64,000 nt of DNA, from positions 213,445 to 277,444 of IMG/VR virus record IMGVR_UViG_3300034072_002211, one strand, 5' to 3'. The position numbers were made by a program, and so were the translations under genes. The notes under the pieces were generated by a model. It was not told the origin of the DNA and did not search any database. It worked only from the letters and a program-made list of their open reading frames with translations. This document shows positions 1 to 64,000 of this stretch, one piece after another (within the stretch, counting starts at the first letter, position 1; every line of letters begins with the position of its first letter).

Positions 1-85
1 TTCAGCACGAACGTGAGCCGCTTGGCCGTAGCCATGAACTCGATAGGCGCGAGAGGATCACGGCCGGGATAGAGAAGGTGGTCCA

Positions 86-280
86 TCAGTCGAATAGACA
101 GCAGAAATCAAGGTCTCCGCCGGTCCAGACCAGTAGGCCGAGAACCACGCCGATGATGGCCGGAAGCCAATACCAGAAGCTGGCAGTTCCAAGCGTGACG
201 CTGGCGCTGATGCCGATAGCAATCAGCGAGATCATGATACCGACTACCATACAGAATAGTCCGCCGAGAAACTGTCCCAT
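86..280 (-). CDS. small membrane protein, two TM helices
   Basis: Hydrophobic MGQFLGG... ORF directly after the oxygenase; start moved to ATG at 280. Confidence 0.6.
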   Translation of the reverse strand: MGQFLGGLFCMVVGIMISLIAIGISASVTLGTASFWYWLPAIIGVVLGLLVWTGGDLDFCCLFD

Positions 281-281
281 G

Positions 282-1061
282 TTATGCCCTCTCGAATACG
301 ATATCAGTGCGGATGATGATCTTCTCCTTGTCCCACTCCTGAGAGCCCTGCTGGAAGGGCTCCCCATCGTGAAGCAGCCGATGGTCGAACAATAGCGCAT
401 GACCAGCGCGTGGCTTGTTGGCGAAGATGACTTCGTCATCGTGACCTGCTCGGTCCCAATCACTGAAGTCCATTTCGTCCATACGCTTGCCGACTTGTGG
501 ATCCCTGAGGAAGCGTGTGGCCCCATACTCGTTGGTCGTCAGGTAGATGACCAGGCTCATGAGGGTCCGCTGGGTCTCTGTCTTGGCATAGGTGCCATCA
601 TAGTGGGCGACCAGCTGTCCGCCATCCTCATAGCGGATAAAGCGCATCAGCGGATTGACGCCAATAGGCCGCCAGAGGCTGTGGTTGTCGTGGTCCGTGG
701 GCGTGAATGGGTCACAGACTCGCACGTCGGGAAGGAAGGGCTTGAGGCGCCGCCAGAGGACGTCTGCGAAGGCTTCGTTGAAATTGCTCAGACGGAAGTT
801 GCCGATCTGCTCATAGGGCTTGTTCGCGTAACCGTCCAGTCCTACCGCCTGCCATGCGTTGCGACGGAGCCCGTCGAGCAGAACGCTGACGATGCTCGGT
901 GGGAGCAAGTTGCTCGCTGTGAAAGCCTTGGCACCATTCTCGAGGTCATGAGCCTTGTACGACCACACGGGATCGCAGAGGTAGTCGCCGCCGAAATACC
1001 CAGCAGAGATAATCTTGTTGGCGTAGTCCGAATAGTCGAAAGAGTTGACGAATCCGCTCAT
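282..1061 (-). CDS. 2OG-Fe(II) oxygenase, prolyl-hydroxylase-like
   Basis: HYD...HDG facial triad and C-terminal IIRTD. Confidence 0.8.
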   Translation of the reverse strand: MSGFVNSFDYSDYANKIISAGYFGGDYLCDPVWSYKAHDLENGAKAFTASNLLPPSIVSVLLDGLRRNAWQAVGLDGYANKPYEQIGNFRLSNFNEAFADVLWRRLKPFLPDVRVCDPFTPTDHDNHSLWRPIGVNPLMRFIRYEDGGQLVAHYDGTYAKTETQRTLMSLVIYLTTNEYGATRFLRDPQVGKRMDEMDFSDWDRAGHDDEVIFANKPRAGHALLFDHRLLHDGEPFQQGSQEWDKEKIIIRTDIVFERA

Positions 1062-2056
1062 GCTGCCCTCCAGGCCGGGTTATCCCAACCACCCTTAACA
1101 CCAGCTTGCATGACGTCAAGATGGACAGCGGGCGACCGCCCCAGATACTTGTGCGCGTTGTAGCGATGCATCCGCTCCAAGTTGCCCACGTATTCGTCAT
1201 ATTGACGATAGTCATCCTCGCTGCCCTTTTCGTCGAGGATTTGATCGACCATGATGCGGGCATTGGTATGCCACTTCATGTGCGTGAACAACTCCACGAA
1301 ATCGTAGGGCGCACCGAAGACGACCTCATCCGTGGTCGCGTCGAACATATCACCCGTGGGCGCACGTTCCAGCACCTCGCGCGGCACGCCGAGGAACTCG
1401 CCGATCGCATAGACCTCGGACTTGAACATATCGCTGATCAGCTGGAGATCGACCATACCGTCGCTGGCCTTGCCGAAATAACCCAGGTAACCACCCTCGC
1501 TGAGGTTGGTCGTGCCGATGACCAGGCCGGGCTGACCCTGACCGGCCAGGACGCTGGTGATGTAATAATAGGTCGGAGTGCGGGCGTAGCTGGTGACCTG
1601 TCCGCGGCACCAGTAATACTTCTCCTCGACCGCCGATCCCAGCACGGCCTCCACGCTGTTGATGATTGCCTCGCTGATCGGGGAGATGTCGATCTCCAGC
1701 GGGTTGACTGCGAATGCCTCGCAGACTTGCTTGGCCAGATTGGCCGCCTTGGTCTGCCCCGTTACGCCGAGGTTGGTGTGATCAGGCATGGTGACTGCCA
1801 CGATACGCTCGATAGGCGAACCCGGTTCCTGCTGAGCCCGTGCGACCAGACCGAGAACCACAGCACTGTCGATGCCGCCGGAAACCGCGACCACTGCGCT
1901 CTTGAGCCCGCTCTGTCTGTAATAGTCGTTGAGCAGCTTGACCTTGGCCTCAACGACTCGCTCTACGTTGAAGCCTCGCTGAAGCCGACACATCTCAAGG
2001 GCCTCCTTGAGTGGCTGAGACATCTGCATGTTCGTTGCGTGATTACGAATTTCCAT
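1058..2056 (-). CDS. nadE: NAD+ synthetase-like N-type ATP pyrophosphatase
   Basis: SGGIDSAV PP-loop, GTTNLSE, DLQLISDMFKSEV, APTGD; AGGA RBS before ATG 2056. Confidence 0.85.
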   Translation of the reverse strand: MEIRNHATNMQMSQPLKEALEMCRLQRGFNVERVVEAKVKLLNDYYRQSGLKSAVVAVSGGIDSAVVLGLVARAQQEPGSPIERIVAVTMPDHTNLGVTGQTKAANLAKQVCEAFAVNPLEIDISPISEAIINSVEAVLGSAVEEKYYWCRGQVTSYARTPTYYYITSVLAGQGQPGLVIGTTNLSEGGYLGYFGKASDGMVDLQLISDMFKSEVYAIGEFLGVPREVLERAPTGDMFDATTDEVVFGAPYDFVELFTHMKWHTNARIMVDQILDEKGSEDDYRQYDEYVGNLERMHRYNAHKYLGRSPAVHLDVMQAGVKGGWDNPAWRAA

Positions 2057-2067
2057 GTTGCTATTCC

Positions 2068-2274
2068 TTAGCAGGTGGACTGGAGGACGACCGAACCATC
2101 TGCCCGTTCGCAAAGGACGACGCTGACCATGTGAGCCTGGCTCTTGCGCGGCTTGAAATGCTCGGTAGCCTTGACCTTGGCCTGGTAAAGCGATGAAGCG
2201 TAGAGCTCAATCTGCTTGCCGTTGAAAAAACCCATGTAACCGCAGTCGCCGGGGGTCTTTTCGTTAATTGTCAT
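2068..2274 (-). CDS. hypothetical protein
   Basis: ORF with GGAGATC RBS and TTGAC promoter. Confidence 0.7.
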   Translation of the reverse strand: MTINEKTPGDCGYMGFFNGKQIELYASSLYQAKVKATEHFKPRKSQAHMVSVVLCERADGSVVLQSTC

Positions 2275-2354
2275 GTCCGATCTCCTTTGTGCCTATGTCC
2301 TGGTTGTAACACCTAACTTGTGGGCGTCAACCAGTTTGGAACACAGGATTCAGA

Positions 2355-3125
2355 TTAGCGGCTCAGCTTCATGAGCATTGCGGTGTCTCGGAGGCTGTTG
2401 GGCATCCGCATGATCTTCTTGGTTGCGTTGTTCTCAAGCGGGATGCGGTCCCGCTCACCGGTGTCCACGCTCTCGATGACCACGCGGCGTTCGTCCGCAA
2501 AGCCCTTGACCATACAGATGTCCAGCCCTGCCCCATAGTTCAGGGCCACCACGACCAGATCACCGATTGTGACTTCCTGATCCAAACGGTCGGTGAAAGT
2601 CAGCGGACGCTTCGCTTCATTGATCTGGAAGACACGATCGCCCTGATAGTCGAGCAGAACGCTCAGATTGTTGTCCACCTCATTGCCGAAGAACTCAGGG
2701 TAGATGGTGGCTTCCTTAAACACGATCGGCTTGGTCCCGCTCAGGGTATAAATCCATGCTGCTCGTTTGGACCATGCCCAGCCCTTGTTCTTGTCAAAGT
2801 CCTTGACGAAGAAGCTCAGGGGAGTGCCACCGCCCTTGGTCAGACGCACATCGTTCTTGGGCTCGACCGTTGCCGCGAAGCTTGGACCATAGTCACCAAA
2901 GTTGGAACGCGGACCCTCTACCATTGCGGGAAAGATGCTGCCGCGGAAGATGCCGTTGTTGATCTTGATCCAGACCTCGCCCTTGAGAGTAGCCAGGCGA
3001 TCCAGCAAAGCATCACGCTCTGCGATCTGCTTGACTTCCTTGGCTGTGAGGTTCTGAGTGGGCACGAAGTTAGAACTCACATGCCACCAGTGATCCATGT
3101 TGGTCTGGCGACGAAGCTCAATCAT
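2355..3125 (-). CDS. hypothetical protein with C-terminal SH3-like module
   Basis: C-terminus resembles that of 38874..39665. Confidence 0.7.
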   Translation of the reverse strand: MIELRRQTNMDHWWHVSSNFVPTQNLTAKEVKQIAERDALLDRLATLKGEVWIKINNGIFRGSIFPAMVEGPRSNFGDYGPSFAATVEPKNDVRLTKGGGTPLSFFVKDFDKNKGWAWSKRAAWIYTLSGTKPIVFKEATIYPEFFGNEVDNNLSVLLDYQGDRVFQINEAKRPLTFTDRLDQEVTIGDLVVVALNYGAGLDICMVKGFADERRVVIESVDTGERDRIPLENNATKKIMRMPNSLRDTAMLMKLSR

Positions 3126-3430
3126 ACAAAGAACTCCACATTGGGATACATAGCCCGACGATACGCGATTGCCTCGCCGTTGAGCCAGGGTGCGTGACTG
3201 GTCAACGCGGGAGCCAAATCAGGTCTCCTAAACGCCCGAGCCCAGCTGTATTGGACGTGGGGTTGATCTTCATAGAAGGCGATAAAGCGGCGATCACGCA
3301 CCTGCTTCGAAAACGATTTGGACCAGCTCTTCCTCGCATGGAGGATCACCAGCGGGTGAACGTGTGGACTGGCATTCCGGCGCATCGCTGCGACCAGTCC
3401 CAAGCTTTGCCCTCTTAGCTGTTTCCTCAT
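3122..3430 (-). CDS. hypothetical basic protein
   Basis: ORF overlapping the next start by 4 nt. Confidence 0.5.
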   Translation of the reverse strand: MRKQLRGQSLGLVAAMRRNASPHVHPLVILHARKSWSKSFSKQVRDRRFIAFYEDQPHVQYSWARAFRRPDLAPALTSHAPWLNGEAIAYRRAMYPNVEFFV

Positions 3431-3770
3431 TGAACTTCCGTAGCATCACTGAGTCCTGTGTCAAACCCAGATAGTTGCGAATTGATTGGTTCCCGGCCAG
3501 AGCCTTCTCCAACTTGCTTGTGGGAAGACAGCTCAGGAACCCGTTGACTTTGGAGCAATATAGGGCGAGGATCTTTGCGTTCTTCCAGCGCACGATCCAC
3601 CATGTCTTGGTATTGGATTTGCGGCCCACATAGTTGCTCTTGTGGCCGTTCTTTATCTGATCACGCAGGGCTAGCCACTCATGGTGTTCCATATTGTGGA
3701 TGCCATATCGTTCACCCAAGCGAGCGCGGAAGTGTCTCCAAGCGCCGCGCTGGGTTTTCTGAAAGTTCAT
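3294..3770 (-). CDS. hypothetical protein
   Basis: ORF with RBS; 3' end overlaps the neighbour by ~135 nt. Confidence 0.55.
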   Translation of the reverse strand: MNFQKTQRGAWRHFRARLGERYGIHNMEHHEWLALRDQIKNGHKSNYVGRKSNTKTWWIVRWKNAKILALYCSKVNGFLSCLPTSKLEKALAGNQSIRNYLGLTQDSVMLRKFNEETAKRAKLGTGRSDAPECQSTRSPAGDPPCEEELVQIVFEAGA

Positions 3771-3895
3771 TCCTTAGCTCTGGTATAACGATATCGCGGA
3801 TCGCTATAAAGCCAAATGCCAAAGTGAGCAATGTGCCGACCATGTTTCACCCCAGAAAAGTGACAGAACAGGTGTCTTTCCAGTAAACTGACATC

Positions 3896-4456
3896 ATGGC
3901 CAACTGGGAATATATTCTGTTCGATCTGGAGTGTAATGGGTTCAAACCTGACAAGATCTGGGTGATCTCGATGGTTGATCTCATTTCACGCGAGAAGGCA
4001 AGCTTCGTCGGTGCTGAGGCCATAGCAGAAGCCATCCTGCGACTGCAAGACGCAAAGCTGCTCGTGGGTCACAATATCAAGACCTTTGATATCAGGGTGA
4101 TTGAGAAGATCATGGAGGGTGCCGTGACGTTCGATCGCAATCGTGTCCTTGATACTCTCCACATGAGCAAGGCGCTTGTGAAGATGGACAATCACAAGCT
4201 TGAGGGCTGGGGTGAACTGCTGGGCAAACCCAAGCTGGACACACCATTCAGCTTCTACAGGTATGACCCCAGGATGGTTCCCTACTGTGAGCGGGACGTG
4301 GAACTCAACTTGGATGTGTTCTTGGCTCTCTGGAGCATCATGGAGCAACGCCACGGAGAGAAGATTCCTCCCAAGTGGCAGATGCTCACTGAGTATAGGC
4401 AAAGCCTGCCTAGCGCGACACCAAGCCCAGACCTCCCTGGATCCGGCCATCTTTGA
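3896..4456 (+). CDS. stand-alone 3'-5' exonuclease, PolA/T7 gp5 proofreading type
   Basis: FDLECNG ExoI, GHNIKTFD ExoII, DTL, YCERDVELN ExoIII. Confidence 0.85.
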   Translation: MANWEYILFDLECNGFKPDKIWVISMVDLISREKASFVGAEAIAEAILRLQDAKLLVGHNIKTFDIRVIEKIMEGAVTFDRNRVLDTLHMSKALVKMDNHKLEGWGELLGKPKLDTPFSFYRYDPRMVPYCERDVELNLDVFLALWSIMEQRHGEKIPPKWQMLTEYRQSLPSATPSPDLPGSGHL

Positions 4457-4808
4457 TGTTGAGGTCCTGGAGGCGCGCATTGCGCCATTTGTTCGCCTGG
4501 TAAGCGCCATCGCATACTTGTAGAACCAGACACCAACCAAATAGTTTACGGCGGGGTTTGAAGCAAGTCGGCAGGGCATCACTGTCACGAGGACTGATAA
4601 GGCTCTGAAGACTCATATTGGTCAGATCCTGTAGTGTGACATCACACCATTCAGAGCCTTTGAACACCCACCGAGGACTCACGTATCCTTTTACTACTTC
4701 AATCCGCATTTCCATTTGCAGGACGATCAACGGATCTCGGAACAGACGACCCTGCAGTCTGAAACGAAACTGATCCGTTCGAATACGGCGGATATCGCCC
4801 TCTTGCAT
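4410..4808 (-). CDS. hypothetical protein
   Basis: ORF coupled to upstream stop. Confidence 0.55.
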   Translation of the reverse strand: MQEGDIRRIRTDQFRFRLQGRLFRDPLIVLQMEMRIEVVKGYVSPRWVFKGSEWCDVTLQDLTNMSLQSLISPRDSDALPTCFKPRRKLFGWCLVLQVCDGAYQANKWRNARLQDLNIKDGRIQGGLGLVSR

Positions 4809-5353
4809 TAGGGAATAATCTCCACAAAGGCCCGCTTCTTCTTGGGACCCAGTTCGTGACGGCCGAGCTCAAGAGGCTTGTCCCAGCCGTTCTTACGTGC
4901 TTGGCTCACGCTGGGGAAGAAGCCCAGATCCACCATCAGGTGGGCCATGAGGGGCTTGTTCTCGGCTTCCATTTCAGACTTGCTGATCTTCTGCGCGGGC
5001 TTTTGTGGATTGCCGTCGGGACCAATGTCCCACCAGCCCATAGCAGCGCCACGCTGGATACCTTCCTCATTGCGCCGCTTCAGATCCTCGAGGAACTCTG
5101 CCTTGGTCTGTCCACCCCAGAACTCCAGGTCATCGTCACGAACAATCGTGAACTCATGATCACCGAAGAAGAATGTGCCACGAAAGCCTTCGCCGGGCAT
5201 GGGAACGTCCACCCCATGAGTTTCGTGGATCTGATGGATCTTGGTCTCGATGAGGTTGCCCATCCACCAGATCTCTTCCTCTTCCTCGCGAACCGTCTGA
5301 ATGGTCTGGAAGCCGGGGCCTATGAAACGGCCAGTTGGGAAAAGAACTTTCAT
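4808..5353 (-). CDS. hypothetical protein with C-terminal S4-like motif
   Basis: LMVDLGFFPSVSQARKNGW resembles the TyrRS S4 motif; GGAG RBS before ATG 5353. Confidence 0.6.
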   Translation of the reverse strand: MKVLFPTGRFIGPGFQTIQTVREEEEEIWWMGNLIETKIHQIHETHGVDVPMPGEGFRGTFFFGDHEFTIVRDDDLEFWGGQTKAEFLEDLKRRNEEGIQRGAAMGWWDIGPDGNPQKPAQKISKSEMEAENKPLMAHLMVDLGFFPSVSQARKNGWDKPLELGRHELGPKKKRAFVEIIP

Positions 5354-5385
5354 GTCACCGCTCCTAAGCGAGGACTGGTGAGTTG

Positions 5386-5778
5386 TCAACCAGAAACTTC
5401 ATCGCTCACCATAAGTTCCATCAGCTTGGTGCGCTCCTCGGCGGACATCGTGTTGTCACGGACCAACTTGGTCATCCGATCCCAGATGTCGCGCTGGACT
5501 GCCGAGACGCCGTTGACGAACCGACCCTTGTCATCGTGGATGATGGTCTTCCACCACAGGTAGTCGGTCACGGTGAGCTCAAGCCGATAACCGTCGGCGA
5601 GCTTGCCCTTGATCAGCGTGGGCACCTCGATGGAACCAAACTCTTTGGCCGTCTCATCGTCGATGATCTTGACAAGAGCCTGGTAGAACTGAAGGAAGAC
5701 ATCATGCTCCCGTGCTTCGCGTTCACGCGAGCCGGTGATGATGGAAGTAAGCGTCTCGAATGCGCGGAAAGAAATCAT
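5386..5778 (-). CDS. hypothetical protein
   Basis: ORF with GGAG RBS. Confidence 0.7.
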   Translation of the reverse strand: MISFRAFETLTSIITGSREREAREHDVFLQFYQALVKIIDDETAKEFGSIEVPTLIKGKLADGYRLELTVTDYLWWKTIIHDDKGRFVNGVSAVQRDIWDRMTKLVRDNTMSAEERTKLMELMVSDEVSG

Positions 5779-5823
5779 GGTTTGCTCCTTTGAGCCACCA
5801 TATATGCGGTGATTGGTGAGAGA

Positions 5824-6117
5824 TCAACTCTCCAGGCTGCGGCGAATGATGTTCTTGCCGGCCTGGCGCTGCTTGCGCTGGGGTTCCTTGACCTGGCTCT
5901 TGCGGTAGATATAATCGTGACCGTTGAGCTTGAAGCCGCCCTCGTTGTCGATGGTCGCAGTCTGGCACTTGTCCATCTGGATGGCACCGTCCTGACCGCG
6001 GAGGATCGCGTCGTCCTTGCGACCGCGCCAGGCCCAAAGACCGGCCGCATCGCGCTGACGGTTGCGGTGAATGGCCTTGATGAGACCAGCGTCACGGTTG
6101 CGGTAGGTGCGAGCCAT
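5824..6117 (-). CDS. small basic hypothetical protein
   Basis: GGAGATC RBS, host-like codon bias. Confidence 0.7.
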   Translation of the reverse strand: MARTYRNRDAGLIKAIHRNRQRDAAGLWAWRGRKDDAILRGQDGAIQMDKCQTATIDNEGGFKLNGHDYIYRKSQVKEPQRKQRQAGKNIIRRSLES

Positions 6118-6234
6118 CGTCGATCTCCTAAAAGAGGTTGGGGAATGGCGGATGCTTAACTCAGCTCTTCGAGCCTATTTCAACACCCGGGCTCCACGCC
6201 CCGTATCACCTAATTAGCAGAACTGGTGACTCTG

Positions 6235-6741
6235 TCAACCAGAAAGTTTGTCCAGTTTGTCACAAAGTGTCTGGAAACGTTCTGAGGTCAATTCCCACTC
6301 TTCCCCGGTGGGCTTCAGAGATAGAACGGTGCGGACCGCGTGTTCGCGTTCTTCATCCACGATAGCGCCGCGCTTCTCTTGGATGATGCGCGATGTCTCG
6401 TTCTTCTTGTTATAACCGCTGCGAAGCTCGTCATAGAGCCCCTCGCCTCGCCAGAGGTTGATCATCTCGCGCATCAGCGTCTGATAGATTCCAAGGCGCC
6501 GCCAAGACGGAAGCGTATAGGCTCCTGTGATGTAGACTTTTCGATGGGCTTCGATAGGTGCGAAGATCACCATAGAAATCGGTTGGCCATTATAATAGAT
6601 GGCTGCGAAATGGTATAGTTCGGTGTTGGGCCAGTTGCTGGCCATTCCCCGCCGTGCCATTTCATTCTTATACCAGAGGTTCATCTCCGCGATCTCGGGA
6701 GCATTGCCTATCTGGCTCATTCGGAACATGATTTCACCCAT
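6235..6741 (-). CDS. GNAT family acetyltransferase
   Basis: YTLPSWRRLGIY acetyl-CoA motif A and N..SR motif B. Confidence 0.75.
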   Translation of the reverse strand: MGEIMFRMSQIGNAPEIAEMNLWYKNEMARRGMASNWPNTELYHFAAIYYNGQPISMVIFAPIEAHRKVYITGAYTLPSWRRLGIYQTLMREMINLWRGEGLYDELRSGYNKKNETSRIIQEKRGAIVDEEREHAVRTVLSLKPTGEEWELTSERFQTLCDKLDKLSG

Positions 6742-6779
6742 GTGCCTACTCTAACATAGACACATGGGAGGTCAACACC

Positions 6780-6917
6780 TTACTTGAGTTTGCTGAGTAG
6801 GTCCAGCATGTCCGAGGGGATGGTTTCCTGGACCCGGAAGCGAGACTGAAGGGTTTCACCGATCATGGCCATTTGCTGCTCCTCTTTTGTCTTTGGAGCC
6901 AGTTTAACGCACCTCAT
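6780..6917 (-). CDS. NepR-like anti-sigma peptide, 45 aa
   Basis: Not in ORF track; MRCVKLAPKTKEEQQMAMIGETLQSRFRVQETIPSDMLDLLSKLK matches the IG..L...F...E..P....LL..L pattern; ATGA overlap with upstream gene. Confidence 0.55.
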   Translation of the reverse strand: MRCVKLAPKTKEEQQMAMIGETLQSRFRVQETIPSDMLDLLSKLK

Positions 6918-7291
6918 ATGGAATCGTTGCGAGTTTTCACCACAAACCTCTCCGGCTCTGAATCTCCCAACTTGACCAGCGCCGCTATGTCAGATGGGAC
7001 GATCACATAAAACTCAACACGTCGGAGCGAATCATCGTCCGATCCTGCCACCCTCATCATAGGACCAACCGGTCTCCATTCAAAGCCCAGAATGGCATTG
7101 TGCTTAAGGAATTCTCCTAACCTAAGTAAGGCAATTCCCGTGGCTCCTCCCTCAACGAGCCAGCGCAAATGCCGGTGCTCTGTCTCCCAGTCGCTCGTGT
7201 CCGTGTAGATGCCGCTGTAACACACTGTAGTCGCACACAAGTGGACCCGCGTGTGACCCTCTGAGAGCTCTGCCAGGGTGCTCATATCCAC
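6914..7291 (-). CDS. hypothetical protein
   Basis: ORF in operon. Confidence 0.6.
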   Translation of the reverse strand: MDMSTLAELSEGHTRVHLCATTVCYSGIYTDTSDWETEHRHLRWLVEGGATGIALLRLGEFLKHNAILGFEWRPVGPMMRVAGSDDDSLRRVEFYVIVPSDIAALVKLGDSEPERFVVKTRNDSI

Positions 7292-7650
7292 GGACGCAGA
7301 CCCTTGAGGATCTCTTCGCGTTCGTTGACGTCAATGGGCCCAATGCCAAGAGCCGTGATCATAGGACGCGGGAACACGGTCTTGCCTGCATCCTTGATCA
7401 GAGCCGTGCCGCACTTTCCCTTGTAGAGACGGCTCAGCTGATGGAGCGTCTCCTCGCTGGCGTGTAGGCAAACCTTGCCCACGATACCAGTGTCGCGATA
7501 GGCTTTGACCTGCTCTGGATGGTTGTCCATTGCGTCGAAGATAGCCTCGGTGAATGCGTGACCGATCTGGGCACCCATCTTTCCGCGGTTACCGCCTGCG
7601 GCTTTCACTGCTTCGTCGCTCACGATACAGTAGAGTTTGATATCAGGCAC
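7282..7650 (-). CDS. peptidyl-tRNA hydrolase, PTH2 family
   Basis: GKMGAQIGHA, IKDAGKTVF, TALGIGP. Confidence 0.85.
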   Translation of the reverse strand: MPDIKLYCIVSDEAVKAAGGNRGKMGAQIGHAFTEAIFDAMDNHPEQVKAYRDTGIVGKVCLHASEETLHQLSRLYKGKCGTALIKDAGKTVFPRPMITALGIGPIDVNEREEILKGLRPWI

Positions 7651-8023
7651 TGTTCAGTCTTTCCCACATGAGTTCTTGTTTAATACGAGGATTCTTTGCT
7701 CCATAGTAGGCAACGCCTGCCCTAAAGAGCTTGATTTCCAATGCATGCCTGGGTTCTGGATCAAAAGGCCTCATGCCTTTGTCGCAGGCTTGCTTGTAGA
7801 TCTTTGCTAAGTTCCAGAGTTGTCGCATATTGATTCTCTGGTAGATTTTGAGGACTTCAAGCGAAGAGGATAATCGCACCACATCACCCAACTGTAGGGC
7901 GGTGTTCACCGCAAGCTTTTGCTTGGTGACTAGATGATTCTTAAGGGCGAGGAAATGGACCGCTGCTTCGGCTCGCAGGTCCTTGATCTTTTTAGATCGC
8001 TGGTGGGTTTCCTCGAATGTCAC
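7643..8023 (-). CDS. hypothetical protein
   Basis: ORF in operon. Confidence 0.55.
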   Translation of the reverse strand: MTFEETHQRSKKIKDLRAEAAVHFLALKNHLVTKQKLAVNTALQLGDVVRLSSSLEVLKIYQRINMRQLWNLAKIYKQACDKGMRPFDPEPRHALEIKLFRAGVAYYGAKNPRIKQELMWERLNSA

Positions 8024-8053
8024 TCCTCAGAGTAACAGGAGGTTGATCCTAGA

Positions 8054-8209
8054 TCAACCCTTTAGGATGACGCAAGCTTCCTTGCAGCAGGTGCCGCACT
8101 TGACCGCGCAGCCTAGGAACTGGTAAGCTTGGTGGGGAGATTTCGCGCCGGCCTGCTTGGCCTTAAGGATCTTTCCCTCGTTCAGGTTGTTACAAACACA
8201 GATGACCAT
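8054..8209 (-). CDS. bfd: Bfd-like [2Fe-2S] protein, 51 aa
   Basis: Not in ORF track; MVICVCN...CGTCC; GGAGG RBS and TAAATA upstream. Confidence 0.85.
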   Translation of the reverse strand: MVICVCNNLNEGKILKAKQAGAKSPHQAYQFLGCAVKCGTCCKEACVILKG

Positions 8210-8257
8210 AAACCCTCCACCAGTATCGCACCTATTTAAGCGATCAGGTGAGAGTTG

Positions 8258-8536
8258 TCAAATGCGTTGTAGCTTGAGCATCATGGCGCTCGCCATGCCG
8301 TGCTTCTTGGCGTGATAGTAGATCTCGCCTTCTCGATAGAACTGGAGGAGAGGGCTGGGGATAACCTTTGTGGCATCAGCGCCAGCTACGATAAAGGCTT
8401 CAAGAGTTGAAGCCGTTTCCTCCCATGCTTGTCGCATGTTGAGACCTTCGAACCGCCGCTTCCCAGGGCTGATATAGACTTGGCGGGCCTCGTGACAGGC
8501 CCGCTTTGTCCGTTCCCTGAGGTCTTTGAGAGTCAC
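8258..8536 (-). CDS. hypothetical protein
   Basis: ORF ending AMMLKL. Confidence 0.6.
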   Translation of the reverse strand: MTLKDLRERTKRACHEARQVYISPGKRRFEGLNMRQAWEETASTLEAFIVAGADATKVIPSPLLQFYREGEIYYHAKKHGMASAMMLKLQRI

Positions 8537-8814
8537 GCCTTGCCGAAGGTCTTGTCGAGCAGGCCGGTCAGCACCGCGCGCGGCTCATCGTCGGTCGCGC
8601 CGGTGTCGCTGAACTGGACCATCACATCGACCACAGCCGTTTCCACGGTGTCCCGGTCCATGCCGGCGTTGACGCAGTCGGTGAACTTCTCGTTCAGGCG
8701 GAATGCCGCACGAGCGAGCCGCGTTTCGGATTTGCGGTCGGCAGCAACGAGCTCCCAGTCATCCGCCGAGAGGTTCGGGTTCTCGATTTTCGTGCTTGCG
8801 GTCAGTGCGGGCAT
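8533..8814 (-). CDS. hypothetical protein
   Basis: ORF with RBS. Confidence 0.7.
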   Translation of the reverse strand: MPALTASTKIENPNLSADDWELVAADRKSETRLARAAFRLNEKFTDCVNAGMDRDTVETAVVDVMVQFSDTGATDDEPRAVLTGLLDKTFGKA

Positions 8815-8832
8815 TTTGTGTCTCCCCTCGGG

Positions 8833-9126
8833 TTATGCGGTTTGGTTAGCAGGTTGTGACTTTGCGTCAACCGCTTCGTTGAGAACAGCGCGGAACTTCA
8901 TGAAGTCCTCGCCGATGTTGTCACCGAGCAACCCCTTAGCGATCTCCGCCAAGTTGCTGCCCTGAACGTTGGGAGCAAGAGTGAGCACCTTGCTCATGCG
9001 GCCCCACTGGATCGGCGCAACGCTGGCAAAGTGACCCCGATATTTGAGGTAGCCGAGGACGCTGGGGTCCAGTTGCTCCCTGAGGGCCCACTCGAACCAC
9101 TCGTTGAAGTCTGCTTCGATACGCAT
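8833..9126 (-). CDS. hypothetical protein
   Basis: GGAGG RBS before ATG 9126. Confidence 0.65.
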   Translation of the reverse strand: MRIEADFNEWFEWALREQLDPSVLGYLKYRGHFASVAPIQWGRMSKVLTLAPNVQGSNLAEIAKGLLGDNIGEDFMKFRAVLNEAVDAKSQPANQTA

Positions 9127-9136
9127 GGAGCCTCCC

Positions 9137-9598
9137 TTATTCCGAAACCCAGCCGCCGGCCACAAAGCGCGTCTTCGTTGCCTTTGCTGCCTGGGCGGCC
9201 TCGATCTTCTTGACCTTCTCGGCTGCGCGGTCACGGCGCGCCGTCAGGGTGCGGATAACGCTGGGAGCCTTCTTCTCGCGCTGCGCTGCCCAGAGGATGT
9301 TACCGGCCTCACGGACCTTCTCGCGCGCTGCGAGCAGTGGCTTCGTTTCGCGAATGACCTTGACCTGGGCCAAGTAGCCGTCATTCTTTTCCTTGTTCTC
9401 GAGGAACTTCTCGAAATCTTCGACCGAGTTGAACACGGTGTTGACGAAACGCAGGCTACCCAGCATCCCGTAGGAGCCGCTGTAGGAGTGGCCGTTCTCA
9501 TAACGGTCCTGCTCGGCGCGCTTGTCGAAGTCCTTGCGGGCCTGCTCGACCGTCTTGATCGAGTCCTTGAAGCCGATGATCTGGAGGTTAGCGCCCAT
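9137..9598 (-). CDS. hypothetical protein
   Basis: Promoter/RBS cassette, strong codon bias. Confidence 0.75.
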   Translation of the reverse strand: MGANLQIIGFKDSIKTVEQARKDFDKRAEQDRYENGHSYSGSYGMLGSLRFVNTVFNSVEDFEKFLENKEKNDGYLAQVKVIRETKPLLAAREKVREAGNILWAAQREKKAPSVIRTLTARRDRAAEKVKKIEAAQAAKATKTRFVAGGWVSE

Positions 9599-9670
9599 TT
9601 CCGATCTCCTGTCTGCGTTTCCGTATCACCAGTTCTATAGCAAACTGGTGAGCAGTCAACCAGAATCTGG

Positions 9671-9955
9671 TTAGGCGGCCAACTTTTCTGGGGCGAAGAT
9701 CATCCATTCAGGGGATCTGACCATTTCACCCTTGATGGGCTCGAACACGATTTCCCGCAGCACGTCGTCGAAGCGCACATTGAAGCGCCGATCCTTGCTG
9801 TCGCTGTCCCTGATGATCTCGAGGGTTTTGCGGGCGCGTTCGATGTTGGCGAGGTTGCGCGCATTGAGACGCAATTCGATCCCACAGGAGCCGTAGACGA
9901 GAGCCAGATTGGACTCGAGAAAATAGATGTCACCTGCGGCGGTGCTAACGTCCAT
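9671..9955 (-). CDS. hypothetical protein
   Basis: GGAGATC RBS before ATG 9955. Confidence 0.65.
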   Translation of the reverse strand: MDVSTAAGDIYFLESNLALVYGSCGIELRLNARNLANIERARKTLEIIRDSDSKDRRFNVRFDDVLREIVFEPIKGEMVRSPEWMIFAPEKLAA

Positions 9956-10016
9956 TGCCGATCTCCTAGTTATTGCCCACCAATTTAATACAAAGAGGTG
10001 AGGTGTCAACCAGAAA

Positions 10017-10256
10017 TCAATCCTCTATGGGACGAAGCGCGTTGGCTTGTTCGGCGAGGTTCTCAGCGCCCCGCTGGGTCCAGAGAGCAAGCTTGAGCAG
10101 CTTGTCGAACGGTTCCCCGCCCATGCTGTCTATGACGCCGGGCGGCATGTCTCGCAAGCGCGCAAGCACCGAGCCATCAGGCTCAAGGAACAGGTCGATT
10201 GATGCCGCGAACTTACCCTGCGGTTGAGGAAATTGAATGATTTTTGCCACGCTCAC
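10017..10256 (-). CDS. hypothetical protein
   Basis: ORF in operon. Confidence 0.6.
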   Translation of the reverse strand: MSVAKIIQFPQPQGKFAASIDLFLEPDGSVLARLRDMPPGVIDSMGGEPFDKLLKLALWTQRGAENLAEQANALRPIED

Positions 10257-10506
10257 GTGCCTTCTGATCTTCTTCGACTGCGATCACGATAGCGTGGTAG
10301 AGAAACTTCTCCAAGCCCTCGCGTGGAGCATCTTGGAAGCCAGTGCTGATCGCGTCTTTGACTTCCTGCGGGATACCATCCTCGCCGAACTTGGCGCCCT
10401 TTGCGACCCAAGCCCCATAGTCGATCTGAGCGATAGCAGCTTCGATCAGCTCACTGTCAGGCTTGTCTCGGAAGCCCTCGAGGAGAGGATGGTCTCGGTA
10501 GTTCAC
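10213..10506 (-). CDS. hypothetical protein
   Basis: ORF in operon. Confidence 0.6.
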   Translation of the reverse strand: MNYRDHPLLEGFRDKPDSELIEAAIAQIDYGAWVAKGAKFGEDGIPQEVKDAISTGFQDAPREGLEKFLYHAIVIAVEEDQKARERGKNHSISSTAG

Positions 10507-10775
10507 TCTTCTTCCTCGTCCTCGTCGTCAGCATCGACGCTGAACTCGATATCGCGGTTGAGGTCCTCGAGCTGCTGGTGGATGTCGCCCGCTGCCGAGA
10601 ACTCCCGATCATGCTCCGAGGATTCACCCTCAAACTCAAGGTCGCGCATTTCACCCGAGACGCCGCCGCTGCCGCACATATCGTAGCCGGCCTCGTTCAT
10701 GATCTTCTCGATCGCGTCTTCCAGGACTTCGTCGGGTTCCTGTCCTTCGGTGAGCGGATACTGGATCAGAATCAT
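10503..10775 (-). CDS. highly acidic hypothetical protein
   Basis: GGAGG RBS; D/E-rich with EDEEEE tail. Confidence 0.7.
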   Translation of the reverse strand: MILIQYPLTEGQEPDEVLEDAIEKIMNEAGYDMCGSGGVSGEMRDLEFEGESSEHDREFSAAGDIHQQLEDLNRDIEFSVDADDEDEEEE

Positions 10776-10831
10776 TGGTGCCTCCTTTGTTAAACTCTGG
10801 ATAGCACCAATGTTCTAAGCGTCAACCGCTA

Positions 10832-11464
10832 TCAGACTAGATCCCAGTCGGGATCCTTGACGTCCTGACGGGCATCGAAACGTGCGAACATGGCGCGCAT
10901 GTCCTCGTAGAGCTTGGGATCGCCCTTGGTGAAGCCGACCCACTGCTCCTTCTTCTCCTGGACCCACTTGACCGCGAAGCCAGGATCCTGCGCGACGATG
11001 CTGGGCATGTTGGACTTCATATCCGCCAGCTTGACCGTCTGCTGCTCAGGTTCAGCGAGCCAGGAATGCTCCTTGTCCATGTTCTTTCGGAACTTGCGGT
11101 TGCCATCCTCGGGCTTCGAGACGTCAGTGACCTGATAGACGCCGGCGACGACCTTCTGGGCCACTTCGCTGCCGAATTCTGCGAATGCCGCACCCACATC
11201 GCTGAGCGTCTTGTGAGTGTCCTCGACCACATCGTGGCAGATGGCGACTGCCACCGTGATCGCATCACCGTGGATCGACCGTGCGACCATCTTGGCCACC
11301 TGGATCGGGTGAACCATGTAGGGCGCCTTGCTATACTTGCGGCGCTGCCCACCCAGCACAGGGTCAGGCTTCAGCGCATGGTTCTCATGCGCGTCTGTGG
11401 CGAACTCGATTGCCCGCAGGACAATCGGATCCTTCATCACGTCATAGGTTGCTTCTTCTGTCAT
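10832..11464 (-). CDS. HD-domain small alarmone hydrolase, Mesh1/SpoT-hydrolase-like
   Basis: AIEFATDAH, RK...PYMVHP, HDVVEDT, VKLADMKSN; no synthetase domain. Confidence 0.85.
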   Translation of the reverse strand: MTEEATYDVMKDPIVLRAIEFATDAHENHALKPDPVLGGQRRKYSKAPYMVHPIQVAKMVARSIHGDAITVAVAICHDVVEDTHKTLSDVGAAFAEFGSEVAQKVVAGVYQVTDVSKPEDGNRKFRKNMDKEHSWLAEPEQQTVKLADMKSNMPSIVAQDPGFAVKWVQEKKEQWVGFTKGDPKLYEDMRAMFARFDARQDVKDPDWDLV

Positions 11465-11504
11465 ACCCGTGCTCTAACACAGGCAAACCAGAAGTCAACA
11501 CCAA

Positions 11505-12167
11505 TTAGATTGTGACGAGGATACGCTCGGGATCAGTCTCGAGGATGGTGCGTTCCAGATCCAAGTTCGCACGGGCATGATGAACCAGCGCCTTGGCCTG
11601 GTGCGTGTAGAACATCGTGTCCGGGTCTACCGTGCTCAGGAAGTGTAGACGACCCGTCAAGTAGGCGTCACGTCCAAAGCTATGGTATTCACGCCAGATG
11701 TTGCGCGCATACTCAAGATAATGTTCGTCCGGACAAAGGAAGATGCTCATGTCCGCGTCGCTCATGATCCTGAAGCTGAGCGTAGCATTCTCCTCGACCT
11801 TGTGCTTGGCCGTCATGCGGATCAGCTCTGCGACTTCTTTGACCTTGAGGCTCTTGTGTCGGTGGAGACTGCGGGTCATCGCGTAGGTTTCCCACACGAT
11901 TGCGCTCTCTTCCTCGTTGAGCTTGCTCTTCACATTGTAGATGACGTCATGGTAGATCAGCGCCAGAATAACAAGCGGCTGAAATCCATAATGTCGGCGC
12001 ACGAACAGGCACGTTTCGTAGATGTGCTGCCACGTATGATAGTGGCGATCGGGACCCTTGTAGATGGTCCTGATACGCTTGAATTCACGCCAGTCAGGCC
12101 AAAGGCCTAGCGCACGGTGCGCTAGGAACCATTCCTTGGCAAGAAAGATGTCGTGTTTCAGGCTCAT
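11505..12167 (-). CDS. HD-superfamily metal-dependent phosphohydrolase
   Basis: RHYHT..H, YHDVIY, NEEESA, DADMS. Confidence 0.8.
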   Translation of the reverse strand: MSLKHDIFLAKEWFLAHRALGLWPDWREFKRIRTIYKGPDRHYHTWQHIYETCLFVRRHYGFQPLVILALIYHDVIYNVKSKLNEEESAIVWETYAMTRSLHRHKSLKVKEVAELIRMTAKHKVEENATLSFRIMSDADMSIFLCPDEHYLEYARNIWREYHSFGRDAYLTGRLHFLSTVDPDTMFYTHQAKALVHHARANLDLERTILETDPERILVTI

Positions 12168-12190
12168 TACATCATCGTAAAGCTTTTTGT

Positions 12191-13885
12191 CTAAGCGTCA
12201 ACCTGTTCGTATTGACGTAACAGCGCAATGGTGTTTCTGAGCCCGTAAGCCACTGTGAAAGCACCGAAACGTGGCCCATCGCTTGAACCCAAGAGACATT
12301 CGTAGAGAGCTTGGAACCATGACCGCAACGGCTCAAACTCATGCTTCTTGCCGACCTCATAGACCTGATACTGATAATGCTCGGCGGTCATGTTTTCGAG
12401 CATCAGAGAGAAACGGGTCGCAAGCTCACTGAATGCTGCCCGCTCCTTCTCGGTGGGTTCTCGGCGAGAACGCTCAAACAGCCCCTTGTCGGTTGCGTAG
12501 GCGATGACCTTGGGAGCCATTTCCCGCGCATAAGCCGCGGTCGCGTCGGCGAACTCACGACCCTGCATCAAGTAAGCGAGCAGGTTCTCTGGCTGCTTGG
12601 CCTGAGCCACAACAGCCAAGTTGAGCATGAGTCCATGGGAGATGTCAGAGCTCAGTGGCTCAGGCAATTCCACGCGGAAGTGCCACGTGGCGTCATCGGG
12701 CGTCGTCTCAGCCTTCTGCCGCAACTTGACATACTGGTCTTCCAGCTGGGGCACGATCTCTCTGTAGAGCTTCTTTGCCGCGCGTGGGTTCTGAAACATG
12801 AACAGCATCAGGGAGCCAGTCGACCCATAGGTCAACCACTGCTCGACCGTAAAGCCGTTGCCCTTGCTCTTGCTGATCTTTGCGCCGTTTTCGTCCAGGA
12901 ACAGTTCATAGGTCAGGTTGAGCGGAGGGGTTCCGCCGAGGATCCGACAGATCTGGTTGGAAGCCTTGACGCTGTCAATGAGGTCCTTGCCAGACATCTC
13001 ATAGTCCACGTCAAAGTAGACCCAGCGCATCGCCCAGTCGACCTTCCACTGAAGCTTGGCATTGCCGTTGTGGCTCATCTGGCCACAGTGCTCACCGTCG
13101 TCCGTGACCCAGCCGATGTATCCACGTGCGCCAGTTGCCTCGGCCTTGACCTGCAGAACAGGGCCCTTGCCACACCAACGCGGCATAAACGGACTGTAGG
13201 TCGCCTTGCGATCATCCCCCAGCGTGGCGAGCATGATCTCCTGAATCTTGTCGAAGTTGTCCCAGACGCGGTTCAGCATCTCGTTGAACTTGCCGGACTT
13301 GTAATAGCGCGAGGAGCTCACAAAGCTCACAGTGCTGCGGTCGGGCGATGCTCCCACTTGGCCGCCATTGTAGTCCTTGAGGATGCGATCCACAAACTCG
13401 CAGAGCTTGTCGTTGTTGGCTTCGGCAAAGGTCATGGGATCAACCATGACTTGCGTGACACCCGGATCGTTGGAATAGGGCGAAGGAACCTCACTGAGCG
13501 GCAGGCCCAGATACTCGTTCATCCACTCGGGCATGTCGTCAGGGACCTTACGCATTGCGTCATAGTCATCCGAGAACATGATCAGACGGGTCTTGTAGGC
13601 GTTCTGCGTGAGCTCATTGAAAGCGCGCATCACCCAGAGGGTGCGGACCACCTCACCAAAGGTGCCGATATGCGGAGCGCCCGAGGGACCATAGCCGGTC
13701 TCAAAGGTCACCACATCACCAGGCTTCTTGCCCTTCTTCTCGATATGAGCGAGAAGGCTGCGGGCCTCCTGGAAGGGCCAAGACTTTGCCTGGTCGAAAA
13801 TGGTAGCCTCCTTTGCCTGCTCTGCTTTGATGGCACGGATCCGCTCGATGAGGGCTTCCTCTTCCCAGCGGTTCATCATAGCCAT
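12191..13885 (-). CDS. lysS: lysyl-tRNA synthetase, class I
   Basis: GYGPSGAPHIGT HIGH, KLQWKVDWAMRW, KISKSKGN, GPRFG. Confidence 0.95.
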   Translation of the reverse strand: MAMMNRWEEEALIERIRAIKAEQAKEATIFDQAKSWPFQEARSLLAHIEKKGKKPGDVVTFETGYGPSGAPHIGTFGEVVRTLWVMRAFNELTQNAYKTRLIMFSDDYDAMRKVPDDMPEWMNEYLGLPLSEVPSPYSNDPGVTQVMVDPMTFAEANNDKLCEFVDRILKDYNGGQVGASPDRSTVSFVSSSRYYKSGKFNEMLNRVWDNFDKIQEIMLATLGDDRKATYSPFMPRWCGKGPVLQVKAEATGARGYIGWVTDDGEHCGQMSHNGNAKLQWKVDWAMRWVYFDVDYEMSGKDLIDSVKASNQICRILGGTPPLNLTYELFLDENGAKISKSKGNGFTVEQWLTYGSTGSLMLFMFQNPRAAKKLYREIVPQLEDQYVKLRQKAETTPDDATWHFRVELPEPLSSDISHGLMLNLAVVAQAKQPENLLAYLMQGREFADATAAYAREMAPKVIAYATDKGLFERSRREPTEKERAAFSELATRFSLMLENMTAEHYQYQVYEVGKKHEFEPLRSWFQALYECLLGSSDGPRFGAFTVAYGLRNTIALLRQYEQVDA

Positions 13886-13931
13886 CCTCCTTTGGGGCTA
13901 GACTACAGCCTAGCCCCACGGAGTCAACCAA

Positions 13932-14357
13932 TTAGAAGATCTCGCCGGCGAAGATGCTGCGCGGGTTCGTGGGGTTGGGCTTGGGCTCTTCCCACTTCGT
14001 GAAGGGAAGGTGGACTCCGCGCTCCTTGAGGTAAACGCAGAAGTCGAAATCACAGTATTGCGGATAGAGCCGCTTGTTGGGAACCAGCTCGTCGAGCGAC
14101 TCGATACCGTCGCCTGAAACGTCCGCCTTGCGGATGCTCGTTTCCGGCTTGTCCAGGTTGTTCCGGTAGACGTAGATGTAGATGTGACCGTAGTGGTCCT
14201 GGAAGACGTGGTGCGTCTCACGGTCGCAGGTGTAACCGTAAAGGAGCGTCTTGGGATCGCGAGTCGCGTTCGATGTGTAGTCCTTGGCCTGGAGATAGAT
14301 GGCCGTGCGGACCGTTTCCTCATGCCGCGTCAGCGCCTCGAGCTGCTTCTGATCCAT
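13932..14357 (-). CDS. hypothetical protein
   Basis: Promoter/RBS cassette. Confidence 0.75.
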   Translation of the reverse strand: MDQKQLEALTRHEETVRTAIYLQAKDYTSNATRDPKTLLYGYTCDRETHHVFQDHYGHIYIYVYRNNLDKPETSIRKADVSGDGIESLDELVPNKRLYPQYCDFDFCVYLKERGVHLPFTKWEEPKPNPTNPRSIFAGEIF

Positions 14358-14414
14358 TTTCGATCTCCTGTTTTCGTTTCCGATAACCAGGTGATAGCAG
14401 AAACTGGTGAGGCG

Positions 14415-14870
14415 TCAACCTAAAACCTGAACTCTTTTCTTGCCCCGCTTCATGCGCTTCTTGAGCACCTTGTTGACCAGCTCATGGTCAGGCTTTTGGC
14501 GCAGCGCCTTGGGGTCGAGGTTCAGGTCAGGCCACTTGTCCACCTTGCGCTCCATCTGTCGAGCGGTGCGCTTCAAATAGCCACGAGCCACGATGATGGT
14601 GCGATTATATTCCGCAATGCTCTTATAGTTGCGGCGAACATTCTCGGGATCGGGCTTTGCGTTGGGGAAACGAAGCCGCCTTTCCTCTGACTGATGAGTG
14701 TAGGTGCGATCCTTCTCCAAGCGGTCAAAATACCGCTTCATGGAAAAGTGCTCAGCAAGCTTCTGCATCATGGCCATGACCTTGGCCTGAGCATTCTCAA
14801 CGCCAGCTTCGTTTAGCGCCTCGATGATCAGAAGTGGATTGCAGTAAATCTGGTGTAGCGTGGGGCGCAT
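14415..14870 (-). CDS. hypothetical basic protein
   Basis: ORF coupled to upstream stop. Confidence 0.6.
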   Translation of the reverse strand: MRPTLHQIYCNPLLIIEALNEAGVENAQAKVMAMMQKLAEHFSMKRYFDRLEKDRTYTHQSEERRLRFPNAKPDPENVRRNYKSIAEYNRTIIVARGYLKRTARQMERKVDKWPDLNLDPKALRQKPDHELVNKVLKKRMKRGKKRVQVLG

Positions 14871-15166
14871 TACTCAACTCGGGTCAGGATGCCAAAGACA
14901 TTCTTTCGAGGAGTCCACCCATTCACATGACCATGGTTGTTGGAGATCTGATATTGATCAGGCCTCACACCGGTCACGAGATGTAGGTATTGAGCACCGC
15001 GCACCTTACAGAGCACGATGTCACCCTTCTGTGGATCTCGATCTAGTGGTGCGATAGTGCAGAGTTGGCCTGACGAGATCCTTCCCGTCATGCTATTGCC
15101 CTTGGGCCGACACTGGACCGTCTTGCCTTCTTGAAGTTCTTTGATAAGATGTGTGGCCCAACTCAT
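14870..15166 (-). CDS. S24/S26 peptidase-fold protein
   Basis: GNSM, GDIVLC, YLHLV. Confidence 0.7.
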   Translation of the reverse strand: MSWATHLIKELQEGKTVQCRPKGNSMTGRISSGQLCTIAPLDRDPQKGDIVLCKVRGAQYLHLVTGVRPDQYQISNNHGHVNGWTPRKNVFGILTRVE

Positions 15167-15306
15167 AGATCCACGTTACAGATCCTTGTCTGTCTTGTCA
15201 ACTTTGGATCGGGAGACATCTTTGGCTCTCACCTGTAATCCTTTTTATTGAGGAACCGTAACCAGATTCTGTATAAAGGTGGTTAGATATCACAGACGGA
15301 AACCAT

Positions 15307-16239
15307 ATGCTCGTTGCACCAAAGCAACTCGACACTAGCAAAGACATAAAGATGAAAGGAGGAAAGATCCTCCTGGTTTCTGGTGATGTCTTGACCCCTA
15401 GTCTAAGCTTCACGGATGATCCGTCGACTGGCTTCTACAAAACGTCGTCTGTTGCTTTGGGATATGCTTATCAAGGGAACAGCATTCTAAGCATTGGAAC
15501 CAACGGGGTCACCAGTGGTTCGTTCAGCGGCTCACTGAGTGGTAATGCTTCCACTTCAACCAAGTTGGCCACTCCTCGGACCCTAACTTGGTCTGGTGAT
15601 GCGAGTGGATCACTGACCTTCGATGGTTCAGCAAATGCTACCGCTACCCTTACTTTGGCTAATTCTGGCGTGGCCGCTGGCACATATTCTACCGTCACTG
15701 TAGATGCTAAGGGACGGGTCACTGGCGGCTCAAAGTCTGCCTATCGTTCCTCAATTTTATTTGCTGGTAACTTCTTCTCTCCCAACAATACAGATTGGGT
15801 TTGTCCCAATCTGGCTCCTGCTAGTGCGGATCCGGCCTCTCCTTCTTTGAACGTGAGAGCATTTGATGACACCATGGAGACAGGTGTTGGATTCTACCAA
15901 TATATCCCACCACTGGCTACCACGCTGACGTTGGTCATCAAGGCTCGTCCTACAACCAATCCTAGTAGTTCTACCAAGTCAGTTATGCGCCTCTATCATA
16001 GAGCAATTCCGGATGGCACGGCCATGCCAGCGTGGTCTGCTCCTATTCAGCTAACTGACTTGAGCTTCCCGTCTGGCGTGAATTATTATAAGACCTTCAC
16101 CCAGACAATATCATTGGCTTCAGGCGGATGGGCCCCAGGGAACACCTATTTGTTTGAACTAACTCGTTTTGGCAGTTCAACAGCTGATACTTTGCTGGGA
16201 GATCTTTTGATCATTGAAGTTCAGGCTATTTGGTCATGA
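15307..16239 (+). CDS. tail fibre / virion protein
   Basis: TPRTLTWSGDASGSLTFDGSAN and GTYSTVTVDAKGRVT tail-fibre repeats; S/T/G-rich. Confidence 0.7.
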   Translation: MLVAPKQLDTSKDIKMKGGKILLVSGDVLTPSLSFTDDPSTGFYKTSSVALGYAYQGNSILSIGTNGVTSGSFSGSLSGNASTSTKLATPRTLTWSGDASGSLTFDGSANATATLTLANSGVAAGTYSTVTVDAKGRVTGGSKSAYRSSILFAGNFFSPNNTDWVCPNLAPASADPASPSLNVRAFDDTMETGVGFYQYIPPLATTLTLVIKARPTTNPSSSTKSVMRLYHRAIPDGTAMPAWSAPIQLTDLSFPSGVNYYKTFTQTISLASGGWAPGNTYLFELTRFGSSTADTLLGDLLIIEVQAIWS

Positions 16240-16940
16240 CGGTTCTTTTCAATGGCAGCAATCAATATCTAACTCTGGATACCTCTAGTATTCTAGACTT
16301 GAGAGATTTCACGCTGACTTGTTGGATTAATCAAGCCACTGTCACATCGAGCACTAGGGTTGTTTTTGCCAGCAATTCAGCAGAAAACAACTATCAAGCG
16401 CCAATAGCTTTTTACATCCAGAACGGTCGACTAGGCCTCCAGATTACCAGGACTAGAACTATCCTTTGGTTTTGGACTATTACAGAAACGGATACTCTTC
16501 TGGGTAATGCTACGATCCCTGTGAATCACTGGACCCATGTTGCTGCGTCATATGACGGTAATACGATGAGAGTTTTCGTAGATGGTGTGCCTGACGGAAG
16601 TCTGGTATCTGGTTACCAGCCAATAACAGGCAACATCAATGCTACCGTGGGGGCAGACTTGACAGGGTCTTCTTCGGCGCAGGGTTTTTGGAGTGGCCAG
16701 CTGGCTGACTTCCGTCTTTATAATCGAGAGCTACATCCTGGGGAGATCAAGACCATTGCCACTTTGGGTGGGGCTGATGAGATCCTCTATGGACTCCGGG
16801 GACGCTGGGGAATGAATGAAGGGGTAGCTAACTCTACGGTGTCTTCTGGCGTTCTAGATTACAGTATCAACAGAAACAAGGCAAACGCAAGAAACAATCC
16901 CAAGTTTCTTCCTGGTGTCTACGCGAATGGTGAGGACTAA
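16236..16940 (+). CDS. LamG/concanavalin-A-like jelly-roll protein
   Basis: FTLTCWI, WTHVAASYDG..MRVFVDG, GQLADFRLYNREL. Confidence 0.85.
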   Translation: MTVLFNGSNQYLTLDTSSILDLRDFTLTCWINQATVTSSTRVVFASNSAENNYQAPIAFYIQNGRLGLQITRTRTILWFWTITETDTLLGNATIPVNHWTHVAASYDGNTMRVFVDGVPDGSLVSGYQPITGNINATVGADLTGSSSAQGFWSGQLADFRLYNRELHPGEIKTIATLGGADEILYGLRGRWGMNEGVANSTVSSGVLDYSINRNKANARNNPKFLPGVYANGED

Positions 16941-17518
16941 TGGCTGCAGTATTCAACCGAACGACAAAACAATACCTGATATCAGTTAACACTCCAGATT
17001 ATAGCCCAAGTGAGTGGTTGATTAACCCTGACATCACTCCAGTTCGAGGCCATGATCCTCGAGTCTGGGTCATCAATCCGGATGACACTTTGCGGCTCAT
17101 GACCGATGCTGAAATGGATGCTGAGTTCCTAGAGGGATATAAGCTCACATGGTCTAACAAGGTCAATGAACACCGGGAACGAGTTATTGGTAATGGTATG
17201 TGGTATATGGGTTATCTCTTTGATACTGATAATACTGCTCGAGACAATATCGTGGCAACAGTGAGCGCAATCAATGCGGGCATGGTGTTGCCTCCTGATT
17301 TTGTGTGGCGTGATGGATCAAATCACAACGTGCCTATGACTGCCCAGCAGGTAACAACTATGGGTATTATGATGCTAGGTTACATCAATCAGATTTATGC
17401 TCATTCCTGGACTCTGAAGGCTCAGATCTCTGCTTGCGCTACTCGTGCGGAAGTCAGGGCTATTGACGTCACACTGGGCTGGCCTTCCAACAACGTAGAC
17501 GGTTCGCAACCTACTTGA
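16940..17518 (+). CDS. tail fibre assembly protein, DUF4376-like
   Basis: FDTD...DNI, WRDGSNHNVPMTAQQV, AHSWTLKAQI. Confidence 0.7.
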   Translation: MAAVFNRTTKQYLISVNTPDYSPSEWLINPDITPVRGHDPRVWVINPDDTLRLMTDAEMDAEFLEGYKLTWSNKVNEHRERVIGNGMWYMGYLFDTDNTARDNIVATVSAINAGMVLPPDFVWRDGSNHNVPMTAQQVTTMGIMMLGYINQIYAHSWTLKAQISACATRAEVRAIDVTLGWPSNNVDGSQPT

Positions 17519-17557
17519 CTGTCAATAAATATGGCTGGATCCTAATGGAGAACAGCC

Positions 17558-18094
17558 ATGGCGTATGTCGTTTTTCGTTTTGTAAAACCAAACAGCTTGA
17601 CTGGAAAGTTGATCTGCTGGAGACTGGGAGAACCATGGAGTCATGTTGTGGTCCTCTTCGATGAAGCCGCGTTTAGCTCTGAAATTCCAAAGGTTGTAGA
17701 AAGGCCACTGATCCATAAATCAGTAGCAATGCCACCCCGCGAAGGGAGAGATGTTATCCTTGAAGTCACTACTTCCGATTATGAAAAGATGAAAGATTGG
17801 TGTGAGTCCCAGCTTGGAAAGACCTACGACTTTGCAAGCATTCTCGGATGGCTTTTTGGATGGTCTTGGCTACAATGTCGCAAGAACACCTATTGTTTTG
17901 AATATGTGAGAGAATGTCTAGAGCACATGGGTTGGCTCAAGCCCAATGACGCTTTGATCAAAGGCAATCGTCTAATTCAAGACATTGAAGCTCTTATTGA
18001 AACCCATGTGACCTCACAGGCCCAATCTCAGATTATGGGCATTGGCTCAACTGTTGATACCCGTGACGATGATCAGACAGACAAGGCAGGATAA
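17558..18094 (+). CDS. permuted papain-like amidase, YaeF/YiiX-like
   Basis: WSHV His, GKTYDF, YCFEYV Cys after His. Confidence 0.65.
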   Translation: MAYVVFRFVKPNSLTGKLICWRLGEPWSHVVVLFDEAAFSSEIPKVVERPLIHKSVAMPPREGRDVILEVTTSDYEKMKDWCESQLGKTYDFASILGWLFGWSWLQCRKNTYCFEYVRECLEHMGWLKPNDALIKGNRLIQDIEALIETHVTSQAQSQIMGIGSTVDTRDDDQTDKAG

Positions 18095-18182
18095 GAGAAA
18101 CAGCTTCTCCCATCCCGCCAGTTTTTCTATGGGCTCAGGAAGTCTCATGCTGCGAAGTTTTGCGACGCAGCATGAGGTCCAG

Positions 18183-18455
18183 TCAAATGGTTATTGTGAT
18201 GTCCCGCTTGATGGGATCTTTGACCATGTATGAGACGGAGTGAATCTCGATCTCCCGATGGAAGTTCTCTTCCAAGCGGTGGAGATTCTCTTGCGCCATC
18301 TCACATGCCAGCGACGTGGTAACGCCGCCGCGGGTGCGAATGCCCTTGTAGCTGGATCCCTTGGTCACAGTCTTGGTCCAGCGACCCAGCCGAAAGTTCC
18401 AGACTTCGTTGTTCCTGACGTCAATGACGACGTAGCGGGGAATAGGCTGGGTCAT
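18183..18455 (-). CDS. hypothetical protein
   Basis: ORF in operon. Confidence 0.6.
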   Translation of the reverse strand: MTQPIPRYVVIDVRNNEVWNFRLGRWTKTVTKGSSYKGIRTRGGVTTSLACEMAQENLHRLEENFHREIEIHSVSYMVKDPIKRDITITI

Positions 18456-18869
18456 TCAGGCCTCCGCGCTCTCAGATGCGCTCTCAGGGAGCATGGGCTT
18501 GTGGACGAGTGCGACATACACGAACTTGATATAGGGACTCTCGAGGGCCCGCAGGGCTTCAGCGAGTCCTTCGAAGCGGTCCAGCTGATCTGCTTCGTCG
18601 ACGATCACGATGCCGCCATTGTTGAGCTCGATCTGGACCGCTTCCTTGCCGCTGTCCAGGCAGGCCAGTCGAATATCCGTCACGGGGAAGGGATACTTGG
18701 CTTCCTTGCTGGTTTCTTCGAGGCGCGCGGTGGTATAGGTGACCACGCCGTTACCGACCGAACGATTGATGAACACCGAGGTCTCGTCGCCGTAGAGTAG
18801 CGCCAAGAGAGCCTGGTCGATAGCTTCGAAGCGCGAGTCCTGATATCCGGTTGCGTCAACGAGCAGCAT
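18456..18869 (-). CDS. hypothetical protein
   Basis: GGAGATC RBS before ATG 18869. Confidence 0.65.
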   Translation of the reverse strand: MLLVDATGYQDSRFEAIDQALLALLYGDETSVFINRSVGNGVVTYTTARLEETSKEAKYPFPVTDIRLACLDSGKEAVQIELNNGGIVIVDEADQLDRFEGLAEALRALESPYIKFVYVALVHKPMLPESASESAEA

Positions 18870-18932
18870 ATTTCCGATCTCCTGTTGTTGTGCCACCAGT
18901 CCTAGCAGAAACTGGTGGCATGTCAACACCAA

Positions 18933-19451
18933 TTAATATTCGCGGTCGCTGTCTGCGATCACATCCGAGGCCCAAATGCGAGCACGGTAGATGCCGGCCT
19001 TGCGGGTGGGGTTCGTGAACGTGATCCGGTCGGCCGCAGAGTAGCGACGGCCCGCGGGCAAGCTGATTACCACGCGATGGTTGAAACGGCTCACGTAGTC
19101 GCACGAGCTGAGCGGCTGGCCCAGCGTGTCGCAGCGGTAGAGCTCGCCGTTGAGCTGGAAGGTTTGGATAAATTCACGGCTCTTGTTCTCGAACGTCCAG
19201 TTCATGTCGAACATAGGGCTGAACTCTGCGGGGCGATCGCCGCTCATTTCGTTGAGGATCGGTTCATCGACCGAGAACTCGTATTGGCTCTCAGGAAGAG
19301 TCGATTGGCTGATTACCTTGTCCCAGAGGAACATGGCCAGGCTCACGCCGATAATGAGAACCATGAGGAGCCGGAAAGTCCGGAACATCGACAGGATTCC
19401 AACAATAGCGCCGACCGCGATGGGCGTCGCCCAATCCGACTTGTGTGCCAT
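18933..19451 (-). CDS. membrane-anchored hypothetical protein
   Basis: Two N-terminal hydrophobic segments; RBS. Confidence 0.7.
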   Translation of the reverse strand: MAHKSDWATPIAVGAIVGILSMFRTFRLLMVLIIGVSLAMFLWDKVISQSTLPESQYEFSVDEPILNEMSGDRPAEFSPMFDMNWTFENKSREFIQTFQLNGELYRCDTLGQPLSSCDYVSRFNHRVVISLPAGRRYSAADRITFTNPTRKAGIYRARIWASDVIADSDREY

Positions 19452-19527
19452 GACCGATCTCCTCTGTTGTCACCTCCAATAAACTGACCTTAACACCAGT
19501 TTGGGAGACGTCAACCAGGATTTCGAC

Positions 19528-19902
19528 TTAGAGGAGTTTGAAGGAAACTGTGATAAAGAGATCAGCAGATCCCTGGATCTGTAGATCTGAGCCGATGCTG
19601 TTCTTCGCAAGAGCATTCGCAAAGTGTAGGAGGTGCGACAGTGGCATACCCGAACCCGTGTCGATCTTGACCTCACAATCATCCCCGTCGATGTAGACAG
19701 GATAATTGTCCCAAAGCTCAACGCCAGTCTGGCGAGCAATGAGCTGAATGTTCTTTTCAATGCCACGCTCACGAGTCCAGCGGGCTTCCTCTTCGGCATC
19801 ACGAGCATCATCGGCATCCTGCTGTTCACGCTCAGCCACGATCTGTTCGATCATTTCCTCTGCGATTCCTGCGAGCTTTAGCATCCTGCGATAATCCGTC
19901 AT
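19528..19902 (-). CDS. hypothetical protein
   Basis: ORF with promoter. Confidence 0.65.
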   Translation of the reverse strand: MTDYRRMLKLAGIAEEMIEQIVAEREQQDADDARDAEEEARWTRERGIEKNIQLIARQTGVELWDNYPVYIDGDDCEVKIDTGSGMPLSHLLHFANALAKNSIGSDLQIQGSADLFITVSFKLL

Positions 19903-19980
19903 AGTGTTGTCCTTGTCACCAGTTTCTTCTACTTATCTGGCTACTAGAGTCAACACCAGTTTTGGATTTTAGTCAAAAAG

Positions 19981-20006
19981 AAAGCGGGCCGTTTCCAGCC
20001 CGCTTT
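19981..20006 (-). terminator. intrinsic terminator
   Basis: AAAGCGGGC/GCCCGCTTT hairpin with U-run on minus strand. Confidence 0.7.
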
Positions 20007-20033
20007 CCCTTACCCCTCTAGGGTATGTAGCGA

Positions 20034-20387
20034 TTACTCGCTCTTTTCGGCGACCGTGACCTCGGCACCTTCGACGGCCAGCTTGTCGTCGGCCGACGCT
20101 TCACCGGTGGTCAGGGCGAACCAGCCATACTTGTCGGCGCGCAGGCCGAACTGAGCGGTCGCGCCGAGGATGCCGGCCGCGCCCAGCTTCTCGAGCTGCT
20201 TGTCGGTGATCTCGACCTGGACGCCATTCTTGCCCTTGGTCTGGAGCTCGCTCAGGACGTGAGGGCCGGCCTTGCGGTCGGTCGGACGAACCATCAGGGT
20301 CCCGTCCTTGACGTCCATACGAAGCTTGGCGCCGTTGCGCCCGTGAATTGCCGAAGTTGCCTGGGTGTTGAAAGTCAGAATACGCAT
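20034..20387 (-). CDS. hypothetical protein, paralog of 23394..23687
   Basis: Shared RPT.RK and GLRADKYGWFALT; extreme codon bias. Confidence 0.8.
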   Translation of the reverse strand: MRILTFNTQATSAIHGRNGAKLRMDVKDGTLMVRPTDRKAGPHVLSELQTKGKNGVQVEITDKQLEKLGAAGILGATAQFGLRADKYGWFALTTGEASADDKLAVEGAEVTVAEKSE

Positions 20388-20643
20388 TTCGATCTCCGTG
20401 TTACACAACATAGCCGCCGCCGTGCTGTTGTGGACACATTTAGCGGTCCTGTCCTAAACGTCAACACCTCTGGAAAGGATTTATCGAAGTTTTTCAAACA
20501 GGTGTCACCAAAGTCAAGCAAAAATTGCTGTTTCCTGCGGCAAATGTGCTACTTCATAGGTAGCAAGAAAGGACCAAAAAGTTGGCTCTGGTGGACAGCC
20601 TATTGAACCAAAGGTAAGTGGATTATGTAGCCAGGACCTAAGT

Positions 20644-21084
20644 TTAGGCGGGCTGGAGGGCGCAGTGCTCTGGCCACGGTAGAACGCGGTAGCCTTCCTC
20701 GAAGTCACCGACGCGGAAGATGTTGCTGTTGGGAAACGGTCCGCGGGAATTGCCGTAGACATCCACGAACTCCGTGCGATAGAACGAATCCTCGCTGGGA
20801 ATCTGGCACTCGAAATCACTGTAGATGATCAGAGTGTCGTGATGCGAAATGAAGCGATTGTCCATCCACCGGAACACCTCCATGAGGTCGGTGCCGCCGA
20901 AGACATTCTGAAACAGAGCTTCATGGCCCGCCGCCTTGACATCACGCCAGCGCCGTGGCTTGCTGACTTCTGTGCCAAACATGATGATCATATCATCATC
21001 CTTGGCGTAGGTCCTGAGCGCGCAAAAGACCTTCTGCCTGACCACGTAGAAGCTGCCACTGTTGTCGATCGCATGGATTCTCAT
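20644..21084 (-). CDS. VWA-domain protein
   Basis: IDNSGS MIDAS, GGTD, IIYSD. Confidence 0.7.
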   Translation of the reverse strand: MRIHAIDNSGSFYVVRQKVFCALRTYAKDDDMIIMFGTEVSKPRRWRDVKAAGHEALFQNVFGGTDLMEVFRWMDNRFISHHDTLIIYSDFECQIPSEDSFYRTEFVDVYGNSRGPFPNSNIFRVGDFEEGYRVLPWPEHCALQPA

Positions 21085-21311
21085 CGACTATACTCCAGTG
21101 ACTTGTCGGCTATCCACAGGACCAATCGGTCCCATTCAAAGGACTTGTTCGGGCGATAGCGATCCACCCATGTCTTGTCGATGGTCACTTGGTCCACTGC
21201 CCTGCTGAGCAGCTGGTTGTCCGTGGGATCTATGACAGAACCCCAAGGAACCATAAAGCTGTAGACTTTCTCTTCGCCAAGAAAGACCTCTACTGGAAAG
21301 CGGACGCTCAC
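21081..21311 (-). CDS. hypothetical protein
   Basis: GGAGATC RBS. Confidence 0.65.
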   Translation of the reverse strand: MSVRFPVEVFLGEEKVYSFMVPWGSVIDPTDNQLLSRAVDQVTIDKTWVDRYRPNKSFEWDRLVLWIADKSLEYSR

Positions 21312-21360
21312 ATCGATCTCCTTCTAATACTACCCAGAGTTAGCACTAGAAGGAAATCTG

Positions 21361-21846
21361 TCAACTAGGATGTGCTTCAGCTTCTCCATTACCCTGCGCC
21401 TTGGGTTCGAGGTCAGGGCGAGTCACACCCTCGTCGAAACGCTTCTTGACCAGATAGGCATGGACCCCGGCGGCCATGATGTGCTGTTCACCCGGAGCGA
21501 GATTCACGGCGCCTTCCCTGAGCTGTTCCTGGCAGCGTGGATCATAGTAAGGAAGCGGAATGTCGTCGGAGGTCCCACGACCCTCTTCCTGCATATCGAA
21601 CCCGTCATCGAGTATCACGTAGGTAGCATTGACTTCATCATCGCCCGGATGGGCGAGAGCCATCCCTACCTTACACCCCATATTGGCGGGATTCCAGTCG
21701 CCGTTGAGGGCTTCGTCAATCGCAGCGCGCAGAGCCAGAAGACCCTTGCGCCCGCCGATGATATAGGCATTGTGGTGGTAACGCTGCTGGGGAAAGACCG
21801 CCAGGAGACGATCTTCAGCACCCTCGTAGAATTCTTCCTTGTCCAT
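21361..21846 (-). CDS. hypothetical protein
   Basis: ORF from ATG 21846. Confidence 0.6.
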   Translation of the reverse strand: MDKEEFYEGAEDRLLAVFPQQRYHHNAYIIGGRKGLLALRAAIDEALNGDWNPANMGCKVGMALAHPGDDEVNATYVILDDGFDMQEEGRGTSDDIPLPYYDPRCQEQLREGAVNLAPGEQHIMAAGVHAYLVKKRFDEGVTRPDLEPKAQGNGEAEAHPS

Positions 21847-21859
21847 AATGCCTCGAATA

Positions 21860-21888
21860 TTGATCTGGTATCCAAGTCCGTATATAAC
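21860..21888 (+). promoter_or_regulatory. sigma70-type promoter
   Basis: TTGATC-N17-TATAAC. Confidence 0.65.
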
Positions 21889-21894
21889 GAGAAC

Positions 21895-22195
21895 AGTTGG
21901 GCAGCAATGCCTAACTTGACTAGCTTCCCTGCTCAGTGGGTCCCTCACTTCCTGGGGTTACGCGGAAGAGCTGGGTGCCGGGAATGACGGAGGCGCAGTA
22001 GGGTTGGCCGACTACACTGGAGCCAAGGGACTGCGGGGAACCTGACAGAACCGTGGGAATACGAGAGCCCGCCCGATAGGGGCTTCTGTGGTTGCTGGAC
22101 CACGTAAAACTTGGAACCAGCGCGGGGTAATCCGCCGAGGGCAACGCACCCTCAAGAGCCGGGCAATGGTCTAGTCAACCGTGCGCCCGGCTCAA
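21895..22195 (+). ncRNA. unassigned ~300-nt structured RNA with group II D5-like hairpin
   Basis: GCAA and GTAA tetraloop hairpins, H-type pseudoknot, GAGCCGGGC/GCCCGGCTC stem; no credible ORF. Confidence 0.65.
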
Positions 22196-22215
22196 TACCC
22201 TCGCTAAATAGGAAT

Positions 22216-22307
22216 GGAGGAGACGCCTAATGGGTATGGGCATTCTCGCATATGGGCAGGCGTAACCAGCGAGAAATGGGAAGCGGGTTCAAATCCCCGC
22301 CCCTCCA
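22216..22307 (+). ncRNA. tRNA-like element with enlarged anticodon domain
   Basis: GGAGG/CCTCC acceptor, D-like arm, 7-bp stem with 19-nt loop, GGTTCAAATCC T-loop. Confidence 0.55.
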
Positions 22308-22646
22308 CTATACCGAGAAGTCCTCGGTCGGCACATAGCCACTGCCAGGCGATTCCTGTGCCACAGTAATCATCACCAGCGGATCACGATCCACGGGCTG
22401 ACCCATGCGCTCAGGCAGCGCAAGGGACCACGTGATGTCCTTGATCCGATACTGCGAACCGTTGAGGAACACATAGGATCCCTCGGCAGGCAGGGTGACC
22501 AGCATTGTGTCGCCCATGATGTGCCAGCGATCCACGTCCTTGGGATCGAGACGCTCGCCCTTCTCCATGGCCTTCTCGACTTCCTGCTGGACTTCGAGAT
22601 AGTTCTTTTCGCGCCGGAAGATGACTCCCGTGAAAGCCTCGATCAC
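22308..22646 (-). CDS. hypothetical protein
   Basis: ORF in operon. Confidence 0.65.
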   Translation of the reverse strand: MIEAFTGVIFRREKNYLEVQQEVEKAMEKGERLDPKDVDRWHIMGDTMLVTLPAEGSYVFLNGSQYRIKDITWSLALPERMGQPVDRDPLVMITVAQESPGSGYVPTEDFSV

Positions 22647-22843
22647 GACGCGAAGTCCGGATCCAGAACGCTCGGAGCCTCGCGACTGGCATCGAACCCC
22701 ATGCGGTAGTCCGCTGTGCCAGTTTCATATTTGGTATAGAGTTCCATGTGACCCTGACCGTAAAAGCGCGTTCCATCGCGCAGTCCGGTCTGGTATTCAG
22801 CCTGATTGGTAGGCTGGGCGATCTGGGCGAGAAGCTGTGTCAT
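22643..22843 (-). CDS. hypothetical protein
   Basis: ORF with RBS. Confidence 0.6.
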   Translation of the reverse strand: MTQLLAQIAQPTNQAEYQTGLRDGTRFYGQGHMELYTKYETGTADYRMGFDASREAPSVLDPDFAS

Positions 22844-22874
22844 ACGCTTATGATGTTTCCTTTATTGGAGTTCG

Positions 22875-23204
22875 TCAAGCGACCAAGCGAATGTCCGCTC
22901 GGTTCTCGGTAATGCGCTCGCCGCGGACATTGCCGCGCCAGAGGGAAGCGCAACCCCAGATCTCGAAAGTGTCCCAGTGGCCTTCCTTGGGATCGCTGTT
23001 GCGGCGGTTCAGGCCAGAATTCTGCATCTGCTGGATCTTGGCAAAAGCAATCCGGAAAAGATCGTCGTCCTTGACGAAGCGCGGATCAGCAGCAGGAAAG
23101 GAGAAGTGGCCTACCTGCTCACCCTTGAGGAAGAGTCGGACCACGTGCGGTGGGAGACTGGGCCCACGACCGATGTTGCGAAAAACGGGATAATCATGTG
23201 CCAT
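22875..23204 (-). CDS. hypothetical protein
   Basis: GGAGG RBS. Confidence 0.65.
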   Translation of the reverse strand: MAHDYPVFRNIGRGPSLPPHVVRLFLKGEQVGHFSFPAADPRFVKDDDLFRIAFAKIQQMQNSGLNRRNSDPKEGHWDTFEIWGCASLWRGNVRGERITENRADIRLVA

Positions 23205-23340
23205 ATTGTCCTCCTACCGGGCACCAGCGCATTGTGCTTCTGGTTTCTGCCCCGCTGTCTACTTCACCTGGTTCTATATTCAGGCTGTTAACAGTCAATC
23301 GCTGAGTAGGGTTAATGTAATTCTTTTCTTCCAGAGACTG

Positions 23341-23366
23341 GAACGGCGCCCCGCAGGGCGCCGTTC
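23341..23366 (-). terminator. terminator-like hairpin
   Basis: GAACGGCGCCC/GGGCGCCGTTC. Confidence 0.6.
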
Positions 23367-23393
23367 TCTATCGGCCTAGCCGACGATCGAGCG

Positions 23394-23687
23394 TTACGCG
23401 CTGATCTTGACCGAGGCGCCGCGGCCCTTGTGGTCGGGGGTCAGGGCGAACCAGCCATACTTGTCGGCGCGCAGGCCGTAGTTGCCGGCCGGATGCTCCA
23501 TGCCCTCGATCGAGACCTTGCCGCCGACGACGTCGACGAGCTGCTCGTCCTTCTTGAGGTTGACGCGCGCCTTGCGCTCGGTCGGGCGGATGAACATGAT
23601 GCCGTCGCGAACCTGGGCACGAATCTTGGAAGCACCCGAGAAACGGTCGAGACCACGGGCTGCGGTATTCAGCGTGAGAGTTGCCAT
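23394..23687 (-). CDS. hypothetical protein, paralog of 20034..20387
   Basis: GLRADKYGWFALT shared. Confidence 0.8.
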   Translation of the reverse strand: MATLTLNTAARGLDRFSGASKIRAQVRDGIMFIRPTERKARVNLKKDEQLVDVVGGKVSIEGMEHPAGNYGLRADKYGWFALTPDHKGRGASVKISA

Positions 23688-23976
23688 TGTCGATCTACCT
23701 TCTATTGCTGTTCACTTCGAAGGACGTTAGTTGCCTACCGCCCTGGGTTGTGAACAGCGGGATTGCCGTCCACAGCTCAGAACATAAGTATGCGAAACCA
23801 AACGTCAACCGTAAAAACACGCTTTTCTGCGGTTTTCTCCTTGGAATTGGGTGTGTCAAGCACTTTTTCCGCAGATTTGCGTGGTTTATGACACCAAAAA
23901 AATTCACATTTTTCTTGTCCTATACAACAGATGTAGTACGCTGTCCTTTGTATTTGAGCTGGTTGAAAGCAGGTTA

Positions 23977-24495
23977 ATGACCAAAGATCGATCCGAATCG
24001 GACAGCACTTCTCCAGTGAAACCAACCCTTCCGGGTCTCATGGGGAATTACTCAGACGAGGAACTCAACGCTCATGTGGTAAAGCACGCCAAGTATTTTA
24101 CGGTGGTGCAGGTTACCCGAGGTGGGTTCGTGGGTGGCGGTAAGAACTATGATCGCCATCAAGTCGACACGCTCGAGGATGCCCGAGCAAAGGCCAAAGA
24201 GCTCTATGATACAGATCCCTCAAAGCGCGGCATTCTGATCTATGCGGTCGCCGACTTCGCAGGAGCGAATGGTTTCAGCCGACCGGTGGAGAACTATCCA
24301 CCGACCACGTATATGACAAAGGGCGACAAGGCCAAGCTTGAGAAGAAGCAGAAAGCCGAAGCTCGTCAGCGACTGCGCGATGCGCGAATGAACCTCGGGG
24401 AAGGACGCATCAACAAGCGCCCAGCGAAGCCCGCTGAGATGTCAGACGATGAGTTTATGAACAACCCCGAGCCCATGGTGCGGGTGGAGCCTTAG
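23977..24495 (+). CDS. hypothetical protein
   Basis: ORF from ATG 23977, convergent with next gene. Confidence 0.65.
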   Translation: MTKDRSESDSTSPVKPTLPGLMGNYSDEELNAHVVKHAKYFTVVQVTRGGFVGGGKNYDRHQVDTLEDARAKAKELYDTDPSKRGILIYAVADFAGANGFSRPVENYPPTTYMTKGDKAKLEKKQKAEARQRLRDARMNLGEGRINKRPAKPAEMSDDEFMNNPEPMVRVEP

Positions 24496-24866
24496 GGCTT
24501 AGAGAGCTTCTTAGCCGTGTCGTAATCGCGCTTCAGCTTGAGCATTGCCTGCGTATCCTCCGCCGTGAGCTTACCCTCGCGGTCGAGTTCCATACACTGG
24601 TGCTCAGCATCCTGCCAACGAGTGTGGAGAGCATGGAGGAGAGTTTCTTCCTCCGTGGGCTGAGCTTCAAGCTTGAGCCCAGAGCTACAAATAACTTCAT
24701 ACCAAGGAACGCCTTTGAGCTCCTCGCCCAAGAGTCCCTGGTCGATGATGTGCTGGAAACCCTTGTCCAAGCGCATATCTGCAGCCGCTCCAAGCTGCTT
24801 GAGCGTGAACGCCTTGTCACCAATGTAGATGAACAGATGATCCAACAGTGGGTCGCGCTTTGCCAT
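24492..24866 (-). CDS. hypothetical protein
   Basis: ORF with RBS. Confidence 0.65.
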   Translation of the reverse strand: MAKRDPLLDHLFIYIGDKAFTLKQLGAAADMRLDKGFQHIIDQGLLGEELKGVPWYEVICSSGLKLEAQPTEEETLLHALHTRWQDAEHQCMELDREGKLTAEDTQAMLKLKRDYDTAKKLSKP

Positions 24867-24914
24867 GATTCACCTAAATTGACTGATAAGCCATATTGAG
24901 CATACCGTTCTGGT

Positions 24915-25247
24915 ATGTCAAATGAGAACAGCCTCACCAGTATTTACGTCATTGGACCTGAGGGTGGTCCCTACAAGATTGGTTATGCCCAGGACCCCAA
25001 GGCTCGTCTGAGCAATCTACAGGTGGGGCAGGCTGTTGAGCTCAAGCTTCACTATGAGGAAGCCACGGAGACAGCGACCGCCAAGGTTATTGAAAAGCTG
25101 ATCCACAAGCAGATAGCCCATAAGCGAGTGCGTGGCGAATGGTTTGATGTTTCGCTTGAGGAAGCCATAGGTGAGGTCAGGTTCGCATTCATCCGTTGGG
25201 AGGACGAACCGAACCTGACCTTTAGGTATAAGAGGAAGTTGCTTTAG
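24915..25247 (+). CDS. GIY-YIG superfamily T5orf172/MUG113-like protein
   Basis: IYVIG...YKIGY...RL..LQ, E..IH, GEWF. Confidence 0.8.
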   Translation: MSNENSLTSIYVIGPEGGPYKIGYAQDPKARLSNLQVGQAVELKLHYEEATETATAKVIEKLIHKQIAHKRVRGEWFDVSLEEAIGEVRFAFIRWEDEPNLTFRYKRKLL

Positions 25248-25696
25248 GCGCTGAGCAGCGCCTTCACAACACCGCTGGCCTTGCCCTTGTCGAGCGAGGT
25301 GCCGAACGTCGCAGCCAGGTGCGCCATGACGCCGCCCATCTGCTTCATGTTGCGCTCCGGCAGAGTTGCGATGAAGCTCTCGGCCTCGCCGCGAATCTCA
25401 TCCTCGCTGGCCATCTGCGGCAGCAGACCCTCGAGGATCTCGAGCTCGCGCAGGCTGTCGGCGTGGTCGGGCTTGTGGCTCAGGGTGTCCTGGACCTGCT
25501 TGATGCCCTTCTGGATGGCGCGCAGAGCGTCCTCGTCGTCGGCCTTGACCGTCGACAGATCCTGCTTGGCCTTGACCGCGCGCTCCTTGGCGTTTGCGGT
25601 CGCTGCGCTCTGAACACTCAGGAGGGCACCGGCCAGCGGGTCACGCGACTTCCGCAGTTCGAGGGTTTTCGCGTTCAACTCGGCGAGCACACTCAC
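25244..25696 (-). CDS. yqeY: GatB/YqeY domain protein
   Basis: E..IL..LLPQM.SE.EI, KQMGGVM, DKGKAS.VVK.LL. Confidence 0.8.
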   Translation of the reverse strand: MSVLAELNAKTLELRKSRDPLAGALLSVQSAATANAKERAVKAKQDLSTVKADDEDALRAIQKGIKQVQDTLSHKPDHADSLRELEILEGLLPQMASEDEIRGEAESFIATLPERNMKQMGGVMAHLAATFGTSLDKGKASGVVKALLSA

Positions 25697-26172
25697 AAGG
25701 ATTCTCCCTTCACATATCCGACGCTAACCTTGACGTCCAGTCCCTCATAGCAGGTTCTGAGTCGTTCGCAAGCGGAGTCTACCCTATCTCGACGCCTGAA
25801 TTGCTTGGCCAGTTTGAGCTCATCCACAAGCTTGGGCGACTTGCGTCCGGTGAGCTCGTTCTTGATCGTCTTCTCAGGGCGCGGCCTTGGCTTCATATAG
25901 GTGGGAACCGTGCCTTTGCGATGATCTCGCGCTGAACGATTACCACGGCGCCAAGAATTTGAAAAGTATCCATCCCGGTAGAGCCGGGCATTGTAGCCCG
26001 GCTTCTTGGAACCGTCCTTGTTGAAGAAACCCAGGAAGGGCTCTTCATTGGAGACCTCGACCTCTATGGTTTCGGCGACTTCGCCCGCATAAAAGCGATG
26101 CCCTACCTGGATGTAGAAGTAGGAACCCCTTGGTAGCTTTTCATCGCTGCGAAGGACTGGTAATTGTGACAT
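25693..26172 (-). CDS. hypothetical basic protein
   Basis: ORF in operon. Confidence 0.65.
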   Translation of the reverse strand: MSQLPVLRSDEKLPRGSYFYIQVGHRFYAGEVAETIEVEVSNEEPFLGFFNKDGSKKPGYNARLYRDGYFSNSWRRGNRSARDHRKGTVPTYMKPRPRPEKTIKNELTGRKSPKLVDELKLAKQFRRRDRVDSACERLRTCYEGLDVKVSVGYVKGESL

Positions 26173-26203
26173 GGCGCCAGCTTAGAACACTGGCGCCAAT
26201 ATG

Positions 26204-26458
26204 TCAAATCAGGGCCCAGGGCGTTCCGTTCTCATCACGGATGCGGGGAAGAGATCGGTCCCAGATCTTTTCCGCATAGACCGTTGCGTAGGGGTCGCCG
26301 AGGTCGATCAGTAATTCGAGGTGCTGGGTTTCAGGATCTTTGCTGGCCTGCCACTGATAACCAGCGACGATGACCCAAGCAATGAACGTGAGCCAGATAC
26401 CAAACGCTATCAACATAGACTTCCCCTTTTTACCTTCGATAAAATCTAGATATAGCAC
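26204..26458 (-). CDS. small membrane protein
   Basis: Single TM segment. Confidence 0.55.
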   Translation of the reverse strand: MLYLDFIEGKKGKSMLIAFGIWLTFIAWVIVAGYQWQASKDPETQHLELLIDLGDPYATVYAEKIWDRSLPRIRDENGTPWALI

Positions 26459-26471
26459 AACGCCTTGCTAA

Positions 26472-26780
26472 TCAAGACTCCAGATTATCGACATAAGTGA
26501 GCTTTGTCAACAACATATCCCGGCCACAATCCAACCAGCATTGAAGCATAGCCATGAAATCCTTAGAGAGAAGGATCTTCACGACCTCATCTCCTACGAC
26601 GTCCTCGTTGTCGTTGGCCGCTTTGCGCGCGAAGAGTATGTCCTCGAACAGCTCGTTATAGCTCTTGCCCGCTAATCTCAGGGCCGCAAGCTCACGAGCC
26701 TCATCGCTGAGTGCTTGAAAATCCTTGAAGCTGTCGCGGGCTCTCTGGGGTTCTCCCGCGGACCAACCAAAGGGAAACAT
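26472..26780 (-). CDS. hypothetical protein
   Basis: ORF; ends QCWLDCG, similar to RCYVDHG of neighbour. Confidence 0.6.
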   Translation of the reverse strand: MFPFGWSAGEPQRARDSFKDFQALSDEARELAALRLAGKSYNELFEDILFARKAANDNEDVVGDEVVKILLSKDFMAMLQCWLDCGRDMLLTKLTYVDNLES

Positions 26781-27172
26781 CAGTAATCCTCATGCCATGC
26801 AAGCTTTGCGGCCAGCATATTACACCCGTGATCCACATAGCAGCGAACCATCTGACAACGCACAGGACTATCAATGAAGCGCGATAGTCTCAATGAGAGC
26901 TCACCAATGCTAAGAGTCTGGTCCACATCGTAGCGATTGACCATGAATTGGGTGGCGGTAGTCTCGTCGGGCCAACGGCCGCCCTCCACCCAAGCATCCT
27001 GTTGCTTGGTCACATAGACCAGAGCCCTCCGAACTAGGTCCGGAAGGTCCTGGAATACTTTGAAGGACTCACCACGCGGTTCACCCACTTGTGAGATGAA
27101 GCCGCTGACGCAAGGCATTACTTGCCATACCAGTGAGGGGTGCGGAGCCGCGGGTCGAACTGGCCAACCCAA
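26780..27172 (-). CDS. hypothetical protein
   Basis: ORF; start uncertain. Confidence 0.55.
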   Translation of the reverse strand: MGWPVRPAAPHPSLVWQVMPCVSGFISQVGEPRGESFKVFQDLPDLVRRALVYVTKQQDAWVEGGRWPDETTATQFMVNRYDVDQTLSIGELSLRLSRFIDSPVRCQMVRCYVDHGCNMLAAKLAWHEDY

Positions 27173-27669
27173 TGGTCCCTGAACTTTGCCACCGTCAAGT
27201 GGAGACCAAAGTTGTAGGGCAGGTTGAACTCTTCGGCGCGGAGATCAAGAAGCCAGGGGCACTTGACGTCCACAAAGAAGAACTCACCCTTGGCGCACTG
27301 AACATGCGGGCTGTAGAGGAAATCAACCTCACGGCCCTGATACTTGCCCCACAGGGCCTGCCGGTGGTGCTTGGGCACATTGCGGAGATCACCCTCGCCG
27401 CGCAAGATGCTGATGTGCGCGTCGTAGCTGGGCTGAAGAACACCGTGGCCCTCAACGCCAGTCATGTTGATGAGCTCACGGTCGATGAACCAGCGGAACA
27501 GCCGCGTGATCTCGCGGTCCACTTCCAGAACCAACCAACCTGTGGTGTTGCTCTTGTTGGCCCGCTTGGGATCATAGACCAAGCGACCCCGTGACTTGAG
27601 CCAGCCGGGCTCGCTCATCATGAGCTTGGGGCGCTGAATCTCGCGCCGAGCGGGAGAAAGAATCGTCAT
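27118..27669 (-). CDS. 2H phosphoesterase superfamily protein
   Basis: Two HxS/T motifs: AHISI and LHLTV. Confidence 0.7.
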   Translation of the reverse strand: MTILSPARREIQRPKLMMSEPGWLKSRGRLVYDPKRANKSNTTGWLVLEVDREITRLFRWFIDRELINMTGVEGHGVLQPSYDAHISILRGEGDLRNVPKHHRQALWGKYQGREVDFLYSPHVQCAKGEFFFVDVKCPWLLDLRAEEFNLPYNFGLHLTVAKFRDHWVGQFDPRLRTPHWYGK

Positions 27670-27714
27670 GTCACCTGTTTAGCACAGGACTGGTGTGAGT
27701 CAACCAAAGAAAAA

Positions 27715-27739
27715 GGAGAGCGGGACAAGCCCGCTCTCC
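27715..27739 (-). terminator. intrinsic terminator
   Basis: GGAGAGCGGG/CCCGCTCTCC with U-run. Confidence 0.7.
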
Positions 27740-27764
27740 ACCCTGGTGCGACCCTCAGGGTAAC

Positions 27765-28139
27765 TTATGCGGCTTCGACAAACTTGCGCTTGCCATGATC
27801 CCAGTCGTAGGACTTGCCGCCCATACGGAGCGCCACGAGCGCCTCGAGGTTGATGTTGCGGAACGCGCCCTTCTCGAGCTCATCCTCGCTCTTGCCGGCG
27901 TTGTGAGGCGCCTTGGGATCCAGCTTCTGCATATCGAACACAGTGAGCAGGTTGTGCTTCGCGGGATCGTAGCTCTGACCGACTCCCTTGACACCCTTCT
28001 TCACGCCCCGGCGGCAGTTCATCGTGCGGAGGCTGGGCTCACCGGGCTTTGCGGTGCGCTTGACGAAGTCCACGGTGAAGAGCTGACCGCCCTTGGTGTT
28101 CTCGAGGAACTGATCCAGCGTCATTTCGGCGCGTGCCAT
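27765..28139 (-). CDS. conserved phage protein, WYL/SH3-like fold
   Basis: FTVDFVKR, RTMNC, TVFDM, FRNINL pattern. Confidence 0.6.
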   Translation of the reverse strand: MARAEMTLDQFLENTKGGQLFTVDFVKRTAKPGEPSLRTMNCRRGVKKGVKGVGQSYDPAKHNLLTVFDMQKLDPKAPHNAGKSEDELEKGAFRNINLEALVALRMGGKSYDWDHGKRKFVEAA

Positions 28140-28206
28140 TGTGCGATCTCCCTAAAGTTGATACAGATCAAATAACAGGGAAATCGCACCTTGTCAACCG
28201 CGCATC

Positions 28207-28614
28207 TTACTTCGATCTGCGAGCAGCCTTGCGAGCCGCTGCTCTTGCCCCTGCTCCCTTGATCATCGCTGCGGGCCGCTGAGCCCTCAAGAGGCGGGAA
28301 ATGCGAGGAGTTGTGCCTGACGTGCTTGTTTCCTTGGGAGGCATTGAGACGTGCTCTGCGCCCTCGGGATTGATCCGCTTGATGCGGTCGGAACCCTTGG
28401 GAGCAATGGTGAGCTCATGGTCACAAGCCTTCAGCATAGCTCGCACGGTAGCAAGCTGCGGGAACATCGTTTCCCTGTAGAGCCACTTGCTGATCGTCTG
28501 TGGGGTTGGACCCCCGCGTTCATGAACCCGCTTGAAGGAGTGGCCCGAGTTGAGGACCACCGCCACACAGTCGTCCCTCAGATCCTCGAGGTCCGTCAAA
28601 GGTTCACGCTTCAT
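28207..28614 (-). CDS. Cro/CI-type HTH protein
   Basis: PQTISKWLYRETMFPQLATVRAML. Confidence 0.7.
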   Translation of the reverse strand: MKREPLTDLEDLRDDCVAVVLNSGHSFKRVHERGGPTPQTISKWLYRETMFPQLATVRAMLKACDHELTIAPKGSDRIKRINPEGAEHVSMPPKETSTSGTTPRISRLLRAQRPAAMIKGAGARAAARKAARRSK

Positions 28615-28643
28615 TGGTACTTTTCGTGCCACCGGTCGATCTC

Positions 28644-29978
28644 CTAGAGTTGCGGCAATTCCCACTTGACCTTGATCGTGCCGCCCTTTGTGGGCTTACG
28701 CTTGCGGAAAGCAAGGAAGCCCCTAAAGAGCAATTCGATCTTCTGTTCCCTCACAATACCACTGAGGTCCATCAGCTTCTCGCGAGTAATGTAGGCCGCG
28801 CTGTCAGCTGCGATGTTCACGCCAGTGATGACCTGCTCCAGGAATTCCTTGGCGTCCTTCTCGTCCACCTTCATGAATTCATAATAGCAGAATCCCACCA
28901 CACTCGGCGGAGCGAGACGCTTGGCCTTGTTTCCAAACTTGTAGGGAAACTGAGCGGCTTCGTCGATCAACCGATCGTCTTTGGCCCGCTCATAAACATC
29001 TGGTCCCGAGATGCGATTGAGGTTCGCAAATCCTCGTCCCTCGTTGCGCTCATAAGAGAGCACAAAGCGGCTGATAGCTGCCATCGTGGTGGGCTGAGTG
29101 AATCCATCTGCGCTCAACTGATCGTGTGGACCACGGTTGGCACCAGTGTCCACGGTCTTGCGCGTTTGCCGCTCAACACCAAAGACGAACAGCACGGGAA
29201 TGCCAATGCCAGTTTCGAGGACCGCATAGCTGCGATGCTGGCCATTGTTCATCAGCCCTTCCTTGCTGATGATGATCGTCTCGCCGTTGAACTCCCAGCG
29301 GTTGTTCGCAATGTCGTCCACATATTGAGCCAACTTTGCGATGCGGATCGGCCGGTTGCCCTCATTGTTGTCGATGAGCACCTGAGCCAGAGCCGGCGTG
29401 AGAATTGCCTGCTCAGTGTGGACTTGCCGATTGCCCATCTTGACGCGAGTGTTGAACCACGCCGTTGCGACCTCGGGATCGTTGAGGTCTCCTGCGTCAG
29501 CAGTCTGTTCCTCGAGAATGTCTTCCTGGAAGTGGGTGGCGGGGAAGTGATGCTCAGGATCAGCTTCTCGCTTCAACGCTTCCACATCCATGAACGCGTC
29601 GGTCACATTGTCGGGAAGATCTCCCTTGAATGCGATCCGATTGTGCTCAGGATCATATTCACCCATGAGCTTTTGCGCCGTCATCTCTGTCTCTGGCGTC
29701 TTGATGCCAGAGAGATGATGCTCGCCCAGGCTTGATGCCCAGGCAAAATTACCCCGCACCGCATGGCTAAGCTTGACGCCCTCTTGCCCCAGCTGAGCGG
29801 TCAGGACACCCGACTGCTGACTGAGCCGGACCTTCTGGTAATCCTCAGGAACGTGCTCGAGGAACTCTTTGCTAACGCCCAGGCTCCAGACCAGTCGGGG
29901 CGTTGCTTTGCTGCCCATTCGCAATGCGCTCAAGCGCATGTCAACTGGGATTGTTCGTTCTGCCGTGATGCTAGTCAC
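28644..29978 (-). CDS. ParB/Srx-like domain protein
   Basis: NRPI, WEFNGETI, NNGQHR..AV. Confidence 0.7.
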   Translation of the reverse strand: MTSITAERTIPVDMRLSALRMGSKATPRLVWSLGVSKEFLEHVPEDYQKVRLSQQSGVLTAQLGQEGVKLSHAVRGNFAWASSLGEHHLSGIKTPETEMTAQKLMGEYDPEHNRIAFKGDLPDNVTDAFMDVEALKREADPEHHFPATHFQEDILEEQTADAGDLNDPEVATAWFNTRVKMGNRQVHTEQAILTPALAQVLIDNNEGNRPIRIAKLAQYVDDIANNRWEFNGETIIISKEGLMNNGQHRSYAVLETGIGIPVLFVFGVERQTRKTVDTGANRGPHDQLSADGFTQPTTMAAISRFVLSYERNEGRGFANLNRISGPDVYERAKDDRLIDEAAQFPYKFGNKAKRLAPPSVVGFCYYEFMKVDEKDAKEFLEQVITGVNIAADSAAYITREKLMDLSGIVREQKIELLFRGFLAFRKRKPTKGGTIKVKWELPQL

Positions 29979-30219
29979 GAGTCTTCTCCGATCTCACAAA
30001 TGCGACCATGCGGTCGGTAAAAGACTTCTCCACGGATTCACGCTCCGTGGTGAAGTGTTCAAGGGCTTCAGCGAGGTTGGGGTTCAGTTCTGGGTCAAAG
30101 AAAAGCAGAATTGCTCGACTTGCCAGAACTTGCTTCGTCATCCCCGTTCGCTTGCTCACCACATCGAGGGCACTACTGGCCTCTCTGGTGATGGCTACAC
30201 TGGTATGGGTTGACGTCAT
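29971..30219 (-). CDS. ribbon-helix-helix DNA-binding protein
   Basis: TSVAITRE...L...SKRTGMTKQVLASRAI. Confidence 0.65.
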   Translation of the reverse strand: MTSTHTSVAITREASSALDVVSKRTGMTKQVLASRAILLFFDPELNPNLAEALEHFTTERESVEKSFTDRMVAFVRSEKTRD

Positions 30220-30274
30220 GTGGGCCTCTCGTTTGGCCCACAGAACTTATAGAGCTGCTATAACGTGTCAATAG

Positions 30275-30712
30275 TCAAGCTATAGACGAAATCTCGCGCT
30301 CCAAAATGTCATCAGCAACTGAGAAAAGTTGTGCTTTTTGAACGAGTTGTAGAGCTATCGGTGTGGAACGGGTAGGATGATTGAGTTCAAGACTGATGAG
30401 GCAGGTCCTATAACTGAACAAGTCAGTAGCCTCAACATTACCGAGGTTTATCAGCAAATGAAAGTGCCTGAACTCGGCTTTGCGAGCCTCAAGAACATCC
30501 TTGAACCGCTGTATAAACCACGGTCCACCAGCCCTCGCGATCATGCCTTTGTCAGCAAAGAAGCGACCCTTGGGCTCATGCTTCATGAGTTCAAAACCCA
30601 ACATGGGTGTGGTGAGGCAGATGCTTGTGTGATTGTTGGAGAACCTGCCCAGGAACTCCTGTCCCCTGAATATGCGGGCAGTATCAACGACGTTAGGAAC
30701 TAGCTTGCTCAT
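30275..30712 (-). CDS. hypothetical protein
   Basis: ORF. Confidence 0.6.
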   Translation of the reverse strand: MSKLVPNVVDTARIFRGQEFLGRFSNNHTSICLTTPMLGFELMKHEPKGRFFADKGMIARAGGPWFIQRFKDVLEARKAEFRHFHLLINLGNVEATDLFSYRTCLISLELNHPTRSTPIALQLVQKAQLFSVADDILEREISSIA

Positions 30713-30980
30713 GCGCCTAAGCTACAGATAATGACGGGGAGGACAAGCCTGAGCCTCTCCTCCCCGTCACCGTTAGCCTGTTTACCTAGCACGTCTATGT
30801 CGGGTCGCAAGTCAACATAGACGCTACTATCCCGCACTCCTCTGCGCCAGGCCAAGAAACTCTAGAGCCCCCGACGCTGGCCTGTTCGTTCACTGTGGCA
30901 AACGACACCCTCAACAGGCCACAAGGACACCGTAGAGCAAGATCCACAGATTTCAAGCGGTAATTGGCGAAATGCTTTGG

Positions 30981-31475
30981 TTATTGCGACGAGTCGTGCA
31001 CTTTGGCAGATGAGTGTGTGATAATTGCGACACACGTGAGCACAAAGCCCAGGGGCAAAAACGACCACAATCCGACTCGGACAGCAAGGCTTCCTACCGC
31101 CTCGAGGTCTCGGAAAGTCAGATAGCCGGCCATGTGGAACACGAACGCGACAATGAATGCCACGAACACTAGCGCCACTGGAATCAGCAGAGCACCCAGC
31201 CAGGCTTCGCCGATCTTGCCCATGAGAGTCGTGGGAGCCGGCGGTGCCTGTTCGAGCACCTTCCAGCCCAACTTCGACGCGGCTTCATCGGCGTAGCGGT
31301 CAGCTGATACCTTGTTGCTTGTGAAATATGTGAGGCGCACGTGGACCCCTTCAGGGGTCTCTAAGTGGCTTTCATAGGACTCTGGCTGCTCCGGCGCGCT
31401 GGGCGTCGGAATGAACATCGTGGTCATCTGAGGCCCGTTGGGCCCTTGCGTCACGCCGAAAGCAATCTGTGTCAT
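30981..31475 (-). CDS. membrane protein
   Basis: Two C-terminal TM helices. Confidence 0.6.
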   Translation of the reverse strand: MTQIAFGVTQGPNGPQMTTMFIPTPSAPEQPESYESHLETPEGVHVRLTYFTSNKVSADRYADEAASKLGWKVLEQAPPAPTTLMGKIGEAWLGALLIPVALVFVAFIVAFVFHMAGYLTFRDLEAVGSLAVRVGLWSFLPLGFVLTCVAIITHSSAKVHDSSQ

Positions 31476-31510
31476 GTGCCCAAAGATAAACCCTGGGCTC
31501 AGAATGTCAA

Positions 31511-31810
31511 CTACATGAAGGTGACACGGAGGTAGGTTGTTTCTTCGGCACGTCTCGGACCCTGATCTACCACGGGACCCGTGATAGTCTCGAGGTAAGC
31601 GAACTCATAGGTGCCGTCCTTGTCCTTGACGGTAGAGAAGAGAAGCTCACGCATCTGCTTCTTGTTGAGTTCGTTGTCGATGATCATGCGGAAGATTCGC
31701 CTACCGTCGTGATCCACAAAGTGGGCGACATTGACATAGATGCCTAGCTTCTCAGCCACGGCTTCAGTGAGGAGGTGACCAACGGGATAGTCACGCGCGT
31801 CTAGGTGCAT
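31511..31810 (-). CDS. hypothetical protein
   Basis: ORF. Confidence 0.65.
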   Translation of the reverse strand: MHLDARDYPVGHLLTEAVAEKLGIYVNVAHFVDHDGRRIFRMIIDNELNKKQMRELLFSTVKDKDGTYEFAYLETITGPVVDQGPRRAEETTYLRVTFM

Positions 31811-31850
31811 AGAGACCTCGTAGGAGAGGGGTTGCTCTCCTACTTAGTCC

Positions 31851-33383
31851 TCATGCGGCGTAACTGACCTGCCCTTCCCAGTTGCCAACATACTTGTTAC
31901 CAACCCGCTTCTTGCTGGTCTCGTAAACTGCCAGGACGTCCGGAAGGATGCTGTAGAGGACATTGATCTGTCCGTCCTGGAAGATCTGCTTACCCGTCTG
32001 CCGGTTGACCATTGCGTGAAGGCTGGGGTTGTCAATGGCCATGCGAATCTTGGGAGCCATGACCTCGAACTCCTTAGCGCCCATCCCGAACCATTCAAAG
32101 ACCATAGTGGAGATCGTAGCGTTGACCATCACGCCGTGGCCCTTACGGCAAAGTGGGCAGGTGCTGTTCTGCTTGATGTTGTAAACGTGACCGCAAGGAT
32201 CGGAGCAGCGAGTCCAGACGTTGTCCTGCTTTGCGTAGGTCTTTGCGCTGATCTCACGGTCCTCGCCCTCGAGGACCAAGCCCTTGGCCGCGCGGGGCCA
32301 CTCGATGGCTTCCACGTAGCCATGCTCCTTGAGGTTGCCCTCGAAGTCGTAGATAAAGCCTTCGGGCTTGCCCTCACACTTGCGAAGCACTCGGCCGCAC
32401 ATTTGCTGGTAGAACGCAATGTTGCCGACCTTGCGAGTGAGGAAGCAGAACTTGGCCAGCTTCTCGTCAAAGCCCTCGCAAAGAGCGTCAACGCTGATCA
32501 GCACCTCAGTCTCGCCCCGGTGGAAGCGCGCGAAGATTTCCTCACGGACCTTAGCAGCCTGACGGGGCACATAGTCGACATCACCAACCACACCCTTGCC
32601 TGCCGTGACCACCTCGCACTTGATGCCCTCACCCAGGAACTGCGCTTCCAGCATCTTGCTATGGTTGGTGTCGTCGGTGAAAACAATCGTGCGCTTGTTG
32701 GAATGACCAGCAGTGGCGAGCAGCCAGGTCTTCGCCACGTGGGCACCGGGGGTTTCAAAGTAGCGGGGACGGGCAAGATCACCGCGCGCGATCAGCTCGC
32801 TCATTGTGGCCGCGATCACAATGCGATCACCATACCATTCCTCGAGGCTCTCACCCGGATCGTTCTTCTCACGGTAAGGAGTTGCGGTGAAGCCGACCAC
32901 CTTTGCGTTGGGCCAGTTCTTGCGAATCTTCTGGAACTCAGCAGCCGTTGCCTTGTGGGCTTCGTCGAAGAGGATCATTGTGGGAACAAACGAGGGGTCA
33001 AAATAGAGATCGTTCGTGACGTTGATGTCCAGGGTGTTGGTCATCGTCTTGGGGAGAGTCACAAGCAGGTTGCGCTTATAATCACACACAAGCGGATGGC
33101 TTTCTGCGCCAACGAGGTAGCTCTCAATTTTGTCGTGGAGGGCGGAGGTCTCAACTCCAAAGCCATGCTCCATGGTTGCGACCGTCTGGCCCAGGAGGAC
33201 CTGAAGGTTCACAATAACCAGCACCCGGCCGCCGCGCTGAATTTCCTCATGCGCGACATCGCCCATGACCACAGTCTTGCCATAGCCCGTTGGAGCCACC
33301 ACCAGAGCAGACGGATTTTTCTCTAGCAAGCTAAACACTTGCTTAGTTACGTTGCGCTGTTCCTCGCGGGGCTTGATTCGCAT
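31851..33383 (-). CDS. SF2 helicase, RadD/UvsW-like, with C-terminal Zn finger
   Basis: APTGYGKT, DEAH, TATP, EGFD, QMCGRVLR, C..C...C..C. Confidence 0.9.
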   Translation of the reverse strand: MRIKPREEQRNVTKQVFSLLEKNPSALVVAPTGYGKTVVMGDVAHEEIQRGGRVLVIVNLQVLLGQTVATMEHGFGVETSALHDKIESYLVGAESHPLVCDYKRNLLVTLPKTMTNTLDINVTNDLYFDPSFVPTMILFDEAHKATAAEFQKIRKNWPNAKVVGFTATPYREKNDPGESLEEWYGDRIVIAATMSELIARGDLARPRYFETPGAHVAKTWLLATAGHSNKRTIVFTDDTNHSKMLEAQFLGEGIKCEVVTAGKGVVGDVDYVPRQAAKVREEIFARFHRGETEVLISVDALCEGFDEKLAKFCFLTRKVGNIAFYQQMCGRVLRKCEGKPEGFIYDFEGNLKEHGYVEAIEWPRAAKGLVLEGEDREISAKTYAKQDNVWTRCSDPCGHVYNIKQNSTCPLCRKGHGVMVNATISTMVFEWFGMGAKEFEVMAPKIRMAIDNPSLHAMVNRQTGKQIFQDGQINVLYSILPDVLAVYETSKKRVGNKYVGNWEGQVSYAA

Positions 33384-33469
33384 TTGTTGACTCCGGTTAT
33401 ATCCGATCTCTTGCCACCTGTATAAAGAGGTGAGGCAAGCGAGTCAACTCTGGTTTTCACCTTTTTTTG

Positions 33470-33755
33470 CTCGATCTAGATTCACCGGTGACTCTATCCC
33501 AGCCGAGCCACACCATCCTCCACGAGATCCCGAACCAACCGGGGTACCGCTTCATCGGACCTCACCGCGCCAGACTACTTTGCTTGGGTCTCGAGCCCCG
33601 CCCGTTTCATCTCAGTGAATCGATCTCTGCTGGAGGGGGTCCTCATTCCCTCACCGAACGGAAGCACCCATGAAAGCAGGATAGGCCGTAGCTAAAGCCG
33701 CCGTTCAAAGCACCAAGAACCTGCGGGCTTTCCCCACCTGTTCCTCAGCAGTTAT
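33470..33755 (-). ncRNA. candidate structured ncRNA
   Basis: TTGACA promoter at ~33789; CTGCTG/CAGCAG and GATTCAC/GTGAATC closing stems; GAAA hairpin; no ORF. Confidence 0.45.
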
Positions 33756-33794
33756 GGTGATGTTAAGGTGAAACTGCGGTGCTTGTCAAGCTGC

Positions 33795-34245
33795 CAAACA
33801 GAAAAGTTTTGGGTTGCAAGACCGGTTTCCCCTCAATCCCGGCACCGCCCCGTCCCAGGGCCTCACTGATGCGTCCTTGTTGTCGGGCTCAGGCTTTGTC
33901 ATCATCCCATTTGGCCTAACACGGAAAGCCCTAAGGCTATACCGATGCCGCTGGGCGTCTTCCTTCCATCTCGCCAGACCACTCATTAGAAAAACACCTG
34001 AGCAGTCCCAACGGGGTACGATCCCGTTGCACAACTTGCAACCCAAAACTCCCGATTCAATGTCTGGCGTCCACACTACCAGCACCGGCTTGACAGGGCT
34101 ATTCAAGAACCCCTGGGGACTCCATCCCCTTGCCTAAAGCACCATAGGTGAGCACACACTCAACAGGGAATTGAACCCCGCGCCGCTTGAGGATCTGCTT
34201 CCACGTCCGGCCGGACCGCTTCCACAGGGCCACGGCCCCATCATC
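33795..34245 (-). ncRNA. candidate ~450-nt structured ncRNA
   Basis: TTGACT-N17-TAGAAA promoter; 16-bp GTTTTGGGTTGCAAG helix; crossing CGCCAGAC/GTCTGGCG pairing; T-loop-like GGTTCAATTCCC. Confidence 0.5.
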
Positions 34246-34316
34246 GAATCGTCCTCTTTCTAAAAGAAAGCCGCGTTCAAGTCAAGAAGGGTGGCTAGAA
34301 GCCACCCTTCTTGATA

Positions 34317-34913
34317 TCAGCCGACCTTGACGGTGAGCTGGGCTTCGAGGTAAATCTTCTCGCTATGGCCGAGCGAGACGCCATCGGAACCACCGCCCTT
34401 GGACGTGCTCTCCAGCATCATTGCGGATGCTGCATAGCTGGCACCACGCGCGTTGCTCATGATGTCGCGAGCGATTGCCTCACCGAACTCGATGCGCGTC
34501 ACAGTGCCGCTCAGCTTCTCGGCTTCGGCCTTGGCCTTCTCGATGAGTGCAACACGGAGATCGCTCTCGGCCTTGCGCTTCTCATGGAGCGGGATGCTGG
34601 CGTCGATGTTGTTGATTGCGATGGTCAGCTTGCCCTGCTCGCTCAGCTGGTCGCACTTCAGTGCCAGCTGGTCGTTCTGCGTGGCGTCGATGCGGGTCGA
34701 AGCCTGAACACGGAACGTGAAGCCATCGGGCTGGTAGGTGAAGTTGCTGAAAGCCCAGCTGACTTCCGGGAAGAGCTTCTTGGCCAGTTCGAGGGCCGCA
34801 GCTTCGAGGGCCGGACGATCCTGGCCATTGACGACGCCCTGGATCCAGGCGCTGATCTTCACGGTGGTATTGGTGATCGTGACCTCGTCGGTCATGTTGA
34901 ATTTGATCTTCAT
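34317..34913 (-). CDS. SIMPL/DUF541-like protein
   Basis: ALIEKAKAEAEKL...I...A.M...V pattern. Confidence 0.5.
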   Translation of the reverse strand: MKIKFNMTDEVTITNTTVKISAWIQGVVNGQDRPALEAAALELAKKLFPEVSWAFSNFTYQPDGFTFRVQASTRIDATQNDQLALKCDQLSEQGKLTIAINNIDASIPLHEKRKAESDLRVALIEKAKAEAEKLSGTVTRIEFGEAIARDIMSNARGASYAASAMMLESTSKGGGSDGVSLGHSEKIYLEAQLTVKVG

Positions 34914-35006
34914 GGATTGCTCCCGCGCGTGATTGCGACTTCGTCTATGCGCGAGCTCATGCCGAAAAGTCAAGGAAATGGCGGCGTTTCCGCCGCCATT
35001 ACCGTC

Positions 35007-35318
35007 TTACTTTTTGATCTTGCCGCCGCAACCAATGATGCCAGCTTCCAGGGCAATGATGTATGCCTGTTGCTGAGCAATGGTTTCCCTCATAGCAGCC
35101 GTCTGTTCTTCCAAGGGCTTACCCTGCTCCATGGAATCCAGTTTGACCTTTGCGCGTTCGATTTCGACCGTGCAGAGAACTGGGACGGGAATGTTCTGAG
35201 TTACGACTTCGGTGTTCTTTGGTGGATTAGGGAGCCTTATGTCTTCCTTCTGACCACAAGCTGCCAAGGACATCAGGACAGCGATAGCTAGAATCTTCTT
35301 CACTTTGCTTTCCTCCAA
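35007..35318 (-). CDS. o-spanin, Rz1-like lipoprotein
   Basis: LAAC lipobox, Pro-rich, overlaps i-spanin end. Confidence 0.7.
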   Translation of the reverse strand: MEESKVKKILAIAVLMSLAACGQKEDIRLPNPPKNTEVVTQNIPVPVLCTVEIERAKVKLDSMEQGKPLEEQTAAMRETIAQQQAYIIALEAGIIGCGGKIKK

Positions 35319-35830
35319 TCCTTGATGAACTCGTCGTTCGTAGCCTGCTCACGATCAATACGTTCCTGTGCGGGCTTTGTGTGATCGTTGGCGCGACCAT
35401 AATCGCGACCCAGCTGCTCGAACTTTGCTTTGTCCTTCTCAGCCCTGCGACCCGCAGCTTGTGCGTTTGCGAGGGCACGATCAGCGGCCTTCTTCAGATC
35501 TGCCACTGCTTCGTTGGACCTCTTGATTGAGGTCTGGTGGTTCTTCTTCTCGGTGTCAAGGGCCTGAACGTATTCCTTGAGGATCTTATCCTGGCCCTTG
35601 ATGAAGAGGATCTTCTCTTCAACAATCTTGCGCGTTTCTACGAGCTCCTGGTTTGTGCCGTAAGCATACCAACCAGCGTAGATGAGAGCGAGGGACAGGA
35701 CGATCGTCAGAAACTGGAATGGCTTAGCAACGGCAAACTTGAAGATGCCCTTGATAACGTCCCAGGCAAAGCCCAGAAGCATCTTACCAAATCCCAGACC
35801 CTTGAGCAGAATGCTTAGAGCAATGCCCAT
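35300..35830 (-). CDS. i-spanin, Rz-like
   Basis: TM helix then coiled coil; late promoter upstream. Confidence 0.7.
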   Translation of the reverse strand: MGIALSILLKGLGFGKMLLGFAWDVIKGIFKFAVAKPFQFLTIVLSLALIYAGWYAYGTNQELVETRKIVEEKILFIKGQDKILKEYVQALDTEKKNHQTSIKRSNEAVADLKKAADRALANAQAAGRRAEKDKAKFEQLGRDYGRANDHTKPAQERIDREQATNDEFIKDWRKAK

Positions 35831-35889
35831 GGTGATCTCCTAAATAGAGGTGTGTAGTGTGTCCCCTATTTACCGAGAAGTCATGGAAA

Positions 35890-35913
35890 TGGGGAGAGGT
35901 TTCCCTCTCCCCA
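35890..35913 (-). terminator. terminator-like hairpin
   Basis: GGGGAGAGG/CCTCTCCCC. Confidence 0.6.
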
Positions 35914-35923
35914 CCTTTAACGA

Positions 35924-37639
35924 TTAGCGGCCAGTGTCGCCGGCCTGCTCCTCGTTCGTGAAGTTGCTCGTGCGAGCAATCACGTTGTCGACCAGCGCGT
36001 TGTCGACCTGGTTGCCCTTGGCGCGGGCCAGCTTGATCGCCAGCTTGATCACGTTCTTGATCTGGCGACCGTTGAGGTCGTGCTCTGCGAGCTTGTCCAG
36101 ATCCAGGCCAGTGACGCCAGCCGCCGAGGTCAGGTTGGTCCAGATCGCACGGCGTTTGTCCACCGTCGCGTCGCCGAAGCGCAGACCAATGCTGATACGC
36201 GAGTAGAACGCCTTGTCGATGTTCTTCACGCGGTTGGTGGTCAGGAACAGAACACCCTGGTGGTATTCCAGCAAGCGCAGGAACACGCCGACCATTGCGT
36301 TGCGGACGATGTCCTTCTCGTCGCGCTCCTCGAGGAAGATGTCTGCCTCGTCGAGCAGCAGAACCGCATTCCAGACCGTAGCAACGTCCAGGATCTCGCG
36401 CAGAGTATCCTCGAGCGAGTCTGGCGAAGTGCCCAGCTCACCGACCGAGATGCTGTAGAGCGGACGCTGAAGCTCTTCCGCGATTGCTTCCGCGGTCAGC
36501 GTCTTACCCTGACCCGGCGGGCCATGGAGCAGGAAGATCGAGCCGCCGCCCTTGCCGTCGATGAGATCCGAGAAGTCGCCACCCTCGTCCTGGACGATAG
36601 CCTTGACGAGCTCCTTGTCCTCCTCAGGGAGAACCAGCTTCTCGAACGCATCAGTGCGGAACGCGATGTCCGAGAGGCCCGATACCGCCATGCGACCCCA
36701 CTGCTTCGCCGACAGGCTGAAGCCGTAGAGGTATGGGTAGGTGCGCCACAGCTGGTCCTCAGGGATCAGCATATCGGTCTTCTTGTTGCCGCGGTCCTCA
36801 CGGTCACGGTCGAGACCCGACGCACTCTGCTCGCTCGAGAACTGGTTGTTGTCCACCTGCGAGAAGCTGCTCACGTCCAGCATGGCACGACCGTCCGCGC
36901 GGAACCGGCGGTTCGACCACCACGAACTGCGGGTCAGCTGGCCCTTATACTGGATATAGTGGGCGCCGGTCGCATACTCGCGGAACTTCTGGCCGCGGAG
37001 CGTCAGCTCAGCCTTTTCCTCTTCGGAGACCGGACGCACGGGCAGCGCGTTGATCTTCTGGAGGCCAGCATAGTAGCCCAGCTGAGTCTCGTAGGTGCCG
37101 TCCTGGATCGAACCGAAGACGTTGCTGATCACCTTCATCTGGATCTTGTAATAGACCCCGAAGAAGCTCTTGACCAGGCGGATGCTCTCGATGACGCCGC
37201 CGAGCGTCTCGCCGTCGTGAAGCGTGGTGACCTCGGTGCCCTTGAGCAGCAGGTAGGGAAGATCGCCGAACTCCACCGAGCCGCGCTCAATCTTCTCGCT
37301 CAGCTGACCCTTAACCTCCTCGATGAACTCATCGAGGATGGTGAGGAACGGCTTATACTTGCTGGCCGCGCTCTCGGTGTCGACGCCGTAGTTGTTGAAC
37401 TCCTGCGCGATCTGGTCGCGGTAGGGCATCAGCTCACTGACGGGGAAGACGTAAGAGAAGCGACGAGCCTCGTGGTAGCCCAGGACGTCGCCCAGCACCT
37501 CGAGGATCTGATACTTCACATCGTCCGGACCGTGGCTGCAATCCAGATAAACGGTGCCACCTGCTTCGAGGCGGTGAATCGGTGCGAGCTTCGGCTTCTT
37601 AGCCGTCTTCGTCTTAGCAGTGGTTGCCTGTGCCGTCAT
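35924..37639 (-). CDS. AAA+ ATPase
   Basis: GPPGQGKT, LLLDEAD, TTNR, AFYSRI. Confidence 0.9.
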   Translation of the reverse strand: MTAQATTAKTKTAKKPKLAPIHRLEAGGTVYLDCSHGPDDVKYQILEVLGDVLGYHEARRFSYVFPVSELMPYRDQIAQEFNNYGVDTESAASKYKPFLTILDEFIEEVKGQLSEKIERGSVEFGDLPYLLLKGTEVTTLHDGETLGGVIESIRLVKSFFGVYYKIQMKVISNVFGSIQDGTYETQLGYYAGLQKINALPVRPVSEEEKAELTLRGQKFREYATGAHYIQYKGQLTRSSWWSNRRFRADGRAMLDVSSFSQVDNNQFSSEQSASGLDRDREDRGNKKTDMLIPEDQLWRTYPYLYGFSLSAKQWGRMAVSGLSDIAFRTDAFEKLVLPEEDKELVKAIVQDEGGDFSDLIDGKGGGSIFLLHGPPGQGKTLTAEAIAEELQRPLYSISVGELGTSPDSLEDTLREILDVATVWNAVLLLDEADIFLEERDEKDIVRNAMVGVFLRLLEYHQGVLFLTTNRVKNIDKAFYSRISIGLRFGDATVDKRRAIWTNLTSAAGVTGLDLDKLAEHDLNGRQIKNVIKLAIKLARAKGNQVDNALVDNVIARTSNFTNEEQAGDTGR

Positions 37640-37714
37640 TAGGTGTTCCCGTATGTTGCCCCACCGCATTAGCGGGTCGGGAACACCTTGTCACTATCTC
37701 AGGTGAGATATTTT

Positions 37715-38167
37715 TTACCGAGCCATCACCGCTCCGACACCGCATTCCTCGGAAGCCCAATACGAAGCCTGGCGCTCGAACGTCACCGGATTGAGGAAGC
37801 GGGAAATGAAAGCCCGGCTGGGATCGACCACGCGACCTTCTTCGCCGAGGTTTTCCTCGAGGGCCACTGCCATCTCAATAGCATCGACGACGCTGGGGAA
37901 AACGAACGCCGGATCATTGAACGGGTCAACGTCCTTGCCCTGGGTCGAGTAGAGGAAACGGTCGCTGGCCTTCATGATGTGGCCGCCGACCGGACCTTCG
38001 ACCAGGAGATGCCAACCGGCGGGACGATCGCGGAACGCGCCTCGCTTGCAGATCTTGATGTTCTTGCCGAAGCGCAGTTCAGAGACGTTCTGCGCGAAGC
38101 GGCGGATTATCGAGCCTTCGACGAAGCTCTTGAGCATTGCTTCGTCCGCGTTGTCATTTGCTGCCAT
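37715..38167 (-). CDS. hypothetical protein
   Basis: Promoter/RBS cassette. Confidence 0.7.
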   Translation of the reverse strand: MAANDNADEAMLKSFVEGSIIRRFAQNVSELRFGKNIKICKRGAFRDRPAGWHLLVEGPVGGHIMKASDRFLYSTQGKDVDPFNDPAFVFPSVVDAIEMAVALEENLGEEGRVVDPSRAFISRFLNPVTFERQASYWASEECGVGAVMAR

Positions 38168-38233
38168 GTCCGATCTCCTTGTGTGTTTCCGTGTCACCAG
38201 TCCTACACGAAACTGGTGACACGTCAACCACTT

Positions 38234-38821
38234 TTAGATCAGACTCCTAAAGGTCAGGCTGATCCTCGACTTGGTCTGGAAGCCGGCCTTGGGGATGCGG
38301 TGCTGATGCGTGGCCTGGAACCCAGCGGGCATCAGGCAGAGCGAACCCTGTTCGAGCGGCAGATCCACGACTTCGCCGTAGGTCATCTTGCCATCGACCA
38401 CACCCAGCTTCTCGCGGAACTGAATGCTCCGCGGCGTATCGACACCTTCGCCGCCATAGAGGGTCACGATAGCAATGGGCCGCTCGTGATTGATGCCAGG
38501 GTCGTCATCCTCGTGCCAGCCTAGCCAGTCGTGCGCGTCCTCATAGCCGTTGAGGAAGCAACCCTCGAAGTCGACCAGCACCTCGGGATGGTTGATGAGA
38601 GCCAGCGCGCATTCGTCGATGGCGTGATGCGAATTCTGGCTGTGGTAGGTCCGGAGGCCAGCACCGCGACCGTAGGAATAATCCCGGCCGAAGATGTTGG
38701 TCCAGTATTCCCGACGAGGAGCATCGCCGCGCCGTTCCCAGCTGAGCCCATTCCAGAGCTCACTGAACATTTCGCCCGCACGATCGGCGCTGACGAAATT
38801 GGGAATATAGATTGCGCTCAT
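38234..38821 (-). CDS. AlkB-family 2OG-Fe(II) dioxygenase
   Basis: N.Y, WHEDD, HRIPK, RISLTFR. Confidence 0.9.
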   Translation of the reverse strand: MSAIYIPNFVSADRAGEMFSELWNGLSWERRGDAPRREYWTNIFGRDYSYGRGAGLRTYHSQNSHHAIDECALALINHPEVLVDFEGCFLNGYEDAHDWLGWHEDDDPGINHERPIAIVTLYGGEGVDTPRSIQFREKLGVVDGKMTYGEVVDLPLEQGSLCLMPAGFQATHQHRIPKAGFQTKSRISLTFRSLI

Positions 38822-38873
38822 GTCGATCTCCTTTCTAGCCTGCTGATAGCACCAGAAAGGAGAACGTCAACCG

Positions 38874-39665
38874 TTAGAGCGTTTTGAGCTTCTCGACCAT
38901 GAGCACGGCCTTGAGGTCATCACTGAGCAGCAAGACCTGATCATCACGAACGTTCGTGATGCTGGCTTCCTCTGTGGAGCCAATGTGCTTGAGCTTGACC
39001 GTCCGCTTGTCCGAGATGCTGGTGATCTTGCCCACCATGAGCATTCCCGATGAGCCACGACCGATGATCGCGAGGTCGCCCTTTTTGACCTCTCGATTGT
39101 AACGATCCTTGATCGTTGGTTCGACCTTGGCTACTGGTCCCTTGTGGAGGAATGTTGGTCCATTGTAGCCGATGAGTAGCACGGGCCGCGCACTCTTCAT
39201 GCTGGCCGTCCGGCAGTTGAATTCCAGGACCACTTTGCCGTCGATCTCACACTGGATCATCTCATAGTCGCTGACCTTGGGCTGGTAGGTGTTCGAGGCC
39301 AGAAAGAGTGATCCGCGAAGCCGCCAGGTCGATCGACCCCAGTTATCCTCATGGATGATCTCGACCTTGCCGGGATCTTTCTCTTGGCGGAGGCGGTTGT
39401 TCTCGATGTTGATCTTGAAGGTTGGAAGCTTGACCACCCGTGCGATGCTGCCTGCGAGCTTTCCCGCAGTGAACTTCACATACATGCTCTTGGTGCCCGC
39501 AATACAGGCTTCCACCTCGCTGCGGATGGCTTGAAGCTTTGCCTGCAGCTCTTCCGCAAGTGCTTTCGCGGCGTCTCGGCTCAGGTCACGCCCATTATAG
39601 GGCACGTTGGTGTTCGACCACGTTTTGCCGTCGCCGAAGGCGTCTGTCCAGAGTATCTCGTTCAT
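38874..39665 (-). CDS. hypothetical protein with C-terminal SH3-like module
   Basis: DRYNREVKKGDL resembles DRLDQEVTIGDL of 2355..3125. Confidence 0.7.
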   Translation of the reverse strand: MNEILWTDAFGDGKTWSNTNVPYNGRDLSRDAAKALAEELQAKLQAIRSEVEACIAGTKSMYVKFTAGKLAGSIARVVKLPTFKINIENNRLRQEKDPGKVEIIHEDNWGRSTWRLRGSLFLASNTYQPKVSDYEMIQCEIDGKVVLEFNCRTASMKSARPVLLIGYNGPTFLHKGPVAKVEPTIKDRYNREVKKGDLAIIGRGSSGMLMVGKITSISDKRTVKLKHIGSTEEASITNVRDDQVLLLSDDLKAVLMVEKLKTL

Positions 39666-39700
39666 GTGTCCTGAGTAACACAGGATGGATACCTGTCAAG

Positions 39701-39796
39701 TGGTAGGGGTGGAGGGATTCGAACCCTCGTCGTCGCCTAATCTGGGCTCTCGCAAGGTATAAGCTTGCCCGCTCTTGACCGCTGAGCTACACCCCC
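39701..39796 (-). tRNA. tRNA-Ile(UAU) with long variable arm
   Basis: Cloverleaf, loop CTTATAC, 23-nt variable arm, encoded CCA. Confidence 0.85.
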
Positions 39797-39799
39797 ATG

Positions 39800-40108
39800 T
39801 CAGAATATGTAGATAGCTTGCTCGGCTATCTCATACCATACGGGCTTGAGCTCATCTATGATCGCGTCTACCTGAAACTGGTGGACTTCGGTGGGGACGT
39901 TCTTTGACATGGCGTCGCGCAGTTCTTCTGCCATGAGTTCTAGTGCCCTGAATGGCCACTTCTTCTCAACCCACAATGGCATCACGTGGCAGACCATGCC
40001 AACCACAATAGCATCAAGTGCTTGATCTGGGGTGAGAAGCTGTTGAGCGCGTTGCTCAACAGTTAGGGCCTTTGGCTCAGGAAGTCGGAACTCTAGGATC
40101 TTCGCCAT
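39800..40108 (-). CDS. hypothetical protein, late promoter
   Basis: TAAATA just upstream. Confidence 0.65.
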   Translation of the reverse strand: MAKILEFRLPEPKALTVEQRAQQLLTPDQALDAIVVGMVCHVMPLWVEKKWPFRALELMAEELRDAMSKNVPTEVHQFQVDAIIDELKPVWYEIAEQAIYIF

Positions 40109-40189
40109 ACAGACTATTTAGTCGGGCGTTAACCTAGAGGAGCCTTAGACTCGTATGCTTTCCTTTAGCATGTGACTTCCTTCAAAACT

Positions 40190-40268
40190 TGGTGGCCGTT
40201 GTGGGGCTCGAACCCACAACTCTCAGGGGTTTAGAATCCCCGGCTCTGCCAGCTTGAGCTAAACGGCC
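40190..40268 (-). tRNA. amber suppressor-type tRNA, anticodon CUA
   Basis: Cloverleaf GGCCGTT/AACGGCC, loop TTCTAAA, CCA. Confidence 0.85.
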
Positions 40269-40308
40269 ATGCTCTCTTTGTAAGCGCAGAGGGCCGTATT
40301 GTCAACCG

Positions 40309-40608
40309 TTAGTCAGCAGAGATTGGCTTCTCAGGCGTGAAATGATCGATACCTACAAAGACCGTGAAGTCGCGAGCCTTGAGGTATTCTTCCACCTGCT
40401 CTGGCTTCCTGAACCTCCTGACGTCGTCTCGGGAGAACCAAGCAATGTAGGCACCATTGCGGAAGAGAACTTCCATGGTGTGATGTCCTGAAGCATCAGT
40501 GAAATGAGCGGAATCACCCTGCTCGTTAGCATGATCCCAATTGGGAACAGTGCGACCGAGGATCATGGGATCACCCATTGCTTCGTTGACGATTTCATTC
40601 CACTTCAT
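40309..40608 (-). CDS. hypothetical protein, late promoter
   Basis: TAAATA and GGAGG upstream. Confidence 0.7.
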   Translation of the reverse strand: MKWNEIVNEAMGDPMILGRTVPNWDHANEQGDSAHFTDASGHHTMEVLFRNGAYIAWFSRDDVRRFRKPEQVEEYLKARDFTVFVGIDHFTPEKPISAD

Positions 40609-40632
40609 ATCAAACCTCCTTGGATCCGATAT

Positions 40633-41175
40633 TTAGCGGTTGTAGCCGCCCCTATTGGGGAAGGAGAGTCCTGGAATCATGATAATCGTGGCATCATACC
40701 AGTCGGTCACGGCCTTCAGCAGTTCGCCGTTGGCGCCAATGACCTCATCCAGGTATTGAGTCATGAGCCGGTTGGGACACATTGCTGGGCTGAGCAGCTT
40801 GACCTTGGCCAGAGCATCCTTGGGGCTCATACCGTGAAGCACCAGCACCGCAATAGCGATTGCCGTGCTGCGGCTCTTTCCCGCTGAACAGTGAATCAGC
40901 ACCTTGCTGTCATCGTTCAACTCCCAGCTCTTTACCTCGTCGATGATGTCCTGCATGTCTTTCTTGGTCGGTGGGACCAAGTCAGCGTATTCCTCAGGAT
41001 CGTCATCCTCGACGTCATGGAAGTTGTAGATCGCGTGGTTGTTGTGTTGGCGGTCAATGGTCGTCGCAGGCCAGTTGGGTCCCGCGTCATTGATAACGCT
41101 GATGATGTGGGTCGGCCAGTCCTGAGCAATCAGGGTCTTGGCTTTGTGGATTCCGAGGACTTTGAGTTCAAACAT
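40633..41175 (-). CDS. protein tyrosine/dual-specificity phosphatase-like
   Basis: IHCSAGKSRS CX5R, PN..M. Confidence 0.85.
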   Translation of the reverse strand: MFELKVLGIHKAKTLIAQDWPTHIISVINDAGPNWPATTIDRQHNNHAIYNFHDVEDDDPEEYADLVPPTKKDMQDIIDEVKSWELNDDSKVLIHCSAGKSRSTAIAIAVLVLHGMSPKDALAKVKLLSPAMCPNRLMTQYLDEVIGANGELLKAVTDWYDATIIMIPGLSFPNRGGYNR

Positions 41176-41215
41176 ATCGATCTCTAGGATGAGCGTTAAC
41201 CCATCCTAGCACGGA

Positions 41216-41578
41216 TTACTCCGCAGGGCTAACGAGACAAATCTGCTTCGCGTAAGCCATGGCGCCAATGGCGGTGTCCCAATCCTTGTTGCTACGCTCG
41301 TAGGCATAGTCCATCAGCTTCTTATGCATGATGTAAGGATTGGAGTCGGCAGTTGCGATAGCATAAAATGCATCGCCAGTTGCCCAAGAAGCTTCACAGC
41401 CCGAGAGCTTGACCACAAAGGTCTTGCCACTGGCGCTGATTGGAGCCTTGTCACCTTCGAGCTTGCCCACAGTGACGGTGATCATCTTCACATGGGCTGG
41501 TGGGGTCACCTGTGCCATCGCAGGCGCAGCGACCAGAGCAGTGAGCGCAGCAAGGGCGCCCAGAACCATCTTCAGCAT
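41216..41578 (-). CDS. secreted hypothetical protein
   Basis: Signal peptide ending AMA. Confidence 0.7.
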   Translation of the reverse strand: MLKMVLGALAALTALVAAPAMAQVTPPAHVKMITVTVGKLEGDKAPISASGKTFVVKLSGCEASWATGDAFYAIATADSNPYIMHKKLMDYAYERSNKDWDTAIGAMAYAKQICLVSPAE

Positions 41579-41659
41579 ATGGTATTCCTCCAGGCGTCAA
41601 CGCCCTGTGCGTTTATTCGCCTTTCACCACTTTACTGAATCTAGTTGTTAAGCGTCTAT

Positions 41660-42082
41660 TTAGATTTCCACCATGTTGCCGTCTTCATCGAACGTGAAGT
41701 GACGGAACGTAATATTGGTCGCCGCGTCGCCGAAGATGCTCTTGATCTCCCGCTCCAGATCGCCGAGGAAGTTGTCCGAGAGGCCAGACATGCGATCCTC
41801 ATTGTCGTCGTGGACGGCACCCAGTTCTTGGGCGAGGCGTGTGAGATCACCCGGCCGGGGATCGAAGGCATCAGGAGCAAAGCCCTGGAAGTTGCTCTCC
41901 TCTCGGAACTCGCGCTTCCGGCTGGGTTCACCAGCGTTGATGTTCTTCATCACGTGATAGTGGAGAAGCTCGCGCCAGTCCCGCTGGGGTGCTTCTGCCC
42001 GACGGGCTTCCTGCTCGCGTAGGAGGAAGAGGGGATCACCGGCCACCGGGCTTTCGACGATTTCGTAAGTGACCTTCCGCAT
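41660..42082 (-). CDS. acidic hypothetical protein
   Basis: GGAGG RBS. Confidence 0.65.
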   Translation of the reverse strand: MRKVTYEIVESPVAGDPLFLLREQEARRAEAPQRDWRELLHYHVMKNINAGEPSRKREFREESNFQGFAPDAFDPRPGDLTRLAQELGAVHDDNEDRMSGLSDNFLGDLEREIKSIFGDAATNITFRHFTFDEDGNMVEI

Positions 42083-42130
42083 ACTGCCTCCTACCGTTGT
42101 GTCACCAAAGTAACACCAAACAGGTGAGTG

Positions 42131-42415
42131 TCAATAGCTCAGGTAGTTGAAATCCTCGATGAGAATCATTTTGTTGGTGAGCATGAACTCCAGGGCTTCC
42201 TTGATGGTGCCGCACCGCGCACCGGTGGTCAGGAGGTTGTGGCGGTCGATGATATCGCCCATGGCCTCGCAATAGTCGTTGCTCGACTGATAGCCCTGTT
42301 CAGCCTCGTCCATCTGTTGCTGGTTGAGGACCCAATAGGTAATGTCCTCACCACACCCGCTGGCCTCGACTGCGATATAGCCGGCCTGAAAGCCAGCGGG
42401 GATGGGGTCGGTCAT
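42131..42415 (-). CDS. hypothetical protein
   Basis: ATG 42415 coupled by TGATG to micro-ORF. Confidence 0.65.
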   Translation of the reverse strand: MTDPIPAGFQAGYIAVEASGCGEDITYWVLNQQQMDEAEQGYQSSNDYCEAMGDIIDRHNLLTTGARCGTIKEALEFMLTNKMILIEDFNYLSY

Positions 42416-42498
42416 CAGAAGATCCAAGCGCCCAGGATGAACGCGCCGACGGCGGTTGCGATGGGATGCTCGGAAACGAAACGCTGAACCTTGTCCAT
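42415..42498 (-). CDS. 27-aa tail-anchor peptide, ElaB/YqjD/DUF883 C-terminus-like
   Basis: Not in ORF track; MDKVQRFVSEHPIATAVGAFILGAWIF, GGAGA RBS. Confidence 0.6.
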   Translation of the reverse strand: MDKVQRFVSEHPIATAVGAFILGAWIF

Positions 42499-42586
42499 GG
42501 TATTCTCCTTGAATGGTTAGCAAAATGCCAATCAGTCAAGGCGATGACTAGGACAGTTTCCCATCCTAGTCAATACCTGTTTGGGC

Positions 42587-43000
42587 TTACTTGCCGCGGG
42601 CTGCGATGATGCGCTCCTTGGCCATCTCGCTGAAGCGGATCTTTTCGCCGGTCGCGACCTCTTCCATGAGGTAGGGGAACTTGCGGGCTTTGGTGTTGAA
42701 GCCGATCAGCTTGTATTGCTTGCCGCGCGACGTGATGACCGCGCCGAAGTCCCGCGGTTCCAGGCCGTAGCTGCGAGCGTAAAGCTCGAAGGTCGTGCGG
42801 ATTTTGTCCTCGACGCCCTGCTCGCCGCCGACCACGAACTGAAGCTTCAGCTGGAGCGCCGAACCATCGCGGTAATACTGCCAGCGACCTTCCTGCTTGA
42901 CACCGAGACCGAGTTCAGCGGCGTAGGCCATCAGCTTTTCCATCGCGCCATCGACGATGGTCTGGCCGTTGCGCGCGTTGATGCTGGTCACCTTGGTCAT
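42587..43000 (-). CDS. hypothetical protein
   Basis: Promoter/RBS cassette, strong codon bias. Confidence 0.75.
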   Translation of the reverse strand: MTKVTSINARNGQTIVDGAMEKLMAYAAELGLGVKQEGRWQYYRDGSALQLKLQFVVGGEQGVEDKIRTTFELYARSYGLEPRDFGAVITSRGKQYKLIGFNTKARKFPYLMEEVATGEKIRFSEMAKERIIAARGK

Positions 43001-43071
43001 GTTTCCGATCTCCTGTTTGCGTTTCCGATAAACAGGTGATAGCAGGAATCAGGATAGGGTCAACCAGAAAA

Positions 43072-43569
43072 TCACCTGATTGTTTGAAGCGCCGCCTGGT
43101 AGATCGCAAAGCGGTGAGCATCCAAGCGTTCCTCTGCCTCGCTGCGGCTCAGCACCACAGGAGCCAGACACTCGTCATTCTCCACGTAGGGCTTGGAACT
43201 CATGACGTCGCCGGTATAGAACTGCTGGAACGAAATGGGCCAAGGATAGCGATAGCCCTCAGGCGCAGGAGCCTCGCAAGTCTGGATCAAATAACCCAGT
43301 GCCTTGATGTGACTAACCCAGTAGCCAGTCTCCTCCACGGTTTCCCGATGAGCAGCCGCGCAGCTGGACTCACCTGGATCAATGTGCCCGCCAGGAAACT
43401 CCAGTCCGCGACGACGGTTCTGCGCCATGACCACACTACCATCGGCCATCAGCGGGACCATGAACGCGGTCGGCGTTAGGTCCAGAGGTGTCAGAGCTGA
43501 GTCCTTGAGGAACTCAACATGGTTAGGCTGTGGAAGGTAGAGAACGTCGCTTTTGCTGTAGAGTTTCAT
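43072..43569 (-). CDS. Nudix hydrolase
   Basis: PGGHIDPGESSCAAAHRETVEETG Nudix box. Confidence 0.9.
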   Translation of the reverse strand: MKLYSKSDVLYLPQPNHVEFLKDSALTPLDLTPTAFMVPLMADGSVVMAQNRRRGLEFPGGHIDPGESSCAAAHRETVEETGYWVSHIKALGYLIQTCEAPAPEGYRYPWPISFQQFYTGDVMSSKPYVENDECLAPVVLSRSEAEERLDAHRFAIYQAALQTIR

Positions 43570-43578
43570 GCGTTCAGT

Positions 43579-43935
43579 TTACGCAGAATGCCTCTTCGCG
43601 TCTAGTTCATACTCGAGAGTCATGATGCGCTCATTCATCTTACGCTGGACCTGCAGGAGAGCTCGCTGGTTTTGGCGGACTTCCCTGAGGATTTCCTTCA
43701 TCTCTTCAGTGTCACGGTTCTGGGTGTTCTGGAGCAGGAAGACCATCAGGAACGTGGCAATGGTGGTGCCAGTGTTGATGATCAGTTGCCAGGTCTGGCT
43801 GAAGCCTGCGAAAGGACCCCAAGCTGCCCAGAGGAACACCGAACTCAATGCTAGGACAAACGCCACGGGTTTACCAAGACTGTCAGCAATCCACTCAGAA
43901 AAGAGGTCGAACTTGCTTCGTAGAATCTTGTTCAT
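43579..43935 (-). CDS. low-affinity iron permease family protein, Fet4-like
   Basis: WQLIINTGTTIATFLMVFLLQNTQNRD. Confidence 0.85.
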   Translation of the reverse strand: MNKILRSKFDLFSEWIADSLGKPVAFVLALSSVFLWAAWGPFAGFSQTWQLIINTGTTIATFLMVFLLQNTQNRDTEEMKEILREVRQNQRALLQVQRKMNERIMTLEYELDAKRHSA

Positions 43936-44011
43936 TGGCGTCACTCCCGCGACTAAGCTGGTGTCATAGGACTCCTGAGGTTGATGGAACTTTGCGAGCC
44001 GAAGCCGCTGA

Positions 44012-45013
44012 TTATTTAGTGGAAAGTTGCTTTTCCCACAGATAAGCGGTCGTGATGATATGCTGGAGATCATCATGCTCCGGCGTCCAGCCAACTATGT
44101 GGCGGATCTCACGAGTGTCAGCAACGAGAATTGCGGGATCACCATCTCTGCGAGGACCTTCGGTGATCTCAAAGTGCTTGATCTTCTGTGCGGTCTCCAG
44201 AACTTCCCTGACACTGAAGCCACGACCATAACCCACGTTGGCTGTGATCGTCCGCCCGTCCGCAATGTAGTGGAGGACATCAACGTGCGCCTGGGCTAGA
44301 TCCGAGACGTGGATGTAGTCACGAATGCAGGAGCCGTCAGGCGTGGGATAGTCTGTCCCTGCGATGCTCAACGAGCGGCGTTTTTCTCCGACCATAGCCT
44401 CGCATGCCAGCTTGATCAGATGGGTGCTCTTGGGGCTTATTTGCCCCGTGCGACCCTTGGGATCGGCCCCTGCGACGTTGAAATATCGCAGGATGCCATA
44501 GTCAATCCCATAAGCCGTGTGACACGCCTGGATCAGCTTTTCGACAGCCAGCTTGCTATCACCATATGGGTTGATGGGCAGGAGGTCATCATGCTCACGG
44601 AGAGGACGGATCAGCGTATTCTCGTCGCCACCATAGGGATCACCATAAACGGCTGCGGTGCTGCTGAAGACCAGCTTGGTTAGTCCTGTGCCTACCATGG
44701 CGTTGATGAGATTGTGGCTGGCAACCACATTGTTCTTCCAATAGACCAACGGCTGCTCCACGGACTCCGGAACCACAATGCTGCCTGCGAAGTGCATGAC
44801 GGCCTCAATGCCATTGTCCTCGAGGTAGGTCTTGAGGTCCAAGGGATCAACGAAGCGGAGGTCGGTGATCCAGAGAGGCACATCGCTGGGAATGAGTCGC
44901 TGATGGCCGGTGCTCAGATCGTCTAGGACAAAGGGCTCATGCCCAGCATCCAAGAGGGCATAGACCACGTGGCTTCCAATGTAGCCACAACCACCAGTGA
45001 CAAGAACTCTCAT
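44012..45013 (-). CDS. galE: UDP-glucose 4-epimerase
   Basis: TGGCGYIGSH, FSSTAAVYG, YGDSK, LRYFNVAGA, RDYIHV.DLA.AH. Confidence 0.95.
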   Translation of the reverse strand: MRVLVTGGCGYIGSHVVYALLDAGHEPFVLDDLSTGHQRLIPSDVPLWITDLRFVDPLDLKTYLEDNGIEAVMHFAGSIVVPESVEQPLVYWKNNVVASHNLINAMVGTGLTKLVFSSTAAVYGDPYGGDENTLIRPLREHDDLLPINPYGDSKLAVEKLIQACHTAYGIDYGILRYFNVAGADPKGRTGQISPKSTHLIKLACEAMVGEKRRSLSIAGTDYPTPDGSCIRDYIHVSDLAQAHVDVLHYIADGRTITANVGYGRGFSVREVLETAQKIKHFEITEGPRRDGDPAILVADTREIRHIVGWTPEHDDLQHIITTAYLWEKQLSTK

Positions 45014-45022
45014 GCGCGCTCC

Positions 45023-45310
45023 TTAATAGCGCGACATCTCATCCTCGAGTTCGCGCATCTCTGACATCTTGTCATAGAGCACATTGCCCACGTTGTCGAC
45101 TATCTTTCCCACACAATCGCCGTAGACGTCGAAGAGATCCTCGGCAAAGGTCTCAGCAGAGGGGAAGGGATCGCCTGACGTGCGCCAGCCCCGATCCATA
45201 ACGCTGTCGTAGGTGGGGAACTTGTGCTCCTCCACGGTGCGAGTTTCGTGGTTCCAGACAGTCACGTGGTAACCGTTGAAACTCAGCTTGTCATAGAGCG
45301 CGTTGGCCAT
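45023..45310 (-). CDS. hypothetical protein
   Basis: ORF in operon. Confidence 0.65.
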   Translation of the reverse strand: MANALYDKLSFNGYHVTVWNHETRTVEEHKFPTYDSVMDRGWRTSGDPFPSAETFAEDLFDVYGDCVGKIVDNVGNVLYDKMSEMRELEDEMSRY

Positions 45311-45687
45311 TAGTCGTGCCGCTCGATGACACGGTGTTTCTTCAGCAGGTCCAGGTCAGCCACTTCGGCGCCCTTGGCCTGCCGGTCTTCTGCGCGGTTG
45401 GTCGCATAGTAGAAGAACGCCTGTTCGTTCTCGACGAGGATGACCTCTCCCCGCTCCAGCGCAGCCTGGATCAGCTTGCCGTCCTCGGGGTCGCTTTCCT
45501 TGCCGGTGGAGATGCTCTTGCCGTAACTGTCCAGCTGACCCTCGGGGTTGAGGTAGAGGAAGCCCGCACGGACGACCTTGTGAGGGCCGCCCACGTAGTG
45601 TCCGAGGGTGGAATGTTCCACGCCCGTGTATTTGCTGACCAGCGCGAATGTGCCGTCCTCGGTGATCACGTATTTGGTGTAGCTCAC
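45310..45687 (-). CDS. hypothetical protein
   Basis: ORF in operon. Confidence 0.65.
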   Translation of the reverse strand: MSYTKYVITEDGTFALVSKYTGVEHSTLGHYVGGPHKVVRAGFLYLNPEGQLDSYGKSISTGKESDPEDGKLIQAALERGEVILVENEQAFFYYATNRAEDRQAKGAEVADLDLLKKHRVIERHD

Positions 45688-45807
45688 GAACGGTCTTCCT
45701 TGATCCAGGTCTTACATTCCCGGCAATGCCAGTGGTAAGCCTTGGGTTCCACGAAAAGGTCGAGGGTGTTGTGCTGACCGAGCCAGCACAACACCTTTCG
45801 GATCCAT

Positions 45808-46503
45808 TCACGCATAGTAGAAGCTGCCAGCGTAGTTGTTGCCGCCGGTGCGGATCGAGAGAATCGAGGCCAGCCCGATCGAGCGCACGATGATCTGGTT
45901 CTCGGCCTTCAGACCGCCCTGGATGTTGGCGCCCTCCTTGAGCTCCTTCTTCTCGAAGCCCTGGATGTCGTCCTCGGCGATCGGCTGACCGTCCAGGAAG
46001 TATTCGACCTCGCCGGCGCGCAGGAAGATCGTGTCCAGGTAATAGTCGGCGTGGACGTTGCCCTTCTTCACGTGCTGGATGAACGGGCTGTTGGGGATGC
46101 GCTCACCCCACTTGCGAGCCGACACTTCGAACCGCTCCTCGGCCGCTTCCTTGCGCTCGGCCTCGCCGGCGATCAGCGCCGCTTCGATCTTCTCCGAAAG
46201 CGCGTCGAGTTCGTCGGCGCTCAGGATGTCGACCAGCAGGCCCTTGCCCTCGTTGGCCTTCGCGGTCGCCTCAGCGAGAAGCTCGCCCGCGATTGCGTTG
46301 CGGACCATGTTCTGGTAGGTGTTGGTGTTCTTGTTCTGGGCGATCAGGACGGTCGAACCGGTCACGCGCTTGGTCACACGACCCTGCATCGGGTTGCCCT
46401 TGCCACCCTTCAGCGGAACCACCGTCTCCATGTCGAGACCGATGAAGCTGACGCCGCGGAGTGCTGCGAGGACCGTCTTCACGTTGTGCATCTGGGTAGC
46501 CAT
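45808..46503 (-). CDS. hypothetical protein
   Basis: Promoter/RBS cassette, strong codon bias. Confidence 0.8.
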   Translation of the reverse strand: MATQMHNVKTVLAALRGVSFIGLDMETVVPLKGGKGNPMQGRVTKRVTGSTVLIAQNKNTNTYQNMVRNAIAGELLAEATAKANEGKGLLVDILSADELDALSEKIEAALIAGEAERKEAAEERFEVSARKWGERIPNSPFIQHVKKGNVHADYYLDTIFLRAGEVEYFLDGQPIAEDDIQGFEKKELKEGANIQGGLKAENQIIVRSIGLASILSIRTGGNNYAGSFYYA

Positions 46504-46561
46504 CTTTTCGATCTCCTTTGTGTTTGCCTATGTCCTCTTTCTATACAGAATAGGTGAGGCG

Positions 46562-46792
46562 TCAACCAGAATTCTTAGGTCTGGTGAAGATTTTGGCAAG
46601 AAAGTTTTTGGGACAGTCGGGGTGACGCATCACGTTGTAGCCGTAACGACCGCCGAACTTCTGCTTCACGTAGCGACGGGCGAGGCGCTTGGTCATCAGG
46701 CCAGATGCGGCCTCAATACCATTGTCAACGTAATACCAGCCACCCTTCAGGGGGTTACGATAGTGCTGGTGATCAGCAATCCGTTTCGACAC
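46562..46792 (-). CDS. hypothetical basic protein
   Basis: GGAGG RBS before GTG 46792. Confidence 0.6.
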   Translation of the reverse strand: MSKRIADHQHYRNPLKGGWYYVDNGIEAASGLMTKRLARRYVKQKFGGRYGYNVMRHPDCPKNFLAKIFTRPKNSG

Positions 46793-46852
46793 TCTAGCCT
46801 CCTGTTTTACTGCGGCGCAGCATAAACCTAAAGGAGGTATCGTCAACCGATA

Positions 46853-46927
46853 TGGTGACCCCAACGGGACTCGAACCCGTGCTGCCGACGTGAAAGGCCG
46901 GTGTCCTAACCGCTAGACGATGGGGCC
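46853..46927 (-). tRNA. tRNA-Glu(UUC)
   Basis: Cloverleaf, loop CTTTCAC, CCA. Confidence 0.95.
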
Positions 46928-46939
46928 ACTTGACTCACA

Positions 46940-48262
46940 TTATGTGACGCGGACCTTATCGTCAAGATATCGCTGACCCATATCCAACTCACTTAGGTAG
47001 TGGCAGTTGAGCATATAGGGGCGAAGAACCTCTGGAATCATGACGTCATCGGTCGTCTGGTAATTCTCCAGAACCGCAACCAAAGTGCGACCAACCGCCA
47101 AGCCAGAGCCATTTAGCGTGTGGGCGTAGAACGTCTCGCCATTGACCTTATAGCGGGTGTTCATACGACGCGCTTGGAAGTCGCCGCAGTTCGAGACGCT
47201 GCTGATCTCGCGGTAGGTGTTCTGGCCAGGAAGCCAGACCTCGATGTCGTAGGTCTTCTGTGCGCTGAACCCCATGTCGCCCGCGCACAATAGCATCGTG
47301 CGATAGGTCAGGTCCAACTTGGCCAGGATCTGCTCCGCGGCGTTGAGCATATAGTCATGCTCATGAGCACTCTGCGAAGGCTCACAGACAGTCACGAGTT
47401 CGACCTTTTGGAACTGATGCTGTCGGATAAGCCCGCGCGTGTCTCGGCCCGCAGAGCCCGCCTCTGAGCGATAGCAATCGGTGAGAGCCACGTAGCGATG
47501 CCGCCCACCCAAAAGGATCTGATCCGCATGAATGTTAGTCAGGCTGACTTCAGCCGTGGGGATCAGGAACTGAGTGGGTTCACTTGCTCCATCCTCATCA
47601 GCAATACCAAAGAGATCCTCTTTGAACTTGGGCAGTTGCCCCGTTCCGTAAAGAGCTTCCTCGTTGACGATGGTGGGAGGGATGACCTCACGGTAGCCGC
47701 GCTTGATCTGTTCATCCAGCATGAACTGTCCGAGAGCACGATGTAGTCGAGCCACCGGACCCTGAAGCATTGAGAAGCGCGAGCCGCTGATCTTTGCCGC
47801 CGCGTCAAAACCCAGATCGACTTGATCCAGTTCATAATGCGGTGTGCCATCCCTTGCGCCGACCTTGCCCCAGCGACGGACTTCCACGTTACTGGTCTCG
47901 TCCGTGCCATCTGGCACATCAGCCGCAGGCACGTTGGGACACATGATCAGGAATGCCTCGAGCATCTCTTCAGCGTGAGTTGCCTGAGCAGCCCACATTG
48001 TTTCATTTTGCTTGAGAAGCTTCACCAACTCCTTGAGGGCGTCAGCTGAAGCAGTATTACCCTCCTTCATGGCTTTGCCAATTTCCTGACTCTTGGCCTT
48101 GATTAGGCTGCGAGTGTCCTGAAGCCTCGTGAGCGCATCGCTACGGCGGCTTGCGAACTGCTGGATCTTGTCGATGTGGGGATCGTGCCCGCGGCGCTTC
48201 ATAGCAGCCACGAACTCATCCGGCTTAGCCAGGATGCCCTTGACGTCAAAGTGATACTTCAT
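46940..48262 (-). CDS. serS: seryl-tRNA synthetase
   Basis: GTGQLPKF, PTAEV, CYRSEAG, HQFQKVE, YREISS, HTLNGSGLAVGR. Confidence 0.97.
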   Translation of the reverse strand: MKYHFDVKGILAKPDEFVAAMKRRGHDPHIDKIQQFASRRSDALTRLQDTRSLIKAKSQEIGKAMKEGNTASADALKELVKLLKQNETMWAAQATHAEEMLEAFLIMCPNVPAADVPDGTDETSNVEVRRWGKVGARDGTPHYELDQVDLGFDAAAKISGSRFSMLQGPVARLHRALGQFMLDEQIKRGYREVIPPTIVNEEALYGTGQLPKFKEDLFGIADEDGASEPTQFLIPTAEVSLTNIHADQILLGGRHRYVALTDCYRSEAGSAGRDTRGLIRQHQFQKVELVTVCEPSQSAHEHDYMLNAAEQILAKLDLTYRTMLLCAGDMGFSAQKTYDIEVWLPGQNTYREISSVSNCGDFQARRMNTRYKVNGETFYAHTLNGSGLAVGRTLVAVLENYQTTDDVMIPEVLRPYMLNCHYLSELDMGQRYLDDKVRVT

Positions 48263-48339
48263 AGTGCCAGCTTGCTTCCAAATTGGAATAGAGTCAACCA
48301 TTCATGGCGAAGCCCCGGAGCGTCCTCCGGGGCTTGCTC

Positions 48340-48576
48340 TTACTTCACGAAGTTGGGCTGACCTTCCTTCACGGTCCAAGTAAGCTGGATCCAACCCGCT
48401 GGAATGTAGTGCGACTTACCGTCGGCGCTGAAGATCCGATGACCTCCCGAGTCGCTGACGCTGAGCTGCTCGGGGTTCTGAATCTTCACGAAACCCTTGC
48501 TGCCGAAGTTGTAGACGCGTTCAGCCTCGCTGCTGATATCAGTGAACTTGAGGCCGCTTTCATTCTTGAATGCCAT
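48340..48576 (-). CDS. conserved hypothetical phage protein
   Basis: GGAGA RBS; flanked by terminator hairpins. Confidence 0.75.
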   Translation of the reverse strand: MAFKNESGLKFTDISSEAERVYNFGSKGFVKIQNPEQLSVSDSGGHRIFSADGKSHYIPAGWIQLTWTVKEGQPNFVK

Positions 48577-48653
48577 AGTAATCTCCTATTCTAGTAATCC
48601 CGTAGGACACCAGAGTTTAACAGAATAGGAGACTGTGGGTCAGTATTCATGGC

Positions 48654-48683
48654 GAAACCCAGACCGTTTCTGGTCTGGGTCTC
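48654..48683 (-). terminator. terminator hairpin downstream of GOLLD-like RNA
   Basis: GAAACCCAGACC/GGTCTGGGTCTC. Confidence 0.6.
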
Positions 48684-48699
48684 ATAATGTGGTCACCCT

Positions 48700-49735
48700 G
48701 AGAATGTCGGGTGACCGTCCCGGTCTCTGCGGATTATTCCCTGGATCCTACTCCAGGTATTCCCGCTCACTCCATCACCCTTGCGGGTGTAACCGGTCGT
48801 GCCGCCGTTTTTAACGTCAGGCAGTAGACGTGTCACCATATGCTTTTCGACAGTTTCCACCACACCTGCCTTCGGGGCAGTTAAGGCTTGCGGGCCCTAT
48901 ATGGCTTTCTCTATCAACAACGTCTGGATTGGGTACCAGCTCGCCGCCCTAGTTAGCTTGCGCCCCAGGGATTAGGCACTTTCGAGGTTTCCCTCATACA
49001 CATGGCCGAGTCAGGCTTTCCGTTTTTGACAGCAATGTCCAATATGCTATTACCTGCTAGGAGGTAACCCAGAGAGAAGTGCTGACTCAGTAGTTCCAAG
49101 GCCTTTTGAACCTCAGAATGCTACACTCCTCGTATCGTTCGGCTTGCGGGCCTACTAAATCGGTTTACAGGACTTGTCTGGCTTTTTACACCAACCAAAC
49201 CCTTTGACCTGCCATGAGCCCTAGGCGCGACCCTCGGACAACATGACTACCTCTTGCCACTCGATAGTAAACCTGTTTGAGTAGAGGACGCTGGGGTTAC
49301 AAGGCCCCATTCACCGGCCGCTCGTCGCCACCGGGATTATCGTGCTTTCGCACGGCAGTCGTTCTCAGGTCGTCCTACCTACTGCCACTGCTCCTTGGGA
49401 GAGCTTGACAGTCCCTCTTTTGGAGGGCAGGTGAGGATGCGTGTATTGATCCGAACCGAAGCCCGGACGGCTGGGGATGGGTCCCTTCACCACTTACTTG
49501 GGTTACCCCAAGCTACCACCACACGCGGTAATCTCTTGAAACTTTCGAGTCTCCAACTTAACACCGAAGTGTTTCGCCGTCAACTAAAAAGTTTCCGATC
49601 GATCCCTCTGCGGCGCCACACTCCCCTCGACCAGCTATCTCTGCTTCACTTAGACTGAGGATCCTTTCGGAAACCCCAGGCCTTGTTCTGCTCCTGCTGA
49701 CCTTCGAGGTGTGTAGCACCGCGTTGGTCTCATCG
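48700..49735 (-). ncRNA. GOLLD-like giant ornate RNA, ~1030 nt
   Basis: ORF-free; TTGACG promoter at 49757-49762; many GCAA/GAAA/CAAAAG hairpins; 3' motifs CGAAAGTGCCTA, CCGCAAG..TTAA, GACCGGTT, GGAATAATCC match my recollection of GOLLD. Confidence 0.7.
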
Positions 49736-49784
49736 TTCTATGTTCAACCAGTGTCTGCGTCAACAACAAAAATGCCATCCCGCA

Positions 49785-49968
49785 AACTTTTTTCTCCTCC
49801 AGGAGAAAACCAGGGTCCATAGACGTTTTGGGCCCCCAAGAGAGTTGAATCTCCTGGGGACCCATCGTGGGAGTTTCCTCCTACGTCCCTCTGCGTCTGC
49901 TCCGGTTCGAGTGTCTGGCTCACGAAGTCCAGCTGACCTTACCTTAGCGTCTGCGTTGGTTCATAACA
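49785..49968 (-). ncRNA. small RNA paralogous to the 5' end of the giant RNA
   Basis: Own TTGACG promoter; four collinear shared blocks. Confidence 0.6.
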
Positions 49969-50034
49969 TCTAGCTTTGCGACCCACAGGACGTCAACAAC
50001 CCTTTTTCAAAGAACTGTGGACAACTCTGTGAGA

Positions 50035-50845
50035 GATGCCATGGGCCCGACACCGAAGTGCCGAGCCCACGAAATGTAATGTGCTTGCCTGTGAAAAACA
50101 AGCTTTACACTGGTGTGTTCACCGAGCCGAGATCAACAGAACGCTGAGGCGCTTGGCCAATGGAACCGTTGTCTTGTGTGGTAGTGGCAGGCGAAGCAAT
50201 GGCGCCGTTGTCGCCGAACAGGAATTTGAATGGTCGGAACAAAAGCTTGCCTTGACCGGACAGCTTGTGGAGCGAGAGTCTAATCATGCTACTATTTATG
50301 CTGATAGGTTTAGAGCTCCTGGAGCCGAAACCCCAGGAGCTCAACCAGTTGACCGAAGTCTCTTGGTATTAGAGTAGGTTTCCAGCATAGGTCCAAAGAC
50401 CACTAAGTTGGTTCCTTGCTCTAACGTCGGTTTAGGGGATAGCTAACCGAAATCAACTATCCCCAACCGACAACAAGCCGAAGCCTGCTGTGGTCTCTGT
50501 GCCAGTGTCTGGAGGTTAGCCGAAGCCACACCATCGCAGTCTTTACACAAAGCCGGTTCTGGGACCCTAGTAGGCCGAAGCTTTCCAGGGTCCCAACCGA
50601 GCAAACCGAAGTTTGCTGGCTTTTGTGTAGGGTTCTGCTGTTGCTATGATCGGGCCCGAAAGCCGTCTCAGGGAGTTCAGCAGTCCTTTCACAAAACTCG
50701 GGTTTAGACCAGCTGGGTGTTCATCCGAAGATTACTAGCGCCAGCTGGTCAACCGATGAAAACCGAAGTCTTCATGGTCTCGAAAGTGTTTTGCCGCTGA
50801 GAACAAAACCGAAGTTCTGCGTCATCATTAGCATCTGCGCTTCCG
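50035..50845 (-). ncRNA. ~800-nt RNA with four tandem UUCG-capped structural repeats
   Basis: About 11 c(UUCG)g or UUUCG hairpins; repeated GGTTG..CTAAACC helix; G-U pairs favour the minus strand. Confidence 0.65.
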
Positions 50846-50911
50846 ATGCTCGCTATGTATGTGACCCGTCCGTGCCGCGCAAGAACTTTTTACAGGACAA
50901 TTACGATTTTG

Positions 50912-50932
50912 TGTGAATAAGATTGTGGATAA
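50912..50932. promoter_or_regulatory. two tandem DnaA boxes
   Basis: TGTGAATAA 50912-50920 and TGTGGATAA 50924-50932; another TTATTCACA at 51303-51311. Confidence 0.5.
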
Positions 50933-50933
50933 C

Positions 50934-51284
50934 TTAGGACGGATCCGTGAAGACCCAGCCTGACTGGCTTGCTCTCTCGACGAGCATTTCGGAGAATCGC
51001 TCCATGACCTCATCTCCGTCCATGTTACAAGGCCAGTGGGCATCAGCATATTCCAGCCCGATAGCATCCATGAGATAGCCGCGCTCATATGTGTCGAGCG
51101 AGGGCGGACCCCATTTGAGAATCAGCGAGCCGCTATAGCCGGTAATGAGAAGACGCATCAGCCGAGGATGCTTCATAATGATCGCTGCGAGCAACGCTCG
51201 ATTGGGCGCGATCAATCCACGCTCTTTGAGGGTGTTGTCACACACCTCCAGGTGCTGGGCGCTCAACGTGGATAATCGCGGCAT
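50934..51284 (-). CDS. hypothetical protein
   Basis: ORF with promoter. Confidence 0.65.
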   Translation of the reverse strand: MPRLSTLSAQHLEVCDNTLKERGLIAPNRALLAAIIMKHPRLMRLLITGYSGSLILKWGPPSLDTYERGYLMDAIGLEYADAHWPCNMDGDEVMERFSEMLVERASQSGWVFTDPS

Positions 51285-51641
51285 CCCTGTTACCTTTTCC
51301 AGTTATTCACAGTTTGTGGTAACATAGGTGGAGAGGCTGTCAACCAGGAATGTCGTCCGGGGCAGGTTGCCCTACCGGCGGCATGGACGGCCATCCTTCC
51401 ACCCCCTCGCGGGCCGGACGTGCTCCCCCGCCGACCCGGGTCGCAAGCGTAATCGGCGGGTTAGATGCTATCTGCTAGAAACCACCGCAACAAAATATGC
51501 GTAAAACCACGTAGCGCGCTCGCAAGGAAACGACCCCGACTTTTTTATCGTCGGGGTCGCCTCTGCAATGGTTCGTTGCTATCTCAGGGAGGTCGGATAG
51601 CAGAAGTGCTATTAAGCGTGACGCGCTTTAGCGTCAAGCGT

Positions 51642-52061
51642 TCACTTCTTGAAATCTGTCCCCGTCCGGCACCCGCGCTGGCCGCCCTTACCGTCAGGGC
51701 GAGGAATGAACACCAGTGCCATGCCGGTCTTATATGAGGAGTCTTCCTTTTCGAGGAACTCACAGCCCGTGGCCTTGTCCCTGTAGATGTAGACTCCGGC
51801 GTCTGCCTCGGACCCCACGACCTCGAAAGGATAGCTGGCTCGTTCTGCTGCTTCGTCAGCCGCCTGCTGGTTCATCATATCCGATGAACTCTGGTCGAGC
51901 TCTTCCTCGGTCATGTTGCCCGTCGGTGACTGGGCGTTGCCCAGCAGCTCTACCTCTTCCTGAGGCAAGAGGGTAGCTTGATCGATCGGCTGGACCGGGT
52001 CGGGTTGCTTGTTACAAGCCGCCAGAGCTACCAGGCCAGCGAGAACAACGATCTTCTTCAT
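51642..52061 (-). CDS. lipoprotein
   Basis: LAAC lipobox; YRDKATGCEFL. Confidence 0.75.
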   Translation of the reverse strand: MKKIVVLAGLVALAACNKQPDPVQPIDQATLLPQEEVELLGNAQSPTGNMTEEELDQSSSDMMNQQAADEAAERASYPFEVVGSEADAGVYIYRDKATGCEFLEKEDSSYKTGMALVFIPRPDGKGGQRGCRTGTDFKK

Positions 52062-52070
52062 GGATCCTCC

Positions 52071-52451
52071 TTAGCCCCGCGGAACAGAGAACGTGATCTC
52101 CAGGCGGGTGCTGGGATCCTCGCAATAGGCTTCATAGTAGGTCTCGGTGTCCACGTAGGACATCACAGCCTCGCCAGCTTCCAAGACGAGCTTGATGCCC
52201 ATGAGCTTCTTCATGTCTTCGCGGTTGAGCGTCGACACGGTGAAGGTCACCTGCGAGGTGCCTACTGACGATGTTTGGATGTAGAGTTCGAGGCGTTCCG
52301 AGAGGTAACGCTTCTGCGCTTCAGCTTGAGTTTGCGGGCGGCGCAGATACATGGAACCGTTGGGCTTCTTAGCCTGCTCCTCGGTCCACTTCGCAAGCCA
52401 CTCCACGGTGGCCTTTGCCATATTGATTTTCATCAACGCCTCCTTTCGCAC
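52071..52451 (-). CDS. hypothetical protein
   Basis: ORF with promoter. Confidence 0.65.
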   Translation of the reverse strand: MRKEALMKINMAKATVEWLAKWTEEQAKKPNGSMYLRRPQTQAEAQKRYLSERLELYIQTSSVGTSQVTFTVSTLNREDMKKLMGIKLVLEAGEAVMSYVDTETYYEAYCEDPSTRLEITFSVPRG

Positions 52452-52486
52452 CTGGATCTAACACCAGGTGAGGAGGTGTCAACCGC

Positions 52487-52867
52487 TTATACGAAGCGAG
52501 CCCGCTGAAGCAGCAAGGCCGTGAGTTCGGCCATATTGGCCACGCCCATCTTGCGATAGATTTTGCTGATGTGGACACGAACAGTGGATATCTGGGTGCC
52601 AGTTGCCTCGCTGATCTTGTCAGCGGTGTTACCATCCACAAGCAGGTTCAAGACCCGATACTCGGCAGGGCTGAGCTTGAATTCACCTTTGACCCACTCC
52701 AGGTCATATGGCTTATCGAAAACAACCAGGACCTCTTTGAGTAGGTCTTTGGTTTCGCGGTCAGGTGCCACCTTTATGAAGGAGGCAACTCTGTCTCGGA
52801 TCCCTGCCATATGCGGAACCTCAGCCGGAGCCATCGATGCCATTTCAACCTTCATGATCATTATCAA
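52487..52867 (-). CDS. LuxR-type HTH regulator
   Basis: LSPAEYRVL.L...G...KI......STVRVHISKIYRKMGV. Confidence 0.9.
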   Translation of the reverse strand: MIMIMKVEMASMAPAEVPHMAGIRDRVASFIKVAPDRETKDLLKEVLVVFDKPYDLEWVKGEFKLSPAEYRVLNLLVDGNTADKISEATGTQISTVRVHISKIYRKMGVANMAELTALLLQRARFV

Positions 52868-52938
52868 TTGTTCATATTGAACAGTTTGGTCACCTTGTCA
52901 AACAGAATTTCAATTTAATCCGTTAGTTTGACGCAGAA

Positions 52939-53958
52939 TTACCAATTACAAGCGATTGCCCATCGCCTGTCATGCAGGATTTTGTTAAGGTCGTGACCAA
53001 AGTCCAGTGCGGTTGCTTCCATTCTCTTGGCTTCTTCTCCTGTCGCAACTCGCCCAGCACTTGCCATAGCCCGGTGACAAAAGCCGATTATCTCACTGTG
53101 ACGCTTGACGAATTCCTCGATTCTGAACTTGGCCCACCATTGCTCGCTATGGAAATATCGCTCAGGGATCCAAGTAGAGATATAAACCGTTGTGGCCCCT
53201 GGCTTGCCATTGAACTCAGAGGACGTTAGCGATTCATATGGCGACTGCTCTACCTTGGTTTCCTTGATGCCATCGACGAATCTGGCATTGTGGAAACCCC
53301 AACCATGCTGATTGACATGCGTTTCTGTGAAGCTCATCTTGGCCAATAGAGCGCCGCCAGAGAAGGGAATGAGCATATTGTGGCCCAGCTCATCGCCCAG
53401 ATAGTGGTGGGCGAGAGCAAACGTATTGGCGTATTGAAGCCACTCTTCGATGTTTTCCGAGAGGTAGCGCAGTGGTTCTCTGTTCACGAGACCACGTTGG
53501 ATCATGCGGTAGAGGGTGTGTTCGTTGACCACCACAAAGCTGCTGAGCCAATCAGCGACGATCTTCTTTCGTCCTACCGTGACATTGGCATGCTTGAGAT
53601 CTAGGTAGTTCTCGCGCCGCTCAGCGATCTCGGGATTGTTGGGCTCGGTCATTGCCATGAGCACATGATCCCAGAAGAACATGGAATCTTGGATGGTGCT
53701 CGGACCATCCTCTTCGATGCGAACTTTTCCCGACGTGACTCCGAAACCGTTCAGCTTGTCTTGTAGCTGCGAAACCAGCTTACGTCGGGTGAGCTTTTGT
53801 TTGGTTTCGCCCAGCGAGCCCCTGGAATAATAGCCGCCACCCGGTGGGCGAATCAGATCTGCGAATGTCTTCTCGATGCGCTCAGGGCGCTTTTTACCAA
53901 GAAGACGCAGTTCCTCTTTGACGAGGCCCCACGCCAACTTGTCATACTCTTCGCGCAC
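52939..53958 (-). CDS. hypothetical protein
   Basis: 339-aa ORF with RBS. Confidence 0.7.
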   Translation of the reverse strand: MREEYDKLAWGLVKEELRLLGKKRPERIEKTFADLIRPPGGGYYSRGSLGETKQKLTRRKLVSQLQDKLNGFGVTSGKVRIEEDGPSTIQDSMFFWDHVLMAMTEPNNPEIAERRENYLDLKHANVTVGRKKIVADWLSSFVVVNEHTLYRMIQRGLVNREPLRYLSENIEEWLQYANTFALAHHYLGDELGHNMLIPFSGGALLAKMSFTETHVNQHGWGFHNARFVDGIKETKVEQSPYESLTSSEFNGKPGATTVYISTWIPERYFHSEQWWAKFRIEEFVKRHSEIIGFCHRAMASAGRVATGEEAKRMEATALDFGHDLNKILHDRRWAIACNW

Positions 53959-54010
53959 CGTTCGATCTCCAATTGCGCTAAAGCTTTAGCACCAAGGAGA
54001 CCCCTGTCAA

Positions 54011-54868
54011 TCAGAACGAGAACGTCTTACCGATCATCCTGGATGCGAGGATTGCCATGCGCTCGTTGACGAGATCCTCGAGACTGGCAAGCATCTCATC
54101 CAAGCGTTCCAACGGAACCTTGCGCTTGGTGAGATCCTGATCAGCACCATAACCCCAGTCCATCTGAACCGCGGGATGGCGCTTAAAGTTCTTGGTGTGG
54201 CCGAGTTCCTCGATACCAGACTCCGACCACTTCTTCAGTCGGAAGCGACCAGTGTGGAGAAACTGCGCGAAGGCTTCAGCGAAAATGTCCAGCTCATTGG
54301 AGATCAGCTTGTCCCGCGCACTCTTCATCGTGAAAAGCCAGTTGGCCATGAAGCCAATGGTATAGCGGTTACCATCGAAGCAAGTGAAGGAACCGTCCTT
54401 GATATATTTGGCGCGGATGCTACCCTGATAGTGAACACCATAGGCCTCAGTCCAGACATCATCCAGGCCGGCGAACAACTCGAATTCAGGACCTTGGTTG
54501 CGAGGGAAGGTGGAATCAAAGGTGCCCACGGCATCCCCCGTGGCCATTGCGTGACTGAGCCGATGAAACATGATCCATGAGGTCATGGGGATCCAGTTCT
54601 TCTCAGTGGTCACGTTGTTACAGAGGACCAGATTGACCTTGTCCTCGTGAACAGGCTGCTCGGAAACCAGTGCCCTCATGTCCCTGAGAGCCCCTACGAG
54701 AACCGTGACGTTGAAGGGGTAAACAGAGCGCTCGAGGTTGCGACGAACCTTCTTCATGGCCTTCTGTGAGTCAAAGAACTCGAAGTCGCCGGGATGCCAG
54801 TTACCACCGGGGCGGCTACGTGCGCGCTCCTTGGGATCAATGATCTTAACTGACAAGCAGGACTTCAA
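54011..54868 (-). CDS. hypothetical protein
   Basis: ORF with GGAGATC RBS; HR..H motif. Confidence 0.7.
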   Translation of the reverse strand: MKSCLSVKIIDPKERARSRPGGNWHPGDFEFFDSQKAMKKVRRNLERSVYPFNVTVLVGALRDMRALVSEQPVHEDKVNLVLCNNVTTEKNWIPMTSWIMFHRLSHAMATGDAVGTFDSTFPRNQGPEFELFAGLDDVWTEAYGVHYQGSIRAKYIKDGSFTCFDGNRYTIGFMANWLFTMKSARDKLISNELDIFAEAFAQFLHTGRFRLKKWSESGIEELGHTKNFKRHPAVQMDWGYGADQDLTKRKVPLERLDEMLASLEDLVNERMAILASRMIGKTFSF

Positions 54869-54930
54869 AGTCGATCTCCTCTGGTTTCCTACGCTCTAAC
54901 ACCAGTTTGGTGTTTGTCAACCAGACACGG

Positions 54931-54960
54931 AGAAGCCCGGCCGTTTCCGACCGGGCTTCT
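54931..54960 (-). terminator. intrinsic terminator
   Basis: AGAAGCCCGG/CCGGGCTTCT. Confidence 0.65.
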
Positions 54961-54963
54961 TAG

Positions 54964-55037
54964 CATCGGGGGATGGACTCGAACCACCGCCTAGCGCAGC
55001 TTCACGCCGCACCGCTCTACCACTGAGCTACCCCGAT
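54964..55037 (-). tRNA. atypical tRNA, identity undetermined
   Basis: Good D and T arms; loop CGTGAAG lacks U33; ends CTA rather than CCA. Confidence 0.65.
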
Positions 55038-55162
55038 ATATTCGGGTAGGGAACTTGCTGTCTTCCGACTCTGGGTCCCTACCCTAGAAAGTGCGTCGCT
55101 AGGCTTGCACAATCTCTGTGTCTGTTGATAGAGGGTTCTGGACCATCCGTCAACAACTATTT

Positions 55163-55852
55163 TCAGTCGTCGTTCGAAACGCCGACAAAGCGCAGGATGA
55201 AGAGGAACATATTCAGGAAGTCGAGGTAGAGGTTCAGAGCCCCCATGACCACGATACGTCCCTGAGTGTCACCGTCCAGGCGGGGCGTGTAGGCTTCCTT
55301 GAGCGTCTGCGTGTCCCACGCGGTCAGACCGGCGAAGATCAGGATACCCGCAATGCCGATGAACAGGTTCAGACCCGTGCTGGGAATGAAGATGTTCAGG
55401 ATCATGAGCGCCAGCAGACCGAACAGCGCGAACACCAGGAACGCACCGATGGGGCCGAGGTTACGCCGGGTCGTATAGCCGTAAAGCGAACAGCCTGCGA
55501 AGCCCACCGCGCTAGCCAGGAAGGCCATGAGGATGGAACCGCCGGTGTAGCGGCTCAGGATCACCGACAGACCGAGGCCCTCGATGACCACGAACGACCA
55601 GTAGAGAGTGTGGAGGGTGGCCAGCTTCATGCGCTCGACACCGAGGCTCATTGCGAGCACCAGACCAAGCGGCGAGAGCGCCACCAGCCAGAACAGGAGA
55701 CCACCCTGCTTGAGGGTATCGACCAGGCCGCTCGCAGTGGCGAACCACGCCGCGCCGGCGCTGACCAGGAGACCCGTGAGCATCAGATTGTAGATGCTCG
55801 TCATATAGTTGCGAAGACCCTGGTCATAGGTCTCGCCGCGAGTGAGTTCCAT
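55163..55852 (-). CDS. Bax inhibitor-1/YccA family membrane protein
   Basis: Seven TMs; FAGLTAWDTQ.LK, ALNLYLDFLNMF. Confidence 0.95.
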   Translation of the reverse strand: MELTRGETYDQGLRNYMTSIYNLMLTGLLVSAGAAWFATASGLVDTLKQGGLLFWLVALSPLGLVLAMSLGVERMKLATLHTLYWSFVVIEGLGLSVILSRYTGGSILMAFLASAVGFAGCSLYGYTTRRNLGPIGAFLVFALFGLLALMILNIFIPSTGLNLFIGIAGILIFAGLTAWDTQTLKEAYTPRLDGDTQGRIVVMGALNLYLDFLNMFLFILRFVGVSNDD

Positions 55853-55910
55853 TTAGTGATTTACCTCCATAAGAACCATGTTGCCATGATAATGGAGGTT
55901 CACCTAACTG

Positions 55911-56294
55911 TCAACCTAGGTTGTTGAGCACCACGATAGCGGCCACGATCCAAGCGCCGTAGATCCAGTTGTTCCACTTCAACCGGCGTTCAATCCGGCT
56001 CCACTCGTTCAGGGAGTTCTGACAACGCTGGCTGTGGTCTAGGTCCTCGCCGCCTTTGATCGTATATTTGCCAGTTGCGCTATTGTAGCTCATGCTGAAC
56101 GATGGACGGCTGAAATGCTTGCGAGAATTCTCACGCGCGGCATTCTCACCATCGGTGTCGTAGCAGATGTTCATCATGATACGCATACCAAAATACATGA
56201 TCGTGCCGATACAGGCAAAGATCAGAACTTCTTGGCGGTCCATACCTTGGAGCCAACCCAGGGCTCCGACGAAGAGGAGGAAGATCACATACAT
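55911..56294 (-). CDS. membrane protein
   Basis: Three TM segments; start moved to ATG 56294, past the Y RNA. Confidence 0.55.
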   Translation of the reverse strand: MYVIFLLFVGALGWLQGMDRQEVLIFACIGTIMYFGMRIMMNICYDTDGENAARENSRKHFSRPSFSMSYNSATGKYTIKGGEDLDHSQRCQNSLNEWSRIERRLKWNNWIYGAWIVAAIVVLNNLG

Positions 56295-56305
56295 CGATCT
56301 GGGAT

Positions 56306-56453
56306 GAGTGCGACGGGCAAGAGATCGTCTATGGATAGGAGCCTGCTGCTCTACCACCTGAGCTACCCGATCCAGCTTGCGGCCTTGACGGGGTGGGGAT
56401 CGAACCCACGACCTTCTGGTTAGTTAACCCACGGACTACGGCCCGTCGCACTC
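56306..56453 (-). ncRNA. Y RNA, YrlA-like with permuted tRNA domain
   Basis: 12-bp terminal stem, GGGCCG..GGGTTA..CTTG; T arm precedes D arm. Confidence 0.8.
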
Positions 56454-56505
56454 ACTATATGGCAGAACGGACGGCTTGTTGTCAAGCCGTCCGTTGAATG
56501 GACTC

Positions 56506-56568
56506 GAGAGCAAGTTGGTTAGCCTGGGGGTTCATCTTCAAAAGGATAACCCAAGCCATTCGGCTCTC
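56506..56568 (-). ncRNA. Y RNA, minimal Ro60-binding stem only
   Basis: GAGAGCCGAATGGCTTGGGTTATC..CAACTTGCTCTC. Confidence 0.75.
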
Positions 56569-56573
56569 AAGTT

Positions 56574-56649
<76 letters not shown>

Positions 56650-56702
56650 GTTGTGCCACCCTCTTAGACGAGGGCTGGTGGGGCGTCAACCGTTTTTCTT
56701 TG

Positions 56703-56785
56703 TAGGGGCGGAGAGATTCGAACTCTCAAAAACCACCGATTTTAAGCCGGCAGGGTGTTCCGGTTTCCCACTAGGTCACGCCCCC
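56703..56785 (-). tRNA. tRNA-Leu(UAA), atypical arms
   Basis: Loop CTTAAAA; long D region and short variable arm. Confidence 0.75.
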
Positions 56786-56788
56786 ATG

Positions 56789-57049
56789 TCAGTTAATGCA
56801 GAACCGCTTGGTTAAGCCGCGGTCCTCGAGGATCTCGACTTTGACGCCGCGATCCCGCATTCCCTGGATCATCCTGTCGAACTCATCGAACCGCTCCGAA
56901 ACAGCACGAGCCTTGAAGCAGTTGGGGCTCTCAGAATAAATTACCACGGGATGCAACTTCCTGCTTTGTTGTGCGTTCGTCAGCCCAATACGTGGTTTCA
57001 CGTAGTCGCGCAAGTCACTCGGATGAATTCTTTGGTTGTGCTTCCGCAA
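56789..57049 (-). CDS. hypothetical protein
   Basis: ORF. Confidence 0.55.
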   Translation of the reverse strand: MRKHNQRIHPSDLRDYVKPRIGLTNAQQSRKLHPVVIYSESPNCFKARAVSERFDEFDRMIQGMRDRGVKVEILEDRGLTKRFCIN

Positions 57050-57548
57050 TGACTTTGAGGAGCGCCTCTTCCATTAGCTGATTGAGCGTGATATCTCGAG
57101 CATGGGCCTGCTTGAACAGTTCAAGAAGAACATCATCTTCTAGATCCAACGGAATCTGGACCCGCTTATCGAAGTCCTCGTTCTTGAGCATCGCAACGCC
57201 CTTTTCCAGCAGGTCTTCAACAAGTTCCAGATCCACGTAGCTGAAGCCTTCCCAGGCTTCATCCTTGGCTACGTTGCGGCTCTCTGCTTCGTTGAAGATC
57301 GCATCCTTGTAATCAGGATTGATCCAACGGTAGGCATAGTCATGCTCAGAATCCAACTCGGTGGTCGCAGTGAGCTCGATGACTTCCTGAGTCTCGCGGT
57401 TGAAGACAATCTTCATAGCCGCAAAACCATTCACATAGCCAAGCACCTGGCCATTCTCATAAGAGCGCCACTGGTGCTCCCAAGCATCGTTGATCCGATA
57501 CTCGACGGCTTCCATGAACTGCTGAAGGATGCTCACACTAGACCTCAC
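57015..57548 (-). CDS. hypothetical protein with C-terminal RHH-like motif
   Basis: LFKQAHARDITLNQLMEEAL. Confidence 0.7.
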   Translation of the reverse strand: MRSSVSILQQFMEAVEYRINDAWEHQWRSYENGQVLGYVNGFAAMKIVFNRETQEVIELTATTELDSEHDYAYRWINPDYKDAIFNEAESRNVAKDEAWEGFSYVDLELVEDLLEKGVAMLKNEDFDKRVQIPLDLEDDVLLELFKQAHARDITLNQLMEEALLKVIAEAQPKNSSE

Positions 57549-58501
57549 TCTTGGGTTCGATCTAGTCCGCTCTCACTAGACTGCCGCTCACCAGAAGTCA
57601 ACCTACTTTCTGCGAATGCGATATACTGGTCATCTACGTCAAAGCCCAAGTAGCTGAGACCCTCAGCTTGAGCAGCTACCGCACTCGTTCCAGTGCCAAT
57701 GAAAGGGTCCAAGAGGGTGCCTGAGACACCCGAGAACTTGATAGCGCGTCTGACTAGCTCAACAGGAAAAGTTGCCGGATGAGTGCCCCTCTGGGCGCCA
57801 CGATCAGCAATCGTTTCGTATGGGATATACCACACGTTTCCTGGGCAATGAAGGTCCTCTACGGGCTTGGCCTTTGCGAGCTTGCGCGCGAGTGCGTCCT
57901 CGAGTTCTTGCTTCTCAGCGGGGCTCGCTGACGCATCAAAGGCGCGCTTGTTCTCGAAGCCCATCTTCTTGATCAGCTTGCCGCGCCAACGAGAACTCTT
58001 ATCCAAGTTGCCCTTGTCTGCGTAGGGAACGCCAATCGCCGTCTTCTGACATGGGACGTTGCCAGTCTTCGTGAAGTGGAAGAGATGCTCCCACGTGGGG
58101 TTCGCGAACCGCTGACTGTTGATGGGCTTATAATGACCCAACTGGACATCGTCGATCGCAATACTCTTGACCCACGTGAAGTTGTTCTGGAGGATCATGT
58201 GCTTGCGCGCAACATTCGCGACATCCATGCCCACCCATGGGTCCACGTTGCTGTAACCCATATTGAGGAAGAAGTGCCCCTCGGGTTTCAACACACGAGC
58301 AATCTGCCCAAAGATATCAGAGAGCCAAGCCAAATAGGCTTCACGTGGTTGATTGTCCTCGTAGGCACCATACTTGATATCGAGGTTATAGGGCGGGCTG
58401 GTCACGCAAATGTCAATGGACTCTACGTCGAGTGCCTTCATGCCCGCGAGGCAGTCCTGGTGGATGATCTTGTTCACCAGATAATTATGCCTAGAAGTCA
58501 T
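57545..58501 (-). CDS. N4-cytosine/N6-adenine DNA methyltransferase, beta class
   Basis: TSPPYN, HPATFP, DPFIGTGTS; start moved to ATG 58501. Confidence 0.9.
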   Translation of the reverse strand: MTSRHNYLVNKIIHQDCLAGMKALDVESIDICVTSPPYNLDIKYGAYEDNQPREAYLAWLSDIFGQIARVLKPEGHFFLNMGYSNVDPWVGMDVANVARKHMILQNNFTWVKSIAIDDVQLGHYKPINSQRFANPTWEHLFHFTKTGNVPCQKTAIGVPYADKGNLDKSSRWRGKLIKKMGFENKRAFDASASPAEKQELEDALARKLAKAKPVEDLHCPGNVWYIPYETIADRGAQRGTHPATFPVELVRRAIKFSGVSGTLLDPFIGTGTSAVAAQAEGLSYLGFDVDDQYIAFAESRLTSGERQSSESGLDRTQE

Positions 58502-58535
58502 GGAAAAAGCGGCACCAGCCGAAGCCAGTGCCACT

Positions 58536-58623
58536 TGGAGGATAGCGGGGAACTCGAATCCCAGTCCCTTGCGGGACCCAACCCGTTTCCAGCGGGTGCC
58601 GCACCCCGTGCGGTTCACTATCC
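58536..58623 (-). tRNA. tRNA-Ser(GGA)
   Basis: Loop CTGGAAA, long variable arm, CCA. Confidence 0.9.
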
Positions 58624-58624
58624 A

Positions 58625-58715
58625 TGGAGGAAGGCTGCGGTCTCGATCCGCAAGCGGCTCATCACCGCTCCAACTGGTTTCGAATCAGTGCCAGGCCCCG
58701 CCTGGTTAACCTTCC
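58625..58715 (-). tRNA. tRNA-Ser(CGA)
   Basis: Loop TTCGAAA, long variable arm, CCA. Confidence 0.9.
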
Positions 58716-58719
58716 ATGT

Positions 58720-58853
58720 ATTTGCGAGCAAGTTAAGGACTGGATGTTTTCGGTGCTACCACTACACTACAGGCCAGTTTCCCGACCTGCTGGGACTCGA
58801 ACCCAGCCTCGCTTTTTTCAAGAAAGATAACCCAAACCATTCGGCTCGCAAAT
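58720..58853 (-). ncRNA. Y RNA, YrlA-like
   Basis: CCGAATGGTTTGGGTTATC..AACTTG; permuted T-acceptor-D with loop-closed acceptor. Confidence 0.8.
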
Positions 58854-58858
58854 CTATT

Positions 58859-59009
58859 TAGTTGAGGGCAAGTTGCCGCCTGGAATCATTTCCGCCGCGT
58901 TTGCCAATTCCGCCACTCCCCGTCATGTGGTCGGGGAGCCAGGACTCGAACCTGGAAGACCTTAGTCAGCAGTTTCCATCAGATAACCCAAACTGTCGGC
59001 CCTCAACTA
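58859..59009 (-). ncRNA. Y RNA, YrlA-like with CCA-bearing permuted tRNA
   Basis: GGGCCGACAGTTTGGGTTATC; CTCCCCG-A-CCA-CATGA-CGGGGAG; CAACTTGCCC. Confidence 0.8.
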
Positions 59010-59012
59010 TTC

Positions 59013-59246
59013 TTACGCATCAGGATTCTTGTTAGCCTTGATAGCTTCAATCCTAGCATTCATCTGGGTTCGCATCTGAATCTTTTGGATCACAGTTGCT
59101 AGACCCTTGGGCATCTTGACTGTGTCTACATTACGAAGGGCACCAAAGAAGTCCCTTACGTCAGTAGCAAGCTCGTTGTGTTCAGCGCGAAGCTTCTCTA
59201 GCTCAGCACGAGTTTCAGCCAATTCTGCCTTCAAATTTTCATCCAT
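59013..59246 (-). CDS. small coiled-coil protein
   Basis: Heptad pattern. Confidence 0.6.
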   Translation of the reverse strand: MDENLKAELAETRAELEKLRAEHNELATDVRDFFGALRNVDTVKMPKGLATVIQKIQMRTQMNARIEAIKANKNPDA

Positions 59247-59272
59247 CGGGTTTTACCTCTGTTATTGGACGT

Positions 59273-59350
59273 TGGCGCCTCATACGGGATTCGAACCCGT
59301 GATCTCTACCGTGACAGGGTAGCGGGGACTCCAGACTCCCCTAATGAGAC
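59273..59350 (-). tRNA. tRNA-Asp(GUC)
   Basis: Loop CTGTCAC, G73, CCA. Confidence 0.9.
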
Positions 59351-59357
59351 GTGGGTG

Positions 59358-60290
59358 TCAGTCGAGCAAGCTGCTGACTGACTGCTCATCCGAGATGCGC
59401 TTGATTGCCTCTGCGAGCAATGGCGCCACGGTGAGCTGCCGGATCTTCTCCGCGCCGTGTTCCAGCGGGATGGTGTCCGTGATGACCAGTTCTTTGAGCG
59501 AACTATTGGCGACTCGTTCCAGAGCCTGCCCACTCAATACACCGTGGGTGCAGTATGCCGAAACGTCGCTTGCGCCAGCCTCTATGAGGGCCTTGGCAGC
59601 ATTGCAGAGCGTTCCCGCGCTGTCCACGATATCGTCGATGAGAATGCAGGACTTGCCCGAAACGTCACCGATGATGTTCATGACCTCCGACACACCGGCC
59701 TTTTCGCGGCGCTTGTCCACAATAGCAAGGGGTGCGTTCTCGAGGCGCTTTGCGAGCGCACGAGCCCGAACCACACCGCCAACGTCTGGGCTTACAACAC
59801 AAAGGTTGTCAATGACCATGCGGGCACGAATGTCTGCCGCGATCACTGGAGCAGCCGCGAGGTTGTCCGTGGGAATATCGAAGAAGCCCTGGATCTGACC
59901 AGCGTGGAGGTCGAGAGCCAACACACGATCCGCACCAGCAGCCGTGATCAAGTTGGCGACCAGCTTCGCGCTAATCGGCGTCCGAGGACCAGGCTTACGG
60001 TCTTGTCGAGCGTAGCCATAATAGGGAGTAACTGCCGTGATCCTGCGAGCCGAAGCGCGCTTGAGCGCATCGACGAGAACCAGGAGTTCCATGAGGTTGT
60101 CGTTGACCGGATTGCAGGTGCTCTGGAGGATGAATACATCCTCACCGCGCACGTTCTCCTTGATCTCCACGAAGATCTCTTCGTCTGCGAACCGACGAAC
60201 ACGGGCGTCAACGAGTGGAACCTCGAGATAGTCCGAGATGTTCTTTGCCAACTCTAGGTTGGCATTTCCGGCCAGCAGCTTCATCGTCAA
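59358..60290 (-). CDS. prs: ribose-phosphate pyrophosphokinase
   Basis: [38 protein letters not shown]. Confidence 0.97.
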
Positions 60291-60339
60291 CTCCCTATTT
60301 GGAAGTTCTTTCTAGCAGCTGGTGTCCGGCTTATCAATA

Positions 60340-60482
60340 TTCAACGGGCAAGTTGCGAAAAGGATGTTTTTCGGCGTCCTAACCACTAGACGAACCCCGC
60401 ATAGATTTTGGAGCGGGGTATGGGATTCGAACCCATGTAACCGGCGTGATAAGCGATAACCCTCATCAGTCGGCCCGTTGAA
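60340..60482 (-). ncRNA. Y RNA, YrlA-like with CCA-bearing permuted tRNA
   Basis: GGGCCGACTGATGAGGGTTATC; ACCCCGC-T-CCA-AAATCTAT-GCGGGGT; CAACTTGCCC. Confidence 0.8.
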
Positions 60483-60484
60483 AC

Positions 60485-60673
60485 TTAGGCGGATTCCAGA
60501 CTGGTTTCTGGAATGCCGAGCATCTTCAATCCCACGTAGAAATTGTCGGTCTTTTCGATGACCTCAATGTCCCAGTGGGTATAGCGTTCGGTGTAGTGAC
60601 GTTGCGCGATGATCCGGCAAAGTGGTTTGCCATGTTGGCTTTTGAACCGCACTTCCTGATCTTCGCTAAACAT
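60485..60673 (-). CDS. small hypothetical protein
   Basis: GGAG RBS before ATG 60673. Confidence 0.55.
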   Translation of the reverse strand: MFSEDQEVRFKSQHGKPLCRIIAQRHYTERYTHWDIEVIEKTDNFYVGLKMLGIPETSLESA

Positions 60674-60723
60674 CAGCAACTCCTTTGTGGCCTTTATAGC
60701 CAGGAGGTTCACCGTTGTCAATG

Positions 60724-60791
60724 CGCTCCAGAGAGGATTCGAACCTCCAAAGGCCGCTTTAGGAGAGCAGCGTCCATCCATTGGCTGAAGC
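60724..60791 (-). tRNA. tRNA-Arg(CCU), truncated D arm
   Basis: Loop CTCCTAA; 68 nt. Confidence 0.75.
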
Positions 60792-60792
60792 A

Positions 60793-60869
60793 TGGCGTTC
60801 CCGAGACGACTCGAACGTCCGACCTTTACCTTCGCAGGGTAACGCTCTATCCAACTGAGCTACGGGAAC
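60793..60869 (-). tRNA. tRNA-Arg(GCG)
   Basis: Loop CTGCGAA, CCA. Confidence 0.9.
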
Positions 60870-60876
60870 ATGGAAG

Positions 60877-60988
60877 ACGACGAGCAAGTGGCGAAAGCCG
60901 ATTGCCCCCAAGGGCGCTTTCCCATAGGGTATATGGTGGGAAAGAGAGGAGTCGAACCTATGATAACGAATTTCAGTCGGCTCGTCGT
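60877..60988 (-). ncRNA. Y RNA, compact YrlA-like with CCA
   Basis: ACGACGAGCCGA..GTTATC; CTTTCCC-A-CCA-TATACCCTAT-GGGAAAG; CACTTGCTCGTCGT. Confidence 0.75.
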
Positions 60989-60991
60989 TTG

Positions 60992-61064
60992 TGGAGAATA
61001 TGGGAATCGAACCCATCGCAGCGATGGTGCGAGCATCGCCTGTGTAACACCCAGCACATTCCCC
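60992..61064 (-). tRNA. tRNA-Ala(CGC)
   Basis: G3-U70, loop CTCGCAC. Confidence 0.85.
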
Positions 61065-61071
61065 AGGAGAG

Positions 61072-61230
61072 TCAAGACCCAAGGCCGGCTTCCGCACTTC
61101 CGGCACCAACATGGAATCCGGCGTTCAGTGGCCGGCCCATCAGCCCAACAAGTCAATCACTAGCCTATGGGGCGAGGGGCCTAGAAACCCAGCCTTCTCC
61201 ACATATTCGGTCATGACCCCATGGGTCTTG
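61072..61230 (-). ncRNA. unassigned small structured RNA
   Basis: CAAGACCCA/TGGGTCTTG terminal stem between tRNAs. Confidence 0.4.
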
Positions 61231-61302
61231 GTGCTTCCACTGAGAATCGAACTCAGGTTTACGGGTTACGAATCCGTTGTCCTACCACTGAACGATAGAA
61301 GC
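61229..61302 (-). tRNA. tRNA-Thr(CGU)
   Basis: Loop TTCGTAA, CCA. Confidence 0.9.
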
Positions 61303-61303
61303 A

Positions 61304-61379
61304 TGGTGCCGGTGAAAGGACTCGAACCCTCAACCTTCTCCTTACAAGGGAGTTGCACTACCAATTGTGCTACACCGGC
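61304..61379 (-). tRNA. tRNA-Thr(UGU)
   Basis: Loop CTTGTAA, CCA. Confidence 0.95.
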
Positions 61380-61427
61380 AGGTTGTCCAAGGACTCAAAC
61401 AACAGTGCATCCGTGCTGTCAAGTCCT

Positions 61428-61503
61428 TGGTGCTCCCGGTAGGAGTCGAACCTACGACCTACGCCTTCGGAGGGCGGCGCTCTATCCACTGAGCTACGGA
61501 AGC
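61428..61503 (-). tRNA. tRNA-Arg(CCG)
   Basis: Loop CTCCGAA, CCA. Confidence 0.95.
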
Positions 61504-61504
61504 A

Positions 61505-61575
61505 TGGAGCCCCTACTAGGATTCGAACCTAGCCTCCAGCGTTCGAAGCGCCGGGTCCTGTCCACAGGCAGAGGC
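61505..61575 (-). tRNA. tRNA-Arg(UCG), short D arm
   Basis: Loop CTTCGAA, CCA; 71 nt. Confidence 0.8.
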
Positions 61576-61582
61576 AAGTTAG

Positions 61583-61657
61583 TGGTGACCCATACGAGAT
61601 TCGAACTCGTGTTAACGCCGTGAGAGGGCGTCGTCCTGACCACTAGACGAATGGGCC
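61583..61657 (-). tRNA. tRNA-Glu(CUC)
   Basis: Loop CTCTCAC, CCA. Confidence 0.95.
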
Positions 61658-61666
61658 GTTAGAGGG

Positions 61667-61936
61667 TTACGCGCTGGGCTTCTTGTCAGCGATTGCCTCA
61701 GTGGTCGCAAAGCGCAACAGGGCAGTCGTGATACCAACGAACGCAAAGATTGGACCATACCACGCATCAGGGATCACACCCTGCATCTGTGGCAAGTAGG
61801 TCTCTGCCGCACCGAAGACAGCAACAGCGCCACCGAACCAAATCGTCTTCGATTTAGCGGTTGCGATGAGCCAGTCCTTGGCGTTGAAGCCAAATGCTTT
61901 GAGCACTTCGAGGGCGGGAGCAACATTGTATGCCAT
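61667..61936 (-). CDS. holin-like membrane protein
   Basis: KSKTIWF followed by two TMs and a basic tail; TAAATA late promoter. Confidence 0.55.
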   Translation of the reverse strand: MAYNVAPALEVLKAFGFNAKDWLIATAKSKTIWFGGAVAVFGAAETYLPQMQGVIPDAWYGPIFAFVGITTALLRFATTEAIADKKPSA

Positions 61937-62225
61937 GGGAAATCCTCCTGGGGTTTCCCATATTTAGCTTGACCAGCGGGTTTCCACTCTTCCCGCACCA
62001 TCGCATGACAGTCCCAACATGAGCTCCGTCCCTCGTCCAAGGAGGGCAGCGACTACAGCACCAGCCCCTATAGCCAATACAGCGTAGGCTTGATCAAGCA
62101 ATTTCACTACCAGTAGGGATCCACATTTCCCTACACCGAAGAGCACCCGGTTTCGCTGACCCGACTTTAACCTGCTTTGCTCTTCACTTGCTCCAGGCGG
62201 TCAGTGCCTTGGCAGTAAATTAGAA

Positions 62226-62288
62226 CATGGGCAAGTTGGCAAGCTTGGGGTTCATCAAAGCAGGATAACCCAAGCCATTCGGCCCATG
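62226..62288 (-). ncRNA. Y RNA, minimal Ro60-binding stem only
   Basis: CATGGGCCGAATGGCTTGGGTTATC..CAACTTGCCCATG. Confidence 0.75.
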
Positions 62289-62291
62289 CGT

Positions 62292-62367
62292 TGGTTGCGG
62301 AGGTCGGATTTGAACCGACGTGCTTCTGGTTATGAGCCAGACGAGATAACCACTCCTCTACCCCGCG
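62292..62367 (-). tRNA. initiator tRNA-fMet(CAU)
   Basis: C1-A72 mismatch, loop CTCATAA, CCA. Confidence 0.9.
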
Positions 62368-62411
62368 TCAAAACTGTTAGTTGGGCTTGCGCTTTGCGTC
62401 AAGACCCTTTG

Positions 62412-62597
62412 TGGAGCCGAGGGGATTCGAACCCCCACAACGCGCTGACCCTAGCATTACCAAGGGCTGGTGTGTAGGTTCAAAGACTCGTCGCGAGCCT
62501 GTAAAAAATATCCCACACCATCTTACGCAGCTCGTCGGATTTTACTCCGAATCGCCCTGTCTTTTGCGACTGCCTGTCCCTCTAGGCGGACGGCCCC
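62412..62597 (-). ncRNA. minimal tmRNA-like RNA, 186 nt
   Basis: GGGGCCG/CGGCTCC-A acceptor with G3-U70, canonical T arm, internal reading frame DELRKMVWDIFYRLATSL-stop. Confidence 0.55.
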
Positions 62598-62605
62598 ATA
62601 GGTAT

Positions 62606-62681
62606 TGGTGCTAAGGGCGGGAATCGAACCCACTTCCTCCGATTTTCAGCCGGGTGCATTGACCACAGTTGCTTCCTTAGC
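62606..62681 (-). tRNA. tRNA-Phe(GAA)
   Basis: Loop CTGAAAA, CCA. Confidence 0.9.
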
Positions 62682-62682
62682 A

Positions 62683-62758
62683 TGGAGGCCCGAGTGGGAA
62701 TTGAACCCACATAGATCCGCTTTGCAGGCGGTCACAATGTCCACTCTGTCATCGGGCC
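62683..62758 (-). tRNA. tRNA-Cys(GCA)
   Basis: Loop CTGCAAA, U73, CCA. Confidence 0.95.
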
Positions 62759-62883
62759 GTGAAAACTTGCGTCTGACTACCACTACGTCAGAACCGGAGC
62801 GTCCGTCATTTGCAGCGACGAGAGCTACCAAGCACCATACTTTCGCCTGACGTTCATGACCGCCCTGCTAGGTATCAACAAGT

Positions 62884-62957
62884 TGGAGCGGGCGAAGGGA
62901 ATCGAACCCTCACTCTCAGCTTGGAAGGCTGATTCGCTACCATTACAACACGCCCGC
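62884..62957 (-). tRNA. tRNA-Gly(UCC)
   Basis: Loop CTTCCAA, U73, CCA. Confidence 0.95.
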
Positions 62958-63060
62958 AAAATGGCTCCCAATGGTCGGCCTTCCTAGGTGCCTTCCATGC
63001 TCCTCGTGCTCGAGATCAGACCATGCAAGCGCGAAGCATTGACAGTGGGTGGAGCCTCTG

Positions 63061-63134
63061 AGCGGGTAAGGGGAATCGAACCCCTCTCTTCACCATGGCA
63101 AGGTGACATAATCAGACCAATATACTATACCCGC
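63061..63134 (-). tRNA. tRNA-Gly(GCC)
   Basis: Loop TTGCCAT, U73; CCA not encoded. Confidence 0.85.
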
Positions 63135-63141
63135 ATGTTCA

Positions 63142-63421
63142 ATCTCGAAGATCCGTAGCCGCGATCCTGTTCTATGCTACAATCTACCTCGCCAGGATTT
63201 CTCCTGACGGCCTCGGCATTACCCGATGGAGACTTACTGCCTCCTGGCTGCACCAACCCGTCCCAATAGCAGGGGAATTACCTAGGACTGTTTGGCTTGC
63301 TGGCTTAATCACGGTGGTCTCTTCCCTTGTGTCGGGGTATCACCCCAACTCCCACTCGTTCCCCACGCCAGTCGCGAACTTCCTCAAAGCTTTCGCCCTG
63401 CTGTAGCTCGACCGTCGAGAT
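63142..63421 (-). ncRNA. rnpB: RNase P RNA with reduced specificity domain, 280 nt
   Basis: P1 ATCTCGA/TCGAGAT, P2 GCTACAG/TTGTAGC, P3 GAAA hairpin, CR-I GAGGAAGTTCGCGA pairing CR-V ACAGGATCGCGGCT as P4 with bulged U, P5 CTGGC/GCCAG, CR-IV CAGCAAG. Confidence 0.9.
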
Positions 63422-63495
63422 TGGTACACCCGGAGGGACTCGAACCCCCATGACTCGGTAATCGGCCGAGCGCCTTGCCATTAGACGACAGGTGT
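63422..63495 (-). tRNA. atypical tRNA, nominal anticodon GAU
   Basis: Cloverleaf with CCA; loop CCGATTA has C33 and U37. Confidence 0.7.
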
Positions 63496-63502
63496 ATGGT
63501 TT

Positions 63503-63682
63503 CAATTCGAGGACTGCGGTCCGGGTGCCCCACCTAGACTCCTCAGGCGACTCTACACTAGCACCGCTTCGTCAGCGGGCCCGGGACGCGACCACCGGCT
63601 CTCCCGAGTTCAAGTCGGGCATGTTGTTCAGCTAACCATGCGAGCAAGGAACAAAGTCCTTGGTGGCATCGCAGCCTCGAAT
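63503..63682 (-). ncRNA. 6S RNA-like
   Basis: ~180 nt closed by a CAATTCGAGG/CCTCGAATTG stem; GGTCGCGTCCCGGGCCCG resembles alphaproteobacterial 6S from memory. Confidence 0.5.
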
Positions 63683-63757
63683 TGGAGCGGGTAGGGGGAT
63701 TCGAACCCCCGACATTCACGTTGGCAACGTGACGCTCTACCACTGAGCTATACCCGC
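63683..63757 (-). tRNA. tRNA-Gly(GCC)
   Basis: Loop TTGCCAA, U73, CCA. Confidence 0.95.
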
Positions 63758-63797
63758 ATGAGTATCACATTACAGACTTTGGAACAGTCTGTCAATA

Positions 63798-63874
63798 TGG
63801 GGTGGCCAACGGGTCACGATCCCGTCCCTTCGGATTCACAGTCCGACATGCTCACCATTAACACAATGGCCACC
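63798..63874 (-). tRNA. tRNA-His(GUG)
   Basis: G-1/C73, loop CTGTGAA, CCA. Confidence 0.9.
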
Positions 63875-63937
63875 ATAAAGACCAGGCAGTTAGCTTCAAT
63901 GCTCGTTAACGGCGAGTTGCAGCCGTCACCTGGTTTG

Positions 63938-64000
63938 TGGATCACTGGGGAATCGAACCCCATGACGACCGCATTGCAAGTGCAGTCCGCTACCCCATAG
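63938..64000 (-). tRNA. tRNA-Ala(UGC), 5' end cut by window edge
   Basis: Loop CTTGCAA, T arm, U70 and A73. Confidence 0.8.

What the first reader, a model, noticed from the sequence alone, without database searches (positions are those of the whole stretch)
49600..49968. A 180-nt RNA that is a miniature paralog of the giant RNA's 5' domain
Seen: four collinear blocks are shared: ACCAACGC, AAGGTCAGC, GGAGCAGA and CGCAGAGGGA (plus-strand 49954/49721, 49932/49696, 49896/49687, 49886/49603). Different hairpins are inserted between them, and each copy has its own TTGACG promoter. Inference: a conserved RNA core that exists both free and fused to GOLLD, perhaps a cage cap, cargo or regulator.
Basis: partly seen in the sequence, partly recalled or inferred. 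Interest (0 to 1): 0.7.

Follow-up and report, generated by a model that had tools for sequence, protein, structure and literature searches.

The report
Two distinct RNAs beside phage GOLLD
The stretch holds two real but different folded RNA elements next to a giant phage RNA (GOLLD): a hairpin at the front of the GOLLD transcript, and a separate three-hairpin RNA. The short sequence blocks they share are a quirk of this one genome, not a conserved common core.

Summary
All four blocks are exact, collinear matches on the minus strand. Their chain is the best of 3438 segment pairs in the window, but ordinary local alignment is not significant (P about 0.1). In eight related huge-phage genomes the paralogy fails.

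- **Conservation:** blocks 3 and 4 occur in the small element only in this window. Block 1 occurs in 4 of 8 genomes. Covariance models of the two elements never detect each other.
- **Structure:** the blocks sit in different structural contexts in the two elements.

Both elements are nonetheless genuine conserved structured RNAs.

- **Leader (49729-49595):** a hairpin extension 5' of the GOLLD domain, behind a conserved TTGACG-17-TAGAAC promoter. An 11-bp covarying helix joins its 5' strand to the sequence at which near-identical GOLLD contigs from three RNA libraries end (49621/49619/49612). This suggests cleavage there.
- **Unit 1 (49983-49822):** three covarying hairpins. It always accompanies an upstream four-module RNA, is separated from GOLLD by gene insertions in three relatives, and is absent from one relative that keeps leader and GOLLD. 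Its expression was not detected.

Neither element matches an Rfam family.

The parts
48695..49133 (-). GOLLD conserved 3' domain
   Evidence: Rfam RF02032, full model 1-416, 143.7 bits (gathering score 150), E 4e-39. Matching copies in relatives score 149.6-171 bits.
49130..49602 (-). GOLLD 5' domain, closed by helix 49602-49597 with 49136-49130
   Evidence: RNAalifold on 9 genomes (A7): 56 of 99 pairs show compensatory changes. The closing helix has two covarying pairs (U-A/A-U and C-G/A-U).
49603..49621 (-). 5' tail of the abundant GOLLD RNA. It holds the 3' strand of helix Ha (49620-49610) and block 4 (49612-49603).
   Evidence: Contigs from three independent RNA runs end at 49621, 49619 and 49612, with no loose ends beyond. 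Ha pairing is shown.
49622..49729 (-). Leader: transcript start to the inferred cut. It holds block 1 (49728-49721), the Ha 5' strand (49722-49712), helix H1 (49702-49696 with 49635-49629, including block 2), block 3 (49694-49687), an inner GNRA hairpin, and the junction 49628-49621.
   Evidence: Alignment A4 of 9 genomes: 98.3% of cells paired, 10 pairs with changes on both sides, 0 of 500 shuffles as good, slid controls 31-47%. MFE z-score -4.35. Model R1 also finds an untrained copy in L144 at 41 bits.
49735..49763 (-). Promoter-like site of leader plus GOLLD: TTGACG (49763-49758), 17-nt spacer, TAGAAC (49740-49735)
   Evidence: Hexamers and spacing are kept in all relatives (TTGACG or TTGATT, 17 nt, TAGAAC, TATAAC or TATAAG), including those with insertions upstream. 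The simple scan tool did not list it.
49822..49983 (-).
   Evidence: Alignment A5 of 9 genomes: 84.9% of cells paired, 15 pairs with changes on both sides, 0 of 500 shuffles as good. MFE z-score -3.47. Model R2 finds one copy in the 277-kb record.
49967..49996 (-). Promoter-like site of unit 1: TTGACG (49996-49991), 18-nt spacer holding the invariant GGTCGC, weak -10 TAGATG (49972-49967)
   Evidence: A -35-like hexamer is kept in 5 of 8 genomes and the -10 is poor. L003 and L002 instead have TTGCTT-17-TAATAC and TTGAAC-17-TATTAC, 70-90 nt upstream of GGTCGC. Function not shown.
49555..49583 (-). Third sigma70-like site, inside the mature GOLLD RNA (TTGACG, 17 nt, TAAGTT), with a cUUCGg hairpin (49573-49560) in its spacer
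   Evidence: Kept in the eight relatives that carry unit 1; L144 lacks the -35 hexamer (A3, A7). The hairpin pairs covary and use G-U. It lies inside the RNA contigs.
50307..50780 (-). Upstream four-module structured RNA. Modules at 50780-50701, 50623-50555, 50494-50429 and 50370-50307; promoter-like TTGCGC-17-TACATA at 50882-50854.
   Evidence: Model R3 finds exactly four modules here, two of them untrained (33-67 bits), and four in each of six relatives. Unit 1 follows the array 50-324 nt later in every case.
48654..48683 (-). Conserved terminator-like hairpin after GOLLD
   Evidence: Inverted repeat I16. It is also present in L002 and L003.

Best explanation
The 369-nt stretch covers two unrelated parts of a 2.3-kb non-coding RNA island on the minus strand of a huge phage. 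Related contigs are 315-500 kb; the island sits beside a seryl-tRNA synthetase gene and 20 tRNA genes. Part A (49729-49595) is the promoter-proximal 5' extension of the GOLLD primary transcript. It is a long hairpin of about 130 nt. Its closing 11-bp helix Ha pairs the start of the transcript (ACCAAC then GCGGUGCUACA) with UGUGGCGCCGC, which is followed by AGAGG. That second strand is the 5' end of the abundant GOLLD RNA. I infer that the precursor is cut in the 8-nt junction 49628-49621. This would release a leader of about 105 nt, which either stays annealed through Ha or is degraded. The mature GOLLD would then carry an 18-19-nt tail in front of the helix that closes its 5' domain. Part B (49983-49822) is a separate element of about 165 nt with three hairpins. 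It belongs with the upstream four-module RNA, not with GOLLD, and is probably made from its own weak promoter. The four shared blocks are mostly specific to this genome and do not mark a conserved common core. Shown: the structures, their conservation, the gene order and the RNA contig ends. Inferred: transcription starts, the cleavage, the fate of the leader and any function.
For: The GOLLD call rests. Leader structure and covariation. The promoter is conserved in all relatives. RNA contigs from three different studies end at 49621, 49619 and 49612, with nothing at 49678-50900; X3 was rechecked at 80% likeness. The GOLLD 5' domain is closed by 49602-49597 with 49136-49130, so the leader lies outside it. 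Unit 1 structure. Three relatives carry insertions between unit 1 and the leader promoter: a T5orf172 gene in L146, a PAS-HisKA gene in L139, and about 300 nt in L143. L144 has leader plus GOLLD but neither unit 1 nor modules. The two models never cross-detect. The blocks are not conserved in unit 1 of the relatives.
Against: Logan contigs give no read-level 5' ends, and the ends fall where conserved sequence meets variable sequence. The junction sequence is not conserved and no nuclease or ribozyme motif was found. Most RNA libraries lose fragments of about 100-170 nt, so absence of the leader and unit 1 is weak evidence. The block chain is still the highest in the window. L136 and L137 share an 11-mer, GAGACCAACGC, between unit 1 and the leader, so some local sequence exchange or a shared 5' motif cannot be excluded. 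The promoter scan tool reported none of the three sites.
Confidence: 0.6

Rival explanations
1. One reading: unit 1 and the leader are paralogs sharing a conserved RNA core (ACCAACGC, AAGGTCAGC, GGAGCAGA, CGCAGAGGGA) that exists both free and fused to GOLLD.
For: The four exact collinear blocks never arose in 2000 shuffles and form the top-ranked pair in the window. L136 and L137 share GAGACCAACGC, and L146 keeps ACCAACG, in unit 1. In the window, the MFE fold of unit 1 places ACCAAC-GC opposite GC-AGAGG, as in the leader.
Against: Blocks 3 and 4 are window-only. L136 and L137 have GGUGCUGCGGUCAAGGGU there, 10 of 18 identical. The chain score in relatives is 0-20. The reciprocal model searches fail. 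The flank duplex in unit 1 is no better than shuffled (z -0.8 in the window, mean -1.0). In unit 1 blocks 3 and 4 are contiguous, while in the leader they lie 74 nt apart, which simple gene conversion would not produce. Unit 1 co-occurs with the modular RNA, not with GOLLD.
Confidence: 0.1
2. Unit 1 is not a separate small RNA. It is the 3'-terminal domain, or a degenerate fifth repeat, of one transcript of about 1 kb that begins at the promoter near 50850 and contains the four modules.
For: Unit 1 follows the module array in all seven genomes where the array is visible, and is absent where the array is absent. The unit 1 model gives weak, same-strand, full-length hits on the module regions: window 15.3 and 12.9 bits, L143 23.8 bits at E 1.8e-5, and also L002, L137 and L003. 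The invariant GGTCGC sits inside the supposed promoter spacer. No intrinsic terminator was found between the array and unit 1.
Against: The module model R3 does not detect unit 1. The spacer between module 4 and unit 1 varies from 50 to 324 nt and is not conserved. A -35-like hexamer is kept in 5 of 8 genomes, and L003 and L002 have good promoters 70-90 nt upstream of GGTCGC.
Confidence: 0.3
3. The leader is never cut off. GOLLD here is a single RNA of 1.03-1.08 kb whose first hairpin is unit 2, and the contig ends at 49612-49621 are assembly effects at a conserved/variable boundary.
For: Helix Ha needs both strands and is under strong selection. The contig ends coincide with the start of the conserved block (A3). 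Contig depth is a flat mean and cannot show a local drop.
Against: Three runs from different studies, at depths 6-378, end within 10 nt of each other. There are no continuing contigs or loose ends, although the first 65 nt of the leader are 85% or more conserved and would be laid even at 80% likeness.
Confidence: 0.25
4. GOLLD is transcribed from the third, internal sigma70-like site (49583-49555). The leader would then be an independent upstream small RNA of about 180 nt.
For: TTGACR-17-TAAAGT, TATAAC or TAAGTT is kept in the eight relatives that carry unit 1, with an extended-10-like TG in several; L144 lacks the -35 hexamer (A3, A7). The length from about 49548 to 48695 fits an 850-nt GOLLD.
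Against: RNA contigs run 65-75 nt upstream of that start at the same contig depth, even in a 6x run. The spacer hairpin covaries using G-U pairs, so it is selected as RNA. The domain-closing helix at 49602-49597 lies upstream of this start.
Confidence: 0.1

Closest known systems
GOLLD RNA (Rfam RF02032; cryo-EM nanocages, PMC12286853)
   Same: The adjacent RNA is a GOLLD: a full-length match to the conserved 3' domain, a separately closed 5' domain of about 470 nt, and a phage context with tRNA genes. The literature describes a variable 5' region forming the cage cap (PMC12286853, PMC12990946).
   Different: The Rfam model and the GOLLD papers I read describe neither a promoter-proximal hairpin lying 5' of the domain closure nor a processed 5' end. 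The leader is absent from the phiCbK GOLLD locus. The window copy scores just under the gathering score.
Precursor leaders and processing stems of stable RNAs (rRNA and tRNA 5' leaders) and two-piece permuted tmRNA (background knowledge)
   Same: A structured 5' leader is transcribed with a stable RNA, base-pairs with what becomes its mature end, and is separated by an endonucleolytic cut. In two-piece tmRNA the pieces stay annealed.
   Different: No nuclease site or motif was identified. Ha is only 11 bp, short for RNase III. The cut is inferred from contig ends alone.
ROOL and other large ornate phage RNAs near tRNA islands
   Same: Unit 1 and the four-module RNA are conserved, heavily structured, non-coding, and encoded in a phage tRNA/aaRS region next to GOLLD.
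   Different: No match to ROOL or any other of the 4227 Rfam families at E up to 10. The tandem four-module design matches no Rfam family, and the GOLLD papers I read do not mention it.

Membership tests
GOLLD (RF02032), for the neighbouring giant RNA | Full-length match to the covariance model of the conserved 3' domain | tested here: met
   Model positions 1-416, E 4e-39, 143.7 bits. This is 6 bits under the curated cut-off of 150. Matching copies in relatives score 149.6-171.1 bits.
GOLLD (RF02032) | A large RNA of more than 800 nt with a separately folded 5' domain | tested here: met
   A closing helix and 56 covarying pairs in the 5' domain. A single 785-nt RNA contig spans 48831-49621.
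GOLLD (RF02032) | Encoded in a phage or prophage near tRNA genes | tested here: met
   An IMG/VR record of 277 kb, 20 tRNA genes in the window, and a SerRS gene next door.
GOLLD (RF02032) | Homo-oligomeric nanocage assembly | not testable with these tools
   Needs cryo-EM or mass photometry.
   R1 gives no hit on unit 1 and R2 gives no hit on the leader, in the window (filters off; R1 at E up to 10, R2 at E up to 5) and in the relatives' loci (default filters, E up to 1).
Unit 1 as a paralog of the GOLLD leader | The shared blocks are conserved in homologs of both elements | tested here: not met
   In the leader, blocks 1, 2 and 4 are nearly invariant and block 3 is less so (A4). In unit 1, block 1 is in 4 of 8 genomes, block 2 is kept only as part of hp1, and blocks 3 and 4 occur in the window alone.
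Unit 1 as a paralog of the GOLLD leader | The shared blocks take equivalent positions in the two folds | tested here: not met
   Leader: blocks 1 and 4 flank helix Ha, and block 2 is the 5' strand of H1. Unit 1: block 2 lies in a local 4-bp hairpin. A clamp-like pairing of the flanks is no better than shuffled.
Unit 1 as a further copy of the upstream module | Detected by the module covariance model | tested here: not met
   R3 finds four modules and gives no hit on unit 1 at E up to 5.
Unit 1 as a further copy of the upstream module | Reverse detection, and co-occurrence with the module array | tested here: inconclusive
   R2 gives weak full-length hits on module regions in five genomes; the best is 23.8 bits at E 1.8e-5. 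Co-occurrence is strict in 7 of 7 genomes.
Any described RNA family, including self-cleaving ribozymes, riboswitches and Y RNA | A match to an Rfam 15 model | tested here: not met
   cmscan of 46000-52000 at E up to 10 gives only GOLLD, one tRNA and noise.
   The leader promoter is kept in all relatives. The unit 1 site is weak and kept in 5 of 8. The scan tool lists none. No start-site data exist.

The most novel reading that the evidence does not exclude
GOLLD in this huge-phage clade may be a natural two-piece RNA. After the cut at about 49621, the 105-nt leader would stay annealed to the 5' tail of GOLLD through the 11-bp helix Ha. Each protomer of the cage would then carry a second, separate RNA subunit, making a hetero-oligomeric RNA assembly. 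The neighbouring unit 1 and four-module RNAs would be further partners or cargo.
Probability: 0.15. Interest if true: 0.75.

Novelty: new variant of a known kind. Interest (0 to 1): 0.42.

Why it matters
GOLLD forms RNA-only nanocages of unknown function, and the papers I read say nothing about how it is made. A conserved, covarying 5' leader that pairs with the mature 5' end and appears to be cut off gives a concrete handle on its biogenesis. It can be tested by RACE, in vitro transcription, and cryo-EM with and without the leader. The locus also shows that this GOLLD clade travels with two more undescribed structured RNAs: unit 1 and a four-module RNA. Its near-identical relatives were found in RNA libraries from root, soil, leaf litter and gut. 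The specific paralog idea should not be carried forward.

Tried and rejected
- **Phage collection search:** blastn of 48600-50900 against the phage collection found nothing.
- **IMG/VR pattern scans:** the 16-mer and 14-mer patterns gave mostly chance hits. Only two related contigs passed a blastn check.
- **Metagenome and genome scans:** gapped and plain patterns both returned zero. Relatives were instead reached through SerRS homologs.
- **Long-range pairing:** a 14-nt complement between the leader (49718-49705) and the first helix of the GOLLD 3' domain (I7) was dropped, because it is not kept in L002 or L003.
- **Local hairpin GGUGC...GCAC in the leader:** dropped in favour of the long-range helix Ha, which covaries.
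- **Unit 1 as a fifth module:** not confirmed by R3.
- **A stem enclosing hp1 of unit 1:** only weakly favoured (mean z -1.0).
- **Third 'TTGAC...GACCAAC' site at G000:C1:26232:** this is an ordinary mRNA promoter.
- **phiCbK GOLLD locus:** it has no leader homolog.
- **Weinberg 2009 paper:** not held in the library.

Full report
**Context.** The window is the last 64 kb of a 277-kb IMG/VR virus record. It carries 20 tRNA genes on the minus strand. A seryl-tRNA synthetase gene lies at 46940-48301 on the minus strand. Upstream of that gene lies a gene-free stretch of about 2.3 kb. The Rfam GOLLD model, which covers only the conserved 3' domain, matches 48695-49133(-) over its full length. The score is 143.7 bits at E 4e-39, 6 bits under the gathering score, so the default scan missed it. 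All RNA features discussed here are on the minus strand.

**Observation.** The four blocks are exact and collinear at the stated places; the first is at 49953, not 49954. TTGACG precedes each copy, at 49996-49991 and 49763-49758. A third TTGACG lies at 49583-49578. A collinear chain of four exact matches of 8 nt or more (35 nt in total) never arose in 2000 dinucleotide shuffles, where the maximum was 28. Gapped local alignment is not significant, with P about 0.1. Among 3438 real adjacent segment pairs of the window this pair ranks first at 35, followed by 32 and 27.

**Relatives.** DNA searches of the phage, genome and metagenome collections gave nothing. Two IMG/VR contigs of about 460 kb came from the SerRS gene. 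Eight more loci came from SerRS homologs. L002, L003 (with its near-duplicates L141 and L142), L136, L137, L139, L143, L144 and L146 carry the same island.

**The 49729-49595 part (leader).**
- A promoter-like site, TTGACG-17-TAGAAC, is kept in all relatives.
- The RNA that follows folds into a long hairpin. Helix Ha (49722-49712 with 49620-49610) has 11 bp and four covarying pairs. Helix H1 (49702-49696 with 49635-49629) has 7 bp and three covarying pairs. Inside lies a hairpin with a GNRA loop.
- On nine genomes, 98.3% of cells pair, against 31-47% when the partners are slid. Ten pairs change on both sides, and 0 of 500 shuffles do as well.
- Model R1 finds an untrained, more divergent copy in front of the L144 GOLLD, with further compensatory changes in Ha. 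It finds none at the phiCbK GOLLD locus.
- In this element, the end of block 1 together with the next nine bases pairs with the eleven bases that end inside block 4. Block 2 is the 5' strand of H1.

**Relation to GOLLD.** An alignment of the region from 49625 to 49130 in nine genomes gives a well-supported fold, with 56 of 99 pairs showing compensatory changes. Its closing helix joins 49602-49597 to 49136-49130 and has two covarying pairs. The 5' domain proper is therefore about 470 nt, close to the 420 nt of the solved env-38 GOLLD (PMC12286853). The leader lies outside it as a 5' extension, not inside "the 5' domain".

**RNA evidence.** Near-identical GOLLD sequence, mostly 95-100% alike, is present in RNA libraries from root, soil, leaf litter and gut.
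- Three contigs from different studies end at 49621 (785 nt long, word depth 378), 49619 and 49612. No continuing contigs or loose ends follow.
- Nothing lies on 49678-50900 in these runs; X3 was rechecked at 80% likeness.
- That position is the first base of the 3' strand of Ha.
- I infer a cut in the junction 49628-49621. The junction sequence is not conserved, and no ribozyme or other Rfam family matches, so the agent is unknown.
- Two caveats apply. Contigs are not read ends. A 105-nt leader would be lost from most libraries, so it could still exist annealed to GOLLD.
- Only two low-depth contigs, probably DNA, cross the border between unit 1 and the leader.

**The 49983-49822 part (unit 1).** This is a genuine conserved structure.
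- It has an invariant GGTCGC.
- Hairpin hp1 has a 4-bp stem with two compensatory changes and an almost invariant 10-nt loop.
- Hairpins hp2 and hp3 vary in sequence and covary.
- Overall, 15 pairs change on both sides and 0 of 500 shuffles do as well. The MFE z-score is -3.47.
- The 277-kb record holds one copy.
- In L146 a T5orf172-type gene lies between unit 1 and the leader promoter. In L139 a PAS-HisKA gene lies there, and in L143 about 300 nt.
- L144 has leader plus GOLLD without unit 1.
- Unit 1 always follows an upstream RNA made of four tandem modules. Model R3 finds exactly four modules in the window and in six relatives.
- R2 gives weak full-length hits on those module regions. R3 does not detect unit 1.

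**Paralogy test.**
- R1 never detects unit 1 and R2 never detects the leader.
- In unit 1 of the relatives, ACCAACG occurs in 4 of 8 genomes; in L136 and L137 it appears as GAGACCAACGC, the same 11-mer as in the leader.
- GGUCAGC is kept only as part of hp1.
- GGAGCAGA and CGCAGAGGGA occur only in the window. L136 and L137 have a diverged version there, 10 of 18 identical.
- The chain score in relatives is 0-20.
- In the window the unit 1 MFE fold does place ACCAAC-GC opposite GC-AGAGG, as in the leader. That flank pairing is no better than shuffled (z -0.8; mean over genomes -1.0).

**Literature.** The GOLLD cryo-EM paper and a 2026 review describe a conserved 3' domain and a variable 5' domain (P1-P13). 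They mention tRNAs embedded in the linker. They describe no leader, no processing and no companion RNAs.

**Verdict.** The blocks exist, but the paralog reading is not supported. What is there is a GOLLD precursor leader, probably cleaved, and a separate three-hairpin RNA tied to a four-module RNA. Neither matches an Rfam family.

Noticed in passing
window 50307-50882 (-): An undescribed structured RNA built from four tandem modules. Each module is a small cUUCGg hairpin, then GGUUGGG, a variable stem, and CCCUAAACC. A promoter-like TTGCGC-17-TACATA precedes the array. There are exactly four modules in the window and in six relatives, and no Rfam match.
   Followed up: partly
window 49555-49583 (-): A near-consensus sigma70-like site (TTGACG-17-TAAGTT; TTGACA-17-TAAAGT in relatives) lies inside the mature GOLLD RNA. 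A covarying cUUCGg hairpin sits in its spacer. Whether it acts as a promoter, as RNA structure, or both is unresolved.
   Followed up: partly
window 48723-49621: GOLLD sequence mostly 95-100% identical to this subsurface-derived phage turns up in RNA libraries from root, soil, leaf litter and gut, in one at word depth 378. The flanking island is not seen in them.
   Followed up: partly
L146:1197-2558; L139:346-1884; L143:3620-3930: The gap between unit 1 and the leader promoter is an insertion hot spot. It holds a T5orf172/MUG113-type gene in L146, a PAS-HisKA-receiver gene in L139, and about 300 nt in L143.
   Followed up: partly
window 46940-48301 (-): A phage-encoded seryl-tRNA synthetase. 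Its nearest cellular relatives are Sphingomonadaceae, at about 56% identity, which hints at the host. Several relatives carry a class I aminoacyl-tRNA synthetase gene directly upstream of it.
   Followed up: partly
window 49997-50306: A non-conserved spacer between the module array and unit 1, 170-320 nt long in the close relatives. GC skew is reversed here, and a 113-aa ORF lies on the + strand (50036-50377). Not examined.
   Followed up: no
window 49886-49962 (-): An internal direct repeat within unit 1: GAACCAACGCAGACGCUAAGG and GAACCGGAGCAGACGCAGAGG, 16 of 21 identical, flanking hp1. Relative to L136 the window has an extra AGACGC. This suggests small local duplications created part of the block pattern.
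   Followed up: partly
L147 (Caulobacter phage phiCbK 102500-106500): The phiCbK GOLLD has a tRNA-Gly embedded in its 3' domain. A permuted tmRNA lies on the opposite strand just upstream. There is no homolog of the leader.
   Followed up: no
window 48695-49133 (-): This GOLLD scores 143.7 bits against a gathering score of 150, so standard Rfam annotation would miss it. L003 also falls just under, at 149.6 bits.
   Followed up: yes

What the first reader, a model, noticed from the sequence alone, without database searches (positions are those of the whole stretch)
50035..50845. Candidate new system: ~800-nt RNA built from four tandem three-helix repeats with UUCG caps
Seen on the minus strand: each unit is a variable long arm, then a UUCG hairpin, then a helix GGTTG..UUCG..C-[UA]-AACC with a 2-nt bulge. 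The bulged helices lie at 50698-50756, 50554-50599, 50426-50471 and 50307-50346, with spacings 156, 130 and 122 nt. Stem sequences differ between units but keep pairing, which is internal covariation, and G-U pairs fix the strand. There is a TTGCGC-N17-TACATA promoter, a terminal UUCG hairpin and no credible ORF. It lies in tandem with the mini-RNA and GOLLD. Inference: a multivalent protein sponge, a scaffold, or a processed array of variable guide or decoy RNAs that matches no family I know.
Basis: partly seen in the sequence, partly recalled or inferred. Interest (0 to 1): 0.9.

Follow-up and report, generated by a model that had tools for sequence, protein, structure and literature searches.

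The report
Modular structured RNA beside phage GOLLD
A group of huge bacteriophages encodes a previously undescribed non-coding RNA of about 550 nt, built from three to five similarly folded modules, always just upstream of the cage-forming GOLLD RNA; its function is unknown, but it is real, conserved and matches no known RNA family.

Summary
The core observation holds. On the minus strand, 50847-50307 carries four tandem modules of three hairpins each, with 8 CUUCGG in 551 nt (0.2 expected). No Rfam family matches. I found ten distinct arrays in related huge phages (probable Sphingomonadaceae hosts), each upstream of a small RNA and GOLLD. Over 39 modules, 93% of modelled pairs form and 19 of 20 show two-sided changes, far above the controls, with about 10% G-U pairs fixing the strand.

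- The repeats span about 540 nt, not 800. The 3' part (50306-50040) is a variable tail with a 60-aa ORF (50105-50287) that evolves like a gene in two relatives and is lost in others.
- The bulged GGUU/AACC helix competes with an equally stable RCC/GGU pairing, and two natural variants favour the latter.
- The arms are not variable guides. Modules come in fixed order A, B, (optional), C, with invariant internal loops and no complementarity to phage sequence.

Best reading: a new multi-domain scaffold RNA acting with GOLLD and the mini-RNA. The RNA itself is near certain; the mechanism is inferred. Processing into unit RNAs or RNA-only self-assembly remain possible.

The parts
50912..50932 (-). 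Pair of DnaA-box-like sites (TTATCCACA, TTATTCACA), about 30 nt upstream of the -35 element
   Evidence: This is the only perfect box in the 64-kb window. A box sits at the same relative position in all nine arrays that have upstream sequence.
50854..50882 (-). Promoter: -35 TTGCGC (50882-50877), 17-nt spacer, -10 TACATA (50859-50854)
   Evidence: Boxes and spacing are conserved while the spacer sequence varies across the arrays. The strict sigma-70 scan did not call it.
50701..50847 (-). Module A: starts with the transcript-start motif AUCGGAAGCG (50847-50838); arm hairpin, RCC 50778-50776, hairpin 2, hairpin 3 at 50754-50701
   Evidence: Model hit of 41.8 bits with R2 and fold. The same start motif heads other transcripts in relatives.
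50555..50700 (-). Module B: arm 50700-50621 with invariant internal loop GAACUCCCUG / UCAUAGCAAC; hairpin 3 at 50598-50555
   Evidence: Model hit of 72.2 bits. The arm alignment of ten phages has invariant loops flanked by covarying helices.
50429..50554 (-). Module X: optional third module with a hypervariable arm; hairpin 3 at 50468-50429
   Evidence: Model hit of 69 bits. The position is shared with L122, L115, L126, L127 and L128, but the arms differ; the module is absent from L003, L006 and L133.
50307..50428 (-). Module C: arm with invariant UUAGUGG / CCUAUG loop; hairpin 3 at 50346-50307
   Evidence: Model hit of 72.8 bits. The arm alignment of nine phages includes a fully compensated closing helix.
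50105..50287 (-). Small ORF, 60 aa, no Shine-Dalgarno; lies within the variable 3' tail (50306-50040)
   Evidence: Codon-position bias and an excess of synonymous changes between the L122 and L115 homologues. It is absent or decayed in L126, L127 and L128 and not detected in the other four arrays. No family match.
50043..50068 (-). Terminal GC-rich UUCG hairpin, the probable 3' end or terminator of the transcript
   Evidence: Sequence and fold. GC-rich inverted repeats read by eye at a similar position in the L126 and L127 tails (sequences; not folded). No U-tract follows it.
49800..49996 (-). Mini-RNA with its own promoter (TTGACG 49996-49991); its 3' part looks like a solitary, diverged module
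   Evidence: Conserved in relatives. Weak R2 hits fall in the mini-RNA of L006, L126 and L127 (19-22 bits).
48655..49735 (-). GOLLD RNA (the Rfam-modelled 3' domain is 48695-49133)
   Evidence: 143.7 bits, E = 7e-39, full model 1-416. A GOLLD match follows nine of the ten arrays; L122 ends at the GOLLD 5' start motif, so there only that start is seen.

Best explanation
This is a new family of stable, trans-acting, multi-domain non-coding RNA. It is transcribed from its own sigma-70-like promoter at about 50847 and runs through four modules to 50307. In this phage it continues through a variable tail to the hairpin at 50043.

Each module folds on its own into three hairpins: an arm, a short capped hairpin, and a longer hairpin. 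They are joined by an invariant junction (RCC, GGUUG, CUAAACC). The junction with hairpins 2 and 3 is a common chassis. The arms are module-specific (A, B, C in fixed order, plus optional ones) and carry invariant internal loops, which are the likely contact sites for partners.

The RNA therefore works as a beads-on-a-string platform that presents several different docking surfaces. It probably acts in the same pathway as the co-located mini-RNA and the cage-forming GOLLD RNA, within the phage's tRNA and synthetase island.

Shown: transcript strand, modular structure, conservation, genomic linkage. Inferred: that it acts in trans as a scaffold, and what its partners are.
For: - **Structure and strand:**
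- **Model generalises:** a covariance model built from 7 units found the other 5 units of the three IMG/VR arrays. It then found the arrays of seven further phages fetched independently of the RNA pattern or by a short junction motif.
- **Ten arrays:** nine are followed by a GOLLD match and the tenth (L122) by the GOLLD 5' start motif at the end of its locus.
- **Fixed module order** A, B, (X), C, with arm-specific invariant loops flanked by covarying helices. This pattern is typical of tertiary-contact or ligand sites rather than of base-pairing guides.
- **Hairpin loops** are mostly UUCG-type caps, which are structural.
- **Retained without the ORF:** the array is kept in seven phages that lack an intact small ORF, so it is not merely that gene's leader.
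- **Promoter:** conserved boxes with a varying spacer, and a shared transcript-start motif.
- **Context:** GOLLD and ROOL are phage RNAs near tRNA islands that self-assemble into cages and may enclose other molecules (10.1101/2024.12.08.627333, read).
Against: - There are no expression data.
- No partner is identified. The conserved upstream 116-aa protein has a confident but unmatched fold.
- No conserved Watson-Crick partner of the array's motifs exists in the mini-RNA or GOLLD.
- Module number varies from 3 to 5, which a single rigid fold would tolerate poorly.
- The conserved single-stranded linker CUAAACCGA could equally be a cleavage site.
- GOLLD occurs without the array in L131 and in most known GOLLD loci, so any coupling is not obligatory.
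- The family is confined to one phage group.
Confidence: 0.4

Rival explanations
1. Polycistronic precursor. The conserved linker (CUAAACC-GAG) or junction is cut by a host or phage RNase, releasing three to five different small RNAs. Each would consist of a specific arm plus a common handle (hairpins 2 and 3) that gives stability or binds one common protein. This would be analogous to tRNA or CRISPR-type array processing.
For: - The inter-module linker is conserved beyond what pairing needs, and stays single-stranded in the RCC/GGU conformer.
- Module number and content vary (3-5), as expected for independent units.
- The mini-RNA looks like a free-standing single module with its own promoter.
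- Every arm ends in helix plus RCC(A), which resembles a tRNA 3' end, and the array lies in a tRNA-rich region.
Against: - No nuclease gene is found nearby.
- ARAGORN and the Rfam tRNA model find no tRNA-like element in the array.
- The arm closing helices start with U rather than the G typical of RNase P substrates (established knowledge).
- RCCA is more simply explained as the pairing partner of UGGU.
- The fixed A-B-C order suggests the units work together.
Confidence: 0.25
2. RNA-only higher-order assembly. The modules pack against each other within one chain, or between chains. Alternatively they dock onto GOLLD or the mini-RNA, forming a particle or serving as cage adaptor or cargo.
For: - The array is always next to GOLLD.
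- GOLLD and ROOL assemble without protein.
- Conserved nucleotides lie at junctions and internal loops.
- The C-arm loop resembles a tetraloop-receptor-like motif; this rests on memory of the 11-nt receptor and was not tested.
- Two competing junction pairings could allow strand exchange between modules.
Against: - No covarying long-range or intermolecular pairs were found.
- Simple complementarity to GOLLD or the mini-RNA is absent.
- The variable module number argues against a fixed symmetric particle.
Confidence: 0.15
3. Protein sponge or decoy. The four identical junctions titrate several copies of one host protein, such as an RNase, a defence nuclease or a translation factor.
For: The invariant junction sequence is repeated 3-5 times per RNA. 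It has a strong promoter-like signal. Phage RNAs that mimic host RNAs are known (established knowledge).
Against: - Known sponges present their motifs in loops, whereas the loops here are inert UUCG caps.
- The module-specific invariant arms would be unnecessary for a simple sponge.
- No candidate protein is identified.
Confidence: 0.12
4. Cis-acting element. It would be either a long structured leader controlling the small ORF, or an antitermination or processing signal for the downstream RNAs.
For: The ORF starts 20 nt after module C and lacks a Shine-Dalgarno sequence. There is no clear terminator between the array and the ORF.
Against: The ORF is missing or decayed in seven of ten arrays, yet the array is kept. 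The mini-RNA and GOLLD have their own conserved promoters.
Confidence: 0.05
5. DNA-level element only: a replication origin or protein-binding iterons associated with the DnaA boxes.
For: A cluster of five DnaA-box-like sites lies within 1.3 kb, including the only perfect box in the window. A box is conserved upstream of every array.
Against: - Compensatory changes maintain the hairpins, and about 10% of pairs are G-U, so they pair on one strand only.
- UUCG caps occur on one strand only.
- TRF finds no DNA-level tandem repeat.
- The boxes lie outside the modules, next to the promoter.
Confidence: 0.03

Closest known systems
GOLLD (RF02032) and ROOL large ornate phage RNAs
   Same: All are large, highly structured non-coding RNAs of unknown function in phages, located in tRNA-rich regions. 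Conservation is concentrated at junctions and internal loops. The array is physically adjacent to GOLLD in all ten loci.
   Different: There is no sequence or model similarity. This RNA is a chain of 3-5 paralogous modules rather than one non-repetitive fold. It is smaller (about 550 nt) and confined to one phage group. Self-assembly has not been shown.
CsrB/RsmZ-type multi-hairpin sponge RNAs
   Same: Repeated hairpin units within one transcript, which suggests multivalency.
   Different: Sponges carry the recognition motif (GGA) in the loops of many short hairpins. Here the loops are UUCG caps, the conserved nucleotides sit at helix junctions, and each module has a distinct conserved arm.
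ToxI-type (type III) antitoxin RNA repeat arrays, including phage pseudo-ToxI
   Same: A tandem-repeat RNA that could be cut into units; phages are known to encode such arrays.
   Different: ToxI repeats are about 36 nt and near-identical, and lie next to a toxin endoribonuclease gene. Here the units are 122-156 nt and similar only in structure (TRF finds none). No toxin or defence model matches the neighbouring genes.
Tandem xrRNA and dumbbell modules of flavivirus sfRNAs
   Same: Tandem, paralogous, independently folding multi-helix modules joined by conserved linkers in a viral RNA.
   Different: Those sit in the 3' UTR of an RNA virus and block a 5'-3' exonuclease through a ring-like pseudoknot. 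No such pseudoknot is evident here, and the setting is a DNA phage.
CRISPR arrays and polycistronic tRNA clusters
   Same: Constant element plus variable element, repeated; located among tRNA genes.
   Different: The 'variable' arms are structured and conserved between phages, so they are not acquired spacers. No tRNA fold is detected, and no cas genes lie near the array.

Membership tests
Any Rfam 15 family | Covariance-model score at or above the gathering threshold, or at least a significant E-value | tested here: not met
   No hit in 50035-50845 at gathering thresholds or at E <= 10 with permissive filters.
GOLLD (RF02032) | Match to the conserved 3' domain model | tested here: not met
   The GOLLD match is at 48695-49133 only. 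The array lies about 1.1 kb upstream, behind two further promoters.
tRNA or tRNA-like element | Cloverleaf detected by ARAGORN or the Rfam tRNA model | tested here: not met
   None of the 21 tRNA genes called falls in 50035-50850. The arms fold as rods. Only the helix-plus-RCCA feature resembles a tRNA end.
ToxI-like type III antitoxin array | Near-identical short tandem repeats | tested here: not met
   TRF finds no tandem repeat at minimum score 30. The units share only short junction motifs.
ToxI-like type III antitoxin array | Adjacent toxin endoribonuclease gene | tested here: not met
   The tested neighbouring ORFs have no PADLOC, Pfam or PHROG nuclease or toxin hit.
CRISPR array | Identical direct repeats separated by unique unstructured spacers, with spacer turnover between relatives | tested here: not met
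   Arms B and C are conserved across ten phages and are structured. There is no complementarity to other sequence.
CsrB/RsmZ-type sponge | Recognition motif repeated in hairpin loops | tested here: not met
   Most of the twelve hairpin loops in the window are UUCG-type caps, with 8 exact CUUCGG. The invariant nucleotides lie at junctions and internal loops.
Replication origin / iteron array (DNA element) | Sequence-conserved repeats with no strand-specific RNA pairing constraint | tested here: not met
   Compensatory changes occur at 19 of 20 pairs, about 10% of cells are G-U, and caps are on one strand only. DnaA boxes exist but lie outside the modules.
Large ornate self-assembling phage RNA (functional class of GOLLD/ROOL) | Protein-free homo-oligomer formation | not testable with these tools
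   This needs cryo-EM, SEC-MALS or native gels of in-vitro transcripts.

The most novel reading that the evidence does not exclude
The array, the mini-RNA (a solitary diverged module) and GOLLD form one three-RNA system. The modular RNA would dock onto or inside the GOLLD cage as adaptor or cargo, or itself build an RNA-only particle through exchange between the two competing junction pairings. That would be the first natural hetero-RNA assembly encoded as a gene cluster, and a handle on what GOLLD does.
Probability: 0.12. Interest if true: 0.95.

Novelty: categorically new. Interest (0 to 1): 0.78.

Why it matters
GOLLD and ROOL are among the largest bacterial and phage RNAs with no known function. 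Their cage structures raised the question of what they interact with.

This RNA is a conserved, independently transcribed, modular RNA physically linked to GOLLD in ten phages. That makes it a concrete candidate partner to test, for example by co-folding, co-purification or cryo-EM.

It also adds an architecture that neither Rfam 15 nor the papers I searched describe: a chain of paralogous three-hairpin modules with a common junction and specialised arms. The two absolutely conserved internal loops (GAACUCCCUG/UCAWAGCAAC and UUAGUGG/CCUAUG) are defined targets for ligand or protein searches.

Tried and rejected
- **Phage GenBank records:** blastn of the whole intergenic region found no match.
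- **Loose two-unit DNA pattern in IMG/VR:** 108 stretches; apart from the three known contigs, none of the 77 fetched loci held a real unit by the model.
- **First anchor pattern in metagenomes and genomes:** zero hits, because one base differs in relatives and the source samples are not in that collection. The two genome hits of the second pattern were chance.
- **Small ORF as a probe:** only the known copies were found.
- **MAFFT alignment of paralogous units:** misaligned the 3' strands. I replaced it with model-based alignments.
- **Guide or antisense idea:** best complementarity 26.3 bits against a shuffled mean of 26.0.
- **Docking to the mini-RNA or GOLLD by Watson-Crick pairing:** no conserved partner.
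- **Upstream 116-aa protein as nuclease or RNA binder:** no family match, and a confident model with no PDB fold match, best E = 4.4.
- **Defence or toxin models:** none.
- **tRNA-like or RNase P substrate idea:** kept only as a weak lead (see the rivals).
- **Thermodynamics to decide between the two junction pairings:** inconclusive, with each pairing winning in about half the units.
- **One of my regex tables** was unreliable, and I discarded it in favour of direct inspection.

Full report
**Source and setting**

The window is part of IMGVR_UViG_3300034072_002211, a 277-kb contig; the same proteins also occur on a 468-kb contig. It carries 21 tRNA genes and a seryl-tRNA synthetase at 46940-48301, so it is a huge phage. 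The nearest cellular homologues of that synthetase are all Sphingomonadaceae, at 54-56% identity. I infer a host from that family. The finding lies in a 2.6-kb gene-free gap between a 116-aa ORF (50934-51284) and a 78-aa ORF followed by the synthetase, all on the minus strand.

**Checking the observation**

The other three matches in the window fit the chance expectation of 0.8.
- The minus strand folds at z = -12.6 against -5.75 for the plus strand.
- CUUCGG occurs 8 times in 551 nt on the RNA strand (0.21 expected) and never on the opposite strand.
- No Rfam family matches the region, even at E <= 10.
- GOLLD is real: 48695-49133, 143.7 bits, full model length, just under its gathering score of 150.

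**Relatives**

I found ten distinct arrays.

- Flanking genes led to two IMG/VR contigs with the same array (L006/L002 and L003).
- A junction pattern found two more in a different metagenome (L115, L122).
- Synthetase homologues led to L126, L127, L128, L130 and L133, and to L129, which is the same phage as L003 under an NCBI accession.

A covariance model built from 7 units recovered the other 5 units of the first three arrays and then every unit in the new loci. A rebuilt model gives four units in seven arrays, five in L128 and L130, and three in L133.

Nine arrays are followed by a GOLLD match. L122 ends at the GOLLD 5' start motif, so only that start is seen there. L131 has GOLLD without an array; L132 and L004 have neither. 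The array therefore needs this GOLLD neighbourhood, but GOLLD does not need the array.

**Structure**

Each module, folded alone, gives three hairpins: an arm, a short capped hairpin, and a longer hairpin.

On the 39-unit model alignment, 92.7% of cells pair and 19 of 20 pairs show two-sided changes. The covariation score is 0.783, against 0.220 for shuffles (0 of 500 reach it) and at most 0.11 for slid registers. The lower stem of hairpin 3 is paired in 100% of cells, with up to four pair types per position. The alignment was fitted to the model, which favours pairing, but the margin is very large. About 10% of cells are G-U, which would be A-C mismatches on the other strand. TRF sees no DNA-level repeat, so the modules are repeats of structure, not of sequence.

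**The junction**

RCC before hairpin 2 and GGUUG are present in all 39 units. The 3' CUAAACC is present, with minor variants, in 37. In full-length partition functions each pairing wins in about half the units. Two units have lost the 3' CC but keep perfect AACC/GGUU pairing upstream. The RCC pairing is therefore at least as constrained. Because these nucleotides do not vary otherwise, covariation cannot decide between the two, and a switch between them is possible.

**Modules are not equivalent**

The order is always A, B, (optional X), C, (optional extras).

- **A** begins with AUCGGAAGCG. This motif also heads mRNA leaders elsewhere in these phages, so it marks a class of transcription starts.
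- **B** has the invariant loop GAACUCCCUG / UCAWAGCAAC between covarying helices in all ten phages.
- **C** has the invariant UUAGUGG / CCUAU in nine. Its closing helix is fully compensated between lineages.
- **The third module's arm** is hypervariable.
- **The mini-RNA's 3' part** scores weakly as a module in three phages. It looks like a solitary, diverged module with its own promoter.

**The tail**

In the window, 50306-50040 is not part of the repeats. It holds a 60-aa ORF (50105-50287) without a Shine-Dalgarno sequence. Its homologues in L122 and L115 differ 15/11/32 by codon position, with 23 synonymous against 19 non-synonymous changes, so it evolves as a gene. The start codon is lost in L126 and L127, and the ORF is truncated in L128. 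It is not detected in the remaining four arrays; in L003 and L006 a further module occupies that position. No family matches it. A GC-rich hairpin (50068-50043) ends the unit, and GC-rich inverted repeats can be read at a similar position in the L126 and L127 tails.

**Signals**

The -35 and -10 boxes and their 17-nt spacing are conserved while the spacer sequence varies. The strict scanner missed them. A DnaA-box pair sits about 30 nt upstream of the -35, including the only perfect box in the window, and a box is conserved upstream of all arrays with upstream sequence. This suggests DnaA-linked control of the promoter. It does not explain the modules.

**Function**

Tests of specific ideas were negative:

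- no antisense targets in the window;
- no conserved Watson-Crick partner in the mini-RNA or GOLLD;
- no nuclease, toxin or defence gene nearby;
- the conserved upstream 116-aa protein has a confident all-helical model with no PDB match.

The literature I searched describes GOLLD and ROOL as cage-forming phage RNAs near tRNA islands, of unknown function, and describes no such modular RNA.

The conservation pattern (inert caps, invariant junctions and internal loops, fixed module order) fits best with a multi-domain scaffold that presents distinct docking sites. I put this at about 0.4. Processing into unit RNAs (0.25), RNA-only assembly with or without GOLLD (0.15) and a protein sponge (0.12) remain open. 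A cis-acting leader (0.05) and a DNA-only element (0.03) are unlikely.

**Verdict**

This is a real, conserved, new RNA family with an unusual modular architecture, tightly linked to GOLLD. That it is a structured RNA is near certain (about 0.95); the mechanism is inferred.

Noticed in passing
window 50912-50932, 50016-50024, 51267-51311: A cluster of DnaA-box-like sites, including the only perfect TTATCCACA in the 64 kb. A box pair sits just upstream of the array promoter, and a box is conserved there in all relatives with upstream sequence. This suggests DnaA-linked promoter control or a nearby origin.
   Followed up: partly
window 49800-49996: The mini-RNA has its own promoter, whose spacer carries a conserved GGGTCGC. 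Its 3' hairpin resembles a diverged array module. Its 5' hairpin shows a compensatory change in L130.
   Followed up: partly
window 50838-50847; L126 ~12415, L127 ~12397, L128 ~9686, L131 ~4415: AUCGGAAGC is a shared transcript-start motif that also heads protein-coding leaders. The mini-RNA and GOLLD share a different start motif, GAGACCAACGC. The phage therefore seems to have at least two promoter or start classes.
   Followed up: partly
window 50105-50287: Small 60-aa ORF without a Shine-Dalgarno sequence, directly after the last module. It evolves as a gene in L122 and L115, is decayed in L126, L127 and L128, and has no known family.
   Followed up: yes
window 50934-51284: A 116-aa protein conserved directly upstream of the array in six phages. 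Its all-helical model is confident (pLDDT 86.6), with no PDB fold match and no family.
   Followed up: yes
window 40190-40268 and 39701-39796: ARAGORN calls a tRNA with a CUA anticodon (labelled Pyl, so a potential amber suppressor) and an unusually long 96-nt tRNA-Ile(UAU). This may hint at stop-codon recoding or an intron.
   Followed up: no
window ~48640-48690 and ~48295-48340: The GC-rich hairpins after GOLLD and after the 78-aa ORF are both followed by the same UUCGCCAUGAAU motif rather than a U-tract. A similar motif is seen in L115. It may be a phage-specific terminator or processing signal.
   Followed up: no
window 48695-49133: GOLLD scores 143.7 bits, just under Rfam's gathering score of 150, so a standard annotation run would miss it. 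L003, L115, L126, L128 and L130 are also sub-threshold.
   Followed up: yes
L128 3346-4884: A PAS-HisKA-receiver hybrid kinase gene is inserted between the mini-RNA and GOLLD in one relative.
   Followed up: no
L132 3668-3864: A group I intron-like match (47.3 bits against a gathering score of 50) in a related phage that has neither GOLLD nor the array.
   Followed up: no
window 46940-48301: The nearest cellular relatives of the phage seryl-tRNA synthetase are all Sphingomonadaceae (54-56% identity), which suggests the host lineage and where the gene came from.
   Followed up: partly

Follow-up and report, generated by a model that had tools for sequence, protein, structure and literature searches.

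Bacterial and phage Y RNAs can mimic tRNAs. The closest described system is the YrlA RNA of Mycobacterium smegmatis, which has a 7-bp stem that is cleaved by M1 RNA in vitro (PMC4201824) and which is found in vivo as two halves of 82 and 65 nt, the 5' half being CCA-ended and both halves being bound to Rsr/Ro60 (Chen et al. 2014, RNA 20:1715; PMC4201824). M. smegmatis is so far the single species in which such an RNase P-opened, CCA-ended Y RNA has been shown, and it could pass for an oddity. Most characterised YrlAs, such as those of S. Typhimurium and D. radiodurans (Yrn1), are uncleaved (PMC4201824; 10.1101/312249). Phage YrlAs were listed by Chen et al., and the sections of their main text on which we draw make no mention of an encoded CCA (PMC4201824). 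A closed acceptor loop also occurs in the circularly permuted tRNA genes of Cyanidioschyzon, where, according to the account given of them, it is opened by RNase P and RNase Z (Soma et al. 2007, cited in 10.1101/312249). The permuted precursors are ligated via the anticodon stem into an anticodon-bearing tRNA. In the two-piece permuted tmRNA of alphaproteobacteria and some cyanobacteria, the acceptor 3' strand and CCA precede the spacer and the 5' strand, and excision of the spacer leaves a two-piece RNA with a tRNA-like end.

The window analysed here is a stretch of 64,000 nt from the megaphage record IMGVR_UViG_3300034072_002211 of IMG/VR (positions 213,445 to 277,444). It contains seven Y-like RNAs, five of the YrlA type (A to E) and two short ones, arranged as follows.

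54963-64000, minus strand: same-strand tRNA array housing the Y RNAs
56304-56455, minus strand: Y RNA E, YrlA-type, closed, with a bulged acceptor hairpin and without CCA
56502-56572, minus strand: second short Y RNA, directly after tRNA-Lys
58720-58853, minus strand: Y RNA D, YrlA-type, closed, with an 8-bp stem and a GAAA cap, without CCA, 5 nt downstream of A
58859-59009, minus strand: Y RNA A, YrlA-type, 151 nt, with an 11-bp terminal stem, Ro motif, T arm, acceptor hairpin and D arm
58916-58938, minus strand: acceptor hairpin of A, CTCCCCG-A-CCA-CATGA-CGGGGAG, with C1:G72 (3' strand 58932-58938, A73 58931, CCA 58928-58930, spacer CATGA 58923-58927, 5' strand 58916-58922)
58982-59002, minus strand: Ro60-type 5' motif of A (GCCGACAG ... 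GGGTTATC)
60340-60482, minus strand: Y RNA B, YrlA-type, 143 nt
60394-60419, minus strand: acceptor hairpin of B, ACCCCGC-T-CCA-AAATCTAT-GCGGGGT, with G1, C2 and G3, tRNA-Gly-like (3' strand 60413-60419, U73 60412, CCA 60409-60411, spacer AAATCTAT 60401-60408, 5' strand 60394-60400)
60877-60988, minus strand: Y RNA C, YrlA-type, 112 nt, with a reduced D arm
60917-60944, minus strand: acceptor hairpin of C, CTTTCCC-A-CCA-TATACCCTAT-GGGAAAG (3' strand 60938-60944, A73 60937, CCA 60934-60936, spacer TATACCCTAT 60924-60933, 5' strand 60917-60923)
62225-62289, minus strand: short Y RNA, YrlB-like, without tRNA-like module, directly after tRNA-Met

The three hairpin strings quoted by the first-pass annotation were all found letter for letter on the minus strand, in A, B and C. 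In each of them the acceptor-like stem is perfect (7/7 pairs) and the loop runs from N73-CCA through a spacer of 5-10 nt to the 5' strand; the T stem beneath it has 5/5 pairs in A and B and a weak 4/5 in C. A T arm (GGTTCGANTCC) lies immediately before the hairpin and a D arm with GG immediately after it, which makes a permuted tRNA-like module. The 5' and 3' ends of A, B and C pair in a 9-11 bp stem bearing the Ro60-type motif GCCGAC[A/T]G, a one-base variant of the exact motif GCCGAATG present in D and both short Y RNAs (reference motif GNCGAAN0-1G); 14 of 51 TROVE-adjacent phage elements likewise have the GCCGAC variant. For B, the minimum free energy fold contains all four helices (z = -3.9); the fold of C scores z = -2.6, and that of A is no better than shuffled sequences (z = -1.3). 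The terminal stem with its Ro motif, together with the permuted T arm, acceptor hairpin and D arm, supports the identification of A, B and C as Y RNAs of the tRNA-mimicking YrlA class.

The same build is known from Salmonella Typhimurium YrlA, in which a Ro60-binding stem with a GNCGAA-type motif is combined with a T arm, acceptor hairpin and D arm in a tRNA-like L shape (RF02553; Wang et al. 2018, 10.1101/312249). Salmonella YrlA differs in its 6-bp stem with a tight loop and in being devoid of CCA, and RNase P does not cleave it. Built on this type, the Rfam model RF02553 presumes a 6-bp stem and a 3-nt loop, and the RNAs of the window reach just 20-32 bits (A 20.4, D 24.2, E 31.7) against a gathering score of 69, B and C being unreported at E <= 10.

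Permuted tRNA and tmRNA genes follow the element order seen in A, B and C (T arm, acceptor 3' strand, CCA, spacer, 5' strand, D arm), in which the acceptor strands flank a spacer as in two-piece tmRNA; we therefore considered whether A, B and C are permuted or split tRNA genes, or parts of a two-piece tmRNA, rather than Y RNAs. The Rfam tmRNA_permuted model did match A, at 14.8 bits, but this is far under its gathering score of 47, and ARAGORN called no tmRNA. Neither ARAGORN nor the Rfam tRNA model called a tRNA on A, B or C. At 112-151 nt they contain neither the tag reading frame nor the pseudoknot region of two-piece tmRNA, nor its G3:U70, and they share no SmpB binding with it. Moreover, whereas permuted tRNA precursors yield an anticodon-bearing tRNA, the anticodon arm is missing here and the terminal stem with the Ro60 motif stands in its place. 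Finally, in about half of 120 phage loci the elements sharing this Y RNA pattern have a TROVE/Ro60 gene as their neighbour. We regard this explanation as highly improbable.

The acceptor loop, in turn, is built like a pre-tRNA junction, in agreement with the first-pass annotation: a 7-bp stem on a 5-bp T stem, N73-CCA and, in B and C, a leader-like spacer end. The genes of A, B and C themselves specify the whole N73-CCA, and CCA is likewise encoded by 18 of the 21 tRNA genes of the window. The leaders of these tRNAs have the consensus CAT|G, with T(-1) in 15/21 and A(-2) in 15/21, and tandem tRNAs are joined as CCA-T-G; the spacers of B and C end in U(-1)/A(-2), as do the leaders of the phage's own tRNAs. 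Y RNA C is wedged between two tRNAs, starting 3 nt past the discriminator of tRNA-Ala and ending 7 nt before tRNA-Arg, and a Prs gene sits between A and B.

Since the CCA end, the spacer and the cutting-site context are those of a tRNA-tRNA junction, the probable fate of A, B and C is a cut that leaves each as a two-piece tRNA-like RNA. We lean, with moderate confidence and by analogy, towards the view that they are YrlA-class Y RNAs of the phage opened by RNase P into two-piece, CCA-ended, Ro60-bound tRNA mimics. They would be transcribed as part of the phage tRNA array, and the acceptor "loop" is in effect a miniature inter-tRNA junction, in which N73-CCA is followed by a short spacer that has U/A at -1. 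Host RNase P would cut 5' of the acceptor 5' strand, 3' exonucleases would trim the spacer back to CCA and, in genes reading C-U-A, the CCA-adding enzyme would rebuild the end. The product would be a nicked Y RNA in two pieces, joined through its acceptor stem, Y stem and D/T elbow; on Ro60 it would expose a mature, tRNA-like 3' end. Such a cut is predicted to give a CCA-ended 5' piece of 82 nt and a second piece of 64 nt for A, 74 and 61 nt for B, and 55 and 47 nt for C; the predicted pieces of A resemble the 82- and 65-nt halves of M. smegmatis YrlA. Processing of the M. smegmatis type would also apply to A, B and C. Given this published precedent (PMC4201824), opening by RNase P is plausible but not new. 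The two systems also differ: only the first C is encoded in M. smegmatis YrlA, CA being added after nibbling, whereas the genes of A, B and C hold the whole N73-CCA; and M. smegmatis YrlA is a single-copy cellular gene beside rsr, whereas A, B and C belong to a set of seven Y RNAs inside the tRNA array of a megaphage, and the 64 kb of the window hold no Ro60 gene.

The cut had originally been proposed to come from a phage RNase P, of which neither the RNA nor the protein was found in the window (Rfam, with nothing at E <= 1 for 1-54 kb and at E <= 10 for 54-64 kb; Pfam on 30 ORFs); host RNase P would suffice without a phage enzyme. Nor was a Ro60/TROVE gene detected in the 64 kb, by Pfam or by tblastn with Myrna Ro, and the window therefore holds none within about 4 kb on the same strand, the criterion of Chen et al. 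2014. The search for TROVE relatives had to be based on an alignment, a single-protein search giving only 5 close relatives. Related megaphages with orthologous Y RNAs carry a TROVE gene 100-320 kb away, and a clade-type TROVE is present on the sibling contig 3300034072_002212 from the same sample. The terminal 41-mer of the window's contig was found in the window's own contig alone, so that its link to 3300034072_002212 is one that we infer. We also infer that A, B and C bind Ro60.

We then asked how common the CCA is at this place. In a census of about 96 distinct phage YrlA elements, whose counts are not phylogenetically independent and represent roughly 10 independent families, 16 of the 93 non-redundant elements have CCA at tRNA positions 74-76, while any other loop offset gives 0-2 (p about 2e-14). 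In the window, 3 of the 5 YrlA-type RNAs have it there, for which the chance is about 4e-5 (1/64 per element). This position-specific enrichment in phage YrlAs indicates that the placement of CCA is not due to chance. Furthermore, 11 of the 16 CCA-class elements have U(-1), compared with 18 of 80 (p = 6e-4), and 12 of the 16 have A(-2), both bases being those of this phage's tRNA leaders. Among cellular genomes with the same pattern, CCA occupies positions 74-76 in 4/56, not clearly above other offsets, so the enrichment concerns phages.

Encoded N73-CCA right after a 7-bp stem is shared with cultured actinophages, namely the Mycobacterium phage Myrna (A-CCA-CAA), the Mycobacterium phage Tonenili, a Bixzunavirus (G-CCA-CAAACC), and the Rhodococcus phage Trina (A-CCA-T). 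The Tonenili copy is also in a tRNA array, after tRNA-Met; those of Myrna and Trina, unlike A, B and C, lie immediately upstream of the phage Ro gene (gp227 in Myrna). The cultured phages have one CCA-type copy per locus examined, against three in the window. What the present set adds is modest. Its CCA is encoded in the genome and turns up again in many phages, the cultured Myrna, Bixzunavirus and Trina among them, and here it comes in multi-copy sets that lie within megaphage tRNA arrays, distant from any Ro60 gene, where Y RNA searches limited to Ro60 neighbourhoods miss them. Nevertheless, about one in six phage YrlAs combine a genome-encoded N73-CCA with a leader of the RNase P type, which suggests that a free tRNA-like 3' end is selected in a whole subclass, which spans the three copies of this megaphage and >200 cultured mycobacteriophage genomes.

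The same resemblance can be read as history. The loop would then be the fossil of a tRNA-CCA-spacer-tRNA junction, left by an origin in, or recombination with, neighbouring tRNA genes, the RNAs being closed and in one piece like Salmonella YrlA and the CCA without a role. The loops of A, B and C are indeed identical in look to the phage's own tRNA junctions, and Y RNA B is a mosaic whose acceptor stem matches the phage tRNA-Gly and whose D arm matches the phage tRNA-Glu. The CCA class is also commoner among Y RNAs embedded in tRNA arrays (13/52) than among those adjacent to Ro60 (4/51, p = 0.03), and a closed form is predicted for most YrlAs (10.1101/312249). However, CCA persists in the Y RNAs of phages whose tRNA genes rarely encode it (2/23 tRNA genes in Tonenili, 0/8 in Trina and 2/9 in the phage of locus L091); across phages, encoding of CCA in tRNA genes showed no clear relation to CCA in the same phage's Y RNA (mean 0.53 vs 0.43). 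A comparable 7-bp stem is, besides, cleaved in M. smegmatis (PMC4201824).

Orthologs speak to both sides. Those of Y RNA A were found in three loci (L122, L200 and L132); a megablast of the region against the cultured-phage collection gave no match, relatives sought through the Prs gene (80 loci) had Y RNAs nearby only on the window's own contig, and a pattern search on A-type D arms returned mostly ordinary tandem tRNAs and, after filtering, the L122 ortholog only. A full CCA is present in 2/4 members of the A family and 4/6 of the B family, the remaining close orthologs often reading CTA or CTC. This decay of C75 to U fits a relic, and the loss of the middle C in close orthologs means that the full CCA is not under strict selection. 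On the other hand, C74, A76 and U(-1) stay constant while the length and sequence of the spacer change: over the A and B orthologs C74 is kept in 10/10, A76 in 9/10 and C75 in 6/10, U(-1) and U(-3) are invariant in the B family although its spacer ranges from 4 to 8 nt, and in the F family A-CCA is kept in two phages whose spacers measure 5 and 18 nt. The idea that CCA would be conserved in homologs therefore stood for C74 and failed for the triplet in many of the closest orthologs. The six-ortholog alignment of the B family shows compensatory changes in 10/38 pairs, across the Y stem, T stem and acceptor stem. We consider a roleless relic unlikely, though it deserves serious weight; an RNA can be a relic in origin and still be processed today.

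If A, B and C are opened as we favour, the CCA end could also be aminoacylated, and the Ro60-tethered RNA, charged or uncharged, could serve as a decoy, or as bait, to which aminoacyl-tRNA synthetases, EF-Tu, RelA or tRNA-targeting toxins would be drawn, as had been proposed in the first-pass annotation. Y RNA B has all four acceptor-stem elements U73, G1:C72, C2:G71 and G3:C70, which we take to be the glycine identity elements of E. coli, and Y RNA A has C1:G72 with A73, presumably typical of bacterial tRNA-Pro. With 21+ tRNAs, a SerRS and a class I LysRS in the window, the phage is heavily invested in translation, but these synthetases (Ser, Lys) do not match the stems of A, B and C. All three RNAs lack an anticodon, the main determinant for GlyRS and ProRS, and carry G3:C70, none having the anticodon-independent alanine mark G3:U70; the imperfect conservation of CCA in orthologs also weighs against charging. 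Chargeability of A, B and C is thus unsupported, the likeness to tRNA-Gly (B) and tRNA-Pro (A) being one of acceptor stems, and a decoy or bait function through the opened CCA end appears doubtful. Aminoacylation was likewise raised for M. smegmatis YrlA by Chen et al. (PMC4201824). Equally doubtful to us is the broader proposal of a widespread phage Y RNA subclass matured by the tRNA machinery into nicked CCA-ended mimics, which, aminoacylated (Gly- or Pro-like here, Ala-like in relatives) or as uncharged-CCA bait, would, during infection, link Ro60 and its nuclease partners with synthetases, EF-Tu, ribosomes or those defence toxins of the host that target tRNAs. More conservatively, the free CCA end may protect against exonucleases or be recognised by a tRNA-binding partner; aminoacylation is less likely. 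In favour of charging in relatives, the alanine mark G3:U70 with A73, which is used by tmRNA, is present in some CCA-type YrlAs elsewhere (L094, L419 and L476).

The window holds seven Y RNAs, five of the YrlA type and two short ones, and all genes in this part of it lie on the minus strand:

58859-59009, minus strand: Y RNA A, YrlA-type, with CCA
60340-60482, minus strand: Y RNA B, YrlA-type, with CCA
60877-60988, minus strand: Y RNA C, YrlA-type, with CCA
58720-58853, minus strand: Y RNA D, YrlA-type, 8-bp stem with a GAAA cap, without CCA
56304-56455, minus strand: Y RNA E, YrlA-type, bulged stem, without CCA
62225-62289, minus strand: short YrlB-like Y RNA (65-71 nt), without tRNA module, exact GCCGAATG motif, directly downstream of tRNA-Met
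56502-56572, minus strand: short YrlB-like Y RNA (65-71 nt), without tRNA module, exact GCCGAATG motif, directly downstream of tRNA-Lys

The order tRNA-Met then Y RNA, seen at 62225-62289, is also that of Mycobacteriophage Tonenili. The three hairpins quoted in the first-pass annotation were recovered as exact matches on the minus strand (A, 58916-58938; B, 60394-60419; C, 60917-60944), each with a perfect 7-bp stem. In A-C a T arm bearing the universal GGTTCGANTCC directly precedes this acceptor hairpin and a D arm directly follows it; the 5' and 3' RNA ends pair to close the unit with a stem of 9-11 bp, having GCCGAC[A/T]G then GTTATC on the 5' strand and ACTTGC on the 3' strand. YrlA RNAs combine a Ro60-binding stem carrying a GNCGAAN0-1G motif with a circularly permuted tRNA-like module (PMC4201824; 10.1101/312249), and A-C are new members of this known class. 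The Rfam YrlA model gives A, D and E sub-threshold scores (20-32 bits versus 69) and does not report B and C, because it expects a 6-bp stem and a 3-nt loop.

CCA occupies positions 74-76 (tRNA numbering) of the acceptor-hairpin loop in three of the five YrlA-type RNAs, with a chance probability of about 4e-5. IMG/VR was scanned with a pattern made of the Ro motif, GTTATC and a T loop, leaving the acceptor region unspecified, which returned at least 120 loci with at least 143 distinct elements. Among the matches listed, 103 elements have an acceptor-position hairpin of at least 6/7 pairs and form 96 sequence clusters. Among cluster representatives from these listed matches, CCA was found at loop offset 1 (74-76) in 16/93 and at any other offset in 0-2, and it is the commonest trinucleotide at 74-76 (binomial p ~2e-14, for clusters that are non-independent and amount to roughly ten separate families, still far above the 1-2 expected). 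Loops of the CCA class measure 5-24 nt, most other listed elements being capped by 4-6 nt; among the same matches, U(-1) is found in 11/16 of the CCA class versus 18/80 (p = 6e-4), and A(-2) in 12/16. The real tRNAs of the window have T(-1) in 15/21, A(-2) in 15/21 and C(-3) in 14/21; 18 of the 21 encode CCA, and a tandem tRNA junction simply reads CCA-T-G. The loops of B and C end in …TAT immediately before G, and thus are built like the phage's own inter-tRNA junctions. In Y RNA A the base before C1 is A(-1), an arrangement shared with the initiator tRNA of the phage. The CCA in the A-C loops is confirmed and is non-random.

The central idea of the first-pass annotation was that such RNAs could be opened into CCA-ended, chargeable pieces, and for the opening there is a precedent. 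In vitro, M1 RNA cuts the YrlA of M. smegmatis at the position of tRNA +1, and in vivo this RNA is present as two Rsr-bound halves of 82 and 65 nt, the 5' half having a CCA end; the authors explicitly raised both aminoacylation and exonuclease protection (Chen et al. 2014, PMC4201824). That idea is thus a rediscovery. No cleavage was found by the same authors for Salmonella YrlA, which has a 6-bp stem (PMC4201824), and most YrlAs are closed, circularly permuted tRNA mimics (Wang et al. 2018, 10.1101/312249). The M. smegmatis acceptor stem has 7 bp like those of A-C, but in that RNA C74 alone is encoded and CA is added once it has been cut, whereas A-C encode the full N73-CCA. In the literature searched, we found no mention of a complete N73-CCA being encoded by many phage YrlAs; the novelty of a gene-encoded junction of the pre-tRNA kind is modest, the processing route itself having been demonstrated once before. 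Among cultured phages, such junctions occur in the YrlAs of Myrna (A-CCA-CAA, just upstream of Ro gp227), of Bixzunavirus phages such as Tonenili (G-CCA-CAAACC, common to ~200 records) and of Rhodococcus phage Trina (L529, 84277-84485; A-CCA-T, upstream of the Ro gene). The Tonenili RNA lies in an unannotated 213-nt gap from tRNA-Met to tRNA-Cys, and that of Trina is labelled pseudo 'tRNA-OTHER' in GenBank; phage annotation thus routinely overlooks Y RNAs or gives them a wrong label.

Conservation of CCA in homologs, proposed beforehand as a test of the two-piece reading, half failed: in the A and B orthologs combined, C74 is kept in 10/10 and A76 in 9/10, C75 in 6/10. Loss of C75 is no argument against opening, because the M. 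smegmatis RNA encodes only C74 and gains CA after cleavage. In the six orthologs of B, whose structure is supported by compensatory changes in 10/38 pairs, the loop reads T-CCA in the window, L083 and L091, G-CCA in L132 and T-CTA in L122 and L200, with a 4-8 nt spacer in which U(-1) and U(-3) are invariant. The four orthologs of A have A-CCA (window, L200), A-CTC (L122) or A-CTA (L132), and another family, not represented in the window, keeps A-CCA in two phages with spacers of 5 nt and 18 nt. Acceptor stems vary freely in the closed families (D, E) and are near-constant in the open ones.

At least 21 tRNA genes, on the same strand as the Y RNAs, form the array in which these are embedded. 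Y RNA C starts 3 nt past the discriminator of a tRNA-Ala and ends 7 nt before a tRNA-Arg, and 5 nt separate A from D; the Y RNA ends are therefore almost certainly produced by the enzymes processing the tRNAs. Among the matches listed, the CCA class is commoner in tRNA-array Y RNAs (13/52) than in Ro60-adjacent ones (4/51, p = 0.03), and B is an apparent mosaic of the acceptor stem of the phage's tRNA-Gly and the D arm of its tRNA-Glu. Both fit an origin from tRNA genes, and the CCA could be a non-functional relic inside a closed RNA, which we regard as unlikely. CCA is encoded in Y RNAs of phages whose tRNA genes mostly are without it (2/23 tRNAs in Tonenili, 0/8 in Trina, 2/9 in L091), while phages with CCA in nearly all tRNA genes often have closed Y RNAs; the Y RNA CCA does not simply follow tRNA-gene style, which weakens a pure-relic reading. 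The balance tips slightly towards opening of A-C into two CCA-ended pieces.

Charging of A-C, or a decoy function, seems quite improbable, and chargeability has no positive support in this analysis. The anticodon is absent, and all three acceptor stems have G3:C70, which rules out the anticodon-independent alanine route of tmRNA. The acceptor of B (U73, G1:C72, C2:G71, G3:C70) matches the acceptor-stem part of bacterial Gly identity, and that of A (C1:G72, A73) likewise that of Pro; the anticodon is the main determinant for the Gly and Pro synthetases. The two synthetases of the window do not fit these stems. They are listed here with two other phage-encoded enzymes:

46940-48301, minus strand: seryl-tRNA synthetase
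12191-13885, minus strand: class I lysyl-tRNA synthetase
59358-60290, minus strand: ribose-phosphate pyrophosphokinase, between Y RNAs A and B
1058-2113, minus strand: NAD synthase

G3:U70 with A73 is the identity mark of tRNA-Ala and tmRNA. It occurs with encoded CCA in three YrlAs elsewhere, one from a related megaphage (L094) and two bacterial (L419, L476), so the charging idea survives for the wider class. Y RNA D also has G3:U70 (58770-58789) but is GAAA-closed.

The phage RNase P invoked in the first-pass annotation was not borne out, since searches of the window for an RNase P RNA (Rfam) and protein (Pfam on 30 ORFs) detected neither; host RNase P would be sufficient for opening. A GOLLD RNA covering the full model (48695-49133, minus strand; 143.7 bits, E = 3.6e-38, just below the Rfam gathering score of 150) is flanked by the SerRS gene on one side and the tRNA/Y RNA array on the other. 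It is the only large structured RNA nearby and may be what was taken for RNase P.

No TROVE/Ro60 gene was found in the 64-kb window (Pfam on 30 ORFs; tblastn with Myrna Ro). Among the phage loci listed for the pattern, about one in two contains such a gene. The window, the terminal 64 kb of the 277,444-bp IMG/VR contig 3300034072_002211, lacks close relatives in the cultured-phage collection and shares synteny, at 70-82% nucleotide identity, with contigs of 436-480 kb from uncultured megaphages. In related megaphages, an alignment-based search placed TROVE genes 100-320 kb from the orthologous Y RNAs (contigs 3300034072_000926, 3300049044_000033, 3300031088_000008 and 3300035698_035366). The next identifier of this sample belongs to a 182-kb contig (L381, IMGVR_UViG_3300034072_002212, 119658-127295), whose Ro60/TROVE gene is of this same clade of megaphages and has 81% aa identity and synteny to the TROVE of a 465-kb relative. 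The sizes of 002211 and 002212 (277 + 182 kb) add up to the genome size of the clade, which suggests that the two are one genome, of which 002212 may be the missing part; a test for an end shared by the two found none.

Other RNA genes were also observed in the window:

62409-62597, minus strand: tmRNA-like element, ~190 nt, between tRNA-Phe and tRNA-Met; acceptor GGGGCCG/CGGCTCC with G3:U70 and A73, then CAA instead of CCA; 20.9 bits versus a gathering score of 47 (Rfam tmRNA), no ARAGORN call
61505-61581, minus strand: tRNA-like gene, reduced D arm, anticodon loop CTTCGAA (UCG), T-CCA end, missed by ARAGORN
60724-60791, minus strand: tRNA-like gene, 24.4 bits (Rfam tRNA), without CCA, missed by ARAGORN
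39701-39796, minus strand: tRNA-Ile(UAU), 96 nt, ~20 nt above usual, which may reflect an insertion or intron
40190-40268, minus strand: tRNA with anticodon CUA, an amber suppressor, 'Pyl' in ARAGORN

A tRNA-Stop(cta) is likewise annotated beside the Y RNA of Tonenili, and these CUA tRNAs may indicate TAG read-through or recoding.
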